A stretch of 64,000 nt of DNA from an uncultured Verrucomicrobiae bacterium (GTDB taxonomy: Bacteria; Verrucomicrobiota; Verrucomicrobiia; Limisphaerales; Palsa-1400). Under the pieces are notes generated by a model. That model did not search any database. It saw nothing but the letters and a program-made list of their open reading frames with translations, and was not told the origin of the DNA. The DNA is taken from contig CAVPOM010000004.1 of assembly GCA_963707025.1 (NCBI GenBank), forward strand, positions 32,001 to 96,000, written 5' to 3'. This document shows, one piece after another, positions 1 to 64,000 of this stretch. The translations under genes were made by a program, and so were the position numbers. Position 1 is the stretch's first letter; the number at the start of each line of letters is the position of its first letter.

Positions 1-687
1 AAACGGGGTGCCGGCCACCGTTTGCATCCGCCCGGTGGGAATGAGCGAGCGGTCCACGGGGGTGAATTGATCGGCGTTGATCTGCAGGGCATGGTTGAGG
101 ACATCGCCCCGGCCAGCCAGGTTGTAGTAGGAGTGCTGGGTGAGGTTGACGATGGTGTCCTGGTCGGTGGTGGCGGTCAAATCCAGCCGCAGCCCGTTGT
201 CGGCCGTCAGCAGGTAAACGGCCTGGACGCGGAGGTTGCCGGGAAAACCCTCCTCGCCGTCCGGGCTGAGGTAGCTTAAGGCCACGGCGGGGCCTTCGGG
301 CGTCATCCGCGGCGCGGCCTGCCAGACCACTTTGTCAAATCCCCGCAGCCCGCCGTGGAGGCAGTTGGGGCCGTTATTGACCGCGAGTTGGCGGGTGACG
401 CCGGCCAGCGTGAAGCGGCCTTGGGCGATGCGGTTGCAGCAGCGCCCGACCAGGCAGCCAAAATAGGGGGTCGCTTTGAGATAACCGTCCAGGGTGTCGT
501 AGCCCAGCACGACGTCGCCCAGCCGGCCCTGGCGGTCGGGCACCAGCCAGGCGGTGACGATGCCGCCGTAATTGGTCAGGCGGACTTCCACGCCCTGGGC
601 GTTGCGCAGGGTGAAAAGCTCCGCGGCCGCTCCCTCGGGAGTCTGCCCGAAGGGGGCGCTGCTGATTTCCGCAGTGGATGTATTCAT
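1..687 (-). CDS. galM: Aldose 1-epimerase (galactose mutarotase), 3' end runs off window
   Basis: Manual translation from ATG at 687: MNTSTAEISSAPFGQTPEG...LTNYGGIVT...GDVVLGYD...PYFGCLVGRCCNRIAQGRF...NCLHGGLRGFDK. Not in the ORF track because it lacks a stop in the window. Confidence 0.9.
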   Translation of the reverse strand, partial: MNTSTAEISSAPFGQTPEGAAAELFTLRNAQGVEVRLTNYGGIVTAWLVPDRQGRLGDVVLGYDTLDGYLKATPYFGCLVGRCCNRIAQGRFTLAGVTRQLAVNNGPNCLHGGLRGFDKVVWQAAPRMTPEGPAVALSYLSPDGEEGFPGNLRVQAVYLLTADNGLRLDLTATTDQDTIVNLTQHSYYNLAGRGDVLNHALQINADQFTPVDRSLIPTGRMQTVAGTPF

Positions 688-739
688 GGCGGCGATTTTG
701 TCAGACCGGCGCGGCAAAAGCGAGTCCTGATCCGAACGC

Positions 740-3010
740 CTACTTAATGTCATTGACCAGCGTGGTCAGCGTTTGGCCCGGCAGGGTGAACTGGGCCGAT
801 CCATTCTTGACGGTGACCGGCTCGAGCTTTGCCAGACCGCGCCTCCCATCTGTCACATACACGCTCATTTGCGTGACCGGGGCGGGCAATCCGGCCAGTG
901 TGACCGGGCGGCCGGCGCCGTTGTTGACCAGGTGGACGGTATAAATCCGGCGGGACGGGTCCACACAAGCGGCGGGGAGGACCAGGCCGCTGTTGGAGTG
1001 GGCGGGGATCCAGGCCGAGCCGGCCGGGGCCAGGTTAAACTGCTTGAGGTTGTGGAACCGCTGCGCCGGCTGCAGCGCGCCGGCGGCATCGGACATGAGG
1101 ACGGAATAATCCTGGGTGAGCTGCCATTCCAGGATGGATTCAGGCTGGCAGAGGCGCATGATGCGGACGTACTCGGCGGCTTCGTCAAGCGCATACCAGG
1201 CCTCGCGGAAGACGTTGGGGTAAGTGGAGGCCTGGGCGTCGTTGCCGCCTTCGGCATCGAAGAGGGGGACGCCCAGTTTGGCAGCGGCGTCGGCCCATTT
1301 CTGATACTGTTCGTCGGTCGCGCCGCGCCAGGAATGGAAGGAGACGGCGCCGATGTATGGGACCGCATCGGAGTCGTTGAGGGAGGGCTGAATGAAACCG
1401 ACGGGCAGGGCGTCGCCGGTGTCACCGAGAAGCATCCGGGTCTTCAGCCCGATGGACTTGAAATACGCGCCCAGTTTTTTGATGGCTTCGGCGTGTTCTT
1501 GCGGGCTTTGCAGGACGTTGATGCCGATGTTGGATTCGTTGAAGCTGAAGTACTGCGGTTCCGCGCCGTAATGGGAGCGCAGGTAGAGGAGATAGGAGCC
1601 GATGGACTTGCAGATGGCGTCCCACTTGGCCGGGTCGAGGCGCTGCCCCCGCGCTCCGCCACCGCCGCGACCGCCGCCAGCGCCGTTGCCCTGCACGGCC
1701 CAAGAGGGAGGAAACCAGCAACTGATAATCATCGGGATGTTTTGCTTCGCCAGCTTCCCGGCGATCTCCATGGCCGGAGCGACCGAATTCATCCCAACGC
1801 TGCCGCCGCCGCGTCCGCCGCGCGCGGGAGGGGCGTTGGAGGCGCCGGCGGGAGGCTCTGCGGCACTCTCAGCGGCCAGGAGCGGGGGAGGCGAATTTTC
1901 CTCCGGCTGCCAGGTGTTCCACGGCATGGCCACGCGGCCGTAGGCGACGCGCATGTTGTCGAAGATGTATTGGATGACCTGGGCATCGCGCGGACTCTGG
2001 ATGCGGTAATTGCCGCCCATGCCGTCAAAAGTGCGACCCGGCTTGGAAGGATCAATCGTGACGGTGACGGGGCCGGTTTCGACATCGCCGGAAGCCTTGA
2101 GGGTGAAGTGCGATTCAAAGACCTGGCCGGCGGTGGTGTTGCCGGTGGCGATGGGAAAATAGACCTGAATATCCATGGCAGCGGGGTTGTTGCCGGTCGG
2201 GGCTTGCTGCACAACCACCCGGCGTATCTCGCCTTTCCCAAAACTCACTTGCACTTCCTCGTGGTTTTTCCCAGTAAGGCGAATTCCCGGGCAATCCGCC
2301 AACAGATAAAGCCCGTGGTGCCAAGGCTGTGGCGTCGTCAGCGCCATAGTCCACCGGCCTTCCCCGAAGTCCTTCATCCCCTGTTCCGCCTGATTCAGAA
2401 ATGGGGTGTTGGTTGTTTTCAACTGGTCTAAAGGAGGGGCCGCGTTGCTGAGAAGTCGGGCGCCGCCATTGGAGTAAACATCGAAGGGAAGGACCAGGAA
2501 GTAGTAAATGCCGGCAATGGTTTGATCCTCCAGCGAGGTGAGGCGGAGACTGACGTCGCAGGTGCCGGGAGCGGTGTCCGTATAGGTGATGGTGTAGTTG
2601 AAGCCGCTGGCGGCTCCTCCACGGCCGCCCCTTCCTCCGCGACGCCCAAAACCGCCGGCCAGGTTGGTTGCGCCGCTGTTGTTCGTCCCGGCGGCAACAT
2701 TGGTCGCGCCGCGCGGGCCGGCTCCGGCGCGCGGGCCGCCCGCGCCGTATTGCAGGTTTTCACCGACGGTGACGGCGTTGTTGCTGCGGACATATTGACT
2801 GGTGCGGGTGGGGCCTTCCCGCTGCGAGAGGGTGAGTTGGGTAAGATCCGGATTGTAAACTCCCACAGCGGTGGTGAAGGGCACGAGCTGGCCGCCTACC
2901 CGGATGCCGCGCAAATTGCCCCATCCGCTGACTTCGGCCTGGCCGGCAACCCGGTTGCAACAGATGGAGACAAACAACGACAGGGCAAAACAAAGCGTTC
3001 CTCTTTTCAT
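740..3010 (-). CDS. Secreted glycoside hydrolase, clan GH-A (GH30-like), with Gly/Arg-rich inserts
   Basis: Signal peptide MKRGTLCFALSLF; FDGMGGN, acid/base-like FNES, SFHSW, nucleophile-like DAEGG, C-terminal beta-sandwich (FTLPGQTLTT). Confidence 0.65.
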   Translation of the reverse strand: MKRGTLCFALSLFVSICCNRVAGQAEVSGWGNLRGIRVGGQLVPFTTAVGVYNPDLTQLTLSQREGPTRTSQYVRSNNAVTVGENLQYGAGGPRAGAGPRGATNVAAGTNNSGATNLAGGFGRRGGRGGRGGAASGFNYTITYTDTAPGTCDVSLRLTSLEDQTIAGIYYFLVLPFDVYSNGGARLLSNAAPPLDQLKTTNTPFLNQAEQGMKDFGEGRWTMALTTPQPWHHGLYLLADCPGIRLTGKNHEEVQVSFGKGEIRRVVVQQAPTGNNPAAMDIQVYFPIATGNTTAGQVFESHFTLKASGDVETGPVTVTIDPSKPGRTFDGMGGNYRIQSPRDAQVIQYIFDNMRVAYGRVAMPWNTWQPEENSPPPLLAAESAAEPPAGASNAPPARGGRGGGSVGMNSVAPAMEIAGKLAKQNIPMIISCWFPPSWAVQGNGAGGGRGGGGARGQRLDPAKWDAICKSIGSYLLYLRSHYGAEPQYFSFNESNIGINVLQSPQEHAEAIKKLGAYFKSIGLKTRMLLGDTGDALPVGFIQPSLNDSDAVPYIGAVSFHSWRGATDEQYQKWADAAAKLGVPLFDAEGGNDAQASTYPNVFREAWYALDEAAEYVRIMRLCQPESILEWQLTQDYSVLMSDAAGALQPAQRFHNLKQFNLAPAGSAWIPAHSNSGLVLPAACVDPSRRIYTVHLVNNGAGRPVTLAGLPAPVTQMSVYVTDGRRGLAKLEPVTVKNGSAQFTLPGQTLTTLVNDIK

Positions 3011-3273
3011 GGCGCTAAAGATTGCGGGTAAATGACCATCAAATAGAAGCGGCGGCAAGCCAATTTGGGTCTTGCGCGCCTCCGTTGCAGGCTTATTTGA
3101 CAAGATGCGCGCCGTTGGGTGGATTTTTTGCTTTCGTTATTTGTGGTTTTGCGGTTTGATGCTTGCATGTGTGAACGGCTTTGCGTCCCAATGTGGCATG
3201 GTCCCATAGATGATGTTCTCCGCCGGCCAGAGGGTGGGAGGGTTGATGCTGGAACTTTGAATGGATACCGCAG

Positions 3274-4296
3274 ATGATCCGCCTCAAAGACATCGCCGCC
3301 CAGGGGGGCGTATGCGTCATGACCGTGTCCAAGGCCTTGCGCGGCACGAGCGACGTGGCCGCGCCAACGCGGACCCGCCTGCGGGCGCTGGCCCAACAGA
3401 TGGGTTACGTGCCCGATTTCATGGCGCAAAGCATGCGCAACCGCACGACCAAACTGCTCGGCCTGGTCCTGCCCACGGTGGCCAATCCCATCGTGGGCCG
3501 CACCGTCTCCGCCATCGAAGAGCGGGCGCACGAACTGGGCTACGATCTGATTCTGATGCACCACCAGAACCTGGTGGAACGGGAGGAGGCCTGCCTGCGC
3601 CGGCTGCTGTCGCGGCGGGCGGACGGACTTTTTATCTTTCCGGTTTACCGAATGGCGCCCGCCTCCGCCATCTACGAGGACCTGGCGCGGCGCGGCACGC
3701 CGGTGGTGATCCTGGGGCAACGCGCCCCCTTCTGCGCCAATTTCCACAATGTGGAAACGGACGACGTGCGGGGCAGCGCGCTCATCACGGGGCATTTGCT
3801 GGAATTCGGCCACCGGAAAATTGCCTTCCTGTGCGGCCCCACCAGCGCGCCCTGGGCGCAGGAGCGGCTGGAAGGCTATCGCCGCGCCTTGCGGGAAGCC
3901 AAGGTGGAGTGGGACGACGGCCTGCTCTTCAATGCGGGCGCGACCCTGGAGGAAGGGGAAAAAGCCGCGCTGCAAATCTTGCAGGAGGCCCCGTCCGTCA
4001 CCGCCGTGCAGGCCGCCAGCGATTTGTCGGCCATGGGCGCGGCCAAGGTTTTTTTGAATCAAGGACTCCAGATTCCCAAGGACCTTTCGGTGGCCGGCTT
4101 TGGCAACATTCTCATGAGCGAATACTTCCGCGTGCCGCTCACCACCGTGCATCAGCCCAAATCGCGCCTGGGCGTGGCCGCGATGGAAATGATGCAAAAG
4201 CTCCTGCGGGGCGAGCCGGCCGAGGCGCGGCGTTTGCCGGCCGAAATCATCCTGCGCGCCAGCACCGGCCCGCCCAAGCGGCCGGCCCAGGGTTAG
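3274..4296 (+). CDS. LacI family transcriptional regulator
   Basis: LKDIAAQGGVCVMTVSKAL HTH; IPKDLSVAGFGN; PLTTVHQP. Confidence 0.95.
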   Translation: MIRLKDIAAQGGVCVMTVSKALRGTSDVAAPTRTRLRALAQQMGYVPDFMAQSMRNRTTKLLGLVLPTVANPIVGRTVSAIEERAHELGYDLILMHHQNLVEREEACLRRLLSRRADGLFIFPVYRMAPASAIYEDLARRGTPVVILGQRAPFCANFHNVETDDVRGSALITGHLLEFGHRKIAFLCGPTSAPWAQERLEGYRRALREAKVEWDDGLLFNAGATLEEGEKAALQILQEAPSVTAVQAASDLSAMGAAKVFLNQGLQIPKDLSVAGFGNILMSEYFRVPLTTVHQPKSRLGVAAMEMMQKLLRGEPAEARRLPAEIILRASTGPPKRPAQG

Positions 4297-4348
4297 CCCG
4301 CCGGCGGAGGTTGCTCCAAGGAGATTAAGATTAAGATTAAGAATAGGA

Positions 4349-4690
4349 ATGGCCTCCAACAATAAGCCGGTACCGGCTGACAAGCCGCCAGAAACTCCGC
4401 CGGGGGATGGCCCGGTCGAATTGCCGATGGATGGAGTGCTGGATTTGCACACCTTCCGCCCGCGCGACCTTGGCGGGCTGATTCCCGACTGGCTGGCCGC
4501 CTGCCAGGAACGGGGCCTGCTGGAGTTGCGCATCATTCACGGCAAAGGCACGGGCAAGCTGCAGCGCAGCGTCCACGCCATTCTCGCCCGGCATCCCGAG
4601 GTGGCGCGCTATGGCCTGGCCGGGGCCCACTATGGCGGCAGCGGGGCGACCATCGTCCATCTGCGCCCTGCGCCGCGCTCAGAGGGGTGA
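4349..4690 (+). CDS. Smr/MutS2 C-terminal domain protein
   Basis: LDLH, IIHGKGTG and GGSGAT motifs. Confidence 0.9.
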   Translation: MASNNKPVPADKPPETPPGDGPVELPMDGVLDLHTFRPRDLGGLIPDWLAACQERGLLELRIIHGKGTGKLQRSVHAILARHPEVARYGLAGAHYGGSGATIVHLRPAPRSEG

Positions 4691-4721
4691 GGCGGCTTGC
4701 GTCAGAAACTTGGCGGCTGGC

Positions 4722-5664
<943 letters not shown>

Positions 5665-5668
<4 letters not shown>

Positions 5669-6208
5669 GTTCCGCCCTCCTGCTGCAGGATCACCTCGTC
5701 GGTGCCGCCTTCCTCGCGGAATCGGACGTTGATTCGCTCGCTCAGGGCGGTGGGCACGTTCTTTGCCGACGAAGTCCGCCTTGATGGGCAGTTCGCGGTG
5801 GCCGCGGTCAATCAGCACCGCCAGTTGGATTCTTTTGGGCCGGCCAAAATCGTTCAGCGCGTCCATCGCCGCGCGGGTGGTGCGCCCGCTGAAAAGCACG
5901 TCATCCACCAGCACGACCGTCTTGCCGGTCACATCAAAGGGAATGACGGTCGGCTGGATGGTGGGCGCGGCGCGCCGGTCCAGGTCGTCCCGGTGCATGC
6001 CCACGTCCATGCTGCCCACCGGCACCGGCTGCGACCAGATGCCGGAAAGAATGCCCGCCAGCCGATTGGCCAGGGGAACGCCGCCGCGATGAATGCCCAC
6101 CAGCACCACCTCGGCGCTGTTTTCGTTGCGTTCGGCGATTTCGTGCGCGATGCGCGTCAGCGCCCGCTGCATGGCCGCGGCATTAAGAATCATGGTTTCC
6201 TTGTGCAT
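5665..6208 (-). CDS. pyrR: Bifunctional pyr operon regulator / uracil phosphoribosyltransferase (apparent frameshift near 5762)
   Basis: [38 protein letters not shown]; corrected frame stops at an ATGA overlap with pyrB. Confidence 0.92.
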
Positions 6209-6365
6209 AAAAAACGGACTGACAGGGCGGGCGGGCGGTCCCCGGCCCGCCGGGGGGGTGATGGGGTGATGAGTGCGGAGTGCCAAGCGCGCAGCTATGG
6301 CAGACGGCAGTCCTCTGCCCACCCTCGGGGTGATTGGCGCGCTCCATAAAATTGATATTCATCGG

Positions 6366-6396
6366 CCTTGGCGGTCTCTCGGGACCGCATTAAAGG
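6366..6396 (-). promoter_or_regulatory. PyrR-binding RNA hairpin of the pyr attenuator leader
   Basis: Minus strand CCTTTAAT-GCGGTC-CCGAGA-GACCGC-CAAGG resembles the PyrR binding loop; a GC hairpin plus T-run lies just before the pyrR start (~6209-6255). Confidence 0.8.
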
Positions 6397-6478
6397 TTCC
6401 CGGCTCAGTCCGCGGGTGATTGTGGGAACAATCCGGGATTTTGCAAGTGTTTTTCCTGACACCAGACGATGGCGCGCA

Positions 6479-6594
6479 GTGGTGGAGTGATGGAGTGATG
6501 GGGCGCAGGAAATGCAGAATGCAGAATGCCTCCACCTTCGCCGGGCCTTCCACCTTCGCCGGGCCTACGGAGGACAGGACGGCGGACGGGAAAT
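6479..6594. repeat. Dispersed intergenic repeat (GGAGTGAT / TGCAGAA units plus CCTTCGCCGGGCC...ACGGAGGACAGGACGG block)
   Basis: 6525-6594 recurs directly at 12513-12582; 6479-6528 recurs inverted at ~29119-29170. Confidence 0.7.
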
Positions 6595-6789
6595 CACGGA
6601 GGGCAGAATCATGGCGGCAATGCCGGGGGAAGGCCACAGTGAGGGGAGTTGAATTCCGGAGAAAGGGGCTTGACGGGGGGGGCAATGTGTGCGTCTGTAG
6701 ATCGTACATTAGGCACGCTGATTGTTTCTTATTGTGAATATAAGGTGGTATGAAACCGACCTTGGTTCCAGGAAAGAGAACCGTTTTAG

Positions 6790-9700
6790 ATGAAAATGAA
6801 AATGTCGGTGCGGAAGCCGCTTGCTTTGGTTGCCAGCGGCTTGTTTTTATACGCCTTGAACCTGCACGGGCAGAGCGCCCCCGGCATCACCACCCAACCG
6901 CAAGGGCAATTCGCAACGAACGGACAACCGGCCGGCTTTAGCGTGGGCGCAAGCGGCGCCAGCCCGCTTCACTATCAGTGGCAATGGAATGGCGTGGCGC
7001 TGGCCGGAGCGACCAGTTCAAGCCTGGCGCTGACCGCGGTTACGAACGCGGGCAACATCACGGTCGTCGTCACCAACAGCGCGGGCAGCGTGACGAGCAG
7101 CGTGGCTGGGTTGGTCTTGATCGCGCCGCGAGCTTTGGCGGTGCTTCACACTTTCGGCTCGGTTGGGGACGGCGCCTGCCCGGATGGCCTGGTCTCATCA
7201 TCAAACTTGCTTTACGGGACTACTTACAGCGGAGGGATCTATGATGGCGGGTCGGTCTTTGCGGTGTACCCCGACGGCACCGATTACACCTTGCCTTACC
7301 AATTCACCGGAGGCACGGACGGTGGCAACCCACAGATTGGGTTGGCCATTGGGGATATTTGGAACGGCAACTCCGCCATCTATGGCACAGCGGCCAGCGG
7401 CGGCGCTGGCGGAGGCACCGTCTTTGCGGTCAATGGCAGCCACTCCGGGCAACTTTCAGGTCTGAAGGAGCTGACCGGTGTTCTGGGTTGGGGGGGTGGT
7501 GTTGTGAATTCCGTGTTTGGCTTCAATTATAGCGCCCTCCATATCCAGTTCGACGTGCTGGATGGCTTCACAGGCGGCTCCGATGGAGCCGGTCCGCAAG
7601 GGGGCTTGATCGAGTCAGGCGCCACGTTTTACGGGACAACGGGGCAGGGCGGATCCAGCGGCTACGGGACGGTGTATGCGGTGAACGACGATGCCAGTGG
7701 TTTCAGCACCCTCTACTCGTTCACCAACGGCGTGGACGGAGCCAGCCCGGAAGCCGGCTTGATTTTGGCGGGCACCACGCTCTACGGGACAACCTCGTCC
7801 GGCGGCGCAAACGCTCTGGGCACAGTGTTTTCAATCAATGCCAATGGAAGCGGTTTCAAAGCACTCCATACGTTCACCGGCGGTGGCGACGGGGCCAGCC
7901 CGCAGGCGGGATTGGTTTTGGGCAGGAATGTTTTATATGGGACAACCTCGTATGGCGGCGCCAGCGGTTGCGGGACGGTGTTTGCCGTCCATACCGACGG
8001 CACCGGATTCAAGACTCTTTATGCCTTCTCGGGCGGTCTGGACGGGGCCAATCCGGAAGCGGGATTGACCCTGGCGGGCGACACGCTCTACGGAACGGCG
8101 CGGTTTGGCGGCAACAACAACAACGGGACCGTGTTTTCCCTGGCCACGAACGGCGGCCTCATCGTGCTCTATGCCTTTACGGGTGGCGCCGATGGCGCGA
8201 ATCCCCCGCAGTCGGGTCTGATCGTGTCCGGCAACACCCTTTACGGTGTTGCCCAGGGCGGCGGCGCGAATCTGGCGGGGACGCTGTTCCGTCTTTCCCC
8301 GCTCGTCGAGATAATCCAGCAACCGGCGGGCGCCACCGTTTCCAGTGGTAGCGCGGCGTCCTTGACGGTCGTGGCCGCCGGCGTTCCACCGTTGGCCTAT
8401 CAATGGTGGTTTAACAGCAGTGCGATTGCGGGCGCCACCAACGCGAGTCTGACTCTGGCGGCGGCGGGAGCGAATAATACCGGCAGCTACATGGTGGTTG
8501 CCACCAACGCCTACGGAAGCGCGACCAGCAGCAACGGAGTGTTGACGGTGATTTCGGGGCTGCCGTCCATTGCCGCCCAGCCAGCCAGCGCGGTGGCGGG
8601 CCTGGGGCAGCCGGCGCAGTTTGGAGTCACCGCCTATGGCACCTGGCCGCTGGGCTACCAATGGCAGTTTAACGGCGGAGCGCTGGCGGGGGCGAACGGT
8701 TCGACCTTGAGTATTCCATCGGCCGCGGCCACGAACGCCGGAAGTTACAGCGTGATCATCAGCAACGACTTTGGCGCGGTGACCAGTTCTGTGGCGGCAT
8801 TGGCGGTGTACTCCGCGCCCGCCATCACGGTCCAGCCGCAAGGGGTGATGGTCTTGAACGGTTTGCCGGCGGAATTCGCCGTTTCGGTTTGCGGGGCCAT
8901 GCCGCTGGGCTGGCAATGGTTCTTGAACGGCAGCGCGCTGGATGGCGGCACCAATACAATGCTCAGCGTGCCGGACGTGACCTCGAGTGATGCTGGCTCT
9001 TACACGGTGGTGGTGAGCAATGCCTACGGAAGCGTCACCAGCAGCATTGCGGCTTTGACGATTGATCTGCCTCCCACGATTTTGGTTCCGCCGCAGAACC
9101 TGGTGGCCAACGCCGGTGAGACCGCGGCATTCAGTGTCAGTGCCTGCGGCACGGCGCCGCTGAGTTACACCTGGCTGTGCAATGGGGTTCCATTGGCAGG
9201 CGCCACCAATTCTGTCCTGACGCTGCAAGTGTCAACCAACAGCCCCGGCAATTACAGCGTGGTGGTCACCAACAACTGCGGCAGTGCGGCCAGCAGCGCG
9301 GCCATGTTGCTGGTGGAAGAGCCGCTGGCCTGTACCGTGCTGCATCCATTCGGGGTTGGCTGGGATGGCAACGGACCAAACTGCGGCCTGGTGTTGGGGG
9401 GGGGCCTCCTTTACGGCACAACGACAGAGGGGGGGACCAATAACGCCGGCACGGTGTTTTCCGCGAGCACCAGCGGCGGCAATTGCACGGTGCTCTACAG
9501 TTTCACCGGTGGGGCGGATGGAGCCAATCCTTACGGCCATCTGGTGCTCTCCGGCAATACGCTCTACGGAACCGCCTCGGGCGGCGGAGCCAACGGCAAT
9601 GGCTCGGTTTTTGCAATCCACACCAACGGCACCGGCTTCACCGTGCTCCATTCCTTTAACGGTGATGATGGCGCCAGCCCTCTGGCGGGCCTGGTCTTGT

Positions 9701-12501
9701 CCGGCCTCACTCTTTACGGCACAACGTCAGAGGGCGGAACCAACTATTCAGGTGAGGTGTTTTCCGTTGGCACCAATGGCGCCGGCTTCAATGTTCTCTA
9801 CAATTTCAGCGGTGGCGCGGACGGGAACGATCCCACGGGCGAGTTAATCGTTGCCGGGACGACCCTTTATGGAACCACCCAATCTGGCGGAGTCAACGGC
9901 GTTGGCAACATTTTTTCCGTGAGCACCAATGGCGCCGTCTTCTCGAATCTCTACAGCTTCACCGATGGCGGCATTCCCTCTGCCGGCCTGGTCTTGTCCG
10001 GCCTCACTCTTTACGGCACCACGGCAGACGGCGGAACCAACTACTCAGGCGATGTGTTTTCGATTGGCACGAGCGGCAATGGTTACAAAGTGCTTTACAA
10101 CTTCACCGGCGATGCGGATGGGAGTTCGCCCTGCTGCAGCCTGGTGTTGTCCGCCAGCAGCCTTTTCGGAACCACGACCGGCGGCGGAACCAACTATGAT
10201 GGCACGGTGTTCTTGGTGAGCACCAGCGGCACCGGGTTCAAAGTGCTGCATAACTTCACGGGAGGAACGGATGACAGCGACCCGCAGGCAGGGCTTCTCC
10301 TTTCTGGCACCACGCTTTATGGAACCGCGCAGGGCGGCCAGATCAGCCAGGGCGCCATTTTTTCATTGTCCACCAGCGGCACCGGTTTCAAGGTGCTTTA
10401 CGACTTCACCCAAGGGTTGGATGGCGGCAACCCGGAAGCAGGGCCGATCCTCTCCGGGGGCACGCTTTACGGGGCCGCTCCGAACGTCGTTTATTCGGTG
10501 GAAGCCAGCGGCATCGGATATAAGGCGCTCTACCTCTTCACCAACGGCGAGGATGGGGATGATCCGTTTTACAGCCTGGTCCAGTCGGGGAGCACTCTTT
10601 ATGGAACCTGCTACGATGGCGGGTCGAATGGTTACGGCACGGTGTATTCGATCGCTACGAATGGCACGGGCTTCAAGGTGCTTCACACCTTCGCCGATGG
10701 CAATGACGGGGCCACCCCATGCAGCGGGTTGCTGCTCTCGGGGAGCACTCTCTACGGGGCCACGATGTCGGGCGGAACAAACGGCGCCGGAACGATTTTC
10801 TCCGTGAGCACCAGCGGCACGGCTTTCAAGACGGTTTACGCCTTCACCGGCGGCACCGATGGCGGCTCGCCATCCGGATTGATCTTGTCCGGCACGACGC
10901 TCTACGGCACGACGGCAGGCGGCGGCGATAATTACTCCGGGAATGTGTTCGCCGTGAAAACGGCCGGGACGGGATTCACCAATGTTTACAGTTTCACCGG
11001 CGGCGCCGACGGCAGCCTTCCCTCTGCCGGTCTGACCTTGTCCGGCAACACTCTTTTTGGCACGGCGTGCAACGGAGGGTCCAACATAATGTCCGCGGAC
11101 GGGCTGGCCGGCTGGGGAACGATTTACTCGGTGCTCACCAGCGGCGCCGGGTTCAAGGTGCTGCACACTTTCACCGGCGGCGCGGATGGAGGCAATCCGC
11201 AGTCGGCCCTGTTTCTGTCGGGCCAGACCCTCTATGGAACCACGTGCTACGCGGGTGACCAGGGCGGCGGCGGCACGGTTTTTATGGTCAATACAAATAC
11301 CGATTGTTTAACAACGCTTTACGGTTTCACCGGCGGTCCGGATGGGTCCAATCCCAACAGTGTGCTGGAATCCGGGAACACGCTTTATGGAACCTCCTAT
11401 GGGGGCGGTTATCTTTACGGCGGGACGGTGTTCAGCTTGTCGTTCGCGCCGGCCATCACCACCCAGCCCGTCAGTCTGGCGGTTTCCAACGGCACCGCGG
11501 CTGGCTTCATGGTGGCGGCGGCCGGCGTGGCGCCGCTCCATTATCAATGGCAGTTCAATGGGGTCTCCATCCCAGGGAGCACCAACACGGTCGTGGACCT
11601 GTCCTACGTGGTGGACAGTAATTCGGGCAATTACACGGTGGTGGTGACCAACTTCTATGGCAGCGTGACCAGCAGCGTGGCGGTGTTGACGGTGGCGCCT
11701 CCGCCGATTGTGCCGCCCGGCCAGCCGCCGCTGATTGGCGTTCAACCCCTCAGCCTGACGGTGAGCAACGGGCAGCCGGCGCAGTTTGGCGTTACGGCCT
11801 ACGGCGCCAGCCAGTATCAATGGTTCTGGAACGGCGCAGGCTTGGCCGGGGACACCAATTCGATCCTCAGCTTCTCAGCAGTGGCCGCCGCCAGCGCCGG
11901 CAATTACACCGTGGTTGCCGCCAACGCCTCAGGCAGTGTGACGAGCACGGTGGCGGTCTTGACCATCGTCGTGCCGCCCTTGCTGCCCAGGGTCGCGGGC
12001 GTCATCAGGAGCGCTCCCGCGATCACGGCCCAACCGAACAGCCTGACCGTATTGAACACCCAATCCGCGCTCCTTCAAGTCCAGGCTTCCGGCACCGCTC
12101 CCCTCAGCTACCAGTGGTCTTGCAACGGGCGGAACCTGGCCGGGGCTGCCGCCTCGACCCTCAGTCTGCCCGTGGTAACTACCAATAGCGCCGGCAGCTA
12201 CAGCGTGGTCGTGGCCAATGGCCTGGGCAGCGTGACCAGCGCGGTGGCTGTGCTGACTGTCACCGTTGCGAGCACCCCGCCGCAGATCATCACCAGCGAT
12301 GGCTTTTTCGGCTTCCTGACCAACCAGTTCGGGTTCAATGTCAGCGGCACGACCGGGCAGTCCATTGTGGTGGATGGTTCGACGGATCTGGTGAATTGGA
12401 CTCCGCTCTGCACCAACGCCGCCGGCGGCAATCCGTTTTACTTTTGCGATCCGTGCTGGACCAATTTTCCTGGGCGCTTTTACCGGGCCAGGGTGCAGTG
12501 A
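6790..12501 (+). CDS. Large secreted protein with Ig-like domains and many Gloeo_Verruco (GloVer)-type tandem repeats
   Basis: Signal peptide; Ig motifs (PLxYQWxFNG...GxYxVVVTN); repeats FTGGxDGxxPxAGLxLSGxTLYGT; C-terminal RFYRARVQ. Confidence 0.85.
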   Translation: MKMKMSVRKPLALVASGLFLYALNLHGQSAPGITTQPQGQFATNGQPAGFSVGASGASPLHYQWQWNGVALAGATSSSLALTAVTNAGNITVVVTNSAGSVTSSVAGLVLIAPRALAVLHTFGSVGDGACPDGLVSSSNLLYGTTYSGGIYDGGSVFAVYPDGTDYTLPYQFTGGTDGGNPQIGLAIGDIWNGNSAIYGTAASGGAGGGTVFAVNGSHSGQLSGLKELTGVLGWGGGVVNSVFGFNYSALHIQFDVLDGFTGGSDGAGPQGGLIESGATFYGTTGQGGSSGYGTVYAVNDDASGFSTLYSFTNGVDGASPEAGLILAGTTLYGTTSSGGANALGTVFSINANGSGFKALHTFTGGGDGASPQAGLVLGRNVLYGTTSYGGASGCGTVFAVHTDGTGFKTLYAFSGGLDGANPEAGLTLAGDTLYGTARFGGNNNNGTVFSLATNGGLIVLYAFTGGADGANPPQSGLIVSGNTLYGVAQGGGANLAGTLFRLSPLVEIIQQPAGATVSSGSAASLTVVAAGVPPLAYQWWFNSSAIAGATNASLTLAAAGANNTGSYMVVATNAYGSATSSNGVLTVISGLPSIAAQPASAVAGLGQPAQFGVTAYGTWPLGYQWQFNGGALAGANGSTLSIPSAAATNAGSYSVIISNDFGAVTSSVAALAVYSAPAITVQPQGVMVLNGLPAEFAVSVCGAMPLGWQWFLNGSALDGGTNTMLSVPDVTSSDAGSYTVVVSNAYGSVTSSIAALTIDLPPTILVPPQNLVANAGETAAFSVSACGTAPLSYTWLCNGVPLAGATNSVLTLQVSTNSPGNYSVVVTNNCGSAASSAAMLLVEEPLACTVLHPFGVGWDGNGPNCGLVLGGGLLYGTTTEGGTNNAGTVFSASTSGGNCTVLYSFTGGADGANPYGHLVLSGNTLYGTASGGGANGNGSVFAIHTNGTGFTVLHSFNGDDGASPLAGLVLSGLTLYGTTSEGGTNYSGEVFSVGTNGAGFNVLYNFSGGADGNDPTGELIVAGTTLYGTTQSGGVNGVGNIFSVSTNGAVFSNLYSFTDGGIPSAGLVLSGLTLYGTTADGGTNYSGDVFSIGTSGNGYKVLYNFTGDADGSSPCCSLVLSASSLFGTTTGGGTNYDGTVFLVSTSGTGFKVLHNFTGGTDDSDPQAGLLLSGTTLYGTAQGGQISQGAIFSLSTSGTGFKVLYDFTQGLDGGNPEAGPILSGGTLYGAAPNVVYSVEASGIGYKALYLFTNGEDGDDPFYSLVQSGSTLYGTCYDGGSNGYGTVYSIATNGTGFKVLHTFADGNDGATPCSGLLLSGSTLYGATMSGGTNGAGTIFSVSTSGTAFKTVYAFTGGTDGGSPSGLILSGTTLYGTTAGGGDNYSGNVFAVKTAGTGFTNVYSFTGGADGSLPSAGLTLSGNTLFGTACNGGSNIMSADGLAGWGTIYSVLTSGAGFKVLHTFTGGADGGNPQSALFLSGQTLYGTTCYAGDQGGGGTVFMVNTNTDCLTTLYGFTGGPDGSNPNSVLESGNTLYGTSYGGGYLYGGTVFSLSFAPAITTQPVSLAVSNGTAAGFMVAAAGVAPLHYQWQFNGVSIPGSTNTVVDLSYVVDSNSGNYTVVVTNFYGSVTSSVAVLTVAPPPIVPPGQPPLIGVQPLSLTVSNGQPAQFGVTAYGASQYQWFWNGAGLAGDTNSILSFSAVAAASAGNYTVVAANASGSVTSTVAVLTIVVPPLLPRVAGVIRSAPAITAQPNSLTVLNTQSALLQVQASGTAPLSYQWSCNGRNLAGAAASTLSLPVVTTNSAGSYSVVVANGLGSVTSAVAVLTVTVASTPPQIITSDGFFGFLTNQFGFNVSGTTGQSIVVDGSTDLVNWTPLCTNAAGGNPFYFCDPCWTNFPGRFYRARVQ

Positions 12502-12512
12502 CTCTAATGCAC

Positions 12513-12582
12513 AATGCCTCCTCCTCGGCCGGGCCTTCCTCCTTCACTGGAGTTACGGAGGACAGGACGGAGGACAGGGAAT
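12513..12582. repeat. Second copy of the dispersed repeat at 6525-6594
   Basis: aatgcctcc..ccgggccttcc.ccttc....tacggaggacaggacgg.ggac.gg.aat. Confidence 0.7.
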
Positions 12583-12720
12583 GCAAAATGGAGAAGCGGT
12601 TTGAACTGGAGAAAACGGAGAGATTTTGGACCCGGCCGGGCGGCACATTTGCTTCTTGTCGCGGGGCGGGGAGGGTGTATGGTTGGCGCAGTCACCACGA
12701 AACAAGCAAAGGCTTTAAAT

Positions 12721-15700
12721 ATGGGCGAGAATAAAACGATCTGGGCGTTCGACCTCGGAACGGGTTCGATTGGCGAAGCGGTGCGGGACGGGACCAAGTT
12801 TTTGCACAAGGCTTCACTATTGATCCCCGCGGATTTTGCCGAAACCAAAACCGCCGCTGGTCGTCGCCGCATGTGCCGGACGCGCCTTGCCCACCAGGCG
12901 CGTGAGACTTGGCTCGATGACTTAATGCTCAAGGCGGGAATTGAACCGCTCAAGGGGCGGCGTACTGTGAAAGTTGATGGCAAGTGGCAGGCCGCGCCCG
13001 AGACTGAGGAACAGCAGCGGAATCGGGAACGCCTGGAACGCGAGTTTGCAGAGGCGGGAGATTCAACTTGTTACACGTCCTGCCTGCTCCGCATCAAACT
13101 CCTGCGCGGTGAAAAACTTGAGCCTTGGCAGGTTTATAAAGCGTTGCATTCGGCCATTCAAAGGCGCGGTTACGACCCCAACATTCCGTGGAAAACCCGG
13201 ACACGGAGCAAGGCCAAGGCTGGACAATCCAATGATGATGACGCCGGGACGCAAGCCCGCATGGAAGAATTTGAGAGACATCTGGAAGAGATGGCTCCGG
13301 GGAAGCCGGAATTTCAAGTTCCCTGTTACTTTGATGCTTGGAAAATGGGACTCTGGAATCCGTCAGATCCGATGCGACTCAAGAATCGCCTTGATTGTCG
13401 CGCCGAAAGCACGCGCAATCAAGTCGTGCCGCGCGAGCTTGTCGAGAAGGAAATTCGCGCCCTTGTTGACGCTGCTGGGAAGTACTATCCCGCACTGGCC
13501 GGCCAAGCAGACTTCCTGCTTTATGGTCGCGCAAAAACCGCGTACGCGTCCTTCTATGGCAAGCTCCGCAAGCAACATAATTTGAAAGAAGGTGGCGCGA
13601 ATGATTGGCAGGGCGTAGTGGGCCAGAAGATTCCGCGCTTTGACAACCGCATCATCGGCAAGTGCGTTCTCATCCCGCGCTTGAACGTCTGCAAGATGCG
13701 GACAGATGAAAAGGGTGATTTGCACGCACAATCGCGCCTTGCCGCTGAAACGGTTTTCCTGATGAGGCTGAAGAATATGAGATTTCAGACTGCCGAGGGG
13801 CAACGTGGCTTGACCGCGCAAGAAATCAACACGGTCTTTAACGACCCCAAGCGAAAAAAACTGGCCTTGACCGAGACCGCGTGGAAAAAGCTCTGTGTGC
13901 TTTTTGGCGGGAAGCCGCTTCTGGGTCAGTTTCAGGAGGTCGAAGAACCCAGCTTTTCCGGGCGAAGCCGTTATTGTCGGCCCGCCTTGGAAATACTCAA
14001 GCGACTGATTCTCTCAGGGGATTCTCCCCAAGCCGCCCACGATAAAGAGCTCGCACGCCTGAATGGGAACTCGGATCCCCTCAAAGGATCGGTGCCTCAA
14101 GACCTCCGGTTCTTGCTCCAGATGGGAAAAACTTGGGATGGAATCTATATTCCGAATCAGAAACTGGATGCGCTCGCTCACTTGACAGGCTATGCAGACG
14201 AGGCCATCCGCGACCTCATCGGCACGCAGAACGATCCTGTGGTTCGGCACCGCCTCACCTTGTTCGCCGAGCGACTGCATAAGTTGAGGGAGAAATTCGG
14301 CGTGCCTGATTCGGTCGTCCTGGAATTTGTGCGCGAGGATTTTATGGGGAAGAAGGCCAAGATGGAATATTTCAAATTCCAGCGTGACCGTGCCGCGCAA
14401 CGAACAAAGGCGCGGGAACAAGCGCGAACCTTCGGCGCTGAGGAGCGCTCTTCAGGTCTCAAAATGGAATTGCTGACGGCTCAGGTTGGCGAATGCGTTT
14501 ACACTGCGGAAAAGTTGATTCCAGAGGAATTGGATCAATACGTGATTGACCATATTGTTCCAAGAGCCAAAGGGGGACCCGATTCGGTGCTAAACTATGT
14601 TTTGACGACCCGCCGGGCAAATGATGACAAGGGTAACCGGACGCCATTTGAGTGGCTTTCCGTGACGGTCGGATGGGATGCTTACGTTAATCGTGTCAAA
14701 GGCAGGATTGGCACGCTGCGGAACAAAAAAGTTCAGTTGCTCATTTCTGCCGAAGCCGAAAGTCTCGTGGAACGCTACACTTCGCTGGCCGAGACAGCCT
14801 GGATTTCCAAACTGGCGCAAACGATTATCGGCCTCCGGTTCGGCTGGCCGGGCGGTATTTCGGACGGGGAACGGAAGGTGATCGTCGTGTCCGGCGGACT
14901 GACCGGGCGCATTCGACGCAAGTACAAGCTCAACAGCCTGCTCAATCCAGAGGCCAAATCGGAGGAAGAAGCAGAAATAAAGAATCGCAAGGATGACCGC
15001 CATCACGCTCTTGATGCCATGGTCATCAGCTTCATCCCGGGCTGGGCGCGCAACGCGAAACTCTCCGGGTTCTTTCGATTTCCTGAAGGCGTGGATCGCG
15101 AGTTGTTTGGCCGTGAGATATCCGCGGTGATTCCAGAGGAGGTGTGCTTCGAAAAAGCGACGCTGGCGGAAACGATTTATGGGGTGCGCGGTCAAGGCCG
15201 AGGCAGACTGATTGTGCAGCGCAAGAAGGTTGTTGAACTCGCCCAAAAGCCGATGGCCCCGGGCAAAACAAACTTCGACCTCGCCTACGCCCAGAAGCAG
15301 ATACTATCAATTCGCGACGCGCACATTAGACAGCGACTCGCAGATTTCGTTGCCACCAGGCCCATCGAAGAGGCTTGGAACACATTTTGCGAAAGCTTTT
15401 GCCTGCGACGGACAGATGGATCATGCGGAAGTCCCATCAAATTAGTTCGGGTCAACGTAGGAGGAACCACCGAGTACAAGGATTTATCCAAAGATGGAAC
15501 GGGCGCATTCCGAAAGGGCTTCAAGGAACACAAAGGACAAATTGTATTTTTAGATAAAAAAGGAAAGCTCCGCGTTCGTCCCATTTATGCTTTTGAATCA
15601 GTCCGAACGGTACAAAGGGAACTTACGGCCTCCGGTGACTGCCAGGCGGTCAAGGGCTTTTTTCAGTCGGGGTGTTTGATCGAACTCGCCTCAAGCATCG

Positions 15701-15852
15701 CGCACCGTTCTACTCCGTTAGCGCCAGGAAGATACAAGCTGAACACGATGCGCACAGATGGTTACGTCACTGTAACGGACTCCGCCGGAAAAATTTCACT
15801 CCCTATCAGCTTGGAGAAAATGTTTGCTGCGGGTTTCAAGCGGGTCGAGTAA
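12721..15852 (+). CDS. cas9: Type II CRISPR endonuclease Cas9, 1043 aa (II-C-like)
   Basis: RuvC-I AFDLGTGSIG; Arg-rich bridge helix GRRRMCRTRLAHQAR; RuvC-II VVLEFVRE; HNH IDHIVPRAKGG..NYVL..ANDDKGNRTP; RuvC-III DRHHALDAMVI; adjacent to cas1/cas2/array. Confidence 0.96.
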   Translation: MGENKTIWAFDLGTGSIGEAVRDGTKFLHKASLLIPADFAETKTAAGRRRMCRTRLAHQARETWLDDLMLKAGIEPLKGRRTVKVDGKWQAAPETEEQQRNRERLEREFAEAGDSTCYTSCLLRIKLLRGEKLEPWQVYKALHSAIQRRGYDPNIPWKTRTRSKAKAGQSNDDDAGTQARMEEFERHLEEMAPGKPEFQVPCYFDAWKMGLWNPSDPMRLKNRLDCRAESTRNQVVPRELVEKEIRALVDAAGKYYPALAGQADFLLYGRAKTAYASFYGKLRKQHNLKEGGANDWQGVVGQKIPRFDNRIIGKCVLIPRLNVCKMRTDEKGDLHAQSRLAAETVFLMRLKNMRFQTAEGQRGLTAQEINTVFNDPKRKKLALTETAWKKLCVLFGGKPLLGQFQEVEEPSFSGRSRYCRPALEILKRLILSGDSPQAAHDKELARLNGNSDPLKGSVPQDLRFLLQMGKTWDGIYIPNQKLDALAHLTGYADEAIRDLIGTQNDPVVRHRLTLFAERLHKLREKFGVPDSVVLEFVREDFMGKKAKMEYFKFQRDRAAQRTKAREQARTFGAEERSSGLKMELLTAQVGECVYTAEKLIPEELDQYVIDHIVPRAKGGPDSVLNYVLTTRRANDDKGNRTPFEWLSVTVGWDAYVNRVKGRIGTLRNKKVQLLISAEAESLVERYTSLAETAWISKLAQTIIGLRFGWPGGISDGERKVIVVSGGLTGRIRRKYKLNSLLNPEAKSEEEAEIKNRKDDRHHALDAMVISFIPGWARNAKLSGFFRFPEGVDRELFGREISAVIPEEVCFEKATLAETIYGVRGQGRGRLIVQRKKVVELAQKPMAPGKTNFDLAYAQKQILSIRDAHIRQRLADFVATRPIEEAWNTFCESFCLRRTDGSCGSPIKLVRVNVGGTTEYKDLSKDGTGAFRKGFKEHKGQIVFLDKKGKLRVRPIYAFESVRTVQRELTASGDCQAVKGFFQSGCLIELASSIAHRSTPLAPGRYKLNTMRTDGYVTVTDSAGKISLPISLEKMFAAGFKRVE

Positions 15853-15858
15853 GGATTT

Positions 15859-16743
15859 ATGAGCCACCACATTCTCCATGTTCTCAAACATGGGTGCGTG
15901 TTGTCCAGAGACCGGGGGTTTTTGGTTTGCCGGGGCGAGGACAAGAGCGAAAACCGCATTCCTTACGAGGATTTGCGCGCGGTCATTATTGCCGCCCGCG
16001 GGGTTACACTCACTTCGAGCTTCGTTTCTGCCGTGCTGGAAACGGATGGAATTATTCTGCATTGCAACGAAAGTTACCAGCCTTGCGGGGTGACCGCTCC
16101 ACTGGGACGGGTGGTTGACACCAGAGCATACCTCCATCAGGCGGAGCGACCGGAGCGCCTGAACAATCGCCTCTGGCAGCATCTCATCCGGGGCAAAACG
16201 CTCAATCAATTGAAGGTGCTCAAGAAGCGGCAGTTGACTTCGCCTCATCTGGAATTGGCCTTGAAGGACGATTATTTCGACGAAGGCAATTGCGCACGGC
16301 GGTACTGGCAGCTTTATTTCCCTTCCATTGGCTGGGTTTCCTCGTCCCGGGACCGCCGGCAGGATAACGCGCCGAACAATATGTTGAATTATGGCTATGC
16401 GGTGCTGTCCGCTCTTTGCCACCGGGGTCTGCTGGTGCATGGGTTGACGCCGCTCCTCGGGGTCAAGCATTGCACGCGCTACCGTGCTGACCCGCTGGTC
16501 TATGATTTGATGGAGCCGTTTCGCCCGGCGGTGGATTTGATGATGGCTGAGTTCATGGTCGGCGAGGATGTCAGCATGAAAGCCTGGTGCAAAAAAGTGG
16601 GAACGCAACTGCGGGAGAAACGGGTGATGCACGAACGGTTTTCCTTGAAAATCATGGACGCGATTGATGCCTCGGCCAATTCTCTGGCGCGCAGTTACAG
16701 CGAAAAGTCGGACAAGCCGTTTTGGGTGCCGGAATTGGAATAG
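15859..16743 (+). CDS. cas1: CRISPR-associated endonuclease Cas1 (type II)
   Basis: EGNCARRYW, NNMLNYGYAVL, LGVKH, LVYDLMEPFRP. Confidence 0.96.
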   Translation: MSHHILHVLKHGCVLSRDRGFLVCRGEDKSENRIPYEDLRAVIIAARGVTLTSSFVSAVLETDGIILHCNESYQPCGVTAPLGRVVDTRAYLHQAERPERLNNRLWQHLIRGKTLNQLKVLKKRQLTSPHLELALKDDYFDEGNCARRYWQLYFPSIGWVSSSRDRRQDNAPNNMLNYGYAVLSALCHRGLLVHGLTPLLGVKHCTRYRADPLVYDLMEPFRPAVDLMMAEFMVGEDVSMKAWCKKVGTQLREKRVMHERFSLKIMDAIDASANSLARSYSEKSDKPFWVPELE

Positions 16744-16755
16744 GAAAGGCCGCCG

Positions 16756-17112
16756 ATGGCCGTCGAAAAGAAAAGTCCGTTTCGTATGGGGTGGATTCTG
16801 GCCATGTTCGACTTGCCGGTGATGACCGAGCGGGAACGAAAAGCGGCGACAAGGTTCCGCAACGACCTCCTCGACAACGGTTATTTGATGATTCAGTTTT
16901 CCGTGTACGCGCGGCCCTGCGTCAGTTACGATCAGATGGAGGTGCATATCGGGCGGATCAAGGGATTGATTCCCACCGCCGGGAATGTCAGGCTGATGTT
17001 CATGACGGACGAGCAGTGGAAAAAAAGTTACACCGTGATCGGGGAGAATTACAAAGAGGATCGGCGTGCAAAAGACCCCTCCATTCCCAAACAAGTGGAT
17101 TTTTGGGAATAA
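16756..17112 (+). CDS. cas2: CRISPR-associated Cas2 (type II)
   Basis: AMFDLPV, FRNDLLDNGYLMIQFSVYAR, TDEQW. Confidence 0.96.
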   Translation: MAVEKKSPFRMGWILAMFDLPVMTERERKAATRFRNDLLDNGYLMIQFSVYARPCVSYDQMEVHIGRIKGLIPTAGNVRLMFMTDEQWKKSYTVIGENYKEDRRAKDPSIPKQVDFWE

Positions 17113-17195
17113 AACTGGCTCCCGGACGTGCTGGGCAGTGGTCCGAGAGCCAATATTTCAGTTAAGGCTTCTCCCCCCGGAGATGCGGGTAACTG
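17110..17195 (-). ncRNA. Putative tracrRNA
   Basis: 17161-17187 matches the crRNA-sense repeat at 23/27, so it is an anti-repeat on the minus strand. It is followed by hairpin UGGCUCUCGGAC/GUCCGGGAGCCA and UUUU. Confidence 0.8.
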
Positions 17196-17201
17196 TCTTA
17201 A

Positions 17202-17229
17202 ACTCTACCACATCAAGCCATTCTGTCCA
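17202..17229 (-). promoter_or_regulatory. Putative sigma70 promoter for tracrRNA
   Basis: TGGACA-16 nt-TAGAGT with TG extension, ~7 nt upstream of the anti-repeat region. Confidence 0.5.
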
Positions 17230-17233
17230 GCCT

Positions 17234-17866
17234 ATTATACCGCGCCTCTCCGGGGGGGGAAGCCAAAACTCCCGAAAATGAAATGCACGCAGTCAAGCGA
17301 TTATACCGCGCCTCTCCGGGGGGGGAAGCCAAAACCTTGGAATGACCACTTCAATCGTGGTGGCAATTATACCGCGCCTCTCCGGGGGGGGAAGCCAAAA
17401 CAGCAAGAGACTTTTGCAATGTAGCACGTTGATTATACCGCGCCTCTCCGGGGGGGGAAGCCAAAACTACGTCAAAACTTAAAAGGCCCGCCCGACTATT
17501 ATACCGCGCCTCTCCGGGGGGGGAAGCCAAAACGGGCGCGCCAATGCCGCAAATCCACCACCCATTATACCGCGCCTCTCCGGGGGGGGAAGCCAAAACT
17601 GGGGTGCTCTCTAGGTCGAGATGGCGGTGATTATACCGCGCCTCTCCGGGGGGGGAAGCCAAAACGGGCGCGCCAATGCCGCAAATCCACCACCCATTAT
17701 ACCGCGCCTCTCCGGGGGGGGAAGCCAAAACTGGGGTGCTCTCTAGGTCGAGATGGCGGTGATTATACCGCGCCTCTCCGGGGGGGGGAAGCCAAAACGA
17801 CGGTCTGGACTATCTGGCGGAGCCGGTCATTATACCGCGCCTCTCCGGGGGGGGGGAAGCCAAAAC
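17234..17866 (-). CRISPR. CRISPR array: 10 repeats (36 nt, GTTTTGGCTTCCCCCCCCGGAGAGGCGCGGTATAAT), 9 spacers of 30 nt (7 unique)
   Basis: Repeat starts (+ coordinates) 17234, 17300, 17366, 17432, 17498, 17564, 17630, 17696, 17762, 17829; last two have G9/G10 runs; orientation inferred from GTTTT 5' end, terminal TATAAT and tracr complementarity. Confidence 0.98.
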
Positions 17867-17886
17867 GATCATGAAGTTTTCTGGTC

Positions 17887-17945
17887 CTTGGCGACTTTTT
17901 CGAGAACGTGACCGCTTCGGGCGCGTTCTCGAAAAAGTCGCCAAG
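17887..17945. repeat. Perfect 22-bp inverted repeat next to the array
   Basis: cttggcgactttttcgagaacg (17887-17908) / cgttctcgaaaaagtcgccaag (17924-17945). Confidence 0.85.
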
Positions 17946-18098
17946 CCTTGGGGCGCTCGTGGCTCGCGGGGAGGGATGGCCTGCGGCGGGCAGCGAGTGC
18001 GCGCCCTACCTCTAAAGGCATGCTCTGCGTCCATCGTCCGGGCTCCATCCTGGAGTTTCGCCCGGTGGCCCTGCTTGGCCGCTGTCCCGGTTCCGCTT

Positions 18099-18305
18099 TC
18101 AGGTCTGGCGGCTCTTGCGCCACTTGCTGCGGTGTTTCATGATCCAATCGGTCAAGGCACGCTCGAAACCGATGTCGTGGCCGGCCTTTTCGGACTCGAT
18201 CCACTTGTGCCGTAAAATCTCGTCCCGCTCCGCCTGGAATTCGCGGTAGAGGGAGGATCGTGTGACCACGTCGTTCTCTGATGGGCCGCTGGATGTGTTG
18301 GGCAT
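18099..18305 (-). CDS. Small conserved hypothetical protein (DUF4032-like)
   Basis: EILRHKWIESEKAGHDIGFERALTDW. Confidence 0.7.
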   Translation of the reverse strand: MPNTSSGPSENDVVTRSSLYREFQAERDEILRHKWIESEKAGHDIGFERALTDWIMKHRSKWRKSRQT

Positions 18306-18383
18306 AAAACTTGGTATTTTTTGCTCAAAGACCGGCATGTTAGCGGGATGATGACGAATAATCAATGAAAAAGTAACCGGAAT

Positions 18384-18743
18384 TTAACTTGCGTCCAAAC
18401 CGAGGGCCTGCCGGCCCTGCGGACTGATCATGCTTTGGTGCCAGGGCGGGTCCCAAACCAGTTCGACATTGGCCTCTTCGATCTGGTCCAGGGCGAGCAG
18501 TTTTTCCTGCACATTGCCGGCAATCTGCCCGCCCAGGTGGCAGCCGGGCGAGGTCAGGGTCATCTTCACGTTGGCCTGGGTTCCCGTCACTGAAACGTCA
18601 TAGACCAGCCCCAAATCCACGATGTTGAGCGGGATTTCCGGGTCAAAACAATGGCGCAGTTGACCCCAAATCAAGTCTTCAATTTCCGCCCGCCTGGCGC
18701 CATTGCCGGGGGCGGAGCCGGACGATGTTGGCTGCGTGTTCAC
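18384..18743 (-). CDS. Metal-sulfur cluster assembly factor (DUF59/SufT-like)
   Basis: DPEIPLNIVDLGLVY, MTLTSPGC, VWDPPW; GTG start inferred. Confidence 0.88.
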   Translation of the reverse strand: MNTQPTSSGSAPGNGARRAEIEDLIWGQLRHCFDPEIPLNIVDLGLVYDVSVTGTQANVKMTLTSPGCHLGGQIAGNVQEKLLALDQIEEANVELVWDPPWHQSMISPQGRQALGLDAS

Positions 18744-18762
18744 AAGCTGATAATATGATAAA

Positions 18763-19797
18763 TTATCGGAGCCTTTCGCGCAAGGCCTGTGCCACCGCAA
18801 TAAAAGCCTGCGCGGCCGGCCCTTCCGGCTGGCCAACCACAACGGGTACCCCGGCGTCGCCACCCACCCGGATTTCCGTAAAAAGGGGGATTTCGCCCAA
18901 AAACGGAATGTTGCGCCGTTGCGCCTCGGAGCGGCCGCCGCCGTGGCCAAAAATCTCCAGGCGCTCGCCGGCGGGTGTGACAAAATAGCTCATATTCTCC
19001 ACGATGCCAAGGATGGGCACATTGACCTTTTCAAACATGGCAATGCCTTTGCGAACGACTCCCAAAGAGGCCTCCTGCGGTGTGGTGACGATGACGCCGC
19101 CATCCAGCGGGACAGTCTGGCACAGGGAGAGTTGGGCGTCGCCGGTGCCCGGCGGCATATCCACCAGCAGAAAATCCAGAGGCGCCCATTCCACTTCGGT
19201 AATGAATTGCTGGATGGCCTTCATAATCATCGGGCCGCGCCAAATCACCGGGGCATCGTCCTCGACCAGGAACCCCATGCTCATCAACTTGACGCCGTGG
19301 CGCGCCGGCGGGACCAGTTTTTCCGCGGCGCTGACGGTGGGTTTATCGCGAATTCCCATCATCAGCGGGATGCTGGGGCCGTAAATATCGCAATCGAGCA
19401 ATCCGACTTGCGCGCCCAGATGCTGCAAAGCGCAGGCCAGATTGACCGAGAGGGTGGACTTGCCCACGCCGCCCTTGCCGCTGGCCACCGCCACCACGCG
19501 ATGGATGCCCGGCAGGTTGTTCTGCTGCGACCAGGCCGTGGCGCCGCCCGGCGCGGGCGAGGCGGCGATTTCGACATGAAGATGCTCCAGCTCCGGGACG
19601 GCGCGGAGAGCTTTCTCGACCTCGCCCTTGATTTGCGCGGCCACGGCGGGACTGCCGCCGGTCAACTGGAGGGAAACGCTGACCGCCCCGGCATTGACGG
19701 CGATGTTTTTGACAATGCCAAAAGAGACAATATCGCGCGAATAGCCCGGATATTTGACCGACTTGAGGGCCTGGGTGACAATTTCCTGATTGAGCAT
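18763..19797 (-). CDS. mrp: Mrp/NBP35 (ApbC) Fe-S carrier ATPase
   Basis: SGKGGVGKST, DCDIYGPS, WRGPM, DMPPGTGD, ENMS. Confidence 0.95.
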   Translation of the reverse strand: MLNQEIVTQALKSVKYPGYSRDIVSFGIVKNIAVNAGAVSVSLQLTGGSPAVAAQIKGEVEKALRAVPELEHLHVEIAASPAPGGATAWSQQNNLPGIHRVVAVASGKGGVGKSTLSVNLACALQHLGAQVGLLDCDIYGPSIPLMMGIRDKPTVSAAEKLVPPARHGVKLMSMGFLVEDDAPVIWRGPMIMKAIQQFITEVEWAPLDFLLVDMPPGTGDAQLSLCQTVPLDGGVIVTTPQEASLGVVRKGIAMFEKVNVPILGIVENMSYFVTPAGERLEIFGHGGGRSEAQRRNIPFLGEIPLFTEIRVGGDAGVPVVVGQPEGPAAQAFIAVAQALRERLR

Positions 19798-20051
19798 AGT
19801 TAGGACATGGTTCTTCGCGCCCGGCGAGGTTAAGGTTCAACGACGGCGGAGCAAAGACAAAAATTTAGCGGCCAGGCCCGTGCGCTGGATGGGTGTGCAA
19901 AGACCTGCCCGCCCAATACTGGCGGCAGTGCCGTCGCCACCAGGGCGGGCTTGCGCCCGTCCGGCTGCATTGCAAGGGCAGGATGGTGAACGCCCCCGGC
20001 AGAGGGGTAAGGAAGGCTTGTTTTTCAGCCGAACGCGGTTATTTTTCCGGC

Positions 20052-20267
20052 ATGAGCAAGATTGAGGAAATCGAGCAAGCCGTCGAGCGATTGCCTTTAA
20101 AAGAGTTCGCCATGCTGGCTGTCTGGGTTGACCGACGCCGCCGGCAGCTTGAAATCCCTGAGCCTGCCACCGACAAATGCCAGGCGGCCGTGCGCGACCA
20201 CAGCGCCTTTCTAAACAGCTACGCCCCTCAAGACGAGGGTCTTTACGACGATGCCGCAGCCCGGTGA
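20052..20267 (+). CDS. Putative antitoxin
   Basis: 71 aa, acidic C-terminus (QDEGLYDD), overlaps the toxin start. Confidence 0.6.
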   Translation: MSKIEEIEQAVERLPLKEFAMLAVWVDRRRRQLEIPEPATDKCQAAVRDHSAFLNSYAPQDEGLYDDAAAR

Positions 20268-20574
20268 ATTCTGGCTGGCGGATATTCCTTTCACAACCGG
20301 CGCCGCCTCGAAGCTGCGTCCCGTTTTGGTGCTTTGGACGGATGCGGCTGATGTTGTGGTGGCGGCGGTTACTTCGGCACAGCCGCGTACCAAGACCGAT
20401 GCAGCCTTGCAAAACTGGGCCGGCGCGGGTTTGCGCGTGGCCTCCACCGTAAGACTTTCCCGGCTGGACTGTCTGGAACGACACCTTTTGCGCCGCCGGT
20501 TGGGTGCCCTTGATCCGCTCGATGCCGGGCAGTTGCAGCGCGTTTGGGCGAACGAAATCCGGCTGCGGTTCTGA
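20251..20574 (+). CDS. PemK/MazF family toxin
   Basis: PGEFWLADIPFT...KLRPVLVL...VVVAAVTS...GLRVASTVR. Confidence 0.85.
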   Translation: MPQPGEFWLADIPFTTGAASKLRPVLVLWTDAADVVVAAVTSAQPRTKTDAALQNWAGAGLRVASTVRLSRLDCLERHLLRRRLGALDPLDAGQLQRVWANEIRLRF

Positions 20575-20675
20575 CCCTGCGCCAGCGCGCGCCGGCGGGG
20601 GCGGCGGAAGTTCTTGTTGCAATCCGCCTTGGCCGTGTGAACACTCTGCCGGAGGGTTAAATGGACCCTCCTTTT

Positions 20676-21419
20676 ATGATCGAACTGGCCAATCAAATCG
20701 CCGTGGTGACCGGGGCGGGACGGGGCATCGGGCGTGCCATCGCGCTGAAATTTGCGGCGGCGGGGGCGGAGGTGGCGTGCGTTTCGCGCACGGCGGAGAA
20801 TGCGGAAAAAGTGGCGCAGGAAATCCGCGCCCTCGGGCGCAAGGCCTGGGCGCACGCGGTGGACGTGGCCGATGCGGCCGCCGTGGCCGCGGCGGCGGAA
20901 GCGATTCTGGCGGAGGCGGGCCGGGTGGACATTTTGGTCAACAACGCCGGGATCAACCGCGACGGATTGATGATGCGGATGAGCGAGGCGGATTGGGACG
21001 CGGTCTTGGACACAAATTTAAAAGGGGCGTTTTCCTTTACCAAAGGCTTGAGCCGTGCTTTTCTCAGGCAGCGCTCGGGGCGGATCTTGAACATCTCCTC
21101 GGTCATCGGGCTGATGGGCAACGCCGGGCAGTGCAATTATTCGGCCAGCAAGGCCGGGCTGATCGGTTTTACCCGGGCGGCGGCGCGGGAATTCGCCTCG
21201 CGCGGCGTCACGGTCAACGCCCTGGCGCCGGGCTACATTGAAACGGACATGACGGCGGTGATGACGCCGGAAAGCAAGGCGGAGATAGCCCGGCACATCC
21301 CCTTGGGCCGGTTGGGGCGGACGGAAGACATCGCCGCGGCGGCGCTGTTCCTGGCGGGGCCGGGTGCGGCTTACATCACCGGGCAGGTGCTGACGGTGGA
21401 CGGGGGCCTGGTGATGTAG
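20676..21419 (+). CDS. fabG: 3-oxoacyl-ACP reductase
   Basis: [28 protein letters not shown]; next to acpP and fabF. Confidence 0.95.
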
Positions 21420-21532
21420 AGCCAGGCGGGCCGGAGGCGCCAGGCGCTTGCGGCGAGAATAAAAATGCAATAGGACTTGACGCCCCCGGCAACCTGGGGC
21501 ATAGAAAAGCCAAACAACAACGGAGTTTACCA

Positions 21533-21778
21533 ATGCCTGAAAAAACAATTGAGGAAAGAGTCAGAGAGATTATCGTTGAACAACTGGGCGTCAACGCTGA
21601 CCAAGTCACCCCCGAAGCCAAATTCATCGAGGATTTGGGAGCTGACTCGCTGGACACGGTGGAATTGGTGATGGCGCTGGAAGAGGAGTTTGGCAACGAA
21701 ATCCCGGACGAGCAGGCCGAGAAGCTGCAAAGCGTGGGGGATGTCATTAAATACATTGAGGACACCCAGAAAAAGTAG
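21533..21778 (+). CDS. acpP: Acyl carrier protein
   Basis: [20 protein letters not shown]. Confidence 0.97.
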
Positions 21779-21797
21779 TGGCTTCGCCCGTTGACGG

Positions 21798-21830
21798 GGC
21801 AGCGCGTCTGACGCCGGGCTGCCTTTTTTT
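21798..21830 (+). terminator. Intrinsic terminator/attenuator after acpP
   Basis: ggcagc...gctgcc followed by T-run. Confidence 0.55.
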
Positions 21831-23090
21831 ATGGCGCGACACTGGATAGACCGCAGAGTGGTAATCACCGGGCTGGGGGCGGTGTCCTCGCTCGGCCAGA
21901 CCGTCGAGACCTTTTGGAAAAACATACTCGACGGCCAATGCGGCATCCAAGCCATCACCGCTTTCGACGCCTCCGCCTACGACTGCCGGATCGCGGCGCA
22001 AATCAATCAATTCGATCCCAGCCCGGCTTTTCCCTCTCCCAAGGACGTGCGCCGGGCGGATCGCTTCACCCAGTTTTCCGTCTTCGCCGCCCATCAGGCT
22101 CTGCTGGACTCGGGCGCGGACCTGGACAAGGTGGACCGGGACCATGTGGGGGTGTTCATCGGCTCGGGCATCGGCGGATTGCATACCACCGAAGCGCAGC
22201 ACCGCAATCTCCTGAGCAATGGCCCCGGGCGGCTTTCCCCGTTCATGATTCCGATGCTCATTCTCAACATGGGTTCGGGGCTGTTTTCCATCTTCCAGAA
22301 TTTGCGCGGTCCGAATCTGGCCACTTGTTCGGCCTGCGCCACCGCCACCCACGCCTTGGGCGAGGCCTGGCGGACCATCAAAATGGGCGACGCCAACATG
22401 ATGTTTGCCGGGGGCAGCGAAGCGGCCATCATCCCGATGGGCATGGGCGGCTTTTGCGCCATGCGCGCCCTGAGCACGCGCAACGACGATCCGCAACACG
22501 CTTCCCGGCCCTTTGATCTGGACCGGGATGGATTTGTCATGGGGGAAGGCGCCGGGGTGCTCGTGCTGGAAGAATTGGAACACGCCAAGGCGCGCGGCGC
22601 CCGCATTTACGCGGAAATGACCGGTTACGGCAACACCGCCGACGCCAACCATCTCACCGCGCCGTCGCCCGGCGGAGAAGGGGCGGCCCGCTGCATGAGG
22701 ATGGCGCTGCGCTCGGCCGGACTGAACCCTTCGGACATTTCCTACATCAACGCGCACGGCACCTCCACCCAGCAGGGCGACATCGCCGAAACTCAGGCGA
22801 TCAAGTCCGTTTTCGGCGCGGACGCGAAAAAAATCGCGGTCAGCTCCACCAAGGGCGCGACCGGGCACATGTTGGGCGCGGCCGGCGCGGTGGAGATGAT
22901 CCTTTGCGTCAAGGCCATCCAGGCCGGCGTCGTTCCCCCCACCATCAATCTGGAGAAGCCCGATCCGCAATGCGATCTGGACTACGTGCCCGGCGCGGCC
23001 AGGGAAATGAAGGTCGCCGCTGCTGTCAACAATTCCTTCGGTTTCGGCGGCCACAACGCCTCCGTCATCGCCGTCCAGTTCAATGGTTGA
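21831..23090 (+). CDS. fabF: Beta-ketoacyl-ACP synthase II
   Basis: SACATA, NAHGTST, GHMLGAAG, NSFGFGGHN. Confidence 0.96.
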   Translation: MARHWIDRRVVITGLGAVSSLGQTVETFWKNILDGQCGIQAITAFDASAYDCRIAAQINQFDPSPAFPSPKDVRRADRFTQFSVFAAHQALLDSGADLDKVDRDHVGVFIGSGIGGLHTTEAQHRNLLSNGPGRLSPFMIPMLILNMGSGLFSIFQNLRGPNLATCSACATATHALGEAWRTIKMGDANMMFAGGSEAAIIPMGMGGFCAMRALSTRNDDPQHASRPFDLDRDGFVMGEGAGVLVLEELEHAKARGARIYAEMTGYGNTADANHLTAPSPGGEGAARCMRMALRSAGLNPSDISYINAHGTSTQQGDIAETQAIKSVFGADAKKIAVSSTKGATGHMLGAAGAVEMILCVKAIQAGVVPPTINLEKPDPQCDLDYVPGAAREMKVAAAVNNSFGFGGHNASVIAVQFNG

Positions 23091-23188
23091 CCCGCTTTCG
23101 CGCCAGGCTTCGGCGCACCCGGACCCACGCCGCCGCGCACCGGGCGGGTGGGTGGGCTTGGCCCGCCGGACGGGGCGTCCTGGCCAAA

Positions 23189-23678
23189 CTATCCCTTGAA
23201 CACCACCAACACGCCGTAGTCCTCCACCTGGTTGTGGGTGGACATGTCAATGGTGCTGTAGTTAATGGTGTTGATGCTCACGATGTTGACCTGCCCGACC
23301 TCCTCCAGGAAGTGGGATACCTTCTCATCGAAACGGTCCCGCCCCACCTCCTGGCAATCCGATCTTTTGAAGGTTTTGATGCGCATGGTCTTGTCACCGG
23401 TCTTGGCCACCACCTCCAGCGGGCGGCTGGGTTTTTGGATAAGCCCGTCCGCCGGCGCCTCGTCGGGCCGGCACGCTGAAGTGCCTGGACTCGTGAAAGG
23501 CTGCGATGGCGTCGGGCGCGGCGGGGGCCGGGGCGGGCGCGGGCGCGGGGCTGCTTGATGATTGACTGGGCACCGTGATGGTGTTGAAACAGGAGGGGCA
23601 TTGCAGAGTGGATCCGGCCCCGCCGGCATCCACTTCCAATTCCTGGTCGCAGTGCGGACATTTGAAGACGACATCCAT
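23189..23678 (-). CDS. Zn-ribbon hypothetical protein (apparent frameshift ~23500-23550)
   Basis: N-terminus CPHC..CPSC in one frame; C-terminal folded domain in another. Confidence 0.55.
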
Positions 23679-23839
23679 AGTTAACTCACTTTGGTGTTGG
23701 GTTTAGGCTGTATGGCGTCAGAGTAGCCGCCGCGCCGGAAAAATCGAGACAAATCTTTGCGCTGGCAGGTTTTCCAGCCCTCTCCTGCCCGGGCTGTTTT
23801 GAACTTTGAATTCCGCCGCGGCAAGTTTATACTGGCATA

Positions 23840-24484
23840 ATGAAACGTGAGCATATTCTGGCCGGTCTTTTCCTCGGCCTTTCTCTTTTGCGCCTGCCGG
23901 CCGTGGGACAGGACGCCGCCGCCACCAACGCCGCCGCGGTGGCGGAACAACAAGGCGTGGATGAAAAGTTCAAATCAATGGCCGCCGACATCAAAAGCCT
24001 GCGCGACGCCAACCAGATGCTCCTGGAAAAATTGTCCGCGCTCACCGATGACCTGCGGCAGATTCGCACCGAGCAGGCCCGCCTGGCCGCCACTGCCGTC
24101 GGGCGCGATGACCTCAAGCCGCTGGCCCAACGCATTGAGGAAGTGGACAAGAAACGCCAGGAGGACAAGGAGTCCATTTCAGAGGAGATCAAACAATCGG
24201 CCGCCCGCCTGGAAAAGCTGCTGACCAGCGCCCCCGAGATTTCGCCCAAGCCTCCGCCCATCAAACCGGCCCCCGGCGCGCCGCCGGCCGCGGAGGACGG
24301 ATTCAGTTATACGATCAAAGACGGCGACAGACTGCTGGACATTGTCAACGCCTACAACGCCGACTTCAAAAGCAAAGGGATGAAGACCATCACCTTGAAA
24401 CAGGCCATGCAGGCCAATCCGGAGGTGGATTGGACCCGTTTGAAAATCGGCCAAAAAATCGTCATTCCCCATCCGCCGGAGTAA
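23840..24484 (+). CDS. Secreted coiled-coil LysM-domain protein
   Basis: Signal peptide; YTIKDGD.L..I...ANPEVDWTRLKIGQKIVIP. Confidence 0.85.
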   Translation: MKREHILAGLFLGLSLLRLPAVGQDAAATNAAAVAEQQGVDEKFKSMAADIKSLRDANQMLLEKLSALTDDLRQIRTEQARLAATAVGRDDLKPLAQRIEEVDKKRQEDKESISEEIKQSAARLEKLLTSAPEISPKPPPIKPAPGAPPAAEDGFSYTIKDGDRLLDIVNAYNADFKSKGMKTITLKQAMQANPEVDWTRLKIGQKIVIPHPPE

Positions 24485-24496
24485 CCGGCCGCCCTC

Positions 24497-24973
24497 ATGC
24501 AAATCACCCGCGCAGGCGAATACGGCGTTTTGGGCCTGATGAATCTGGCCCGGCGCGCTCCCGGCGAAATGGCCATGATCGAAGAGGTCAGCCGGATGGA
24601 GAAAATACCGGGCAGCTTTCTGGCCAAAATTTTCCAGCATCTGGTCAAAGCCGGCCTGGTCCGTTCCAACCGGGGCGCGCACGGCGGTTTTGCGCTGGCC
24701 CGCAACCCGGCGCAAATCACCGTGCTGGAGATTATTGAAGCGATCGAAGGCAAAATTATTTTCCAGCGTTGCAAACTGGACAAGCCGGACTGTCAACACG
24801 TCGGCGGTTGCGCGGTCTGCGGCTTGTTTGAACAGGCGCAGGACGGGGTCAAAGAGGTGCTGGCGCGCACCAGCCTGGGCGGCCTGCTGGCTCGGAAGAT
24901 GCCGGCGCCCGCGCTGGCTTCCCCCGCCCGCCGCCGCCACCGCCCGAGCCTGGGGCGCGCGCGCCGCCCATGA
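24497..24973 (+). CDS. Rrf2 family transcriptional regulator
   Basis: FLAKIFQHLVKAGLVRSNRGAHGGFAL; C-x5-C-x5-C cluster. Confidence 0.9.
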   Translation: MQITRAGEYGVLGLMNLARRAPGEMAMIEEVSRMEKIPGSFLAKIFQHLVKAGLVRSNRGAHGGFALARNPAQITVLEIIEAIEGKIIFQRCKLDKPDCQHVGGCAVCGLFEQAQDGVKEVLARTSLGGLLARKMPAPALASPARRRHRPSLGRARRP

Positions 24974-25386
24974 AGCCGGCCCCGGCTCTTTACAATCCCA
25001 CCGTGCTGGATCATTTCCTGAACCCGCGCAACGTGGGGGAAGTGCCGCAAGCCGAGGCGCTGGGCCAAGCGGGCGAACCCAATTGCGGCGACACCATGCG
25101 GCTGAGCCTGCGCATCCAGGACGGCAGGATTGTGGACGCACGGTTCCGAACCCTGGGCTGCGGCGCGGCCATCGCCAGTTCCAGCATGGCGACCGAATTG
25201 CTCAAAGGCAGGACGGTGGAGGAGGCGCGGCATTTTTCCAACGAGGAGGTGGTGGCGGCGTTGGGGGGATTGCCGCCCGCCAAGCGCCAATGCTCCGTCC
25301 TGGCCGGGCAAGCCCTGCGCGCCGCGCTGGCAGATTATGACAGAAGGCGTCCCGGCGCGGACGCCCCCCGCCGGCCCGGCCGCTGA
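24970..25386 (+). CDS. iscU: Fe-S scaffold protein IscU/NifU
   Basis: LDHFLNPRNVG, CGD, GCGAAIASSS, KRQCS. Confidence 0.88.
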   Translation: MKPAPALYNPTVLDHFLNPRNVGEVPQAEALGQAGEPNCGDTMRLSLRIQDGRIVDARFRTLGCGAAIASSSMATELLKGRTVEEARHFSNEEVVAALGGLPPAKRQCSVLAGQALRAALADYDRRRPGADAPRRPGR

Positions 25387-25398
25387 ACCGTCCCGCCG

Positions 25399-26577
25399 AT
25401 GCGCCACGTTTATTTAGACCACCAGTCCGCCACGCCCGTTTTGCCGGAGGTTCTGGAGGCGATGCAGCCGTTTTTCACCGAGGCTTATGGGAACCCTTCT
25501 TCGTTGCACCGGCACGGCTTGCTCGCCCGCGACGCCCTCGACAAGGCCCGCGCGCAGATCGCCGCCTTCATCAACGCGGCCGCGCCCGAAGAAATCATCT
25601 TTACTTCCGACGGGACCGAAGCCGGCAACCTGGCCGTCAAAGGAGCCGCCGCCGCCAATGAGCGCAGCGGCAACCATCTTATCATCAGCGCCACCGAACA
25701 CCCGGCCGTGATCGCCTCGGCCGAATACCTGGAAAGCCGCGGCTTTGCCTGCACCCGCCTGAAAGTGGACGCGGAGGGCGTGGTTGATCCCGGCAACGTC
25801 CGCTCCGCCATTATTGACAAGACGATTTTAATCGCCGTCCATCACGTCAACCATGAGATCGGCACGATTGAGCCGGTGCGGGAAATCGGCGCCCTGGCCA
25901 GGGAGCGCGGCATTGCCTTTTATGTGGATGCCGAGGCCAGCGCCGGCTGGCTGCCCATGGATGCGCAGGACTGGGGCGCCAGCCTGCTTTCCTTTTCCCC
26001 GCACCGCTTTTACGGGCCAAAAGGCGTGGGCGTCCTGTATCAAAATCGGCGCACCCGCCTGGCCGCAATGCTGCACGGGGGCGACCAGGAAGACGGGCGG
26101 CGGGCCGGAGTGGAGAACGTGCCGGCCATTGTCGGGGCGGGCGCGGCGGCGGAAATCGCCGGACGCGAACTGGCGCAACGCCGCGCCCACTGCGCCCGTT
26201 TGCAGCGGCGGCTGTGGGACGGTTTGCGCGCCAAAATTCCCCATATCAAGCTCAACGGCCCCGAACCTGGACCCGGCCGCCATCCGGGCACCTTGAACAT
26301 TTCCACCGAATTCATCGAAGGCGAAGCGCAATTATTGCTGTGCGACATGCAGGGCATCGCGGTGGCCAGTGGTTCCAGTTGCGTGAGCCGGTCGCGGCAA
26401 ATCTCCCACGTCCTCGCCGCCATCGGTCTGGACCCGGCGCTGGCCCGCGGCAACATCATCCTCTCCCTGGGCCGGGACAACACGGAGGAGGACGTGGACT
26501 ACGTGATCGAGACCTTCCCGAAAATCGTCGCCAAACTTCGCGCCCTCTCCCCCGCCTGGCAGGACAAACCCATCTGA
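25399..26577 (+). CDS. IscS/NifS-like cysteine desulfurase homolog with PLP Lys replaced by Arg
   Basis: YGNPSSLH, EHPAV, NHEIGTI, SPHRFYGPKG, SGSSC. Confidence 0.85.
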   Translation: MRHVYLDHQSATPVLPEVLEAMQPFFTEAYGNPSSLHRHGLLARDALDKARAQIAAFINAAAPEEIIFTSDGTEAGNLAVKGAAAANERSGNHLIISATEHPAVIASAEYLESRGFACTRLKVDAEGVVDPGNVRSAIIDKTILIAVHHVNHEIGTIEPVREIGALARERGIAFYVDAEASAGWLPMDAQDWGASLLSFSPHRFYGPKGVGVLYQNRRTRLAAMLHGGDQEDGRRAGVENVPAIVGAGAAAEIAGRELAQRRAHCARLQRRLWDGLRAKIPHIKLNGPEPGPGRHPGTLNISTEFIEGEAQLLLCDMQGIAVASGSSCVSRSRQISHVLAAIGLDPALARGNIILSLGRDNTEEDVDYVIETFPKIVAKLRALSPAWQDKPI

Positions 26578-26634
26578 ATCTACCCAAAAGCCAGCCATGA
26601 ACCGTTCCGGGGAGCATACGCGCCCTCGCGTGTG

Positions 26635-26667
26635 GCGGCCGGCGCCCTCGCCGGCCGCTTTTCTTTT
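26635..26667 (+). terminator. Intrinsic terminator of the isc operon
   Basis: gcggccggcg-ccct-cgccggccgc then ttttctttt. Confidence 0.85.
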
Positions 26668-26683
26668 GTTCCATAGGAATTGC

Positions 26684-26983
26684 ATGGATCCTCCCTCAGC
26701 GCTGACGGCGCGTTACCCGCGGATTTGGGATCTCATCCAGCCCTTGCCACGGAGCGTCCGGTTGGGCTACATTGACGGCATGACCGTGAAACGGACAAAA
26801 TCAGTAACCCTTGAAGAGCTCTGGGATTACGAAGCCAGGCATCCCGTGGTCTTCGCGTCACCCCGCGCCTTGGCCGAAGCGCGTCTTATTGCTGATTTGT
26901 ATCGCGCAAGGCATTGGCGCCGCCTTATGCGGGCTAATGGTGTGGCACATGATTCATCGCGCCGCAAGCTTGCAGTGGCCTAA
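26684..26983 (+). CDS. Hypothetical protein
   Basis: 99-aa ORF, no recognised motif. Confidence 0.35.
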   Translation: MDPPSALTARYPRIWDLIQPLPRSVRLGYIDGMTVKRTKSVTLEELWDYEARHPVVFASPRALAEARLIADLYRARHWRRLMRANGVAHDSSRRKLAVA

Positions 26984-26988
26984 AGCCT

Positions 26989-27092
26989 CCCCGACAAGTG
27001 CCCGGTCGTAAACTCGCTGGATTCCAGCTCGCGCCCTGTTTGCCCTTCGCAACCTGGAATCCACCGCCATCACCACCAGGGCACGGCTTCGC
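26989..27092 (-). other. Conserved structured non-coding element, copy 1
   Basis: Homologous to 33724-33825 with compensatory stem changes. Confidence 0.65.
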
Positions 27093-27112
27093 TCACCATG
27101 CTCGCTGATTGG

Positions 27113-28396
27113 TCAGGGGAAGCCGAGGCCGTAGAAGCGTCCTGAACTGTTTCCCTGCAGTGGTTCGCTGTAATGAAACAAGCCGTTGACGAGCGTGTTC
27201 GTCGTCAGCGGAACCCAATCTGCGTTGGCCAGATTTGTACAGACTTCCACCACGACGGCAAAATCATTCGAAGCCGTGATGTCGAACCCAAATTGATTAT
27301 TCCTCATCCCAAAACCACCGTCGCCGGTTTGAATCACCGGATTCCAAAGCACAGGGGACAGCCCGCCGAAAGGGGAACTCCATCCGGTCGTGCCAGGCAA
27401 ATAATAGACCGCCGCATCGTTGTCAGGAGAGAACACATTCGAGCCAAGGGTGGGAGCGTCGCCCGTGAAATACACGCTCCGCAGGTTCGTGGAGTTATTG
27501 AACGCATAATCTCCGATGCTGGTGACGCTGCCGAGCACCGTGACGCTGGTCAGGCTTTGGCACATGAGGAACGCACTGCCCCCAATGCTGGTGACGCTGC
27601 CGGGAATGGTCACGCTGGTGAGGCCGCTCTGCTCGAACGCACCGTCCCCGATGCTGGTCACCCCGCCGGGAATCGTCACGCGAGTCAAGTTGGTGCAGTA
27701 ACCGAATGCCAACTCTCCGATGTTAGTGAGGCTGCCGGGAATCGTCACGCTGGTCAGGCTGGTGCAGGAAAAGAACGCCTGAACTCCGATCTCGGGCACA
27801 CCGTTGCCAATCGTGACGCTGGCCAGGTTGGTGCAGGCATCGAAGGCATCCAATCCGATGTTGGTGACGCTGCCGGGAATCGTCACGCTGGTCAGGCCAG
27901 AGTCAGCGAATGCCTCATCCCCGATGCTGCCTACGCCATTGACAATGATGACGTTTGTCAGGTTGTTGCACTCACCGAAAGCATTATACCCTATGCTGCT
28001 AACGCTTCCAGGAATCGTCACGCCCTCAAGATCAACACATCTGAAAAACGCAAAATCTCCGATGTTAGTCAGGCTGCCCAGAATCGTGACATTGGTCAAG
28101 TCGGTGCAGACCTCAAACGCATTCGCTTCAACACTGGTGACGCCGGAGGGAATCATGACCTCGGTTATGAGGGAGCCGCCGGAATTGCCAAAAACGTCGC
28201 TGAACGCGCCATGCCCGATAATGGTCACGGTCAGGCCGTTGGTGGTGGGTGGAATCGCCACGGCCCCTCCAGTCCCCGTATATTGGGTAATGGCGATGGT
28301 ATTGTCGGCATTTGTAGAAATAACGAATTGGGCTTGCACCGCCGCCGGTGCGGCCAGTACCAGTGAGCCTAAAATGATGGGCCAGGTTTTTTTCAT
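27113..28396 (-). CDS. BspA-type leucine-rich repeat (LRR_5) secreted protein
   Basis: Signal peptide MKKTWPIILG; repeats LTSVTIPGSVTSIGxxAF; C-terminal RFY domain. Confidence 0.9.
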   Translation of the reverse strand: MKKTWPIILGSLVLAAPAAVQAQFVISTNADNTIAITQYTGTGGAVAIPPTTNGLTVTIIGHGAFSDVFGNSGGSLITEVMIPSGVTSVEANAFEVCTDLTNVTILGSLTNIGDFAFFRCVDLEGVTIPGSVSSIGYNAFGECNNLTNVIIVNGVGSIGDEAFADSGLTSVTIPGSVTNIGLDAFDACTNLASVTIGNGVPEIGVQAFFSCTSLTSVTIPGSLTNIGELAFGYCTNLTRVTIPGGVTSIGDGAFEQSGLTSVTIPGSVTSIGGSAFLMCQSLTSVTVLGSVTSIGDYAFNNSTNLRSVYFTGDAPTLGSNVFSPDNDAAVYYLPGTTGWSSPFGGLSPVLWNPVIQTGDGGFGMRNNQFGFDITASNDFAVVVEVCTNLANADWVPLTTNTLVNGLFHYSEPLQGNSSGRFYGLGFP

Positions 28397-28918
28397 TTCT
28401 GAGCGATGGTCATTGTATTTTGAGCCTTGTCCGGTCATTTTGGGACTCCGTTGGTGTACAAGGTTGCCAGTTGATCGTAGCCGCTCCTTTGAGAAGGTAA
28501 CGGCGGACCGCACCGGCGTCAAACTTAAAAGCCAGTTCCTTGCGGCACAGAATTTACTCTCATCTCCATAAACTGCGGCCTTCCAAGCCTTCGAGACGCG
28601 GGGCATACAGTCGCAATTCCCGCGCTCTTTCCTCGCCTTCGCGGACAATTCCAGGACTCAATGGCGTTGAAGCCACCCGGTTCATCCGCCTTCGCAGGGC
28701 CTCCTGTTCAAACCTCCTGTTCATTCCGCATTTTCTTTAAAACCGGCCTTGACAAAAATTAGAACCTATGGTTGAGTTGCCAGCGTGAGACACGTAGGCA
28801 CAGCCGCAAGCCGCCTCCCGGAGGTTGCGCCCGGCGCAGGCGTCGAGGGCGGGGAAAGATCCCCGGCACCTTGCCATGCGCGCCACCACCGAAATGGATG
28901 GCGGTCCGTTCTAGTTGT

Positions 28919-28976
28919 TTTCACCTGGTTTCACCTAATTTCACCTAATTTCACCTGGTTTCACCTAGTTTCACTT
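28919..28976. repeat. Tandem 10-bp repeat TTTCACCTRR, 5 full copies plus one partial
   Basis: tttcacctgg tttcacctaa tttcacctaa tttcacctgg tttcacctag tttcactt. Confidence 0.9.
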
Positions 28977-29203
28977 CCCGGCCATAGGGGGCATGCCACC
29001 AACCCCATTTCTCCCCAGCTTTTGTGGTTTCCCACGTTACTTTGCGGCCATCGCATGCCTGCATGCCAACAATGGATCAACGACAGCCCATTGGCCAATT
29101 CCTTCCATTTTGCATTCTGCATTTTGCATTCTGCATTGCCTGCGCCCCATCACTCCATGACTCCACCACTCCACTCGGCGATTAGTTAATCCAGGCGACC
29201 GGC

Positions 29204-31540
29204 ATGAGCGCAGACCCAACCCAGCCCCAGCCGCAATCGGAAACACCGGCGCTGCCGGATTGGCCCAACTGCCTCTGCCTGAGCCTGCTGGCGGCGCTGA
29301 CCCTGGCCGTATTTTCGGAGGTGCTCCTGGTCAGGCCCGGCGAGGTGCTCTCGGACGGGCAGATGGACCTGGGCTATTTTTTTGTCCACTGGCGCTATTT
29401 TGGATTTCATGAATTGAAAATGGGGAATTTGGCGCTGTGGAATCCGCACTGCCTGAGCGGCACGCCGTTTTTCGGGAACTTCCAGTCGGCTTTGCTCTAT
29501 CCGCTGAATTTTCTTTATTTGCTGCTGCCGTTGCAGGCCGCCATCAACTGGAGCATCGCCTTGCATGTGTTTCTGGGGGGCGCGTTCACGTTTTATTGGA
29601 TGCGTCACCGCGGATTGCATTCCCTGGCCTGCCTGCTTTCGGGGGTGATGTTCATGTTGTGCGGTCCGCATTTTTTGCAGGTTCATGCCGGGCATTTGCC
29701 CAACCTTTGCACGCTGATCTGGGCGCCGCTGTTGTTCCTGGCCATGGACCAAATGCTGGACCGGCCCGGCCTGGCCCCGTGCCTGACCGGCATGTTTGCG
29801 GTGGCCATGTCGGTTTTGGCCGGGCATCCCCAGTTCGTCTTTTACATGGGTGTGGCTGCCGGCGTTTATGCCGTTTTGATTCTCCTCCGCCACCGGCCGG
29901 GCGGGAAAGTGATTTTGGGGCTGGCGGCGATGGCGGCGGGCGGGATCGCCTTGAGCGCCGTCCAACTTTTCACCGGCTTGCAGGAAGGAGGCGAGACGAT
30001 GCGGAGCGTCGGGATGTCGTATGATTTCGCCTCCAGTTTTTCCTTTCCCCCGGAGAACTTTCTCACGCTGGTGGCGCCGTGGTGCTTTGGGGACATGAAA
30101 AACGACCTGTATTGGGGCCGGTGGGCTTTGACGGAGGTGTCCCTTTTCGTCAGCGTGACGGGCCTGGTGCTGGCGGTGCAGGGCATGGCGCGGGGACGGC
30201 CGGCCACGCGGCGGTTTTTAATTGTCCTGCTGGTCATGGCGCTGGTGCTGGCGCTGGGCCGCTACACTCCGGTGTTTCGCCTGCTCTTCGATTATGTGCC
30301 GGGTTTCAACGTTTTCCGCGGCATGGATAAATTCCTCTGGCTGGCGGCTCTGTTTCTGGCGGCACTGGCGGGGATTGGCCTGGACCAGATGCTGCGGGGA
30401 CAGGCGGTGGCGCGCTGGCTGATTTGGGGAGCGGCCGGGGCGGGATTGGCGCTGTGCTTGCTGGCCTTTTTGCCGGCCCACGCCGCCTGGTGGGGCCGCA
30501 TGCTCCAAGGGATGCATCCGGAGGGATCGGTCAACCTGCCGGAAGGATATTACAAAGACCCGCTCTTCATTTTGCACAGCCAATCCCAGGCCTCCTGGAG
30601 CCTGGTGCGGGGCGGCATTTCCCTGTTCCTGGCCAGCGCGCTTCTGGCCCAGGTCAAACCGCGCCGCCGCCTGGCGTGCGGGGCCTTGCTGCTGCTGGCC
30701 GTGATCGAACTGGCCGATTTCGCCGGGACCTCGCTGGTGACGTTCCGAATCAGCGCGCCCTATGCCCCCGCCGTGGCGCAGTTCCTGGCCCAACACCCCG
30801 GCGACTATCGCATCCGCCACTACAACCCCAACAGCGCCATGACGACCGGGGCCTTGGATGTTTCCGGCGATGATCCGGCGGGGCTGACGCGCTATATGCG
30901 GCTGCTCTATTTTTCCGCGGGCATTGACTTCGACAAGGCCCAGCGCGGCAACTTCGCCCAAGAACCCAATACCAATGTCCTGCGCATGTTGCGCCTGCGC
31001 TATCTTTTTTCGGACGATGAAAAGACTTGCACGGAGCTGGCGGGCGGATTGCCGCATTTGTTGCTGGTGGACCGGTTTCGGCTGATGACCAATTACCATG
31101 AGATTTTTTCCACCCTGACCAATGAGAATTTCAAGATGGAGGAAGAGGTGATTCTGGAAAGCCGGCCCTCGCCGCTGCCGCAGCCGGCCCGTGAAAAGGG
31201 AACGGCGCGGCTGCTGGAATCCTCCACCGACTCCCTTAAAATCGAGGCGGAAGTGGGGGCGCCCGCGCTGTTGCTGATCACCGACTCCTACAGCCGCGGC
31301 TGGCGCGCCCTGGCGCTGCCGGGCAGCACGCAAGCCCGCTACGAGGTGATGCCGGCCAACTATTGTTTGCGGGTGATTCCGCTGGCGGCGGGGCGCCATT
31401 TGTTGCGGGTCGAGTATTCGCCGTCCGGCTTTCGCGTGGGGAAAGTGGTTTCCATCGTGGCCTTGGCCGTGTTTTTTGTCCTGCTGGCGATGGTGGTGAA
31501 AAATCGTTTTTGGGATGGGAAGGAGCTGGCTCCCGGGTAA
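29204..31540 (+). CDS. YfhO-like multi-pass membrane protein (GT-C-like)
   Basis: LWNPHCLSGTPFFGNFQSALLYP, GHPQ, many TM helices, C-terminal DSYSRGWRA..ANY..G.H. Confidence 0.8.
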   Translation: MSADPTQPQPQSETPALPDWPNCLCLSLLAALTLAVFSEVLLVRPGEVLSDGQMDLGYFFVHWRYFGFHELKMGNLALWNPHCLSGTPFFGNFQSALLYPLNFLYLLLPLQAAINWSIALHVFLGGAFTFYWMRHRGLHSLACLLSGVMFMLCGPHFLQVHAGHLPNLCTLIWAPLLFLAMDQMLDRPGLAPCLTGMFAVAMSVLAGHPQFVFYMGVAAGVYAVLILLRHRPGGKVILGLAAMAAGGIALSAVQLFTGLQEGGETMRSVGMSYDFASSFSFPPENFLTLVAPWCFGDMKNDLYWGRWALTEVSLFVSVTGLVLAVQGMARGRPATRRFLIVLLVMALVLALGRYTPVFRLLFDYVPGFNVFRGMDKFLWLAALFLAALAGIGLDQMLRGQAVARWLIWGAAGAGLALCLLAFLPAHAAWWGRMLQGMHPEGSVNLPEGYYKDPLFILHSQSQASWSLVRGGISLFLASALLAQVKPRRRLACGALLLLAVIELADFAGTSLVTFRISAPYAPAVAQFLAQHPGDYRIRHYNPNSAMTTGALDVSGDDPAGLTRYMRLLYFSAGIDFDKAQRGNFAQEPNTNVLRMLRLRYLFSDDEKTCTELAGGLPHLLLVDRFRLMTNYHEIFSTLTNENFKMEEEVILESRPSPLPQPAREKGTARLLESSTDSLKIEAEVGAPALLLITDSYSRGWRALALPGSTQARYEVMPANYCLRVIPLAAGRHLLRVEYSPSGFRVGKVVSIVALAVFFVLLAMVVKNRFWDGKELAPG

Positions 31541-31641
31541 GGAGAGGGCGATTTTCCGCGGAAAGCCGCCGGGTCTTTTTTGTGTTTTTTTGGTGTTGCA
31601 AGTGGTCAGGGTTGCATTATTGTCTTCCATCTTAATCGGAA

Positions 31642-31718
31642 GCGAGCGTAGCTCAGCCTGGTAGAGCATCACGTTGCCAACGTGAGTGTCGAGGGTTCGA
31701 ATCCCTTCGCTCGCTCCA
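31642..31718 (+). tRNA. tRNA-Gly(GCC)
   Basis: Cloverleaf: acceptor GCGAGCG/CGCTCGC, anticodon loop TT-GCC-AA, T-loop GGTTCGAAT, CCA end. Confidence 0.97.
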
Positions 31719-32958
31719 TTTGCCCATTTGCGTCAGCGTGCGACAGACCGCGCCAAAGCCCCTCATTTACAAGCACTTGCGCGGGCTTTGCCTCTTCAAT
31801 CATTGCGACAGCTTGCGACCCGTTTTGACCCGCCGCGCCTAAAATCTGTGCGCGTCCTTGTGTATACCCCAACATCGGAGGCAATCCCTTGACAGCCTCG
31901 TAAATCTCAAATTGCGACCCATCCGTGTAACCGTCTGTCTGGTGCAGTGTTTGATGACGCATTTGCTTTCTCGCAAAATTATCGGAAATGCCGTGCTTGC
32001 GCATGAAAGTCGCGCAGGTGTAGCGCAGCGCATGAAAGTCGGCATACCGGCCTTGCTCATCCCGGTAGGCAACGCCAACCCGCTCCGAATCCACTTTGAG
32101 CCGGGAGGCACGAGGAATTCCATTGCGGAAAACCAAATCCGACGGCGACCACTGCGCCGGGCGAAAGTCTTTCAATGCCCCGACGATTTCAGGCATCAGG
32201 AAAACAGGCTCTTCTCTTTTGTTCTTTGCCGTTTCCGCACGAACCACGATCAGCGGATTTTGCGCGTCAAGCCGGACATCGCCCCATTGAAGCTGTTTCA
32301 GTTCTTCCTGCCGCAATCCCGTTGCCGCCGCAGTGAAATAAATTATCCCGCGCGGCCCCGACCCCGCGATCAGTTTGCGCAATTCCTCATCCGTGAATGC
32401 GCGGCGCACCCGTTTCTTCTTCCCGCGCTCATCCACCTTGCCGACGAATTTCAGCGGGTTGGACTTGATCCGCCCCGCCCGCTCCATCCAGTTGAGGAAC
32501 GAAATCGTACCCTGCAAATAATGGTTCATTGTCCGCGCCGCCGCTTTCTGCTTGTTGCGCCAGGCGATGAATGAATCCGCCGTGACATTGCCGGCCAGCT
32601 TCCAGCCGCAATCGTCCAGGAGCCGGAGAATCCGCGCCTTGAGCAACCGCGCCCCGCGCCCACCCCGACCAGCCCGCCCGCGCGTCAGCAGATCAGCTTC
32701 GTAATCGTTCAAATGCTCGCGCAATGGGCGTTGCGCGGCGTCTCTCACAAGTTTTGGCTCGATGATGCCCGCCGCCTCACGCTCGCGCTCCTGGATGAAA
32801 GCGTGCGCCTTTTTGTCGGCAACCTGGAAGTCGGTGACGCCAAGCGACACCCACTTGTCCACCGGCATGTCGCCCAGGCGATAACGCAAATAATAAAACC
32901 GTGTTTCCAGAAGTTTTCCACGCCGCCGAGACCGTCGTTTTTCAATGGAGAAGATCAT
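31669..32958 (-). CDS. Tyrosine recombinase/integrase whose C-terminus crosses attL
   Basis: TGLRQEEL (R), AKNK (K), FHALR (HxxR), MRH (H), DGYT (Y); last 16 codons are antisense to the tRNA. Confidence 0.93.
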   Translation of the reverse strand: MIFSIEKRRSRRRGKLLETRFYYLRYRLGDMPVDKWVSLGVTDFQVADKKAHAFIQEREREAAGIIEPKLVRDAAQRPLREHLNDYEADLLTRGRAGRGGRGARLLKARILRLLDDCGWKLAGNVTADSFIAWRNKQKAAARTMNHYLQGTISFLNWMERAGRIKSNPLKFVGKVDERGKKKRVRRAFTDEELRKLIAGSGPRGIIYFTAAATGLRQEELKQLQWGDVRLDAQNPLIVVRAETAKNKREEPVFLMPEIVGALKDFRPAQWSPSDLVFRNGIPRASRLKVDSERVGVAYRDEQGRYADFHALRYTCATFMRKHGISDNFARKQMRHQTLHQTDGYTDGSQFEIYEAVKGLPPMLGYTQGRAQILGAAGQNGSQAVAMIEEAKPAQVLVNEGLWRGLSHADANGQMERAKGFEPSTLTLAT

Positions 32959-33161
32959 GCCGCTCCTTTCATCATAATTTGCTCAATGTCACTTGACCGA
33001 AACCGCACCGCACCGCGGATTTTAACCACCGCCAGTTTCCCCGACGCCACCAGTCTTTCCACGTTGCGGGTGGAACAGGCCAGCAGACGCGCTACTTCTT
33101 TCTTTGTCACCAATCGCAGCGATGCACGGTTAGATTCATTTTCCATATTCTTTCCTCTCAA
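32955..33161 (-). CDS. Excisionase-like HTH (HTH_17/MerR-like) protein
   Basis: LVTKKEVARLLACSTRNVERLVASGKL..VKIRGAVRF; ATGA overlap with int; alternative ATG at 33146. Confidence 0.85.
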   Translation of the reverse strand: MRGKNMENESNRASLRLVTKKEVARLLACSTRNVERLVASGKLAVVKIRGAVRFRSSDIEQIMMKGAA

Positions 33162-33541
33162 GCATCGGAAGCCTCTTGGTCCATCTCCGCGACCTCATCA
33201 TCCGGCATCCCCTTCGTGTAAACGCGGTAAACCGCATTGTTATCCGCCGCCACGCCGTTCTGCGTCAGCCATTCCGCAATTTCCCGGAAGGTGAAGCCCT
33301 TGTCCTTCCGAAGGACGGTAATCGTCTCATGGTAATCTGCAAGCAGCTTCCGGTTGGATTCCTTTTCCGCTTGTTCCAACAGGAAATGCGGCGGTGGGAA
33401 TTCCAGATGCGTAACCACATCACCCGGAGGAGATGCGGCCTTCTGTTCACCTTTTGCGCTCTTATCACTCAGAGAAGCCGCAGGGGATGGCGCGACCGCC
33501 ACGACTTCTTTACCTTTTGATTTGAATTGTTTTTTCTTCAT
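33158..33541 (-). CDS. Hypothetical DNA-binding protein (HTH-like)
   Basis: LRKDKGFTFREIAEWLTQNGV; stop overlaps the next gene's start. Confidence 0.65.
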   Translation of the reverse strand: MKKKQFKSKGKEVVAVAPSPAASLSDKSAKGEQKAASPPGDVVTHLEFPPPHFLLEQAEKESNRKLLADYHETITVLRKDKGFTFREIAEWLTQNGVAADNNAVYRVYTKGMPDDEVAEMDQEASDA

Positions 33542-33547
33542 GCGGGG

Positions 33548-33576
33548 AATCTAAATGAATAAAGTAATTAAAGCAA
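33548..33576 (-). promoter_or_regulatory. Putative leaderless sigma70 promoter of the orf-xis-int operon
   Basis: TTGCTT-17 nt-TAGATT-6 nt-ATG in an AT-rich patch. Confidence 0.6.
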
Positions 33577-33723
33577 GCAATAAAATGAGAAAAAGCAAAA
33601 GCATCCCAAATTGGACCCAAAAACCACAAACCGTGAGGCATTCCCCGCTGAGTTTTCCCGTGTCGTCATCCGGCTTGCTCAAGGCAGGAAGGCCAAGCCG
33701 AACGCCAACACGCGAAAACTCAG

Positions 33724-33825
33724 CCCCGACAAGTGCCTGGTCGTGCCGTCATTGTCCGCAGGATTGCGCCCCGGCTGCCCTCGCAACACTGCGGTCAATG
33801 CCGTCACCGCCAGGGAGGGCTTCGC
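33724..33825 (-). other. Conserved structured non-coding element, copy 2 (candidate single-strand origin or ncRNA)
   Basis: Long imperfect hairpin homologous to 26989-27092. Confidence 0.65.
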
Positions 33826-34242
33826 CAGTTCCGTTCGCGTCGGATTTATTCGGAGTGCCCGCATCACAAGTTCGGGTGCCGTGTCAATTTGAGATTCAGT
33901 TCAGTAAAGGTACGCAATTCAGGGTGAACATTTGCCATCAAATGGTGAGTATTCTCGCGCCTCGTTCACTATTTTTTATGGGTTATGCTGGCGATTCGAT
34001 CAGACGAGGCGTTTAGGATTGTGCCAAACATTACACTTCGTCTCGCATGGTCCCTCCTAATCTCGCGAAGGATGTTGCAGGTTCGCCATGTGACCTTAAC
34101 CCAATTGTTACGGCCAATTTCGGGGTTCTTGCTTGACACGCGCCAAGCCAGTGAAACAATCGGTGCAAGGGCAGGGTAGCTGTCTTAGACAATGAGAAAG
34201 GCATTTGACAGTCCGGCGGTTGGGTATCAGGCCGACACACGG

Positions 34243-34497
34243 CTAACGATGCCTTGCGATTTTGGGTGGCAGCAATTCCCGCACCTCGGCTCTCAGGGCC
34301 TCAGCCAGGATCATCAGTTCCGAATCCGACACGCATCGCAGTTGCGCCTCAATTTTCGAGAGCGTCGCCCGGCTCAACTCCAATCCCAAAACGGAGCATC
34401 GCGCCGCAAACATCTCCTGCGTCAGCTTCATTTGATAACGCAGCCTTCTGACTTGCGGCCCGACGACATTGCGCGGACTTTTTTTTCTTTCTGCCAT
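34243..34497 (-). CDS. XRE family HTH regulator
   Basis: VGPQVRRLR..LTQEMFAAR..LSRATLSKIE. Confidence 0.88.
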   Translation of the reverse strand: MAERKKSPRNVVGPQVRRLRYQMKLTQEMFAARCSVLGLELSRATLSKIEAQLRCVSDSELMILAEALRAEVRELLPPKIARHR

Positions 34498-34623
34498 GCT
34501 CCGATTTTGGAGCGTGACAGTACCGAGAATTGGCGGCGCATTTGCTCCAATTTTGGAGCCACTTTTTGAGGGAGAAATCCAGAGCAAAAACTAGGCAGTC
34601 AACCACAAACAAAAGGACACGAA

Positions 34624-36873
34624 ATGAAAATGAGATTCAGCAGTAATCAATTGAGCATCGGCGGAGCATTGTCGTTATGGCTTTTATTAGTTCCATCTGT
34701 AATCGCCCAACCGACCTTGCCCGACCCCGGAACGAACACCTTCAACCAACCATCCCAAGCGCAAATCGCGGCGGCAGAGGCGGCACAGGCCGCGCAGCAG
34801 GCGTCAAATTACGCAACCTTTTACGCGCCCTGGGTCGTCCAGGATTTGCAGATGGGCGATGGTTCGCAACTGACGGGGGGCGCTCTCCAAATACAAGCGC
34901 AGAGCGATTTGCTGGTTTTGTCCACCAACCTCGCTGTTTTTCAGGCGGCGCAACAAACAGCGGTGACGGCCTATCTCGCCAGCGCCCCCTTTTCCTTCGT
35001 CCAGTCGTGGATTGACACCAATGGCGTCATGAGTTACATTGACCGCATTGATGAAGGTGGAGCGATGGCCATTAAACAAACACATAATCTCGAATCGGCG
35101 CAGACCGTGGGCGCTCAGAAATTATGGCCAGGCGGCAGCACAGGTCTCAATCTTGCAGGAACCAATGTTCTTATGGCGCAATGGGACGGTGGGGATTTGC
35201 TTACCAATCATTCTGAATTTGCAACCAATGGCCAACGGGCTTTCCTGCTTGACGGGCCAAGCGGATACGGAGTCCAAGACCACCCAACGCATGTCGCCGG
35301 AACAATGATGGCATGGGGGGTTAATGCGAGTGCGAAAGGCTTCTCGAATCGGGGCAAGGTTACTGAATCGTATTTCGGCAAAGACCTTGCGGAGATGCCG
35401 CGAGTGGCCGCAACCAACGGGGTGCGCGAAAGCAATCACAGCTACGGTTATACCGGAGGATGGGGAATCATTCAAATTAGTGGAAATTATTACTGGTTGT
35501 GGAACGGCGATGTCGTTGTTAGCACCAGCCAGGATTGGCATTTTGGATTCTACACCGGCGTCTCACAAACTAACGACCAGATCATTTACACGGCGCAAAC
35601 ATATCTGCCAGTTTTTTCGGCTGGAAATGAAAACGGCCCCGGTCAGGACGGCCCGGCCACCCAACCTTTCGGCCATTATGAATACTCGAATGGTGTAGTG
35701 GTGAGTGACACCACGCACGTTCGCCCGTTAAATGACGCGCAAGGCGGATTCAACACTTTGACAGGGTATCAGGTCTCAAAAAACGAGCTTGTGGTTGGCG
35801 CGGTGGGCCAAAACACAAATGGATATACCAGCACGAACAGCGTTACGAATGCCATTTTTTCATCAATGGGGCCGACCGCCGATGGCCGCATCAAACCGGA
35901 TGTGGTTGCCGACGGCGTAAATGTATATTCCACCTATTCGAGCAACACGGCCTCGTATGGCCTGGATTCAGGCACGAGCATGGCTGCGCCCGCCGTGACT
36001 GGTACGCTTGGACTTCTCACCGGATTCTATAATCAGCTTTATCCGACCAACGCCCCGCTGCTTTCCGGCACAAATGCGCCCCTATCTTCAACGCTCCGGG
36101 GCATTCTAATCCACACCGCAGACCAACTCGGCACCAACATTGGGCCAAGCTACATTTATGGATGGGGATTGCTTGACGCGGTAGCCGCCGCCAATTTGAT
36201 CACCAATAATTACGCCAGCGCTTCTCTCGCCCACATTAAGGAAGTCCGGCTAATCAGCGGCGACCATATCGAATTCCCGGTGACGCTGACCAACGGCGTG
36301 CCTTTCCGCGCCACGACTGCTTGGACTGACCCGCCTGGCTCACCCACTGCCGTCAGTGTCAATCCGACCAACCGCATGTTGGTCAACGACCTTGATTTGC
36401 GGGTCATCAGTCCGAACGGAACAACAAATTTCCCTTATGTTTTGAATCGAAATTCGCCCGCGAGCGCGGCGACAAAGGCGGACAACGCGGTGGACAATGT
36501 GGAACAGGTTTACATCCCGACTCCGACCAACGGAACATACACGGTCCGCATCACTCACAAGGGCAATCTTGTGAACGACCACGGCCAGACAAGTTACCAG
36601 AACCTCTCGATAATGCTCTCAGGAAATATCGCGCTTCCCCCGACGACGCCGAATATTTTCTCGATCTATCCGATTACCACGTCCAACACGGTGGCCCTTG
36701 CTTGGTCCTCAGATGTGGGTAGGGTTTATCGCGTGCAATACGTGGACAACATTACCTCCGGTGTCTGGCAAAATGCGACAGGCGAACTGAGCGCAACCAA
36801 GACGAACACGGTGGCGACGATTCCGGTCTCCGGTGTGACCAATCGGTTTTACCGCATCGCTCAGGTTCGATGA
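34624..36873 (+). CDS. Secreted S8 subtilase
   Basis: Signal peptide; WDGG (D), HPTHVAGT (H), SAGN, SGTSMAAP (S); NDLDL..DNVEQV beta-barrel; RFYR tail. Confidence 0.92.
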   Translation: MKMRFSSNQLSIGGALSLWLLLVPSVIAQPTLPDPGTNTFNQPSQAQIAAAEAAQAAQQASNYATFYAPWVVQDLQMGDGSQLTGGALQIQAQSDLLVLSTNLAVFQAAQQTAVTAYLASAPFSFVQSWIDTNGVMSYIDRIDEGGAMAIKQTHNLESAQTVGAQKLWPGGSTGLNLAGTNVLMAQWDGGDLLTNHSEFATNGQRAFLLDGPSGYGVQDHPTHVAGTMMAWGVNASAKGFSNRGKVTESYFGKDLAEMPRVAATNGVRESNHSYGYTGGWGIIQISGNYYWLWNGDVVVSTSQDWHFGFYTGVSQTNDQIIYTAQTYLPVFSAGNENGPGQDGPATQPFGHYEYSNGVVVSDTTHVRPLNDAQGGFNTLTGYQVSKNELVVGAVGQNTNGYTSTNSVTNAIFSSMGPTADGRIKPDVVADGVNVYSTYSSNTASYGLDSGTSMAAPAVTGTLGLLTGFYNQLYPTNAPLLSGTNAPLSSTLRGILIHTADQLGTNIGPSYIYGWGLLDAVAAANLITNNYASASLAHIKEVRLISGDHIEFPVTLTNGVPFRATTAWTDPPGSPTAVSVNPTNRMLVNDLDLRVISPNGTTNFPYVLNRNSPASAATKADNAVDNVEQVYIPTPTNGTYTVRITHKGNLVNDHGQTSYQNLSIMLSGNIALPPTTPNIFSIYPITTSNTVALAWSSDVGRVYRVQYVDNITSGVWQNATGELSATKTNTVATIPVSGVTNRFYRIAQVR

Positions 36874-37766
36874 AAATTGCCCCACCCACCCCGAACGGCC
36901 GGTGTTGGCTTTGGCAGGCACTGGCCGTTTTATCGGCATTGCCGATAATTGGTGAGGCGCACGGAATTATTTATGAACAGTTGCCACCTTCACCCAGCCT
37001 GGGTTTGGTGCAAGATACGAACGGCAACTTCACCGATCCCTTTGCACCGTATGATGCCCAAGGCTTGAGGTTATGGGGCAATGCGGGAACTCCGGCTATT
37101 TACAATCTCGTTTTTAATGGGCAAGCGGCTTTCACTTTCACCTCACAAGACACTGGTTTTGACATTGACCCGATAGGAAGCAACAAAGTGATCGGTGGCT
37201 ATCTTGACAATTTTGGCGCGGCTGGGGCATATCCGCTGTCAGGTGGCGCTTTAATCGGACCGGATACCGGGACCAACTATACTTGGATTGGCCATGACCC
37301 AGTATTGGGGGGATTGGTTCTGGCGACCGAAAGAGACAGTGGCACCATTGGAAGCCCCATTTTATTCACCGGGCCTTTCGCCGGAATAACAGCCGCGTAT
37401 ATTGGACTTCAATTTTACTCTGACAATCAGGTCTATTACGGCTGGGTTCGAGTTGGCGCACCCGCTACCATCAATGGCGGCTGGATTTACGATTATGCGT
37501 ACCAAACTCAACCCAACACACCGATTCTCGCGGGCGCGGTGCCGCTCGCGCCATTAGCGACACCCCACATTGTTCGACCGGGGAATCTCCGGCTTAACTG
37601 GCAATCACAGACCAACATGGCTTATCAGGTGCAATTCAAGGAAGAACTGGATTCACTGTTTTGGACCAATCTGGACCTCACCATCATCGCCACCGCCACC
37701 AATACGTCAGCCGATGTCCCGATGGTCGGCACTTCCAGGTTTTACCGCGTGGTACAAAATCAATGA
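36870..37766 (+). CDS. Secreted hypothetical protein with C-terminal FYR domain
   Basis: Signal peptide; YIGLQF..YYGWVRV..YAYQTQPNTPILAGAVP; RFYRV; ATGA-coupled. Confidence 0.75.
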   Translation: MKIAPPTPNGRCWLWQALAVLSALPIIGEAHGIIYEQLPPSPSLGLVQDTNGNFTDPFAPYDAQGLRLWGNAGTPAIYNLVFNGQAAFTFTSQDTGFDIDPIGSNKVIGGYLDNFGAAGAYPLSGGALIGPDTGTNYTWIGHDPVLGGLVLATERDSGTIGSPILFTGPFAGITAAYIGLQFYSDNQVYYGWVRVGAPATINGGWIYDYAYQTQPNTPILAGAVPLAPLATPHIVRPGNLRLNWQSQTNMAYQVQFKEELDSLFWTNLDLTIIATATNTSADVPMVGTSRFYRVVQNQ

Positions 37767-38734
37767 AGGCAATACCGATTCCGTCTGCAAAACTCATGCG
37801 CGTCATGCTCCTTGCGTTCGGCTGCATTTTCGCGGCGCAGGTGTCGCAGGCGCAGTCCTCGTTTGCCGGGGTTTTACTCGCAGGCAACGGCTCAGGAATC
37901 GTTGCGGGCACCGTCCAACTCAGCGTGAATGGCGGGCAGATAACATTTCAGTCAACCCTCTATGAGCCTTGGGTCACAAACACCACCCTTGCGACGATTT
38001 TGGAAGTGCAGGGCAACCATATCTGCTTTGATCTTGGAACCGGCACACCAGGCACTTGGCCTGTGCAAGAGTTTGTCGGGCCGCTTCCCGGCCTCAGCAC
38101 AGCCCCGGCCCCAAGCGAACGGTTTCCGGGTCTTGAGCAAATGCCGGGGCCACAAACGCTTTCCGCAGGCAGGCGCTTTGCCGGTGCATTCACCGCGTTT
38201 CCTAGTTTGGAGAATGCGTTATTGACCAGCGGCGGAAAAATTTCGCTCCACGTAAGAGGAACGGTGAACGGCATGGAAAACCCGACTGCCGTAGAGGTAT
38301 TGGTAACAACAAGCCCGCGAATCTCCAATCAGTTTGCGGCGATTCTCAGCGCCACTAACGAAATTCCACCCCACACAAGCCCGTATCACGGCACCGGGTC
38401 GTTCACGCTTGAGAGCAATTTCCTCACTTACAATCTGGCCCTGGACGCCGGTTTGCGCCCAACGCACGTAAGTATATTCGGCCCGGCCAGCCCGCCGCCA
38501 AACGAACTGGCACTCGCTGCCGACTCCCCCGGCAATTCCGGTTTCGTGATTTATCGCGGTCAGATCAATCTGACCGGCGCAAAGGTTGAGGAACTCCGGC
38601 GCGGCGAGCTTTATGTCAATGTTTTTACAGCCCTACATCCGCATGGAGAGTTGCGCGGCTCCATTCTTCCGATTCCAATACCCGTCCCAAACGCCCCCGG
38701 CATTCAGCCTGTTATCAGCGTCTCTCCAAAATAG
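37763..38734 (+). CDS. Secreted CHRD-domain protein
   Basis: LSATNEIPP..G.G.F; LYVNVFTALHPHGELRG. Confidence 0.75.
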   Translation: MKAIPIPSAKLMRVMLLAFGCIFAAQVSQAQSSFAGVLLAGNGSGIVAGTVQLSVNGGQITFQSTLYEPWVTNTTLATILEVQGNHICFDLGTGTPGTWPVQEFVGPLPGLSTAPAPSERFPGLEQMPGPQTLSAGRRFAGAFTAFPSLENALLTSGGKISLHVRGTVNGMENPTAVEVLVTTSPRISNQFAAILSATNEIPPHTSPYHGTGSFTLESNFLTYNLALDAGLRPTHVSIFGPASPPPNELALAADSPGNSGFVIYRGQINLTGAKVEELRRGELYVNVFTALHPHGELRGSILPIPIPVPNAPGIQPVISVSPK

Positions 38735-38884
38735 GCCAAGCAGCCGCGCAATGCTTGACCGTCTGCTTGCGGCACACAATTTCCTCACTCACCCGCCGTC
38801 TTCGATAGCGGCCTGTCCCACCGATTCACATCAGGAAACTTGTGAATCTTCCACCCCCGCGCCGTCAGCCATTTCTCCATGCCC

Positions 38885-40288
38885 TTACGCATCGGCCACG
38901 ACCACCGGACGTTCCCATCCGTCAGTAGCGGAAACTCGATCATGCACTCGTCGAGAACCCCGCCTTTTGTTATTCGCCATTATTCCATCTTGCTCACCTC
39001 CTTTCCAAAAATCATCCTGTGTCAGGACGCGCTGCCATGCGGCCTCTCTTTCCAATTCCGCCCGCCGCTTCCCGGACACCTTCTTTTTCGAGTGCCGCAC
39101 ATCCTCCAGTGTCAATTCAGAGACATGCAGCCATAATGGCAGGCGCGTCACCCCGTACAAGGCCACCTGTCGCCCAGGTACCTGCAAATTGTGCATCTTG
39201 ATGGCATCCACCAGAGCGGGGGCCATGCCTTCCTCATCCTCGCGGAAAACCACCGCCGGAAACAGATTCCCAAACCGAAACGCCCATTTCGGCCCGACCA
39301 ACTCCGCAATGTTGTCCTCCGTGATCCTGTTCCCATCCAGATTCAAGACCTCGACACTCTGGCGCACCATCTCCCGCCATAGTTGGCCACCTTGCGTTTT
39401 CTTGTTCCAGCCAAACTTGCAAGCCCACGGCGGACTTCTCATCTTGACCGCGCCAGGCAAATTCGGCCCATATTTGCAGCGAGGCAAAAGGGGTGCTTTT
39501 CTCCAATGCCCCCAATAACTGACCCGGCGCGCACCTTTATCCTCTGGCGTCCGGTTTTGGAAATCCTTCATCATGTATTTCGCGCAATAGCGTCCGGCTG
39601 CTTGCCCATCGCCTTTGACCGGCTGGCTTTCGCACCGACCAAACCCATAGTTTGGAGCATTGACACGAAGCCACTCCCACACTTCGCGCAAAGCCGCATT
39701 TGCTGTGTCATAGACCGGCGGGCGCACCGGCTTTCCGTCTTTCCCTTTCGGCGGGAAACAGGCGTCCCAATCAATGTTGCCCCGGATGTCGCGCTCGAAA
39801 ACGGCGACCAGGTGCGCGTGCATGGTTTGGTCTTTATGGCGCTCCCGCATGGTGATGCCCAACTGGAATTTTCGGGTGAAGGCCGACATGAAGGAATGCA
39901 AGCGCCGTTGGAATTCGTGCCGGTCTTTCACCTTGACAAACTTTCCGTTGTGGAATTCACCGCAGGTGATCGTAATCAAAAGCAAATGTTCCGGGCCGAA
40001 AGTGTCTGCCATCCATGCAACATTGCGCATGAAGGCTTCCATCTGTTTTGGCAGAGTGCCGGGCAGGACCGTCTTAGCTGCTCCATTCTCCTGAGTGGTT
40101 GCAGATGTTTCAGAAGGACAAGGAAGAGGAAGGGGAAGGCCGGGGCGGGCGGCCCTGAAGGGCCGCGCCGCCCCCGGCCTTTCCGCTTCGCCAGTTCGCT
40201 CCACATCTGACCGCAGAACCGGCGAGCAGTGGTGCTCGCTGTCCGGTTCTGCTCGCTCTACTTCGCCGCCGTGCCGCTCCGGTGTCAC
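38885..40288 (-). CDS. HUH-superfamily rolling-circle replication initiator (Rep)
   Basis: Motif I LITIT, motif II ERHKDQTMHAHLV, motif III RYCAKYMMK (YxxKY); GTG start with AAGGGGG SD. Confidence 0.8.
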   Translation of the reverse strand: MTPERHGGEVERAEPDSEHHCSPVLRSDVERTGEAERPGAARPFRAARPGLPLPLPCPSETSATTQENGAAKTVLPGTLPKQMEAFMRNVAWMADTFGPEHLLLITITCGEFHNGKFVKVKDRHEFQRRLHSFMSAFTRKFQLGITMRERHKDQTMHAHLVAVFERDIRGNIDWDACFPPKGKDGKPVRPPVYDTANAALREVWEWLRVNAPNYGFGRCESQPVKGDGQAAGRYCAKYMMKDFQNRTPEDKGARRVSYWGHWRKAPLLPRCKYGPNLPGAVKMRSPPWACKFGWNKKTQGGQLWREMVRQSVEVLNLDGNRITEDNIAELVGPKWAFRFGNLFPAVVFREDEEGMAPALVDAIKMHNLQVPGRQVALYGVTRLPLWLHVSELTLEDVRHSKKKVSGKRRAELEREAAWQRVLTQDDFWKGGEQDGIMANNKRRGSRRVHDRVSATDGWERPVVVADA

Positions 40289-40515
40289 TGGCCCCCTTTA
40301 CTTGTGGCCGTGTCAACAATGGCGAGGATTGCGACCTTGAGCGCGGCAGGTAATTCACCCCAGGCAGCGACTACTTGCGACAGGTTTCGCCAGTCGTTGC
40401 CCTGAATCTGTGCGCGTGGTTGTGTATAGTCCCTTTCACCTTCGTTCGTAACAGGTTGATTTTCGGCAGGTTGTGGATTTTGCGGGGAAGGTTCGAATCC
40501 CTTCGCTCGCTCCAT
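40285..40515 (-). other. Detached integrase C-terminal coding segment, in frame with int across att
   Basis: MERAKGFEP-SPQ...LSQVVAAWGELPAALKVAILAIV...GGQ*; stop overlaps the rep GTG. Confidence 0.75.
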
Positions 40516-40873
40516 CTCCATCAACGACTTACGTCGATGGACATGGTTTTGCAACAGGTTTGCAACATCTCCGCCCCCCCGCCGGCCAAAAACCGGTCCC
40601 GACCCCGGAAGGTCCAAAAACTCGGTAGTGGTACAGTTTGAGGGGTGAGGCGTTACTTTCCACTTGATTCCGCCAGGCAGGGGCGCAAGGTTGCGCCATG
40701 CAAAAACGAGATTTGAATGAAACCGCCTTCGCGGTGGTCCAGCAGGCGACACGGCAGCCCCAAGCCCCAGCAAAACATCCCATCAGAGCCGTATCAGGCG
40801 AAAGGGTCGGGGCCTTAAAACCCGTCAAGCCCGGCAGAGTGAATCGAAAAGCTCGGTAGAAGCTCGGTAGATG

Positions 40874-41338
40874 CTATTTTTCAGGCTCCACTGTGAGCGC
40901 CCAAACAAGGGCAATGACCCAGCCAACACCAGTCCAGCCGAGCAAAAGATTTAAGACGAGTATCGCCATGTGGTTGCGTTTCTTTCGTCCAATGTAGGCA
41001 GGGATGAAATAAATACAAAATGCCACGGCCAACATGACTAGGGTGAGAACCAGGCTGAAAACGAGAGCCATCGTCCGGCCCATTATCATCCCAATCGTTT
41101 CCTCCTCGTCTGATCTGTCAAAAAACGCCCCGCAGAACGCAATCGCGAAAATTGCAGCCACACCCAAAATAGTCCAGGTTTTCTTGGAGATGGGCTTTTT
41201 GGGTAATTCAACGTGGAGCGGTGTGGCCTTTCGGCAATGTGGGCAGACGATGACTATTCCACGCTGATAGTTGGCGGCTTCAAATTCAATTCCGCCTTCG
41301 CAATGGACACACCAAGCTCGCAGCAACGGTTCTGACAT
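40874..41338 (-). CDS. Zn-ribbon plus T4 Imm-like superinfection immunity membrane protein
   Basis: CVHC..CPHC; C-terminal YFIPAYIG..AILVLNLLLGWTGVGWVIALVWA. Confidence 0.8.
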   Translation of the reverse strand: MSEPLLRAWCVHCEGGIEFEAANYQRGIVIVCPHCRKATPLHVELPKKPISKKTWTILGVAAIFAIAFCGAFFDRSDEEETIGMIMGRTMALVFSLVLTLVMLAVAFCIYFIPAYIGRKKRNHMAILVLNLLLGWTGVGWVIALVWALTVEPEK

Positions 41339-41702
41339 AATTCCTTTCGCAAGCGGGAAGGAAAAAGGCGCGGACCCAGCGCACCCGAACGAGGCACTGC
41401 GAAGCGCCTTGAGGAGAATGCGCCGAGCCGCGGGTCTCCTCTGAAATTTCGCAGTTTTCGTTCGACCCTTACCGCTACGCTAAAATATCAATCGCAACTT
41501 TTAATCCCCGCTTTTTTTGAGTCAAGAAATTCCCATCAACAAAATGAAACCTCCAAACCTTACAGTCGCGCAAAAAGCCCAAATTCTTGGCGATCCGTTG
41601 CCCGGCGTCACCGGCGATAAATTGCTTGCCGCTGCCGCAATCCGTCAATATCCTCCCATAATCCGCACCAATCCTCGAATTATTAGGCCGCGGTATGACC
41701 GT

Positions 41703-42476
41703 ATGACGATATTGGCTGGTATAATCTGCAAGAGGTTCATCGTTCTTGGCGCGGACAGCCTATGGACAAATTCCACAGATGGAAGCATGGTCGAGGCTGA
41801 TAAAATCAGCATTGTAAATTTCAACGACGATCAGGTCCTGGTCGGGCAGGCCGGATTAAGGCCCATCACGATGGAGGTCGTGGAAACCTTACGCAAAAAG
41901 GCAAGGGGCAAAAAGATCACAGAACCTCGCGCCGTGACCAAAATTGTCAAGGACGCCATCCGCGAAACAAAAACCTCTTTGGACGAGGCCGCAACAGGCT
42001 TTGGGACAACGCATGGTGCAGCGCTTATGATTGCGTTTTACGCGCAGAACCGGCCCCAGCTTTATATATGCCACCTCTTTAATACTGGCGTCCCAGAACC
42101 AGCGCCGTCGCATTATGCGACTGCGGGCTGCGCCGATCTCCTTGCGAATTATTTTCTTAGGGAGTTTTCTGAACCAGGCGCGGAGGATGAATTGCAACTC
42201 GCGGCTTTGATCTACACCATCGCAAAGGTGAAGGAATATAGCGTGTATTGCGGGGGTCCAACCACTATAAAATATCTGACAACATTTTCGACTGGGCTGG
42301 ATTCTCCGCGTGTTGCAAAGGCAACCGCCCTTGCCCCCGAATTCATCGAGCGGGTCGAGAAGAAATTGGCGTCCGTGGATTTGAACACCAAGAACGCAAG
42401 AAACAGAGAAATATACGCCGCCTTGCGGGAAGCCTCGGATGAATTTGCCAAGGAGAATTGGAAGTCACCAAAATGA
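41703..42476 (+). CDS. Proteasome-beta-like Ntn hydrolase
   Basis: M-T-ILAGI..IVLGADS..ADKI..VGQAG..YATAG..YCGGP; N-terminal Thr after Met removal. Confidence 0.7.
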   Translation: MTILAGIICKRFIVLGADSLWTNSTDGSMVEADKISIVNFNDDQVLVGQAGLRPITMEVVETLRKKARGKKITEPRAVTKIVKDAIRETKTSLDEAATGFGTTHGAALMIAFYAQNRPQLYICHLFNTGVPEPAPSHYATAGCADLLANYFLREFSEPGAEDELQLAALIYTIAKVKEYSVYCGGPTTIKYLTTFSTGLDSPRVAKATALAPEFIERVEKKLASVDLNTKNARNREIYAALREASDEFAKENWKSPK

Positions 42477-43309
42477 ACAAACTGAGCGTGGAGGCACGGG
42501 TGATGATCGTCAGATGTTTAGTGGAGGGCAATTCGCTCCGGTCCACCGTCCGAATGACGGACATTCACCGCACAACGATTCAAAAGCTCTTGGTGGAGCT
42601 TGGTGTGGTCTGTTCCGCATATCAGGACAAGGCTTTTCGCAACCTGAAGTGCAGGCGGTTGCAGTGCGATGAAATTTGGGCATTCGTGGGCTGCAAGCAA
42701 AAGAACACGACGCCGGAAACCCGGATGGTTAAACAATGGGGTGATGTTTGGACTTGGACGGCGATGGACGCGGAAACAAAGCTCGTGCCGTGCTGGTTCG
42801 TCGGCAACCGGGACAGCAGTTCTGCCTATCATTTCATCAACGATCTGGCCGGAAGGCTCGCCAGCCGCATCCAGTTGACCACAGACGGCCATAAGCCTTA
42901 CCTGGAGGCCGTGGAAGGTGCATTTGGGGCGGACATTGATTATGCGCAATTGCAGAAGATTTATGGGGTTCAGGGCGGCCCGAAAGAGAGCGCGGAAGTC
43001 CGGTATAGCCCAGCCCAGTGCATGGGGGCGCGCCGGGCGATCATCTCCGGTCATCCCGATTATGACCACATTTCCACCAGCTTCACGGAGCGTCAAAACC
43101 TCACAATGAGGATGTCCATGCGCCGGTTCACGCGCCTGACCAACGCCTTCTCAAAGAAGGTCGAGAACCATGAGGCGGCGGTGGCTCTCCACTTCATGCA
43201 CTACAATTTCGCCAGGATTCACATGTCGCTTCGCGTCACCCCTGCGATGGAGGCCGGCGTGGCCGATCACGTTTGGAGCGTCGAGGAAATTATCCGCCTT
43301 TTAGGGTGA
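42473..43309 (+). CDS. IS1-family DDE transposase
   Basis: LVEGNSLRS HTH, QCDEIW, TTDGH, TSFTERQNLTMR, TPAMEAG; ATGA overlap with the Ntn gene. Confidence 0.9.
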   Translation: MNKLSVEARVMIVRCLVEGNSLRSTVRMTDIHRTTIQKLLVELGVVCSAYQDKAFRNLKCRRLQCDEIWAFVGCKQKNTTPETRMVKQWGDVWTWTAMDAETKLVPCWFVGNRDSSSAYHFINDLAGRLASRIQLTTDGHKPYLEAVEGAFGADIDYAQLQKIYGVQGGPKESAEVRYSPAQCMGARRAIISGHPDYDHISTSFTERQNLTMRMSMRRFTRLTNAFSKKVENHEAAVALHFMHYNFARIHMSLRVTPAMEAGVADHVWSVEEIIRLLG

Positions 43310-43415
43310 AAATCCAAACTGTACCACTACCAAAAACTCGAATCAGTTGATTTGCAACGATTTGGAGGGTATCATGTCTTGAACGCCGACATGAGCGCTG
43401 TTTCACTTTAGCTCT

Positions 43416-44486
43416 ATGAATTGGAAACGTTTGCTGGCTTATATCACCGGGTCTGCCGACCAAGAACTCCTCTTGCGAAATGAGTATTTGGCCATCGAGA
43501 ATCGCCTCCTCAGGAAGCAGCTCAAAGGTCGGCCCCGCCTGACGGACGACGAGCGCATCACCCTGGCCGAGATCGGGCAGCGGTTGGGCAGAAAAGCCCT
43601 GGCCGAAGTGGCGTAGATGGTGAGGCCAGAAACCATCCTGGCTTGGCACCGGAAGCTGGTGGCCAAGAAATTCGACGGTGCAAAGAATCGTTCCACGCTT
43701 GGGCCTCCGTCCACTCTCAAGTCCCTGGAAGATTTGGTGTTGCAAATGGCCCGGGACAACCGCACCTGGGGCTATAAACGGATTACGGGCGCGCTGGAAA
43801 ACCTTGGGCACAAAATCAGTCGCGAAAGCGTGGTCAACATTTTGAAGCGCCACGGCGTGGCGCCGGCCCCGGAACGGGGCAAGAGAATGCTCTGGAAGGA
43901 TTTCATCCAGTCCCATTTGGAAGTGTTGGCGGCGGTGGATTTCTTCACGGCCGAGGTCTGGACGCCAAGTGGATTGATGACCTACTGCGTGCTGGTCTTC
44001 ATGCGGGTTGGATTGAGACAGATCTGCCTGGCCGGTTTCACTCTGGCCCCGGATTGTGAATGGATGAAGCAGATGGCCCGGAACTGGACGATGGCCGGGG
44101 AGGGGATGTTGCAGGGTTGCCGTTATCTGCTGCACGATCGCGATACCAAGTTCTGCGCCGCCTTTGACGAGGTTCTGCGGTCGGCCGGCATCGAACCGCT
44201 CACGCTGCCGCCCCGAAGTCCGAATTTGAACGCACACTTGGAGCGCTGGGATCGCTCGGTCAAGGAGGAGTGTTTATCGAAGATGATCTTCTTCGGCGAG
44301 CCTTCGCTCCGGCATGTGCTTTCAAATTATGCCCAACATTATCACGGCGAAAGAAACCATCAAGGAAGGGGGAATGTGATCTTGTTTCCAGCGGCCGCAG
44401 ATCGAATTGGCGAAGTAACCGGGGAGATTCGCACCCGTCAGCGACCGGGAGGGTTGCTCAAATTTTATTACCAGGAAGCTGCATGA
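43416..44486 (+). pseudogene. Integrase-core (rve) transposase with internal TAG at 43614-43616
   Basis: VRPETILAWHR, WGYKRI.G.L, AVDFFT, LHDRDTKF, PNLNAHLER, HYHGERNHQG. Confidence 0.85.
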
Positions 44487-44599
44487 ATATTTTGACCCTG
44501 CGCCGATGAAAGGCTGCCGGCATTACATGGAGGAGACGTTGCCGCCGATGGAGGCTTTTCATGCCGTCGCGGTCGTCAATCCGAATGACCGATAGCGAA

Positions 44600-46153
44600 T
44601 CACTTCAAGACTTGGATTCGCTGGGGACCGGGTTGGGAGGCTTGCACCCGATAGAAGGCTTCAGCGGACAGTGGCGTGGGGTCGGTGAGTGAGATGCCGC
44701 CACCGTTGGTGGCGAGGAGTGCGTCGGCCACCTGCATCCATGCCGGTGGAGTTAGTTGCGCGGCGCGCCACAGCGAGTAGTTCAGGCCGGCGCGGAAGTT
44801 GGCGGACACGATGACGGCGTTGTTGCTCCATTGCAAACAGAAGATATTGGGGAGCGTCGCGGCGGCGGCGGCGGCGGCGGCCCCAAAATCAACGCGGCCC
44901 CAGCCGTAATACTCGTCCCAGCCCGGAGCGCCCAAATCCACGGCGGTATTGGTCAGAATTCCGATGACGTCGCCGGGAGCCAAGGTGGGATTGAAACTGA
45001 ATATCCATGCGACGATGCCGGCGACCAGCGGCGCGGCGAAGCTGCATCCTGTGGCTGTGGCATAGCCGCCGCCGGTGGTAGTGGAGTAAATTTGATAGCC
45101 TGGCGCGGAGAAATCAATGTAGGGGCCGTACAGGGTACCTTGGAAATTGTCGGCGGCGTCGGTCATTGCAACACAGTAAACGTCGGGCTGATTGGGGCCG
45201 TTGAGAAGGCCGCTGCCATCAATGGCGGACATCACCAGGATGCCATTGGCGTTGGTTTTGAGGAAAAGGCCGGCGGCTTCGAGCACCGAGTTGGTGCCGC
45301 CGCTCCAACTGATGTTGACCACGCGCACGCCATTGGTCGCGGCCCAGAGGGTGGCGTTGTACATCTCGCTGATGGCGCCGTTGATGTTGATGGGCAACAC
45401 CTGGCAATTGGCCGTGCCGGCAACGCCGATCCCGTTGTTGATGACGGCCGCGGCCATGCCTGCGCAGAGGGTGGAATGGGCGATGCCGGGACTGGAGGTC
45501 ACCGGCTGGTTTGCAACGACGTCCCAGCCGGCGACGGTGTTGGCAGCGAGGTCCGGATGATCCATTTGAAAGGGTGAATCCACAATGGCCACTTGCACCG
45601 ACGGCAGGCCCAGGCTGTAGTTCCACGCTTGAAAGCTGCCGATGACCCGATGGTGCCATTGGTTGGTTAGCTGCGGATCGTTGGGTGTGAACTCTCGGCG
45701 CTCGAAGGTGTCCAGTTCGGCGAATTCCACATCCGCGCGCCGGCGCAAGGTCTGGACGGCGTCCCACTCACGCAACGGTTCGACGCGCAGAGCCGAAACC
45801 AACGGCTGGCCGCGGAATTTTACGAGGACGATTTCGGGGTTGAAAAACTGGATGGAACCCTGCCCGGTGTCCAGGCGTCCGAAGTGGCGCGCCTGATAAT
45901 TGACGTGCGCCAATGTGTTGGCCTGGGGCAGGGGCACGGCGCGGTCCGCCAAATCCGCCGCGGACAGGCTGGGGAAGGTCGTGAGAGCAGGGATGCGCCG
46001 ACCGGGAATGTCATCCGGCAGCTTGGCGGCAGGCCGGCGCGCCAGGTTACCAGGGAGGCCCAAATCCTCGTCGGAAGCGGAGGAGTAGGACAATTGCGCG
46101 CCCGCGGCGGCGGCGAGCGCCAGGAGCGATGCAAGACAAAGCAGGCCTTTCAC
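44600..46153 (-). CDS. Secreted S8 (thermitase-like) peptidase variant
   Basis: GTG start coupled to the upstream stop; VAIVDS, HSTLCAG, NISW, GCSFAAP, YGWGRVD; AFYR tail. Confidence 0.85.
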   Translation of the reverse strand: MKGLLCLASLLALAAAAGAQLSYSSASDEDLGLPGNLARRPAAKLPDDIPGRRIPALTTFPSLSAADLADRAVPLPQANTLAHVNYQARHFGRLDTGQGSIQFFNPEIVLVKFRGQPLVSALRVEPLREWDAVQTLRRRADVEFAELDTFERREFTPNDPQLTNQWHHRVIGSFQAWNYSLGLPSVQVAIVDSPFQMDHPDLAANTVAGWDVVANQPVTSSPGIAHSTLCAGMAAAVINNGIGVAGTANCQVLPININGAISEMYNATLWAATNGVRVVNISWSGGTNSVLEAAGLFLKTNANGILVMSAIDGSGLLNGPNQPDVYCVAMTDAADNFQGTLYGPYIDFSAPGYQIYSTTTGGGYATATGCSFAAPLVAGIVAWIFSFNPTLAPGDVIGILTNTAVDLGAPGWDEYYGWGRVDFGAAAAAAAATLPNIFCLQWSNNAVIVSANFRAGLNYSLWRAAQLTPPAWMQVADALLATNGGGISLTDPTPLSAEAFYRVQASQPGPQRIQVLK

Positions 46154-47799
46154 TGTTTCTTGATGCGGTAAAAGGAGGGTGAACTGGCCCCGAGGTTTGT
46201 GAAAAACTGGAACGAGTTGGTCAGCGTGTAATTTAGCAACGGGAGCCAGGCGATGGTTCCGGAAAGATTCCTCAACGTCTGCAGCGTGTAGTTTGTGCCA
46301 GCCAGTCCAAAAACCAGGAGAGTGAAGTTGGTTCCAGAAAGCGAGCCTTGGAGAATAGGCGGGTCGGCATTGAGGACATAGGCCCGGAAAAAGGCGGCGG
46401 GAGGGGCCGGGACCAAATTGGGAATGGCCTGCATCAGGCCGGACATGGGCACGCTGAGGAAATTGGACCAGCCGCCGGACTGGGCAAGATTGGTCTCCGC
46501 TTGGATTTGGTAGCTCTGGCCCGGGATGCCGTAAAGGACCAGGTTGGGGCTGCCGGCCACAAGCTGCATATCCAGGAGCGGCTGCGGGCCGACGATGACC
46601 GCCCGGCCCGGTTGCAGGGAAAACACCGTGGCAGCGCCCGCGCCGGCGTTGGTGCCTTGCGGCGCCTGCGGCGTCAGCGCCACGAAAGCGGAGGATTGAT
46701 TGGAGGCGGCGGTGAGGTTCAATTGGGCGATTTGTTGGCTGCCTTGAAGGTTCATTCCGGTCGCGGCAGTGAAGGAGAGTTGAACGGTGTTGGACGAAAG
46801 CGCGTTCAACGATGCCGTACTCAAAGCCGGGGTGGCGGCCTGCACAGAGATGGCGGTGAACAAATTGGTGGGGAAGTTCAGCACAAAGGAAAGGCCGGTG
46901 AGCGCGCCCTGGGAGTAGAGTGTGATGGGCGCGGAACCGCTGCCACCCGCCAGCATCACGGCGCCGCCAACAGAAATCGTCGTGGCAAGCGCGCCCAACG
47001 AAACCGAGCCAGCCTGGCCAACGAAAAAGTTGTTTGAAAGAACCAGCGTGTAGGTTTGCATGGGACCGGATGAGGAGGTGCCGACAACGGCGGCCGTGAA
47101 CAATTCGCTGCCAACAGGCGAATAATTGGTGCCGCCCGCGGCGGCGAGCAAGTCGTTGACGTTGAAAAAAGCCTGGTTGGTGGCCGCGCCGTCGCCCACC
47201 ACCGCCGCCAGGACGGAGGAACTGTTGGAGGCGGTGAGAGTAATGATCGAGCCGGGCGGGTTGGCGTCGTTGAGCGTCACCAGCAGTTGCTGCGACTGCA
47301 AAACAAAGGAATTCTCCTGCGCGGTGGCGACCGAGGGCAAAGGCCCGCTCGGAGGCCACACGGCTGACTGGCCGTTGGTATTGGTCACGGTCATCCGGTA
47401 ATAATAGGTTGTGCCCGGGGCGCAGTACGAAACGCGGGCGTAGATCAGCCCCAGGCTCATCGAATCCCGGCGCAAGGCGGCCTGGCTCAAAAGGTCCTGA
47501 TAAGAATTGGCTGCGCTGGGATCGCCGGAGTTCAAGGGATATAACTCGATCCCCACCTGCCCCGCCAGGCTGGCTGTCCCGGCGGGATCGGAAAAAACGG
47601 AAATGGCAACATTGGTCGTGGCCATGATGGCGCGCGAAACCGCCGCCACCAGGGAAAATCCACCGGGGGTGACGTTGACCGCTGCCACGTTCGTCAGAAG
47701 AATTTGCGCGCCGGCGAACCGCAGGCCGAGAAGAAGGCAGGCCAAGCCTGCGCCGAGGCGCGCCGCGCCGCGAATCTTTTGTTTTGACAGCATGGTCAT
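46150..47799 (-). CDS. Secreted beta-rich protein (FN3/cohesin-like) with FFR/FYR C-terminal domains
   Basis: Signal peptide MTMLSKQKIRG..; PGTTYYYR; cohesin-like stretch; AFFRA and SFYRIK. Confidence 0.7.
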   Translation of the reverse strand: MTMLSKQKIRGAARLGAGLACLLLGLRFAGAQILLTNVAAVNVTPGGFSLVAAVSRAIMATTNVAISVFSDPAGTASLAGQVGIELYPLNSGDPSAANSYQDLLSQAALRRDSMSLGLIYARVSYCAPGTTYYYRMTVTNTNGQSAVWPPSGPLPSVATAQENSFVLQSQQLLVTLNDANPPGSIITLTASNSSSVLAAVVGDGAATNQAFFNVNDLLAAAGGTNYSPVGSELFTAAVVGTSSSGPMQTYTLVLSNNFFVGQAGSVSLGALATTISVGGAVMLAGGSGSAPITLYSQGALTGLSFVLNFPTNLFTAISVQAATPALSTASLNALSSNTVQLSFTAATGMNLQGSQQIAQLNLTAASNQSSAFVALTPQAPQGTNAGAGAATVFSLQPGRAVIVGPQPLLDMQLVAGSPNLVLYGIPGQSYQIQAETNLAQSGGWSNFLSVPMSGLMQAIPNLVPAPPAAFFRAYVLNADPPILQGSLSGTNFTLLVFGLAGTNYTLQTLRNLSGTIAWLPLLNYTLTNSFQFFTNLGASSPSFYRIKKQ

Positions 47800-48612
47800 G
47801 GGCCTGTTTGTCCTCTGGAGGAGAGCGGGTTTTGGCTCCGAATTGTTCCCTGATAGCGAGGGCCGCTGCGTTCCAAACCCGGCCGGCCTTTGCGGGCAAT
47901 GGCCAATTCTCCGCCGGCCAGGACGGCGTAGCGGTGAACGCCCTTGGCCTTCAGGAGGCGGGCTTGCGCTTCGGCGCTTCCGTCCGCGGAATCTATCAGG
48001 ACCACCAGCGGCGCAGCACCCGAACTCACTTCCGTCTGCGTCAAAGCAGTCTCGCTCACGCAGGCCTGGGAATTCGCGGCTCAAGTCCGTCAGTCCGGAG
48101 GAGTTTTTCAGCACCGCCCGGGTCGGTTGGCGCAAATCAACCAGGACAACGTCGCCGGGGTCCATGGCCTGCAATTGGGCGTAGGTGATATAGTTGATGG
48201 CTTCCGGCCTCAGGCCGCGCCCGGCTGTGGTCAGGGCCTGGGCCGACAGCCAGGCGGCATAACCTCCGGATAAAGTATCCACTGTAATGCCGGGCTTCCT
48301 GGCTAGGGCGGCGGCGGCGGTTTGAAGATCCTGATTGCCACTGCGGCCGAGGCCATCGTCATACACCACCACTTTGCCCAGCGGCGGCATATTCTTGACC
48401 GGGCAGAGCGCGGCCGGAATGTTGATGGCGCCCGGGATGTGGTCTTTGGAATAAACACTGGTCTGGCGAATGTCAATGACCATCACCTTGTCCCCCGCGG
48501 CCAGGGCGCGCTGCAAAGCGGCCACGGTCATCGTTCCGGCCTGGAGCGCAAGACTTGGGCAAAGGGCCATTGCGCCCGTCCAACAAATGCAAATTGAAAC
48601 GATGCGGCGCAT
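47796..48612 (-). CDS. Secreted tandem rhodanese-like protein (apparent frameshift ~48060)
   Basis: VIDIR..YSKDHIPGAINIP, LSGGYAAW; second domain VLVDLR..VLAGG; corrected stop overlaps the ATG at 47799. Confidence 0.75.
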
Positions 48613-48615
48613 AGG

Positions 48616-51600
48616 CTATGGGGGTTGCGGGGAAAACTGATTCACAGGATTGGCCATGCTCACCATGAGAACGGCCGTGCCGGGAATCGGAAAATCATCC
48701 CCGGCCAGGACTCCGCCCTGGACGAGTGCGACGCGCCAGCGGCCCGATTCTGAATCAAGCATACGAACGGCCAGGGCGTTGCTCAGGCCAAGCTGGCGCA
48801 GGAGCTGGAAGGCGCTGTAGGCGTCCGGAAACGGCGTGTAGCCAAAGACATTGGGCCCGGCGGCCAGGTTGATGGGCGAACTGTTGTTGAGGCCGAGGTC
48901 CAGCACCTGGGAGGTGTTGAACTTGATCCAGAGAAAACTGCCGGCCACGAGACTGAAATTCTGCCCCGAAAACACCCCGGCGGAGACGGACGCCGTTTGC
49001 GTGACCACTTGCGGCACCAGCGAGGCGTATGCGGTGACGGATTGGACGCCGCTGCCCGCCCAAAGAGAGAGCAATCCGTAAGCGTTCTGGGCATACGAAA
49101 CCATGGCAGGAGTGACCAGGACGACATTGCGGTTCTGAAACACCGCTTGGAGCGAGGGCAGCGCGGCGGAGACAATCTGCGATTGATTGCTCACCGTTTC
49201 CTGCCACACCCCCCACCCATCCGCCAGAGACGGGAAGGTCTTCAGGGTGGGCGTGCCGGTCAGGGGGACGGCCAGCAGGCTGGGCAGGTAAATCAACCGG
49301 GCGTTGCCGGTTTGCGGCCCAAGCCCGTCCTGCATGCAAACCAGCCACGGGCCGTCCAGAGTTGGCTGGCTTGCGTTTTGGGCGCCGCTGGTGATGCGGA
49401 TTTCCGCGTTGCGCAAAAGATCGAAGCCATAGATGTCAAGCTCGACATTGCGATTGTCGTCCCAAACGATCCAATTGCCGTAGATCGCGGGGTTGAACTG
49501 CTCGTAAATATTGGTGGTGATGCGCCGCACCTGCTGTGATTGGAGATCACAGAAATAGATTTCTCCCGGACCCTGGTCGCGAAAGTCCTGCCAGACGACG
49601 CGCGCCGCCTGGACTTCAGGATCCAGTTCATCCTGGGTGGATGGGGAGACGGTGAAAATCTGGCCGCTGCTCAGGTTGGTGGCGATGAGCAGCCAGGGAG
49701 TATTGGAGTTCCCGGTGGCGCGGGATTGATAGACCACCCAGGGCCAGTCAATGGCCGGTTTGATTTCATCGGTTGCGGAGGTGCTGGTCAACTGGGTCAG
49801 GCTGTTGGTCGTCTCCATGTCATACATGAAGAGGTCCCAATTGCCGTTGGCTTCCTGCCCCTGCCAGACGACGTAGCGGCCATCGGTGCGGGGGTTTTCC
49901 TGGCTCAATGGAGTGTGGGTCAACTGGGCGATGGATCCGCTGGCGGAAGCGATATCCCGCGCGTAAATCTCCCAGTTGCCATCGCTTTGGTCCTGCCAGA
50001 CGGCCCAACGGCCGCGCGCGCGCGGATTGGCCGGGCCGCGATTGAAGCCGGCGAGCAGACCGGTGTTGCCGGAAAGGTTTCCAACCTGGGCCAACCCGAC
50101 AAAGAAGTTGGTGTTGCCGAGGGTGTCAGCCAGCGTGATGCGAACGGTGTACCAGCCGGGCGGTTCGACAACTCCCCCGTTTCCCAGCCCGTTCCAGTTG
50201 AAGGTGACCGGTCCGGCGCCAATGTTGGTGTAGTCCATTGTCAGAACGTCCGGCAGCGCGCTCTGGTCATAGCCGTAAAGAGGATTCACGGTCCAATCCA
50301 CTGTGGTCGGGACATTGGTGGGTTGATAGACGCCAGCCACTTCGCCCAGCACGCCGATGACGTGCGGGCCGGGGCTGAGGTTGGAAAGAACGAGCGCGGA
50401 GGCGGAGTTGGTGGGAGGGCGGAAGTAGCCGCTGTCAATCGTCCACTCGTAATTTGTGACCGATGCGCCGCCGATCATCAATTGGGCGGAAGTCCCCGCC
50501 GCGGGTGTGGCGGGCGCGCCGGCAATGGTGGCGGGCGGAGCCGCCGGACTGACGACCCAGCTTGCCGTTACCGCGTCGCTGGCGGCCAAATAGGTCCCAT
50601 AGCGCGAGCGGCCCAAAACGGCAACCGTGTTGGTGCCTGCCGGAAGGCCCGACAACGACAACGGCGTGGAAACCGTCGTTTCGGCGCTCCAAGGGCTGCC
50701 GTTTAATTGGTACATGTAGAAGTCAACGTTCTGTCCGGCGATGTTCAGCGCGGCCGTCGTGCTGGCAGTGGGCGAAGAAGGAGTGTTGGAGATGGTGGCC
50801 CAGCCGGTCACGCCCTGGAAGATGCCAATCTGCGCGTTGACAGCGTTGGGGTTGGGCGCGGCCTGGAAAGTGATCGGGACGCTGCCCGGGCGGATGGAAA
50901 GGGCGTTGCCGGGATTGACGACGGGCTGGGATGGCACCAGGGCGGAGGAGAAGCCGAGCGAACCCGGGCCGGGCAGAACGAGCGTGGCGGTGTGAGTGCC
51001 TTCCTGGTTCAAACTGGTGTCAATCGCATAGTAGGACAGTTCGTAGGAGCCTGGAGTGCTCAGACTGAAAGGCAGAGCGGGTGCAAACGGAGCGCCGCCC
51101 AGGCTGTCGTAAATGGTCACCGGCACGGCGTCCTGCGAAAGGAAGTACATTTGCGTCTGGGGTGTGACGTAATAAATGCCATTGGTATAAGTGGATGCGC
51201 CGGCAAACATCAGCGTTGTCACCGGCGCGTTGGTGCTGGCCGGAGGATTGGTATAGGTGATGGTGTAGGTGTAGGTCCCCAGGTTGACCAAATCGAAAAG
51301 GTTCAGGTAAGTGTCCTTGAAGTTGCTCACCGGTTCGTAATGGAGGCTGGTCCAAAAATTATTCGTATTCAGCGCCTTGCCATCCGAACGCACCACGCTG
51401 GCGATGGGAAGCTTGGCCTGGTTGGGATCGTTGAGCCGCAGGTAGCCCCAGCCGGAAACCGTCGCATTGAGGCTTACCTGGCAGGTTAAGCCCGAGCCTG
51501 AAACCGAGGCATTGGTCAGCATGTTGACCGGATAAACCCCTCCCTGGCTTTCGTAGAGCGAGTCCGGGATGAGATTGTCAATGGCGTCCAGAGTCCCGGT

Positions 51601-52584
51601 GGTATCGGCCAGAAAATCGCGGATGCTGTCCCGTCCCAGCTGGTCGTCCAGAACCTCATGGAGGAAGAGACAGGCGTTGACCGACTTGATCAGCGAGGTC
51701 TCAGCGCCGCCCAAAGCCGTCGAGTGGCTGTAGGTCGCGCTCACGGACAGGAAGGTCCCCGACAGAGTGACCACCATGTCCCAGGCGCCCTTGGTGGCCT
51801 GGCCGGGCGACAAATTGCCGAGATTGACCGTGAGGTTGGCGTTGGAAAGCGGCGAATCATTGACCCGGGAACCGAGCAGTTGGGCGACGAGCGGCAGATT
51901 CTGCACATTGGAGGCAATCTTGGGCTGCTGGGCGTTGATGAATACGTTTCTGGCCACACCATAGCCGGCATTTTGCACCAGCACGCCAAAGGTAAATGGA
52001 ATCGGAGCACCCAATCCTGTGTAAGGATCCATGCCGGTGACATCGCGCGGCTGGAAGTAGGTGATTTGTAATTGCGCGTCCGGAAGCACCGTGATGGGGG
52101 CTGGAATGACCACCAGCGAGGAAGCCGGGATGGGCGTGCCGTTGATTTGCCCGCCGACGTTGGCGCCGACCTGGTAAAGAAGGCCGCCGGGGGAAGTTCC
52201 CCCGGCGTTGACCGTGGGGATCAGGAACCAGGTAATAGTCGCCGTTTGTCCTGGCGCAATGACTCCCGCGCCGCTGACGTCGGAAATGTTTTGCAGGGTC
52301 GGCGGCTGCACAAAAAAGAGGCTGGAAGAATCATTGACAGTCCCGTTGGTCGAAAGAGCGGCATTCTGGAAAGTCAGATTGGCCGAAAAGCCGGTGATAG
52401 GGTTGTTGGGATCGTTGTCCGTAATCTGCATGGTGGCTTGAAAGCCGGTCTGCTCCAGCGTCAACTGCTGGGAGAGCACAATTTGAACGGGGGCGCACAG
52501 GCCTTGAAATTGTTCCTGTGCCAGGGCCGGCCGGGCCGGAAGGCCGGCGCAGAGGATCGCCAGAAATGACTTCCAGCGGTTCAT
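48616..52584 (-). CDS. Large secreted protein with beta-propeller (WQD-NWDIY-type) repeats
   Basis: Signal peptide MNRWKSFLAIL; repeats VWQDQSDGNWEIY, VVWQGQEANGNWDLF, IVWDDNRNVELDIY; ATGA-coupled. Confidence 0.8.
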   Translation of the reverse strand: MNRWKSFLAILCAGLPARPALAQEQFQGLCAPVQIVLSQQLTLEQTGFQATMQITDNDPNNPITGFSANLTFQNAALSTNGTVNDSSSLFFVQPPTLQNISDVSGAGVIAPGQTATITWFLIPTVNAGGTSPGGLLYQVGANVGGQINGTPIPASSLVVIPAPITVLPDAQLQITYFQPRDVTGMDPYTGLGAPIPFTFGVLVQNAGYGVARNVFINAQQPKIASNVQNLPLVAQLLGSRVNDSPLSNANLTVNLGNLSPGQATKGAWDMVVTLSGTFLSVSATYSHSTALGGAETSLIKSVNACLFLHEVLDDQLGRDSIRDFLADTTGTLDAIDNLIPDSLYESQGGVYPVNMLTNASVSGSGLTCQVSLNATVSGWGYLRLNDPNQAKLPIASVVRSDGKALNTNNFWTSLHYEPVSNFKDTYLNLFDLVNLGTYTYTITYTNPPASTNAPVTTLMFAGASTYTNGIYYVTPQTQMYFLSQDAVPVTIYDSLGGAPFAPALPFSLSTPGSYELSYYAIDTSLNQEGTHTATLVLPGPGSLGFSSALVPSQPVVNPGNALSIRPGSVPITFQAAPNPNAVNAQIGIFQGVTGWATISNTPSSPTASTTAALNIAGQNVDFYMYQLNGSPWSAETTVSTPLSLSGLPAGTNTVAVLGRSRYGTYLAASDAVTASWVVSPAAPPATIAGAPATPAAGTSAQLMIGGASVTNYEWTIDSGYFRPPTNSASALVLSNLSPGPHVIGVLGEVAGVYQPTNVPTTVDWTVNPLYGYDQSALPDVLTMDYTNIGAGPVTFNWNGLGNGGVVEPPGWYTVRITLADTLGNTNFFVGLAQVGNLSGNTGLLAGFNRGPANPRARGRWAVWQDQSDGNWEIYARDIASASGSIAQLTHTPLSQENPRTDGRYVVWQGQEANGNWDLFMYDMETTNSLTQLTSTSATDEIKPAIDWPWVVYQSRATGNSNTPWLLIATNLSSGQIFTVSPSTQDELDPEVQAARVVWQDFRDQGPGEIYFCDLQSQQVRRITTNIYEQFNPAIYGNWIVWDDNRNVELDIYGFDLLRNAEIRITSGAQNASQPTLDGPWLVCMQDGLGPQTGNARLIYLPSLLAVPLTGTPTLKTFPSLADGWGVWQETVSNQSQIVSAALPSLQAVFQNRNVVLVTPAMVSYAQNAYGLLSLWAGSGVQSVTAYASLVPQVVTQTASVSAGVFSGQNFSLVAGSFLWIKFNTSQVLDLGLNNSSPINLAAGPNVFGYTPFPDAYSAFQLLRQLGLSNALAVRMLDSESGRWRVALVQGGVLAGDDFPIPGTAVLMVSMANPVNQFSPQPP

Positions 52585-55500
52585 TTGGGCACCTCCGCAG
52601 TTCGAATTGGGACATCCAGTGGCAGCGGGCCAGGCCCACACTTATCATGCACCAGCACGTTATTGGCGTAAAATGCGTTATCGAGTGCAAGCCCCAAAGT
52701 AAACATCTCTCTGCCGCCCGATAATACACGGTTTCCGGTCACTTCGAGGCGCTGTCCGTGGGAGTTAAAGAGCCAGTCCCCCGCTTTCAAATCGGCCGCC
52801 CGTCTCCAGCCTTTGCCATCCACCCAGAACTGGTGCTCGATCGTGGCTGTCACCGCTGGCGCAGGCTCGCCGCGCGCTGTGGTCAGTTGGATTTCACGCG
52901 CGTCCGAAGAAACCACGGAGCGGACTTCCCTGACAATGGCAACATTCTGCGGGCGCTCCCCGCTGCGAACCATGTCGTTGGTTTTGACTTCGGCAATCGG
53001 TTTGCTGGTGCCGTCAGCCATCAAGACCAGCGTTTCGGGATCCAGACAACCGCCGCCCGTGACGGAGAAACCCGGACCGGATTGAGGCGCGCTGGGGGGA
53101 TTGGGCAGATTGGGTATGGGATAGTTGAGGCCGGAGCCCAGACCGAGGGCCACGGTTTGAAAACCCAGGAACATGCCTTGGATGACGCAGCCCTCCAGCC
53201 CGCCGCTTAATCCCCCGTTGGGTCCAATATCGAGCAAGGAACTGATCAGCACAGCGCCGTTGGCGGTGATGTTGACCTCGTTTTGCGTCACCGGGCAGAT
53301 GCCGCCGCCGTTCAAAATGGCATTCAGTTCATCCGCATAGGCGTTGGGGTTTGAGCTCGTGCCCAGGCAGGTTTGGAACCCGCTTTGCTGCCGGGTTGGA
53401 TCACTGGTGCCTGTATAGGTGACGGTGAAAGGAACATCCACCGTCTGTTGCGGAAGCAGCACCGGAATGAAGGTGATCAGGGGTTGATAACTGGCGGTTT
53501 CGTCCTGTTGTCCGCTGATGGTGACATTGGTCATTTGCACCAGGCCTTGATTTTGCACGGTGACGGTGTAGGTGGCTTGGAATCCGGGGGTCACATTTTC
53601 AAATGTCTGCAAGACCGGTGTTACCACCAGCACCGGCAAGGGCACGAAGGTTTGATAGTTTTCCGTCACTGCGATCGTGTAGTTATCCGAGAACGCCACC
53701 GGGACAACGGTAAAGTTGATGGTCACCAGGCTGCGATTAAGGCTGACCGCCTGGGAAACGGTTTGATCGGCGGTAATCGTCACAAGGCCCGCATTGGCCG
53801 AGCATCCGGGCGCCGATGCCTGCCAGCTCCAGGCCCCTTCCATCAGGTTGCTCACTGTGCAATAACCATTGCTGTCGGTCAGGAACGGCCCTTCGCTGGC
53901 TGAAATCAGGCTGTTGTTCAAGCGGATGCTCGCCCCCGACAAAGCCGTGCCCAGAATATCATTGACATAAAACTGCACGGCGCCGGTCAGGTCTGAAGTC
54001 ACGATGGCGGCCACGCTCACCGGAAAAGGCACTGACAGGTTTGTTCCTTGGATGGTCACCGTGTCCTGGTAAAAGGCCAGTGGCGTCGAGGAGGGCGGAT
54101 TGAAGACGACACCAAAAGTGAAGGTTTGACCGGGAGCCAGGTCGGGCAGTTGAATCAGGCCGTTGCTCGAAACGGGCAAATTGACCTGCATCCAGGCATA
54201 GTTGGTCGGCGGGAGCAAGGTCACACCCTGCAAACTGTTCAACCCGTGGTTGGCCATGGTGATTTGCCCGCTGACCTGCTCGCCCCGGTTCACATTGACT
54301 TCCAAGTAGCCGACGGCCGGCTGGGTGACGGCCAAAACCGGAACCGCCGGCAGCAGACTGACCGTCCCGGTGAACGTCGTCGTGGCCCCCTCGGCGGAAG
54401 CAAAGGTAAAGACCACCTGGGCCGAATTGGGCGCGTCGCTCGTGGCCGCCAATTCCAGATTAACAGTCAGCGATTGATTGGGGGCAATGGTCAGACTGGA
54501 GCTTGTGAGATTTGTCCCCGTGATTTTGGCCAGTGGAACCAGATTGGTGCCGGAGACTTCATACGCCGCAAAGCTGGTGCTGACAGCCGTCAACGACATG
54601 TTTCCCGGATTGAACACTTGCACCGAGAAGCTGAGGGTGCCATTTTTCGACATGACAATGTCACCCGACGAAGGGGTTGCGTAAAGGCGGTCAATCTCAA
54701 CCATCGCCTGGTTTAATTGATCAACGACCAGCGGGTTGGCCGCCCACAAGCTCAAGGTTCCTCCAAAGCCGGGCGGCGGGTTGTAGGTGTAAGCGTAATT
54801 GCCGTTGCTGTCGGTCGTAACAGGCTGATCCCAGACATAGCCGCGGGTGGCAAAACCGAGGTTCAAAGCCGCGTTGGGCGCGGGTAGCCCGCTTGAATAG
54901 TAGATGGCCTGGCCGCTAATGAGGACCGGCTCGTCATTGTCATAAATGAGCTTGTCTGTTTGCGCCGTTCCGTAATAGGGCGTCTCCGCCAGGCTGGAAA
55001 TCATGCTGCCGGTTAAGGGTCCGGATTGGGTTTGGCTGCTGGTGCCGATTTGATTATAGATGGCGCTGGCGACCGCGACAAAGGCGGTGTTGGTGGCTCC
55101 GGTCAGCGCGAGCGGCGCCAGAACATTGGGCACGGTCAAACTCAGGGAGGAGCCTGCCGGAATATCCACGTAGCCCGTGCCGTCGGCCAGGAACACCGTC
55201 CCGGCGGGAGCACCTTCGAAGCTGGTGCGGCTGACTTCCTGCCCAAGGTTGTTTTGGACAGAAATATATACATCGCCAGGTTGTGCCCCAAAACCCCTCG
55301 CCACAATCACCTGCATGTCCACCCAGGCCTGGTTAAAAATCTGGACTTGAATCGGCGACATTCCACCCGCCAAAGGGAGTTGGTTGGCGGAAACCGCGAT
55401 TTCAAGGCCCGGCAACTGGCTGTTGGTCACGCTGAACGTCTGTTGATAGGTTACCACCGCCCCTTCGCTCTCCGCCTGTTGGGAGACGCTGATTTGAATC

Positions 55501-58500
55501 GTCTGCGCGGCCACAACGTTGGCTTCGGGCACGACGACGGACAGTTGCTGGCTGGCGCCGGCGTTGATGGAAACGGTCCATGCGTTGGTCACCGTCAGCG
55601 GCGATGCGCCTGCCGCTGAACGAGTCAGCGTCAACTGCGCCAGCGGCAGCGCGGCCCTGGAACTCAGGTTCGTCAGACCTATCTGGAATTGGTCGAAGTA
55701 GGCGGTCAGCACCGGATGACTCGTCCCGCCCCCATTGGGATTGACCAAAAGGCCCAACGATACGGGATAAACCGAAACCACGCGTTGCGGACCTTCCTGT
55801 CCGCTGCCATTGACGGTGCTGACGCCATACTGGACGACGTCCGTCATCGGCAGGCTGTCCGTGTAGGTCAGCAAGGAGAGCAGCGACGTGTTTTGTTTGA
55901 CGCCGTTCCGATAGACGTTGAATCCGACCACCGTGGAATCCGACGAGGTCCAGTTTAAAACGGGAGCCTGTGACGGGACAACCAAGGCCGAAAGGTTGCT
56001 GACCGGGCCGACCAAAAGTTGAATTGCGGCTGGAGCACTTGGGTTCTCGTTGCCGATGGCGTCGGACGCGGCAACGATGTAGGTGCTGGTGCCGCGCGGC
56101 GGATAGTCTATGACGGGCTGCACGCTCGAAACCGTCTGGATCAGCGAACCGTTGCGGTAGATGTTGTAATGATCGGGGACTTCTCCCGACGGTTCCTGCC
56201 AGATGATTTGGACGCCGGCGGCGGCCAGTTGCACCTGCACGTTGGTGGGCGCGGGCGGCGGGGTGCGGTCTGACAAAGCAACGACGACGTTGGAGATGGC
56301 GCTCTCTGATCCGAGGCGGCTGGCGCTGATGCCATAGCTATACAGTCCGTCGGTCGGCGGCAGGTCGGTCACAGTGGTGGAACTGAGGTTGTCAAGGTCG
56401 AGCGTGGCCGGAGTCGTGAAATTGCTGCCCGGCTCACGGTAGAGCCGGTAAATCTGGGCGCTTCCGACGGCATTCCAGGAAAGCGCGACAAAGCCGCCGG
56501 GAAAGCTCGTGACCGCGAGGTTGGTGGGCGATGGCGGCGGCGAGGGAAAAGTGGTATTGTAGAGCTCCAGCCGCGCCCCAACGGTGATATTGGTGCCGAC
56601 ATTCCCGACGCTGTCCTGGGAACTGAAAGCAAAATTGCCGAACCCAGAGCCCATGGCCGCCGTCAGTGGGAGATTCGCAGTCCAATTGGTGCCGCTGCCA
56701 GTCAACGAAAGAATCACATCGGTTCCTTGAGGCGGCGCAAATGACAGGCTGGGCGTCGTCCCTTGCGCCGGAGGTTTGGTCAGCGTGAGATTTACGGCCA
56801 CCGTGGCGCCGCTGATGGTTTGGACCGGGCCCGGCGGAGCGGCCACGATGACAGCGGAAGGCGGCGTGGTATCAATGACCAGCAGCGTCCCGGAAGGCGC
56901 GCCGCTAAAAACATTGCCGGCCTGATCCTGGGCGGTGGCGAAGACCGCGGCGACTCCGGAAGGCGTCGAGGCGGTAACCGCGAAAGCGGACTGCCAGGTG
57001 TTGAGCGCCACGTTGGTCAGCGCGAGCAAGGCAGGCGAAGGTGCGCCGTTCGGCTGGATGGTCAGGGCAGGTGCCGCCGCCAGGGCCTTGCTGGAGGCCA
57101 CCGTGATGCCCACAGTGCCGACGCCGACCGGGGAAGGCGAACCGTAGGCGATGCTGATGCCCGGCGGAGTCGCGTCATAGACAATCGAGACCAGGCTGGA
57201 AAGCGGGCTGGGGTTGCCCGGCGGCATCGTATCCAACGACGCCGAAATAGTAGGTTCCGTTCGCCAGGCCCTGGGCCGTGTAGGACATGGCTGTCAAAGA
57301 AATCGAATGGCCGGTGGCCTGGCTGACAGTGGAGAACGGGGCATTGGCCCAGAACAATTGGAACGTGGCCGCCTGTTTGCCCGGCGGCGCAAACTGCCAG
57401 GCCAGATTGATTCCGGTGCCGGGAACATAGACGGGCTTATTCATGACCAGCGCCGCCGGCGGAATGGTTTCCACCGTGACTTGCCGCGCCTGCGACGAAG
57501 TTTGTCCCGTGCTGTCCGAAGCGACGGCGATAATCGGGTTGACGCCTTCGGTCAATGTGACGTTGGACAGGCTGAAATACCCGGAACTGTCCGCCGTCGT
57601 CGTTCCCAAAACCTGGCCGCTGTCAGTCACCTGGATGCCAATGTTCGCTTCGGCCGTGCCGGCGATGCTGATGTTGTCATTATTGGTGACATAATTGGAA
57701 GCCGGCATGGCAATGACCGGCGCCAGGGGCGGTGTCACGGCTACCACCACGTCTTCCTCAAGGGTGGCGATGTTGCCGGCGGCGTCGCGAGCGAGCAATT
57801 CGACTTGATGGACGGCGTTGTTCAGTGGCCGCACGTCGAAGTAGCAGGAGAAGCTGCCGCCCGTGTTGGTGGCCACACCGGCCCCGTCCACGTAAAACTC
57901 AATATCCTGCATTCCAAGGACCGCCGTGGCCGAGCCTGTGACCGTCACGGGCCGGTGCAACGTCTCACCCTCCGAGAGGCTGAACGACTGGATGACCGGG
58001 CCGGCGGTGATATAGTTGACATCCACTTCGACCGGGCTGTTGGTTTCGCCTGTGACGCTGCGGAATTGGGCGAAAATGTGCTTGAAGCCGGCCCCGGCGG
58101 AGAGCGGGAAAACGGTGTAATTGGAGAAGGCGGTAAAGAAGACGTTGCTGAACGTGAAATCTTCGCTCAGGCGCATCGCCGTGGCGGTGCGGCAGGCCAG
58201 TTGCAGGACGACGGAGCGGGCGCCGACTTGGGTAACGCCGTTGGACGCGCCGATGGCTGGGGTGAGCACCGGCTCGTAAGACAGAAACGGCGAGTAGGAG
58301 ACATTGCCGGCCAAGAGTGGCGTCAAACTGCCTTGCGCGGCGGTGCCCCACCAATTGGAAGAAGCGTTCAGAACAGCGCCGCCGGCAGCCCAGGCATTGG
58401 TTTGATTGTTCTGGATGACTGATCCCTCGAGGTTCAACGCTGCGGTGTCGGACTGCCGCACGCCGGTCTGGTTGCCCGAAAACAAGGCGCTGACGGTGGT

Positions 58501-61500
58501 CAGGGTTGCGCCGTTTTCCAGGAGCAGACCGGACGGGGTGTTGAAATTGGCCGTCAACGCCTGGACGGACGGGGCGCAGCCGTTAATCGTCAGCCCGGTG
58601 CCGTAGAGGATCTCAACAAACTGCAGACTGGAGGATCCGGCCCCGCTGCCGAGCGTGACCCCGCCCCAATCGCCGGGCGCGGGCAGGCCGCCGGAAACGT
58701 CCTTTGCCGAATCGAATATTATCGGCGCGAGGCCCGTGCCGTTGGCCGCCAGGCTTCCCTGGGCCACCGTCAGGCTCGTCCCCGGGGCGAAAAGCAAGGT
58801 GGTGCCGGGCTGAATGGTGAGCGTGGCATTACTGACCACAACCATGCTCTGATAAATGGGCACCACGACGGGCGCGCTGCCGCCTATGGTGGTGTTGACA
58901 CTGAGCGTGCCCGCGTAGGGATCGGTCCAGGCCTCGGTGGAGACGTTGGGGTTGAAGTTGTTGGCCGCGTTGAATCCGACGACTGCAAAATAATTGGTCT
59001 TGGTGCGGTCAAGACCATTGACTTGGAACGACGTTTGCGTCGGTCCCAAGGTGGCTTGCGGCGTCAGACCGGCCGCGGACGTGAAGTTGGCTTGCTGGTA
59101 ATAGACATAGAAGCCGGCGAAGCCGAGCAAGCCCGCCGTGCTGTAGCCATTCCAGGAAACAAGGGCGGAGGAGGCACCCACCGACGACACGGCAATGCTG
59201 ACCGCCGGCGGGAGGGAACTGGGCAAAATGATTTCCAGCGGCGTCAGTGTCGAAAGGCTGTTGCCGGCGGTATCCACCGCCTGCACCGCCGCGTAATAAG
59301 GAGTATCGAGCGACAGGCCGTTGAATTGCCAGCTTCTCGCTGCGGAGCCTAACCCTGTCAGGATAGGAAGCCCGGCCGCCGACGTGTAATTGGTCGTCTG
59401 AAGATAGACGTGGAATCCGGCCAAATCCGCCGGCGCATTGTAGCTGCTCCAGCCCACAGTGATGGACGAACTGTTGGACGCCACCAGCGTCAAGAGAGGA
59501 TTGGGCGGCGGAGTGGCCTCAACGGTGAACTGCGCCGCATTGGTCAAAGCCATGGTGTTGCCGTTGGTGTCCTGCGCGCCGGATACGTATAGTTGCATGA
59601 TGCCATCCATGCCGGGCGCAATCGTGACGGGCGGCGTGGAATAAGTATCGTTGTTCAGGACGGTGGCCGACCAGAAGCCACCGGCGGGCACGGCCGGCTG
59701 GATCGCGGCGGCGCTGTTGGTCAGGACCACCAGGGGCGAAACATTGGTTTGCATCGAGCGGTCGAACTGAAGGCGGACAACAAAATTGGTCGTGGATGGG
59801 ACAAGCGGAGAATAATTGACGCTGACGCTGGCCAGGATCGGCAGGATGCTCTTGCCGGCATAGACGGCCACGTATTCCAGGTTGGTGGGATCCAGCGTGG
59901 ATAAAGTCTTGGTGAAAGGATCGGCAAAACTGGCCGGCGTGTTGCTCAGAGCAAACTGCTGGAACGTGAAGACATCCGGTGCGTTGGTGACCAGGAGCGG
60001 CGCGCTGAAACTGGCGGTCTGGCCGTTCGTGTAGGTTCCCGCGCCCGCCACCAAGGCCAGCCCCGGCGGCGAAGTGGCGGTGGTGACAACATGGATCAGA
60101 TTGGCGGCGGCGTAATTGGCTACGAAGGTGTGGCTGGCAAAAATTACGCTGGTGAGCGCGGGGCTGGTGCCCACAATGACCGCGCCTTCCGTCCAATTGG
60201 AGAAGCTGTAGCCGAAACCCGGATAGGCGGTCAGCACGTTGGTCGTGCCATAGGAAAAAGATCCGGCGCCCACAACGGTTCCAGCCCCGGGCGGATTGTT
60301 GCTGACCGCAATGCTGAAGACGGGCAGGACAAAGTTCGCCACCAGGTCGCGATCACGGGTCGCGGTGAAGGCGTAGGTTGCATTGGCGCTTTGGAAAACG
60401 CCATTCTCCGTCCAAGTGGAGAAGCTATAGGGGAGCGTACTCGTGTTCGCTGAAGCGGTGAGCGTGATCAGGCTGCCCGCCAAAAACACCCCGCCACCCG
60501 CCGCCGAACCGCCACCTGGCGGGCTGGCCGTCACCGTGATGGTGTAGCTTTGGCTGGTGAAGGGCTGCACGGCGAAGTTGGCCGTTTGGTTGGAATTGTT
60601 CACAACCACCTGCTGCGCCGGCACCGTGTTGTAACCGCGCGCCACCAAACCTTGAACGCCAACGGTCCAGACTCCGTTGGTGACGTTCAACACGTAATTG
60701 CCGCCGGCATCCGTGACCGTGCTGAGGTATATGGAGGTGTTGAGATTGGTCAGGATGGCGAAGACCGTAATGTTGGTCACAGGAGCGCCCTGGTTGTTCG
60801 TGACCGAGCCGGTGATTTGCGCCGTGGCCCCGCCGGTGGAAATCGCGGTCAGCGACACTCCGCCGGCCGCGTAGTTGAGCAGCCAGCCGAGGTTGTTGCC
60901 CGGCAATGGAAGGTTGAGGGAATCGAACGCGTTTGTAAGAGCGCCGCACGAGATCAGCGGAATCGCGTCACCCGCGTTCGGCATGTAGCCGTTCAACAGG
61001 CTCACGTCCAGGGTGCCGTCAAGGCTCAGATTGCCGTTGACGATCAGCGGAGCGGGTTGCCCCGCGCCGCCGATGCCGAAATCCAATGTCGCGCCCGTTT
61101 GGGCGTAGCCATTGGCCATGCTGAAGTCAATCACGCCAGTCAAAATCTCCAAATCGCCGGCGTTGACGCATGAAACGGAAATGGAGGTCGTGCCTGTGCT
61201 GGCGGACTTTTCCAACGTGCCCACGTTGTGGAAATAGGCGTTGGTGGTGGAATAAAAGTTGATCATGCTCTGGTCGCACTGGATGCCCCACACGGCTCCC
61301 GCCAGGTTTTCCACCGCTCCGGCGTAGGGCGTATTGGTGTTGTTGAACACATACACGGTTCCACCCAGCCAGTTCACCGTCCCCGCGTTGGTCAGCGGGT
61401 TCTCCAAATACACCGTCCCACCGCCGTTAATGTTCAGCACCGCGTTGCTGGCGATGGCCAGGGGCCCGTTTGCAGTCCCCCCGGTCCAATTGACCAAAGC

Positions 61501-64000
61501 CCCTGCCGCTTCGCTCACACTGCCCGAAATTGTCCCCCCGCTCCAGTTGAACGTCCCTCCGCTCAACACTTGCAAGGCGCCCGACACGCCGCCCCCGCAA
61601 TTGAGAAGGCCGCTGACCGTGTAGTTGCCAGCCAGGGCCACCGCACCCAGAGTGAGGTTGGTGATGGCGCCCCCTTGAAAATTCGCGCCCAGACTCACGG
61701 TGCCGCCGGTCATTTGCAGATTCGGTATCGTGTTGTCGAGCAGCGTGAGCGTGCCGCCGGTGAATTCAATCGTTCCAGGCCCAGTCAAGGTTGGCGGCGT
61801 GCCATAACGGAAGGCGCCGCCCGAAAAGTTGATCTCCGCCCCGCTGGCCGCCGAGAACGCGCCTTCCATGGTGCCGCCACCTTCGAAATTCAACATGCCT
61901 TGGTTGGCGGCTACGGTTCCCGCATTGTCAAGGGCCACCGAAATGGTGGTCGTGCCCGTGGCCGCGGACTTTTGCAACGTGCCCAGGTTGTGAAAATAGG
62001 CGTTGGTGGTGGAATAAAAGTTGATCATGCTCTGGTCGCACTGGATGTCCCACAAGGCTCCAGCCAGGTTTTCCACCGCTCCAGCGTAGGGCGTGTTGGT
62101 GTTGTTGAACACATACACGGTTCCACCCAGCCAATTCACCGTCCCCGCGTTGGTCAGCGGGTTGTCCAAATACACCGTCCCACTGCCGTTAATGTTCAGC
62201 ACCGCGTTGCTGGCGAGGCTCGTGGGACAACCCACGGTTCCACCGGTAAAATTAAAATTACTGTAAACCGTCAAGCCTCCGATGCCATTGACCGTCCCAG
62301 AACTCAGGTTCAGGAAAGCAACGCTGGCACTGTTCGTCAGGGTTGCGGTGCCGCCGTTCGTGACGTTCACAGTATCATACAGGGACGGCACTCCCGCTGG
62401 ATTCCAGTTGCCCGGTGTAAACCAGTCGCTGGAGACGCCGCCCACCCAAAAGAAATTCGTGCCTGGATGGATGTTGGAATAAACACTGATGCTCACCGGG
62501 ATGGATATGGCCGTCGCTCCCGCGGCATCCGTGGCCTTGGCTGTCAACGAGTAAAAGCCAGGAACCACATTGTTCCAAGTAAAGCTGTAGGGGCTGGACA
62601 AGCTTTGGCCCAGCTTGTTGGTTCCCTGGAAGAACTCCACTTTGACAACTGCGGCGTTGGTGTCGGTAGACGTGGCGTTGATCGTGATATTCACCGGCAC
62701 CACGAAACCCTCTCCGTTCGTGGGGCTGGTGATGCTGACATTGGGCGCGGCATAATTGGTCGCCAGCAGGATCAAAGAACTGGCCCCGTAGTTGAGTTGC
62801 CAGGACAGTCCTTCCGTCGGCAGGCTGACATTGGCAAAGGCGCCGCTTTCCGCCGCGTAGGTCAGAATGGTGAAGGAATTGCTCACGGCCGGCACGTATC
62901 CGCCGTTCAAGGTGACCAGAAGAGTCCCTGCTTGCGCCAGGTCCAACGCCGTGCTTTCGTTCCAGGCGAAGGTGCCGAAATCAGTCGAGCTGTTGAGGCC
63001 GACACTCAGAGTTTCCGAAGACTCCAAACTCAAGTGAGCGCCTCCCAACCGCAGCGTCCCATGCTGGGCGCTCAAGGTCGCCGCGTTGGTAAAATTGTCC
63101 ACACTGATCGTGCTGGTATTGTTGGTGCTGAATGCACTGATCGTCCCCTGGTTCACCAGATAATCAAACCCACTTTCGCCCATGATCCCGGCCGCGCTGA
63201 TGAGGTTGATCACCCCTCCCGCCAGATTGACCAACCCCCCGTCCTGACCGGCCGTGTTGTTGTTGTAAACATAGAACCCCTCGTTGGTCATGGAGCACGT
63301 CCCGGAATTGGTCATGGGAGACCACAAGTACAAATAAGCGCTGGAGGCCGCGCTCATCTGCGCCCCGCTTTGCAGCCACAGCCAGCAATTGGTGTTGCCG
63401 GCATAGCCGTTCTGGCCAAGGTCGGAACTGGAACCCGCCAGCAGCATCTGCCCGCCATTCTTCACCGTCACCTGCGCCTCCATGGCCACCCCGTTGACAC
63501 TGAGCACCGCCCCGCTGGCCACCACGAATGACCCGGACAGCGTGCCATTGGTCGCGACCAGCGTCCCCGTCACCGGCAGCGTGTTGGATAGGCTGCTTCC
63601 GTCCACCGTTAAATTGGTGATGGCCCCGCCTTGAAAACCCGGCCCCAACACCACCGTCCCGCCAGCATACTCCAGATGGGCAATCGGGTTGTCCGCCAGG
63701 GTGAGCACACCGGTGGTAAATTGATACTGGCCGCCACCGCCCAGCGTCAGACCCGCACCCGCGCTCGTGCCCGGACTGGCGCTGGCCCCGAATTGGATCG
63801 TCGTCCCCGCCGCCGCACTGAAATTGCCTGTCAGCGAGCCCAACCCGCTGAAAGACTCGATCCGCAAAGTACCCGCCCCCGCCAGCGTGGCCACCGCGCC
63901 CGGGTTGGTCAATTGGTCCATGCTGATGGTGCTGCTCCCGGCGGAAACATTGATCGTCCCCTGGTTCACCAGATAATCAAACCCACTTTCGCCCATGATC
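52581..64000 (-). CDS. Giant (>3800 aa) surface protein with beta-helix repeats, Ig/FN3 domains and a C-terminal Hint domain; 5' end off window, apparent +1 frameshift at ~57218
   Basis: ORFs 57175-63996 and 52581-57236 join as GYDAAG-NPSPLS if one G is removed; Hint GG|CLDPETLV..EHQFWV..LVHD at 52644-53048. Confidence 0.8.

What the first reader, a model, noticed from the sequence alone, without database searches (positions are those of the whole stretch)
17110..17335. tracrRNA directly downstream of, and co-oriented with, the terminal repeat: possible natural single-guide RNA
Seen on the minus strand: spacer 1, repeat 1, a 44-nt linker, the anti-repeat (23/27 match over 17161-17187), a hairpin and UUUU. 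I see no terminator between repeat and anti-repeat. Established: II-C repeats carry -10 promoters, and new spacers are added at the transcript 3' end. Inference: a transcript from repeat 2's TATAAT would fold in cis into an sgRNA for the newest spacer. The tracr tail is unusually minimal, with one hairpin.
Basis: partly seen in the sequence, partly recalled or inferred. Interest (0 to 1): 0.72.

Follow-up and report, generated by a model that had tools for sequence, protein, structure and literature searches.

The report
Compact tracrRNA with its own promoter
The helper RNA of this bacterial Cas9 system sits right behind the CRISPR array, but the gap between them looks like the helper's own promoter, so this is most likely the usual two-RNA guide (as in Campylobacter) with an unusually simple fold rather than a natural single-guide RNA.

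Summary
A co-oriented anti-repeat (17161-17191, minus strand), one hairpin and UUUU lie about 42 nt behind the terminal repeat, with no terminator between.

The single-guide reading is weak. The linker holds the only sigma70 promoter match in 1.3 kb (TGGACA-16-TG-TAGAGT). In relatives of this Cas9 the layout is a clade hallmark (74 of 77 distinct loci). The linker is unstructured and carries a -35/-10 pair at a fixed place (25 of 34 dissimilar linkers, against 4.4 shuffled). The promoter moves with the tracrRNA when extra DNA intervenes. Campylobacter has the same layout and makes a separate ~73-nt tracrRNA. RNase III is in the genome.

A read-through from repeat 2 probably exists and would fold in cis, but most likely as a precursor that RNase III cuts. 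No RNA data covered the locus.

What remains new is the scaffold. It is an ~80-nt tracrRNA with one covarying hairpin, no separate nexus hairpin, and two conserved pyrimidine-pyrimidine mismatches in place of the bulge. It belongs to a divergent Verrucomicrobia Cas9 clade that NCBIfam calls Cas9d but whose locus looks II-C.

The parts
12721..15852 (+). cas9, 1043 aa (the ORF opens at 12514; the database protein starts at 12721). RuvC D11, E535, H761, D764 and HNH H611, N634 are invariant in the clade
15859..16743 (+). cas1 (type II, NMENI model)
16756..17112 (+). cas2; its stop codon overlaps the tracrRNA U-tract
   Evidence: sequence
17110..17195 (-). predicted primary tracrRNA, about 86 nt (start inferred 7 nt after the -10)
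17114..17154 (-). single tail hairpin: 14-bp stem, conserved CAC/C internal loop, 3-bp cap stem, followed by U4 (17114-17111); probable terminator
17161..17191 (-). anti-repeat; two U.U mismatches opposite repeat positions 4-5
17202..17207 (-). tracrRNA -10 box TAGAGT with extended TG
   Evidence: conserved in relatives
17224..17229 (-). tracrRNA -35 box TGGACA, starting at the fifth base after the terminal repeat
   Evidence: same position in 63 of 74 relatives
17192..17233 (-). linker: tracrRNA promoter and probably also the adaptation leader (AGG directly after the repeat)
   Evidence: leader role inferred
17234..17269 (-). terminal repeat R1 (3' end of the array transcript, probable acquisition end)
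17270..17299 (-). spacer 1, probably the newest
17300..17335 (-). repeat R2; its GG-TATAAT end (17305-17300) fits the II-C repeat promoter gnTAnaaT
17234..17866 (-). CRISPR array: 10 repeats, 9 spacers; spacers 5-6 are repeated as 7-8; R9 and R10 have a longer C-run (37, 38 nt)

Best explanation
An ordinary dual-RNA type II system laid out as in Campylobacter jejuni. Shown: anti-repeat, hairpin, promoter motif and their conservation. Inferred from here on. The tracrRNA (~86 nt, about 17195-17110) is made from its own sigma70 promoter, which fills the linker. It pairs in trans with pre-crRNAs started at repeat-embedded -10 boxes; RNase III cuts the duplex and Cas9 loads it. The tail hairpin plus U-tract ends the tracrRNA, and probably also array transcripts and the convergent cas mRNA. 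Array transcripts that run through R1 into the tracrRNA should exist. They fold back in cis and are cut by RNase III into the same crRNA:tracrRNA pair, so any contiguous form is a passing precursor. The scaffold is a clade-specific minimal variant: 3 bp, two pyrimidine mismatches, upper stem, a 6-7 nt joiner and one long hairpin.
For: Only promoter hit in 16900-18200 (0.3 expected) lies in the linker. A -35 match of at least 5/6 in 55 of 74 distinct relatives, against about 5 shuffled; it starts at the fifth base in 63 of 74. A full -35/16-18/A..T promoter in 53 of 74 (shuffled mean 8.6, max 16) and in 25 of 34 linkers under 70% alike (mean 4.4, max 12 of 500). Pairing with the repeat stays at or below 0.15 through column 32 from the -35 start and rises only from the predicted start site (0.31 at column 36, 0.86 at column 44). 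Where extra DNA lies after the repeat, the promoter stays next to the anti-repeat: L068, L075, the second tracr copy of L066, and L165 from G046, outside the counted set, with TTGCAA-17-TG-TATATT. Loci showing only one repeat keep the -35 (L035, L037, L139, L153). Linkers are unstructured (median z -0.03). RNase III passes its cut-off in the genome. Campylobacter and Helicobacter tracrRNAs lie downstream of the repeats behind their own -10, as a 73-nt transcript (PMC4607530, passages). Its start was mapped by RNA-seq (PMC3737331, section 10), and northern blots show ~74 and ~62 nt forms (PMC3656092, Fig. 6 legend).
Against: No transcript was seen. 0 of 74 linkers hold a terminator-like site, so read-through is not blocked. 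The -10 is weak in many relatives (first position T in only 43 of 74), and 21 of 74 fail the full promoter test. The conserved AGG-Y-TTGAC at the repeat edge and the GAAG and GYTGA motifs inside the spacer could partly be a Cas1-Cas2 leader signal. Relatives share ancestry, so the counts are not independent events.
Confidence: 0.75

Rival explanations
1. Cis-processing gives priority to the newest spacer. The tracrRNA has its own promoter, but the tight tandem layout is kept because the R2-started read-through supplies spacer 1 with a tracrRNA in cis. After RNase III cutting, spacer 1 would be over-represented in Cas9.
For: Layout kept in 74 of 77 distinct loci at 63-84 nt; no terminator-like linker in 0 of 74. 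Cis fold -83.4 kcal/mol. Repeat and anti-repeat each fold on themselves (median about -9.5 and -9.9 kcal/mol), which could slow pairing in trans.
Against: The short distance is fully explained by a promoter footprint. At equilibrium, longer read-throughs pair the anti-repeat with upstream repeats as often as with R1. Self-folds expose CCCC (repeat) and GGGG (tracr, 60 of 74) loops that could start pairing in trans (inference). Distance varies in L068, L075 and L165, and L165 has an inverted repeat in between.
Confidence: 0.14
2. One reading: the uncut spacer1-repeat-linker-tracrRNA molecule (~185 nt) persists and is loaded by Cas9 as the working guide.
For: The sequence allows it. A CRISPR-associated IscB is guided by one ncRNA that holds array, repeat and anti-repeat (PMC12660989, passages). 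This Cas9 is a deep lineage that NCBIfam labels Cas9d.
Against: The ~27-bp duplex should be an RNase III substrate and the enzyme is present. The loop is a conserved promoter, not a stable RNA loop. The other spacers need a free tracrRNA anyway. The 3' end of spacer 1 has no match of 8 nt or more in the cas region, as a tracr-L guide would have. The C. jejuni northern legend reports only ~74/62-nt tracr forms.
Confidence: 0.08
3. The conserved linker motif is only the Cas1-Cas2 leader, and the tracrRNA is started from R1's own TATAAT as a 5'-extended ~118-nt RNA.
For: R1 ends in a perfect GG-TATAAT; repeats end in TAnnnT in 64 of 74. AGG directly after the repeat is conserved.
Against: The motif moves with the tracrRNA, not with the repeat, when the two are separated. 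Its 16-18 nt spacing to an A..T hexamer is far above shuffles.
Confidence: 0.03

Closest known systems
Campylobacter jejuni / C. coli / Helicobacter type II-C loci
   Same: cas9-cas1-cas2 with a convergent array; 36-nt repeats ending gnTAnaaT; tracrRNA downstream of the repeats behind its own sigma70 -10; short primary tracrRNA (73-75 nt there, ~70-90 nt here)
   Different: Cas9 only ~16% identical to any solved Cas9; tail is one long hairpin; lower stem has tandem pyrimidine mismatches
Type II-D Cas9d (MG34, MG102, MG33/former II-C2)
   Same: NCBIfam NF049971 at 1199 bits against a cut-off of 375; by eye, short motifs resemble MG33 proteins in the supplement of PMC9755519 (not scored)
   Different: No cas4 at the locus; no RRXRR Pfam hit; published Cas9d/Cas9c2 guide scaffolds are 116-163 nt, multi-stem, and unlike this one in sequence
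Natural single guides: tracr-L, phage vsgRNA, scaRNA-tracr
   Same: A repeat-like element upstream of the anti-repeat on one strand could give a one-piece guide
   Different: Those carry a short guide aimed at the cas9 promoter and are not the array's terminal repeat; no such target here
CRISPR-associated IscB (DelIscB) ncRNA
   Same: Array, repeat and anti-repeat on one strand upstream of a scaffold
   Different: IscB effector with an omegaRNA-type scaffold; here a full Cas9 with cas1-cas2 and a promoter between repeat and anti-repeat

Membership tests
tracrRNA (type II) | anti-repeat complementary to the locus repeat and covarying with it | tested here: met
   positions 1-3, 6, 8-10 paired in 74 of 74; position 7 in four Watson-Crick types, 72 of 74 paired
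tracrRNA (type II) | structured 3' tail ending in a U-tract | tested here: met
   93.9% of cells paired, 16 of 17 pairs with changes on both sides, slid controls 27-39%
tracrRNA (type II) | own promoter, separate transcript | tested here: inconclusive
   promoter motif met; transcript not observed
type II-C locus | cas9-cas1-cas2 only, no csn2 or cas4 | tested here: met
   window ORFs; cas1 and cas2 in 73 of 73 relatives; 6 loci with a cas9-cas1 gap over 300 nt and 1 with a cas1-cas2 gap of 671 nt were not examined
type II-C locus | convergent array, repeats with gnTAnaaT, degenerate repeats at the transcript 5' end | tested here: met
   TAnnnT 64 of 74, GnTAnnnT 53 of 74; distal repeat mutated 9 of 24, proximal 1 of 24
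type II-C locus | Cas9 branches within the II-C clade | tested here: inconclusive
   best PDB sequence and fold matches are II-C and small II-A Cas9s but weak; no tree with references was built
type II-D (Cas9d) | Cas9d family model | tested here: met
   NF049971 over cut-off for the window protein and 5 of 5 relatives
type II-D (Cas9d) | adaptation module cas1-cas2-cas4 (PMC12669027) | tested here: not met
   no cas4 at the locus; the genome's PF01930 hits lie elsewhere
type II-D (Cas9d) | large multi-stem, pseudoknotted tracrRNA scaffold | tested here: not met
   tail 44-52 nt with one hairpin in 71 of 73, against the published guides
type II-D (Cas9d) | Cas9 and Cas1 monophyly with reference II-D proteins | not tested
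natural sgRNA | guide, repeat and anti-repeat on one strand without a terminator between | tested here: met
natural sgRNA | contiguous RNA accumulates uncut and is bound by Cas9 | not testable with these tools
   needs small RNA-seq or RIP-seq
natural sgRNA (tracr-L type) | guide matches the cas9 promoter | tested here: not met
   no match of the last 8-12 nt of spacer 1 in window 12301-17200

The most novel reading that the evidence does not exclude
Across this whole Cas9 clade, the array's last spacer and repeat are transcribed in one piece with the tracrRNA. Cas9 loads this cis-folded RNA, uncut or cut late, as a natural immune single guide for the newest spacer, while the linker promoter supplies free tracrRNA for older spacers. 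The one-hairpin, bulge-less scaffold would then be among the simplest Cas9 guides.
Probability: 0.12. Interest if true: 0.75.

Novelty: new variant of a known kind. Interest (0 to 1): 0.33.

Why it matters
As a natural sgRNA it is probably a false lead; the same layout is known from Campylobacter. The by-product has some value. It is a clade-wide tracrRNA family with no Rfam match whose signature motif is absent from the guide tables of the 79-ortholog catalogue. It has a very short one-hairpin tail and conserved U.U/C.C mismatches, and it belongs to a ~1040-aa Cas9 lineage between the II-C and II-D definitions. That gives a ready, compact guide design for an untested nuclease family. It also gives a clean system for asking whether read-through from the array into a downstream tracrRNA favours the newest spacer.

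Tried and rejected
RNA evidence: no RNA holder was listed, and three peat metatranscriptome contig sets laid nothing on the locus; this says nothing on expression.

Rfam: no tracrRNA family matched.

True tracr elsewhere: rejected; one model match in the genome, one non-array repeat match.

Self-targeting or tracr-L role of spacer 1: no match. Spacer 1 had no convincing phage hit (best E 0.2) and no exact 19-nt hit in viral contigs; the other spacers were not searched outside the genome, so there is no PAM.

A strict tracr-tail pattern found nothing in viral contigs.

A repeat mimic in the linker (GGCUU pairing with AAGCC in the R1-started RNA) was rejected by eye, because it does not follow the repeat in relatives.

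Spacer polarity from shared spacers: the pairs were near-identical arrays and uninformative.

Subtype by structure: model pTM 0.43, all Cas9s tie.

Preference of long read-throughs for R1: not seen at equilibrium. The first version of this test read a single unpaired position and was redone.

Literature searches for co-transcribed array-tracrRNA or for Verrucomicrobia Cas9 guides listed no paper on this clade or on such read-through; the library lacks most subscription papers. PMC9533551 and PMC4911918 (passages) gave nothing of use.

Earlier scan findings: none returned.

Full report
Observation. The window holds cas9, cas1 and cas2 on the plus strand and a convergent array of 10 repeats at 17234-17866. 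On the minus strand the terminal repeat is followed by a 42-nt linker, an anti-repeat (17191-17161; 23 of 27 over 17161-17187), a 6-nt joiner, one hairpin (17154-17114; -26.3 kcal/mol, z -5.3) and U4, which overlaps the cas2 stop codon. This is the only non-array match to the repeat in the genome at E<=0.5 and the only match of a tracrRNA model built here.

The only sigma70-like promoter in 16900-18200 lies inside the linker on the minus strand: TGGACA, 16 nt, extended TG, TAGAGT (17229-17202; 0.3 expected in shuffles). It predicts a start near 17195, four bases before pairing with the repeat begins, and an ~86-nt tracrRNA.

Relatives. An alignment of 35 Cas9 homologues fetched 80 of 178 genome loci and 80 of 234 metagenome loci. 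An array was called in 89 of 161 sequences including the window; many of the rest end too early or have short arrays. 88 of 89 had the tracr anchor (the decayed L047 was dropped), 77 were distinct, and in 74 of 77 the anti-repeat ends 63-84 nt after the terminal repeat. All 112 tracr-motif hits, in 111 of 161 loci, are on the strand opposite cas9. The layout is therefore a clade hallmark, not a peculiarity of this genome.

The linker is a promoter. A -35 match of at least 5/6 is present in 55 of 74 (about 5 shuffled) and starts at the fifth base in 63 of 74. A full -35/16-18/A..T pattern is found in 53 of 74 (shuffled 8.6, max 16) and in 25 of 34 linkers under 70% alike (4.4, max 12). Pairing with the repeat begins only at the predicted start site. 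The linker has no conserved fold (median z -0.03; 4 of 74 below -2). Where extra DNA follows the repeat, the promoter stays with the anti-repeat: L068, L075, a second tracr copy 354 nt away in L066, and L165 from G046, which was outside the counted set and has TTGCAA-17-TG-TATATT behind an inverted repeat. Against this reading: the -10 is often weak, 21 of 74 fail the full test, kin are not independent, and part of the motif may be the Cas1-Cas2 leader.

Read-through. No linker holds a terminator-like site (0 of 74), and repeats end in TAnnnT in 64 of 74, so array transcripts probably end at the tracr hairpin (inference). An RNA started behind R2's -10 (184 nt) folds R1 onto the anti-repeat (-83.4 kcal/mol, about 27 bp). 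The genome encodes RNase III, which by established type II biology cuts such duplexes, giving the normal crRNA:tracrRNA pair. Longer read-throughs show no equilibrium preference for R1. No RNA data covered the locus, so none of this is observed.

Known precedent. In C. jejuni, C. coli, C. lari and two Helicobacter species the tracrRNA lies downstream of the repeats behind its own -10 and is a 73-nt transcript (PMC4607530, passages). RNA-seq mapped its start (PMC3737331, passages and section 10), and northern blots show ~74 and ~62 nt (PMC3656092, passages with the Fig. 6 legend). II-C crRNAs start about 6 nt into the spacer (PMC12477760, passages). Natural single guides in print are tracr-L, vsgRNA and scaRNA-tracr (bioRxiv 10.64898/2026.06.01.729453, passages; PMC8224270, passages) and the DelIscB ncRNA (PMC12660989, passages). 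Spacer 1 has no target in the cas region.

The scaffold is the unusual part. The tail from the lower stem to the U-tract is 44-52 nt with one hairpin in 71 of 73 folded loci; L038 and L050 have extra hairpins and L053 was not called. The hairpin is strongly supported: 93.9% of cells paired, 16 of 17 pairs with two-sided changes, slid controls 27-39% (structure taken from the window fold). An invariant C-C-U and A-C frame an asymmetric internal loop. In the repeat duplex, positions 1-3, 6 and 8-10 pair in 74 of 74. The overall length is close to C. jejuni's, so it is minimal in fold rather than in size. The model found this RNA in 3 of 151 phylum genomes, each beside a Cas9 over the NF049971 cut-off; the fourth such genome (G046) has a diverged copy at the same place.

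Subtype. NCBIfam calls the Cas9 Cas9d (1199 bits, cut-off 375; 5 of 5 relatives). The locus lacks the cas4 that PMC12669027 (passages and supplement search; one supplement unreadable) gives for II-D. The guide is unlike the 116-163-nt Cas9d/Cas9c2 guides of PMC9755519 (passages; supplement file 5 whole, file 3 part 1 of 30 and a search; main supplement too large to read) and the multi-stem fold in PMC11903963 (passages). bioRxiv 10.64898/2026.08.17.745286 (parts 1-2 of 4; supplements closed) covers only MG102-like enzymes. Sequence and fold searches give weak, tied matches to II-C and II-A Cas9s. The subtype stays open. I found no paper on this clade's guide (supplements of PMC7606464); unseen supplements and patents may hold it.

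Verdict. Real tracrRNA, known layout, own promoter: dual-RNA system 0.75; cis read-through that favours the newest spacer 0.14; uncut natural sgRNA 0.08. Interest 0.33, mostly for the scaffold and the untested Cas9 clade.

Noticed in passing
window 17887-17945: Near-perfect 28-bp-arm palindrome just beyond the far end of the array (-43.9 kcal/mol, z -6.2), single copy in the genome; possibly a terminator for the neighbouring gene or an insulator of the array.
   Followed up: partly
window 17534-17761: Spacers 5-6 are repeated exactly as spacers 7-8, and R9/R10 have longer C-runs; real duplication or assembly slip.
   Followed up: no
window 17983-18012: A ~30-nt element with about 15 copies at 90-93% identity across the genome, REP-like.
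   Followed up: no
window 6790-12501: 1903-aa protein with many Ig-like domains directly upstream of cas9 on the same strand; probably unrelated.
   Followed up: no
window 17234-17269 and relatives: Repeats fold into hairpins with C-rich loops (CCCC in 35 of 74) and anti-repeats with GGGG loops (60 of 74), a possible kissing-loop start of pairing; the repeat fold is not above shuffles in the window.
   Followed up: partly
L066 downstream of cas2: Two tracrRNA copies in tandem, 289 nt apart; the array-proximal one has a degenerate -35, the distal one a good promoter.
   Followed up: partly
L038, L050 (also L158, L159): Expanded tracrRNA tails with extra hairpins inserted before and on top of the conserved stem; they show where the scaffold tolerates insertions.
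   Followed up: partly
L035, L037, L139, L153: Only one repeat is visible in the ~0.3 kb before the tracrRNA (collapsed arrays; L139 and L153 end soon after).
   Followed up: partly
L047:9900-12100: Degenerating array and anti-repeat, apparently a decaying locus.
   Followed up: no
window 17117-17141 and relatives: By eye, the tail motif resembles a stretch near the 3' end of MG102 guides, but pairs differently there; may be chance.
   Followed up: no

Follow-up and report, generated by a model that had tools for sequence, protein, structure and literature searches.

In phage Mx8, the attP core lies in the 3' coding part of int, the integration target is a tRNA gene and intP becomes intX on integration, as described in the available excerpts of two reports (PMC6070905, PMC4383910). 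Circularisation of Tn916 sets promoterless genes from its far end behind the xis-int transcript, where they are expressed only after excision, a finding that the accessible section of PMC5812530 cites from the 1998 work of Celli and Trieu-Cuot. The tRNA-integrating element pSAM2 has rep-xis-int co-regulated as an operon, and the order of these genes on one side of att, as given in the available part of PMC2440964, means that integration leaves the operon unbroken. The 'suicidal' integrases of SSV1, pTN3 and pT26-2 carry att inside the integrase ORF, which integration splits into inactive N and C parts, a type said to be exclusive to archaea in the excerpts available of PMC8371274 and PMC7253208.

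The locus described here lies in a 64-kb window (the whole stretch of 64,000 nucleotides that was analysed) and is an 8.8-kb element integrated at a glycine tRNA gene in a Verrucomicrobiota bacterium from peat. The att core falls inside the integrase frame, and the detached remainder of that frame stands at the other end of the element, directly before the gene of an HUH Rep, in the following arrangement.

31642..31718, plus strand: tRNA-Gly(GCC), the integration target, whose 3' end is regenerated by the element (ARAGORN; Rfam RF00005, 67.7 bits)
31669..32958, minus strand: tyrosine integrase (Int), integrated short form of 429 aa, ending MERAKGFEPSTLTLAT (PF00589, E 2e-12)
31691..31719: attL core, 26 bp exact and 28/29 with flank, where Int reads MERAKGFEP (repeat comparison)
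31843..31866, minus strand: 24-nt site TATACACAAGGACGCGCACAGATT in the int linker, coding for YTQGRAQI; candidate arm-type binding site, P' side
32955..33161, minus strand: excisionase-like HTH protein (xis) that overlaps int by 4 nt (PF12728 HTH_17, E 1e-9; PHROG excisionase families)
33158..33541, minus strand: orf127, of no known family, heading the overlapping chain orf127-xis-int
33641..33831, minus strand: conserved structured non-coding element of ~190 nt with two long hairpins, upstream of orf127-xis-int
34243..34587, minus strand: XRE-type HTH regulator (PF01381, E 2e-7)
34624..38734, plus strand: variable cargo block (Pfam)
34624..36873, plus strand: S8 subtilase, cargo (Pfam)
36870..37766, plus strand: orf298, cargo
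37661..38734, plus strand: CHRD-domain protein, cargo (Pfam)
38885..40288, minus strand: HUH rolling-circle Rep, 467 aa, with HAHLV and YCAKY; ORF open from the GTG at 40288
40213..40252, minus strand: near-invariant 40-nt hairpin in the 5' end of the rep ORF, with 9-bp and 7-bp stems, a 4-nt bulge and loop CCAC
40285..40515, minus strand: detached Int tail, consisting of the core, a 24-nt site and the domain DLxxVVAAWxxLxxxLKAAILAIV, its stop overlapping the rep GTG
40405..40428, minus strand: second copy of the 24-nt site, TATACACAACCACGCGCACAGATT, coding for YTQPRAQI; its distance to the first copy would be 234 nt in attP
40487..40515: attR core (repeat comparison with attL)

The core repeat of 26-29 bp consists of the 3' end of tRNA-Gly and a second copy 8.8 kb away. 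Within it, GGTTCGAATCCCTTCGCTCGCTCCA has exactly two copies in the window (31694-31718 and 40490-40514; 0 expected from 100 shuffles), and the widened repeat matches at 28 of 29 bases between 31691-31719 and 40487-40515. The initial annotation had placed a 26-bp core from the tRNA-Gly 3' end inside the Int frame, had this frame resume at attR for 67 aa and end in a TGA overlapping the GTG of an HUH Rep (HAH, YxxKY), and had described the orf-xis and xis-int junctions as 4-nt overlaps, all of which is borne out by the repeat, by translation of the frames and by the ORF coordinates and motifs. On the minus strand, 40285-40515 translates into MERAKGFEPS and then the tail (9 + 67, altogether 76 aa), with the core read in the phase that Int uses. 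The rep ORF has its GTG at 40286-40288, where it overlaps the tail TGA (40285-40287).

Int matches PF00589 with 47.7 bits, above the gathering score of 27.1, and its 365 homologues are mostly 429-430 aa long. In the 50 sequences of alignment A6, the residues R216, H309, R312, H335 and Y344 never vary; we take them to be the catalytic R, H-x-x-R, H and Y. The core begins ~70 codons past Y344, leaving the whole PF00589 catalytic domain in the integrated protein, whose last seven residues (STLTLAT) are tRNA antisense.

The phase between Int and tail is conserved beyond the window copy. The core is in the Int frame and the tail stays in phase in all three complete elements of the host genome, located at tRNA-Gly, tRNA-Pro and tRNA-Asp, with Ints just 35-40% identical. 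In a tandem array at tRNA-Met of another genome (G075), Int and tail form an in-frame ORF of 499 aa, and P0117 is a natural 490-aa long form of Int with the tail in frame; L011, a further candidate for a contiguous long Int, was dropped as a scrambled tandem array. The core upstream of metagenomic tail-side sites is read in the frame of Int in 25 of 33 cases. In the DL..VVAAW..L...LKAAILAIV block of 29 distinct tail DNAs, the first two codon positions are nearly fixed and the third varies. Comparison thus supports a real, selected protein-coding domain, which can be joined to Int only by excision or in a tandem array. The 24-nt site is identical at 21 of 24 bases in six of six copies with zero synonymous changes, and attP would be flanked on either side by this candidate arm site, a reading that shares the moderate confidence given below to the explanation as a whole.

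The tail had no match in PHROGs, and its neighbours in the Atlas, mostly from Planctomycetota, are 67-81 aa long and unnamed. A word-based search for longer tail-bearing proteins returned one attR-type ORF and nothing else. A predicted complex of Int body and tail as two chains scored 0.00, with an uncertain tail fold. MAFFT alignments with tails added to Int misplaced tails or tail fragments on Int, as checked for A3 and as judged for A4 from low identities and invariant N-terminal columns.

The tail and rep could instead form an autonomous module with its own promoter, in which the tail is a free protein of ~70 aa (for example a Rep accessory factor or copy-number regulator) and the frame shared with Int is functionless. 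The window core does supply an ATG (MERAKG...), and the tail profile matched 96 cluster representatives listed by gene callers, nearly all short ORFs starting at the core; starts are also found just upstream of the core in the sister copies C2 (TTG at -3) and C5 (ATG at -2 and -6), although the core itself is without a start codon in both. The same rep leader also exists without the tail: an HTH ORF precedes it in L006 and C12 (for C12 seen only by translating upstream in frame), and an AT-rich stretch does so in C9, L002 and L013. Rep is therefore expressible in other contexts. However, the core is open in all three frames, so the equal phase in the three host elements, G075 and the 25 metagenomic sites was not forced. 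The rep-less minimal elements L064 and G075, composed of tail and int, retain the tail, which is therefore not there for rep only, and scanning the minus strand of 40200-41000 gave no sigma-70-like site. An autonomous module is accordingly considered unlikely.

Residues H75, H77, Y152, Y156 and K159 of Rep, in its HUH and YxxKY motifs, are invariant in 14 sequences. The window Rep reaches 21.7-22.2 bits with PF23343 (REP_ORF2-G2P, Phage_GPA clan), under the gathering score of 27.8, and 13 of 14 aligned relatives match this family at E <= 0.01 (best P0153, 49.1 bits, E 7.2e-13); no solved structure was matched by sequence. Gene callers put the start of close homologues at the ATG at 40042, but translation must start upstream of it because a conserved LPGxxxKQxEA block precedes that ATG.

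A search for homologues with the Int tail just upstream of an HUH Rep, as the initial annotation had envisaged, found them in many relatives. A Rep-HMM match lies downstream of 17 of 33 metagenomic tail sites, and among nine loci from other families of the phylum Rep follows the tail in four, three of these with an overlapping stop and start. The tail stop forms ATGA or GTGA in 29 of 32 cases (10 of 12 distinct tail-end types). ORFs behind Rep-HMM-negative tails mostly look non-coding, the exception being that of L097, possibly a further Rep type. For many relatives, comparison of these sequences supports a Rep placed behind the tail, with a conserved overlap of stop and start between the two.

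Within the Rep ORFs of the peat clade, the 40-nt hairpin is 96-98% identical across loci with Reps just 25-55% identical, which suggests a role at the level of RNA or DNA that does not depend on the specificity of Rep; it is a candidate nick site, origin or regulatory structure. By reading of the sequence, another GC-rich inverted repeat lies ~40 nt downstream, with a pyrimidine-rich run after it. Differences between the window and L001 from the hairpin to the internal ATG fall 7/5/9 by codon position, with no clear third-position bias, versus 33/28/91 in the rep core.

Alternatively, rep might be insulated from int by the hairpin and the following GC-rich stretch, acting as a terminator, attenuator or processing site. 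Control of rep would then be separate (antisense RNA, which rolling-circle plasmids use, would be one way), and excision would alter the Int tail only. The conservation of the hairpin over divergent Reps, the second repeat with its pyrimidine-rich run and the codon-position pattern after the hairpin favour this, whereas all 12 HUH ORFs after the hairpin are in its frame and stop-free, with five HUH variants and linkers of 134-177 aa, the hairpin has no T-run 3' of it, and family members outside the peat clade, which are without the hairpin, keep the tail-rep overlap. Insulation seems improbable, to about the same degree as the autonomous module.

The remaining genes agree with the proposal that the element has no capsid or conjugation genes, as no such family was found among its eight ORFs by Pfam. 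Of four ORFs scanned against PHROGs, three were without a match; xis matched excisionase families and, weakly, a terminase small subunit (E 1.5e-5) over the HTH domain. The contig of a relative joins 33696 to 38789, skipping the cargo block. The ~190-nt element, a candidate single-strand origin or RNA leader, is 80-96% identical over most of its length at ~20 places in the host genome and fetched loci, with shorter partial matches at additional places. Its fold comprises 57 pairs, 11 with a compensatory change, and is predicted at -75.2 kcal/mol on its own strand versus -52.4 on the opposite strand; it has no Rfam match. The promoter-like site placed at 33548-33576 upstream of orf127 was not confirmed: a sigma-70 scan of 31500-34700 gave no minus-strand site over threshold and the stretch is by eye a weak match (TTGCTT-N17-TTAGAT). 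In the right flank, a gene at 40874-41338 points toward attR with just a weak 5-bp terminator-like stem between them, and read-through into rep is therefore possible.

The circular form predicted by the initial annotation was not recovered. A two-site attP pattern had no match in JGI metagenome contigs, and none of 80 single-site matches in metagenomes was in attP configuration. Contigs from three DNA runs and one RNA run gave no clean joint; these runs contain less than 30% of the words, from relatives only, and contigs drop rare forms. One backward joint, from 40523 to 31804 (X1, one contig, 32 letters), was rejected as a circle and read as a relative's attL that had been aligned to the core copy at attR. 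Contigs of the RNA library cover rep and tail, which is no proof of transcription because such libraries may contain DNA. An empty site was not seen either, the right flank 40516-41500 never lying beside tRNA-Gly in 30 relatives, where just a short repeat matched. P0117 had no relative among viral contigs, and Rep had no tblastn match in 50,697 phage records. The one match of a 21-nt motif in viral contigs, on an AT-rich giant-virus contig, was taken as chance.

These results, together with the decay of several sister copies in the host genome (hairpin ORFs of 40 aa in C2 and 115 aa in C5; C13 ends at a contig end), would fit a fixed relic that is no longer mobile and whose layout is only history. 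Against this, int, xis, tail and rep of the window copy are all open, its att cores differ at one of 29 bases, contigs 95-97% identical to it occur in several peat and soil runs, and a P0002-type Int with 95% identity is present on other contigs. A relic is judged slightly less probable still than the two alternatives above, and the element is regarded, as part of the favoured explanation and with its moderate confidence, as apparently intact and as belonging to a Verrucomicrobiota family of tRNA-integrating rolling-circle elements that are small (~2-9 kb).

In the explanation we favour, the 3' part of int would contain attP, at a point past the catalytic Tyr. The integrated element would make the 429-aa Int ending in tRNA antisense, which with Xis should still excise it. 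Excision would rebuild attP, returning a conserved C-terminal domain of ~35 aa to a 489-aa Int and setting the HUH rep directly behind int through the GTGA stop/start overlap, so that orf127-xis-int-rep may become one unit of transcription and translation. Rep would next nick the circle for rolling-circle replication, the probable place being the conserved hairpin within the 5' end of rep itself, and the ~190-nt element may serve as single-strand origin. The initial annotation had proposed the same long Int and operon, of which the tail frame and rep synteny stand by their conservation while the circle was not seen. This explanation as a whole is held with moderate confidence, as somewhat better than an even chance, and draws on sequence comparison. 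More speculatively, and rather doubtful, the layout could be a hard-wired relay: Rep would be translated only by ribosomes finishing full Int, hence only from the circle, the hairpin 32 nt into rep would be the nick site of a cis-acting initiator, integration would disarm both Int tail and replication, and the tail would set the direction or stability of Int, throughout a lineage of Verrucomicrobiota, and perhaps Planctomycetota, elements.

If the favoured explanation is true, the placement of attP is by itself enough to give a small element two states with no repressor: integrated, with short Int, no Rep and an un-nicked chromosome, and excised, with full Int and coupled Rep. The tail swap of Mx8 would move from a phage curiosity to a lineage-wide design linked to replication control. 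The family offers a natural long/short pair of tyrosine integrases for experiments, candidate arm sites fixed at the DNA level within coding sequence are further experimental material, and the hairpin and ~190-nt element could represent both origins of a so far undescribed rolling-circle replicon, in a phylum for which genetic tools are scarce.

The analogy with SSV1 drawn by the initial annotation holds for att in the Int ORF and fails for the split catalytic domain of the type described in those excerpts; it is loose because the core lies past the catalytic Tyr and integrated Int keeps R, H-x-x-R, H and Y. Int also had no match to PF16795. As in pSAM2 and other AICEs, in the parts of their descriptions available, tRNA integration, int, xis and a rolling-circle Rep are present, and one Rep relative of alignment A2 has a weak PF20199 RepSA match (E 0.0023); unlike them, the element has no FtsK-like transfer gene among its eight ORFs by Pfam and resides in a different host phylum. 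In contrast to the conjugation operon in the available account of Tn916, what circularisation would join here is a replication initiator; the joint falls within an ORF, a stop/start overlap forms the link, and the arrangement is known here from sequence alone. A close parallel in the excerpts is with Mx8, in which integration likewise swaps the 3' end of the int of a bacterial tyrosine integrase and keeps the catalytic domain, the core here lying in the int ORF downstream of the catalytic Tyr with the C-terminus exchanged. Unlike Mx8, the element is a small rolling-circle element, not a phage, with a detached tail and then rep. No specific sequence relationship to Mx8 Int was found, tblastn of Int against the 50,697 phage records giving 38 weak matches, none to a Myxococcus phage, with less than 30% identity among the 15 matches listed. 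The initial annotation knew of no bacterial precedent for the int-rep arrangement, but its principles are in print for Mx8, Tn916 and pSAM2, in the available portions of their reports (PMC6070905, PMC4383910, PMC5812530, PMC2440964). Each principle is thus already known separately, and their combination at this locus is a family-wide variant.

The element is bounded by an att repeat identical at 28 of 29 positions (31691-31719 and 40487-40515), and the last 25 bases of the tRNA-Gly gene are repeated exactly once in the window, at 40490-40514, where shuffled sequences predict zero repeats. The features of the element are as follows.

31642-31718, tRNA-Gly(GCC), the sole tRNA gene in the window
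31669-32958, minus strand, tyrosine integrase (Int), 429 aa, PF00589
32955-33161, excisionase-like gene (xis), HTH_17
33158-33541, orf127
33641-33831, minus strand, conserved non-coding element of ~190 nt, 100 nt upstream of orf127
between the att copies, XRE regulator
34624-38734, plus strand, three cargo genes: S8 subtilase, orf298 and CHRD protein
38885-40288, minus strand, ORF of an HUH rolling-circle initiator (Rep), 467 aa, with HAHLV and YCAKY motifs

The cargo is variable, since the contig of a relative joins 33696 to 38789 with the whole cargo block absent; its subtilase looks secreted, and orf298, encoding an unknown protein of 298 aa, overlaps the subtilase gene by 4 nt. To the right of attR (40874-43309) are genes for a membrane protein that carries a superinfection-immunity domain (PF14373), for a protein resembling proteasome/HslV (PF00227) and for an IS1-like transposase; they may be what is left of other mobile DNA at tRNA-Gly.

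The initial annotation proposed that excision yields a 489-aa Int and a coupled operon of orf127, xis, int and rep, and that integration truncates Int and detaches rep. Translation confirmed the sequence statements behind this proposal: the core of the att repeat lies in the Int frame (read as MERAKGFEP), with the Int stop 7 codons past it, within tRNA antisense, and at attR the same phase continues for 67 codons (the tail) to a TGA overlapping the first codon, GTG, of the Rep ORF. The exception was the promoter-like site at 33548-33576, which is absent from the promoter scan output and whose TTGCTT/TTAGAT pair looks weak on inspection.

The window Int has 365 homologues (E <= 0.001), and most of the best 120 are 429-430 aa long with C-terminal ends that are tRNA antisense. 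Among the 18 fetched was P0117 (490 aa), which past MERAKGFEPS reads ...YTQIRAQDSG...ELAEVVQAWPSLSQPLKAAILAIV..., while the other long Ints were mere read-through into a tRNA or the flank. In a full HMMER scan, 96 cluster representatives matched the 76-aa tail (18 at E <= 1e-10); nearly all were ORFs of 43-200 aa starting at or slightly ahead of the core, and in two long outliers the match was confined to short low-complexity stretches. The tail consensus is MERAKGFEPS..YTQIRAQI......DL..VVAAW..L...LKAAILAIV.

The genome containing the window (6.96 Mb, 18 contigs) carries three complete elements, at tRNA-Gly (in the window), tRNA-Pro (contig C2, 97403-104002) and tRNA-Asp (contig C5, 270106-277631), the latter two with intact Int and tail and with Ints only 35-40% identical to that of the window. 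In all three (3/3), the Int phase crosses the core into the tail without a stop; this shared phase is not forced, because the core is open in all three frames. Upstream of attR in the tRNA-Asp element there is also a 17-aa remnant of a different int 3' end. Codon-position entropy was calculated from 29 distinct tail DNAs of metagenome loci, genome loci and the window's genome, retrieved via an adjacent 21-nt motif, the motif itself being invariant among them by construction. Across the DL..VVAAW..LKAAILAIV block, codon positions 1 and 2 have near-zero entropy and position 3 has 0.9-1.7 bits, the signature of protein-level selection.

The tail is present in 26 of 401 sampled genomes of the phylum, the window's genome counted, at 39 places that all lie within open frames of 67-211 aa, bar one of 499 aa. 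This longest frame, beside a tRNA-Met gene in genome G075, is an Int that crosses the core into the tail of an adjoining minimal element. It is the first of two tandem integrase genes (locus L165, G075:C20:112000-128000, at 7371-10314), the minimal element seemingly consisting of tail and int only. Long Int forms are thus possible also via tandem arrays, and P0117 may be the product of such an array rather than of a circle. A second Rep-less minimal element of tail and int, besides that of G075, is found at metagenome locus L064, a 2643-bp contig on which the tail-side and int-side 21-nt sites are just 2 kb apart, pointing to an element of ~2.3 kb that apparently retained the tail.

A same-strand Rep-HMM match was present within 2.6 kb in 17 of the 33 metagenomic tail-side sites, four of which have <400 nt of downstream sequence. 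The tail stop forms ATGA or GTGA in 29 of 32 cases (10/12 by distinct tail-end types, with about one third expected by chance). In other genomes of the phylum, the arrangement of Rep directly behind the Int tail was borne out at four of nine loci, three of these four with an overlap, and was not found at the rest. The rep junction and its leader also occur behind an HTH ORF, in peat locus L006 and alike on contig C12 of the window's genome (by in-frame translation), and behind an AT-rich stretch on contig C9 and in peat loci L002 and L013. Three natural fusions were also seen: in locus L030, the tail is continuous in frame with a Rep through a deletion between two occurrences of the word AAV; in P0153, the tail is frameshifted into the Rep leader; and in P0225, a single protein combines HTH_17 and Rep domains.

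In an alignment of 14 Reps, residues H75, H77, Y152, Y156 and K159 are invariant; PF23343 matches 13 of the 14, Phage_GPA two and RepSA, weakly, one. The window Rep itself scores under the Pfam cut-off for PF23343, and its sequence matched none of the solved structures. The first 32-37 codons of its ORF are found again at 11 of 13 genome loci irrespective of Rep type, because they contain a 40-nt hairpin (40213-40252, minus strand). Hairpin identity is 96-98% between loci at which Rep identity is only 25-55%, and a few variants keep the stems. The hairpin is absent from family members in nine other genomes of the phylum. Among 24 copies from the window's genome and 13 peat loci, 12 precede an HUH-motif ORF of 271 aa or more, one a 305-aa ORF lacking the motif and 11 short ORFs, some at contig ends. 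All 12 HUH ORFs are in the frame of the hairpin without a stop, although they include five HUH variants and their linkers range from 134 to 177 aa. In the tRNA-Pro and tRNA-Asp elements, the rep genes seem broken or lost, since the ORFs behind the hairpin are only 40 aa and 115 aa.

The start of Rep translation must lie upstream of ATG 40042, which gene callers chose for close homologues, because a conserved LPGxxxKQxEA block precedes it; only two upstream codons qualify, both GTG, one at 40288 and the other just past the hairpin. Between the window and peat locus L001, differences by codon position number 7/5/9 from hairpin to ATG and 33/28/91 in the Rep core, a pattern that counts against full coding of the former interval.

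Conserved DNA is also embedded around the core. The 24-nt sequence TATACACAAnnnCGCGCACAGATT flanks it on both sides, in the int linker (31843-31866) and in the tail (40405-40428), and the two copies would be 234 nt apart in attP, a spacing equal to that in P0117. With a degenerate search at codon level, six copies were recovered from four elements, identical at 21 of 24 bases and with no synonymous change, within proteins of 55-70% identity. These copies are read as DNA sites within coding sequence, probably of the arm type bound by Int. In the tRNA-Asp and tRNA-Pro elements, other words are shared at matching distances from the core, ~140 nt before and ~50 nt after it, of which the 9-mer of the tRNA-Pro element could be chance.

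The 190-nt element is found at 80-96% identity over most of its length in ~20 places in the window's genome and the loci (including contig C4, 466375-466565), with shorter partial matches elsewhere, and on contigs that also carry int it precedes the xis-int genes in the same orientation. It has no match in Rfam. The common fold of eleven copies consists of two long hairpins with 57 pairs, 11 showing compensatory change (-75.2 kcal/mol), the opposite strand giving 45 pairs and -52.4 kcal/mol. Single-strand origins of rolling-circle replication look like strand-specific, strongly paired elements of this kind, conserved across diverged rolling-circle elements. Their role is described in PMC2440964, and the 190-nt element is a candidate for one, though a leader RNA for the int operon fits equally well.

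A search of metagenome contigs for the predicted circle junction gave 0 matches to the two-site pattern, and none of 80 single sites was in attP configuration: ~30 lay on the int side, 50 codons ahead of the core, 33 lay on the tail side and the rest were degenerate or chance. Contigs of four runs, which represent relatives at 90-99% identity and cannot show rare forms, contained one ambiguous backward joint. No empty tRNA-Gly site was found among 30 relatives. The promoter scan gave no minus-strand promoter-like site near attR or upstream of orf127; the 360 nt that separate attR from an upstream same-strand flank gene (40874-41338) contain only a weak stem resembling a terminator.

By comparison, the sequences place attP inside int, past the catalytic residues, and integration exchanges a C-terminal domain under selection for a few tRNA-antisense residues; they likewise place rep behind int solely via attP. 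In the circle, one transcript would run from orf127 through xis and int across attP into rep, with translation of rep coupled at the GTGA overlap, and rep would be silent in the chromosome. The replication origins of phiX174 and P2 lie inside gene A, and by analogy Rep may nick the candidate hairpin within its own ORF, with the 190-nt element serving as the putative single-strand origin.

Individual parts of this arrangement have precedents. Mx8 provides an example of a bacterial integrase that extends across attP (PMC6070905, PMC4383910), and its altered int 3' end is reported to change specificity and efficiency without abolishing activity (PMC6070905). The archaeal 'suicidal' type, in which the enzyme is split, is described as exclusive to archaea (PMC8371274) and does not fit the window element. 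No paper on Verrucomicrobiota integrative rolling-circle elements with an integrase at a tRNA was found in open-access full text, and open-access literature on suicidal integrases, attP or Mx8 in bacteria, judged by titles and abstract openings of the matches listed, included none describing this layout. In Tn916, genes that lack a promoter come under the xis-int transcript upon excision (PMC5812530), and pSAM2 is an integrative rolling-circle element with a rep-xis-int operon (PMC2440964). As Mx8, Tn916 and pSAM2 each show one principle, the int-attP-rep layout, with its well-supported anatomy and putative function, is new only as a combination of known principles.
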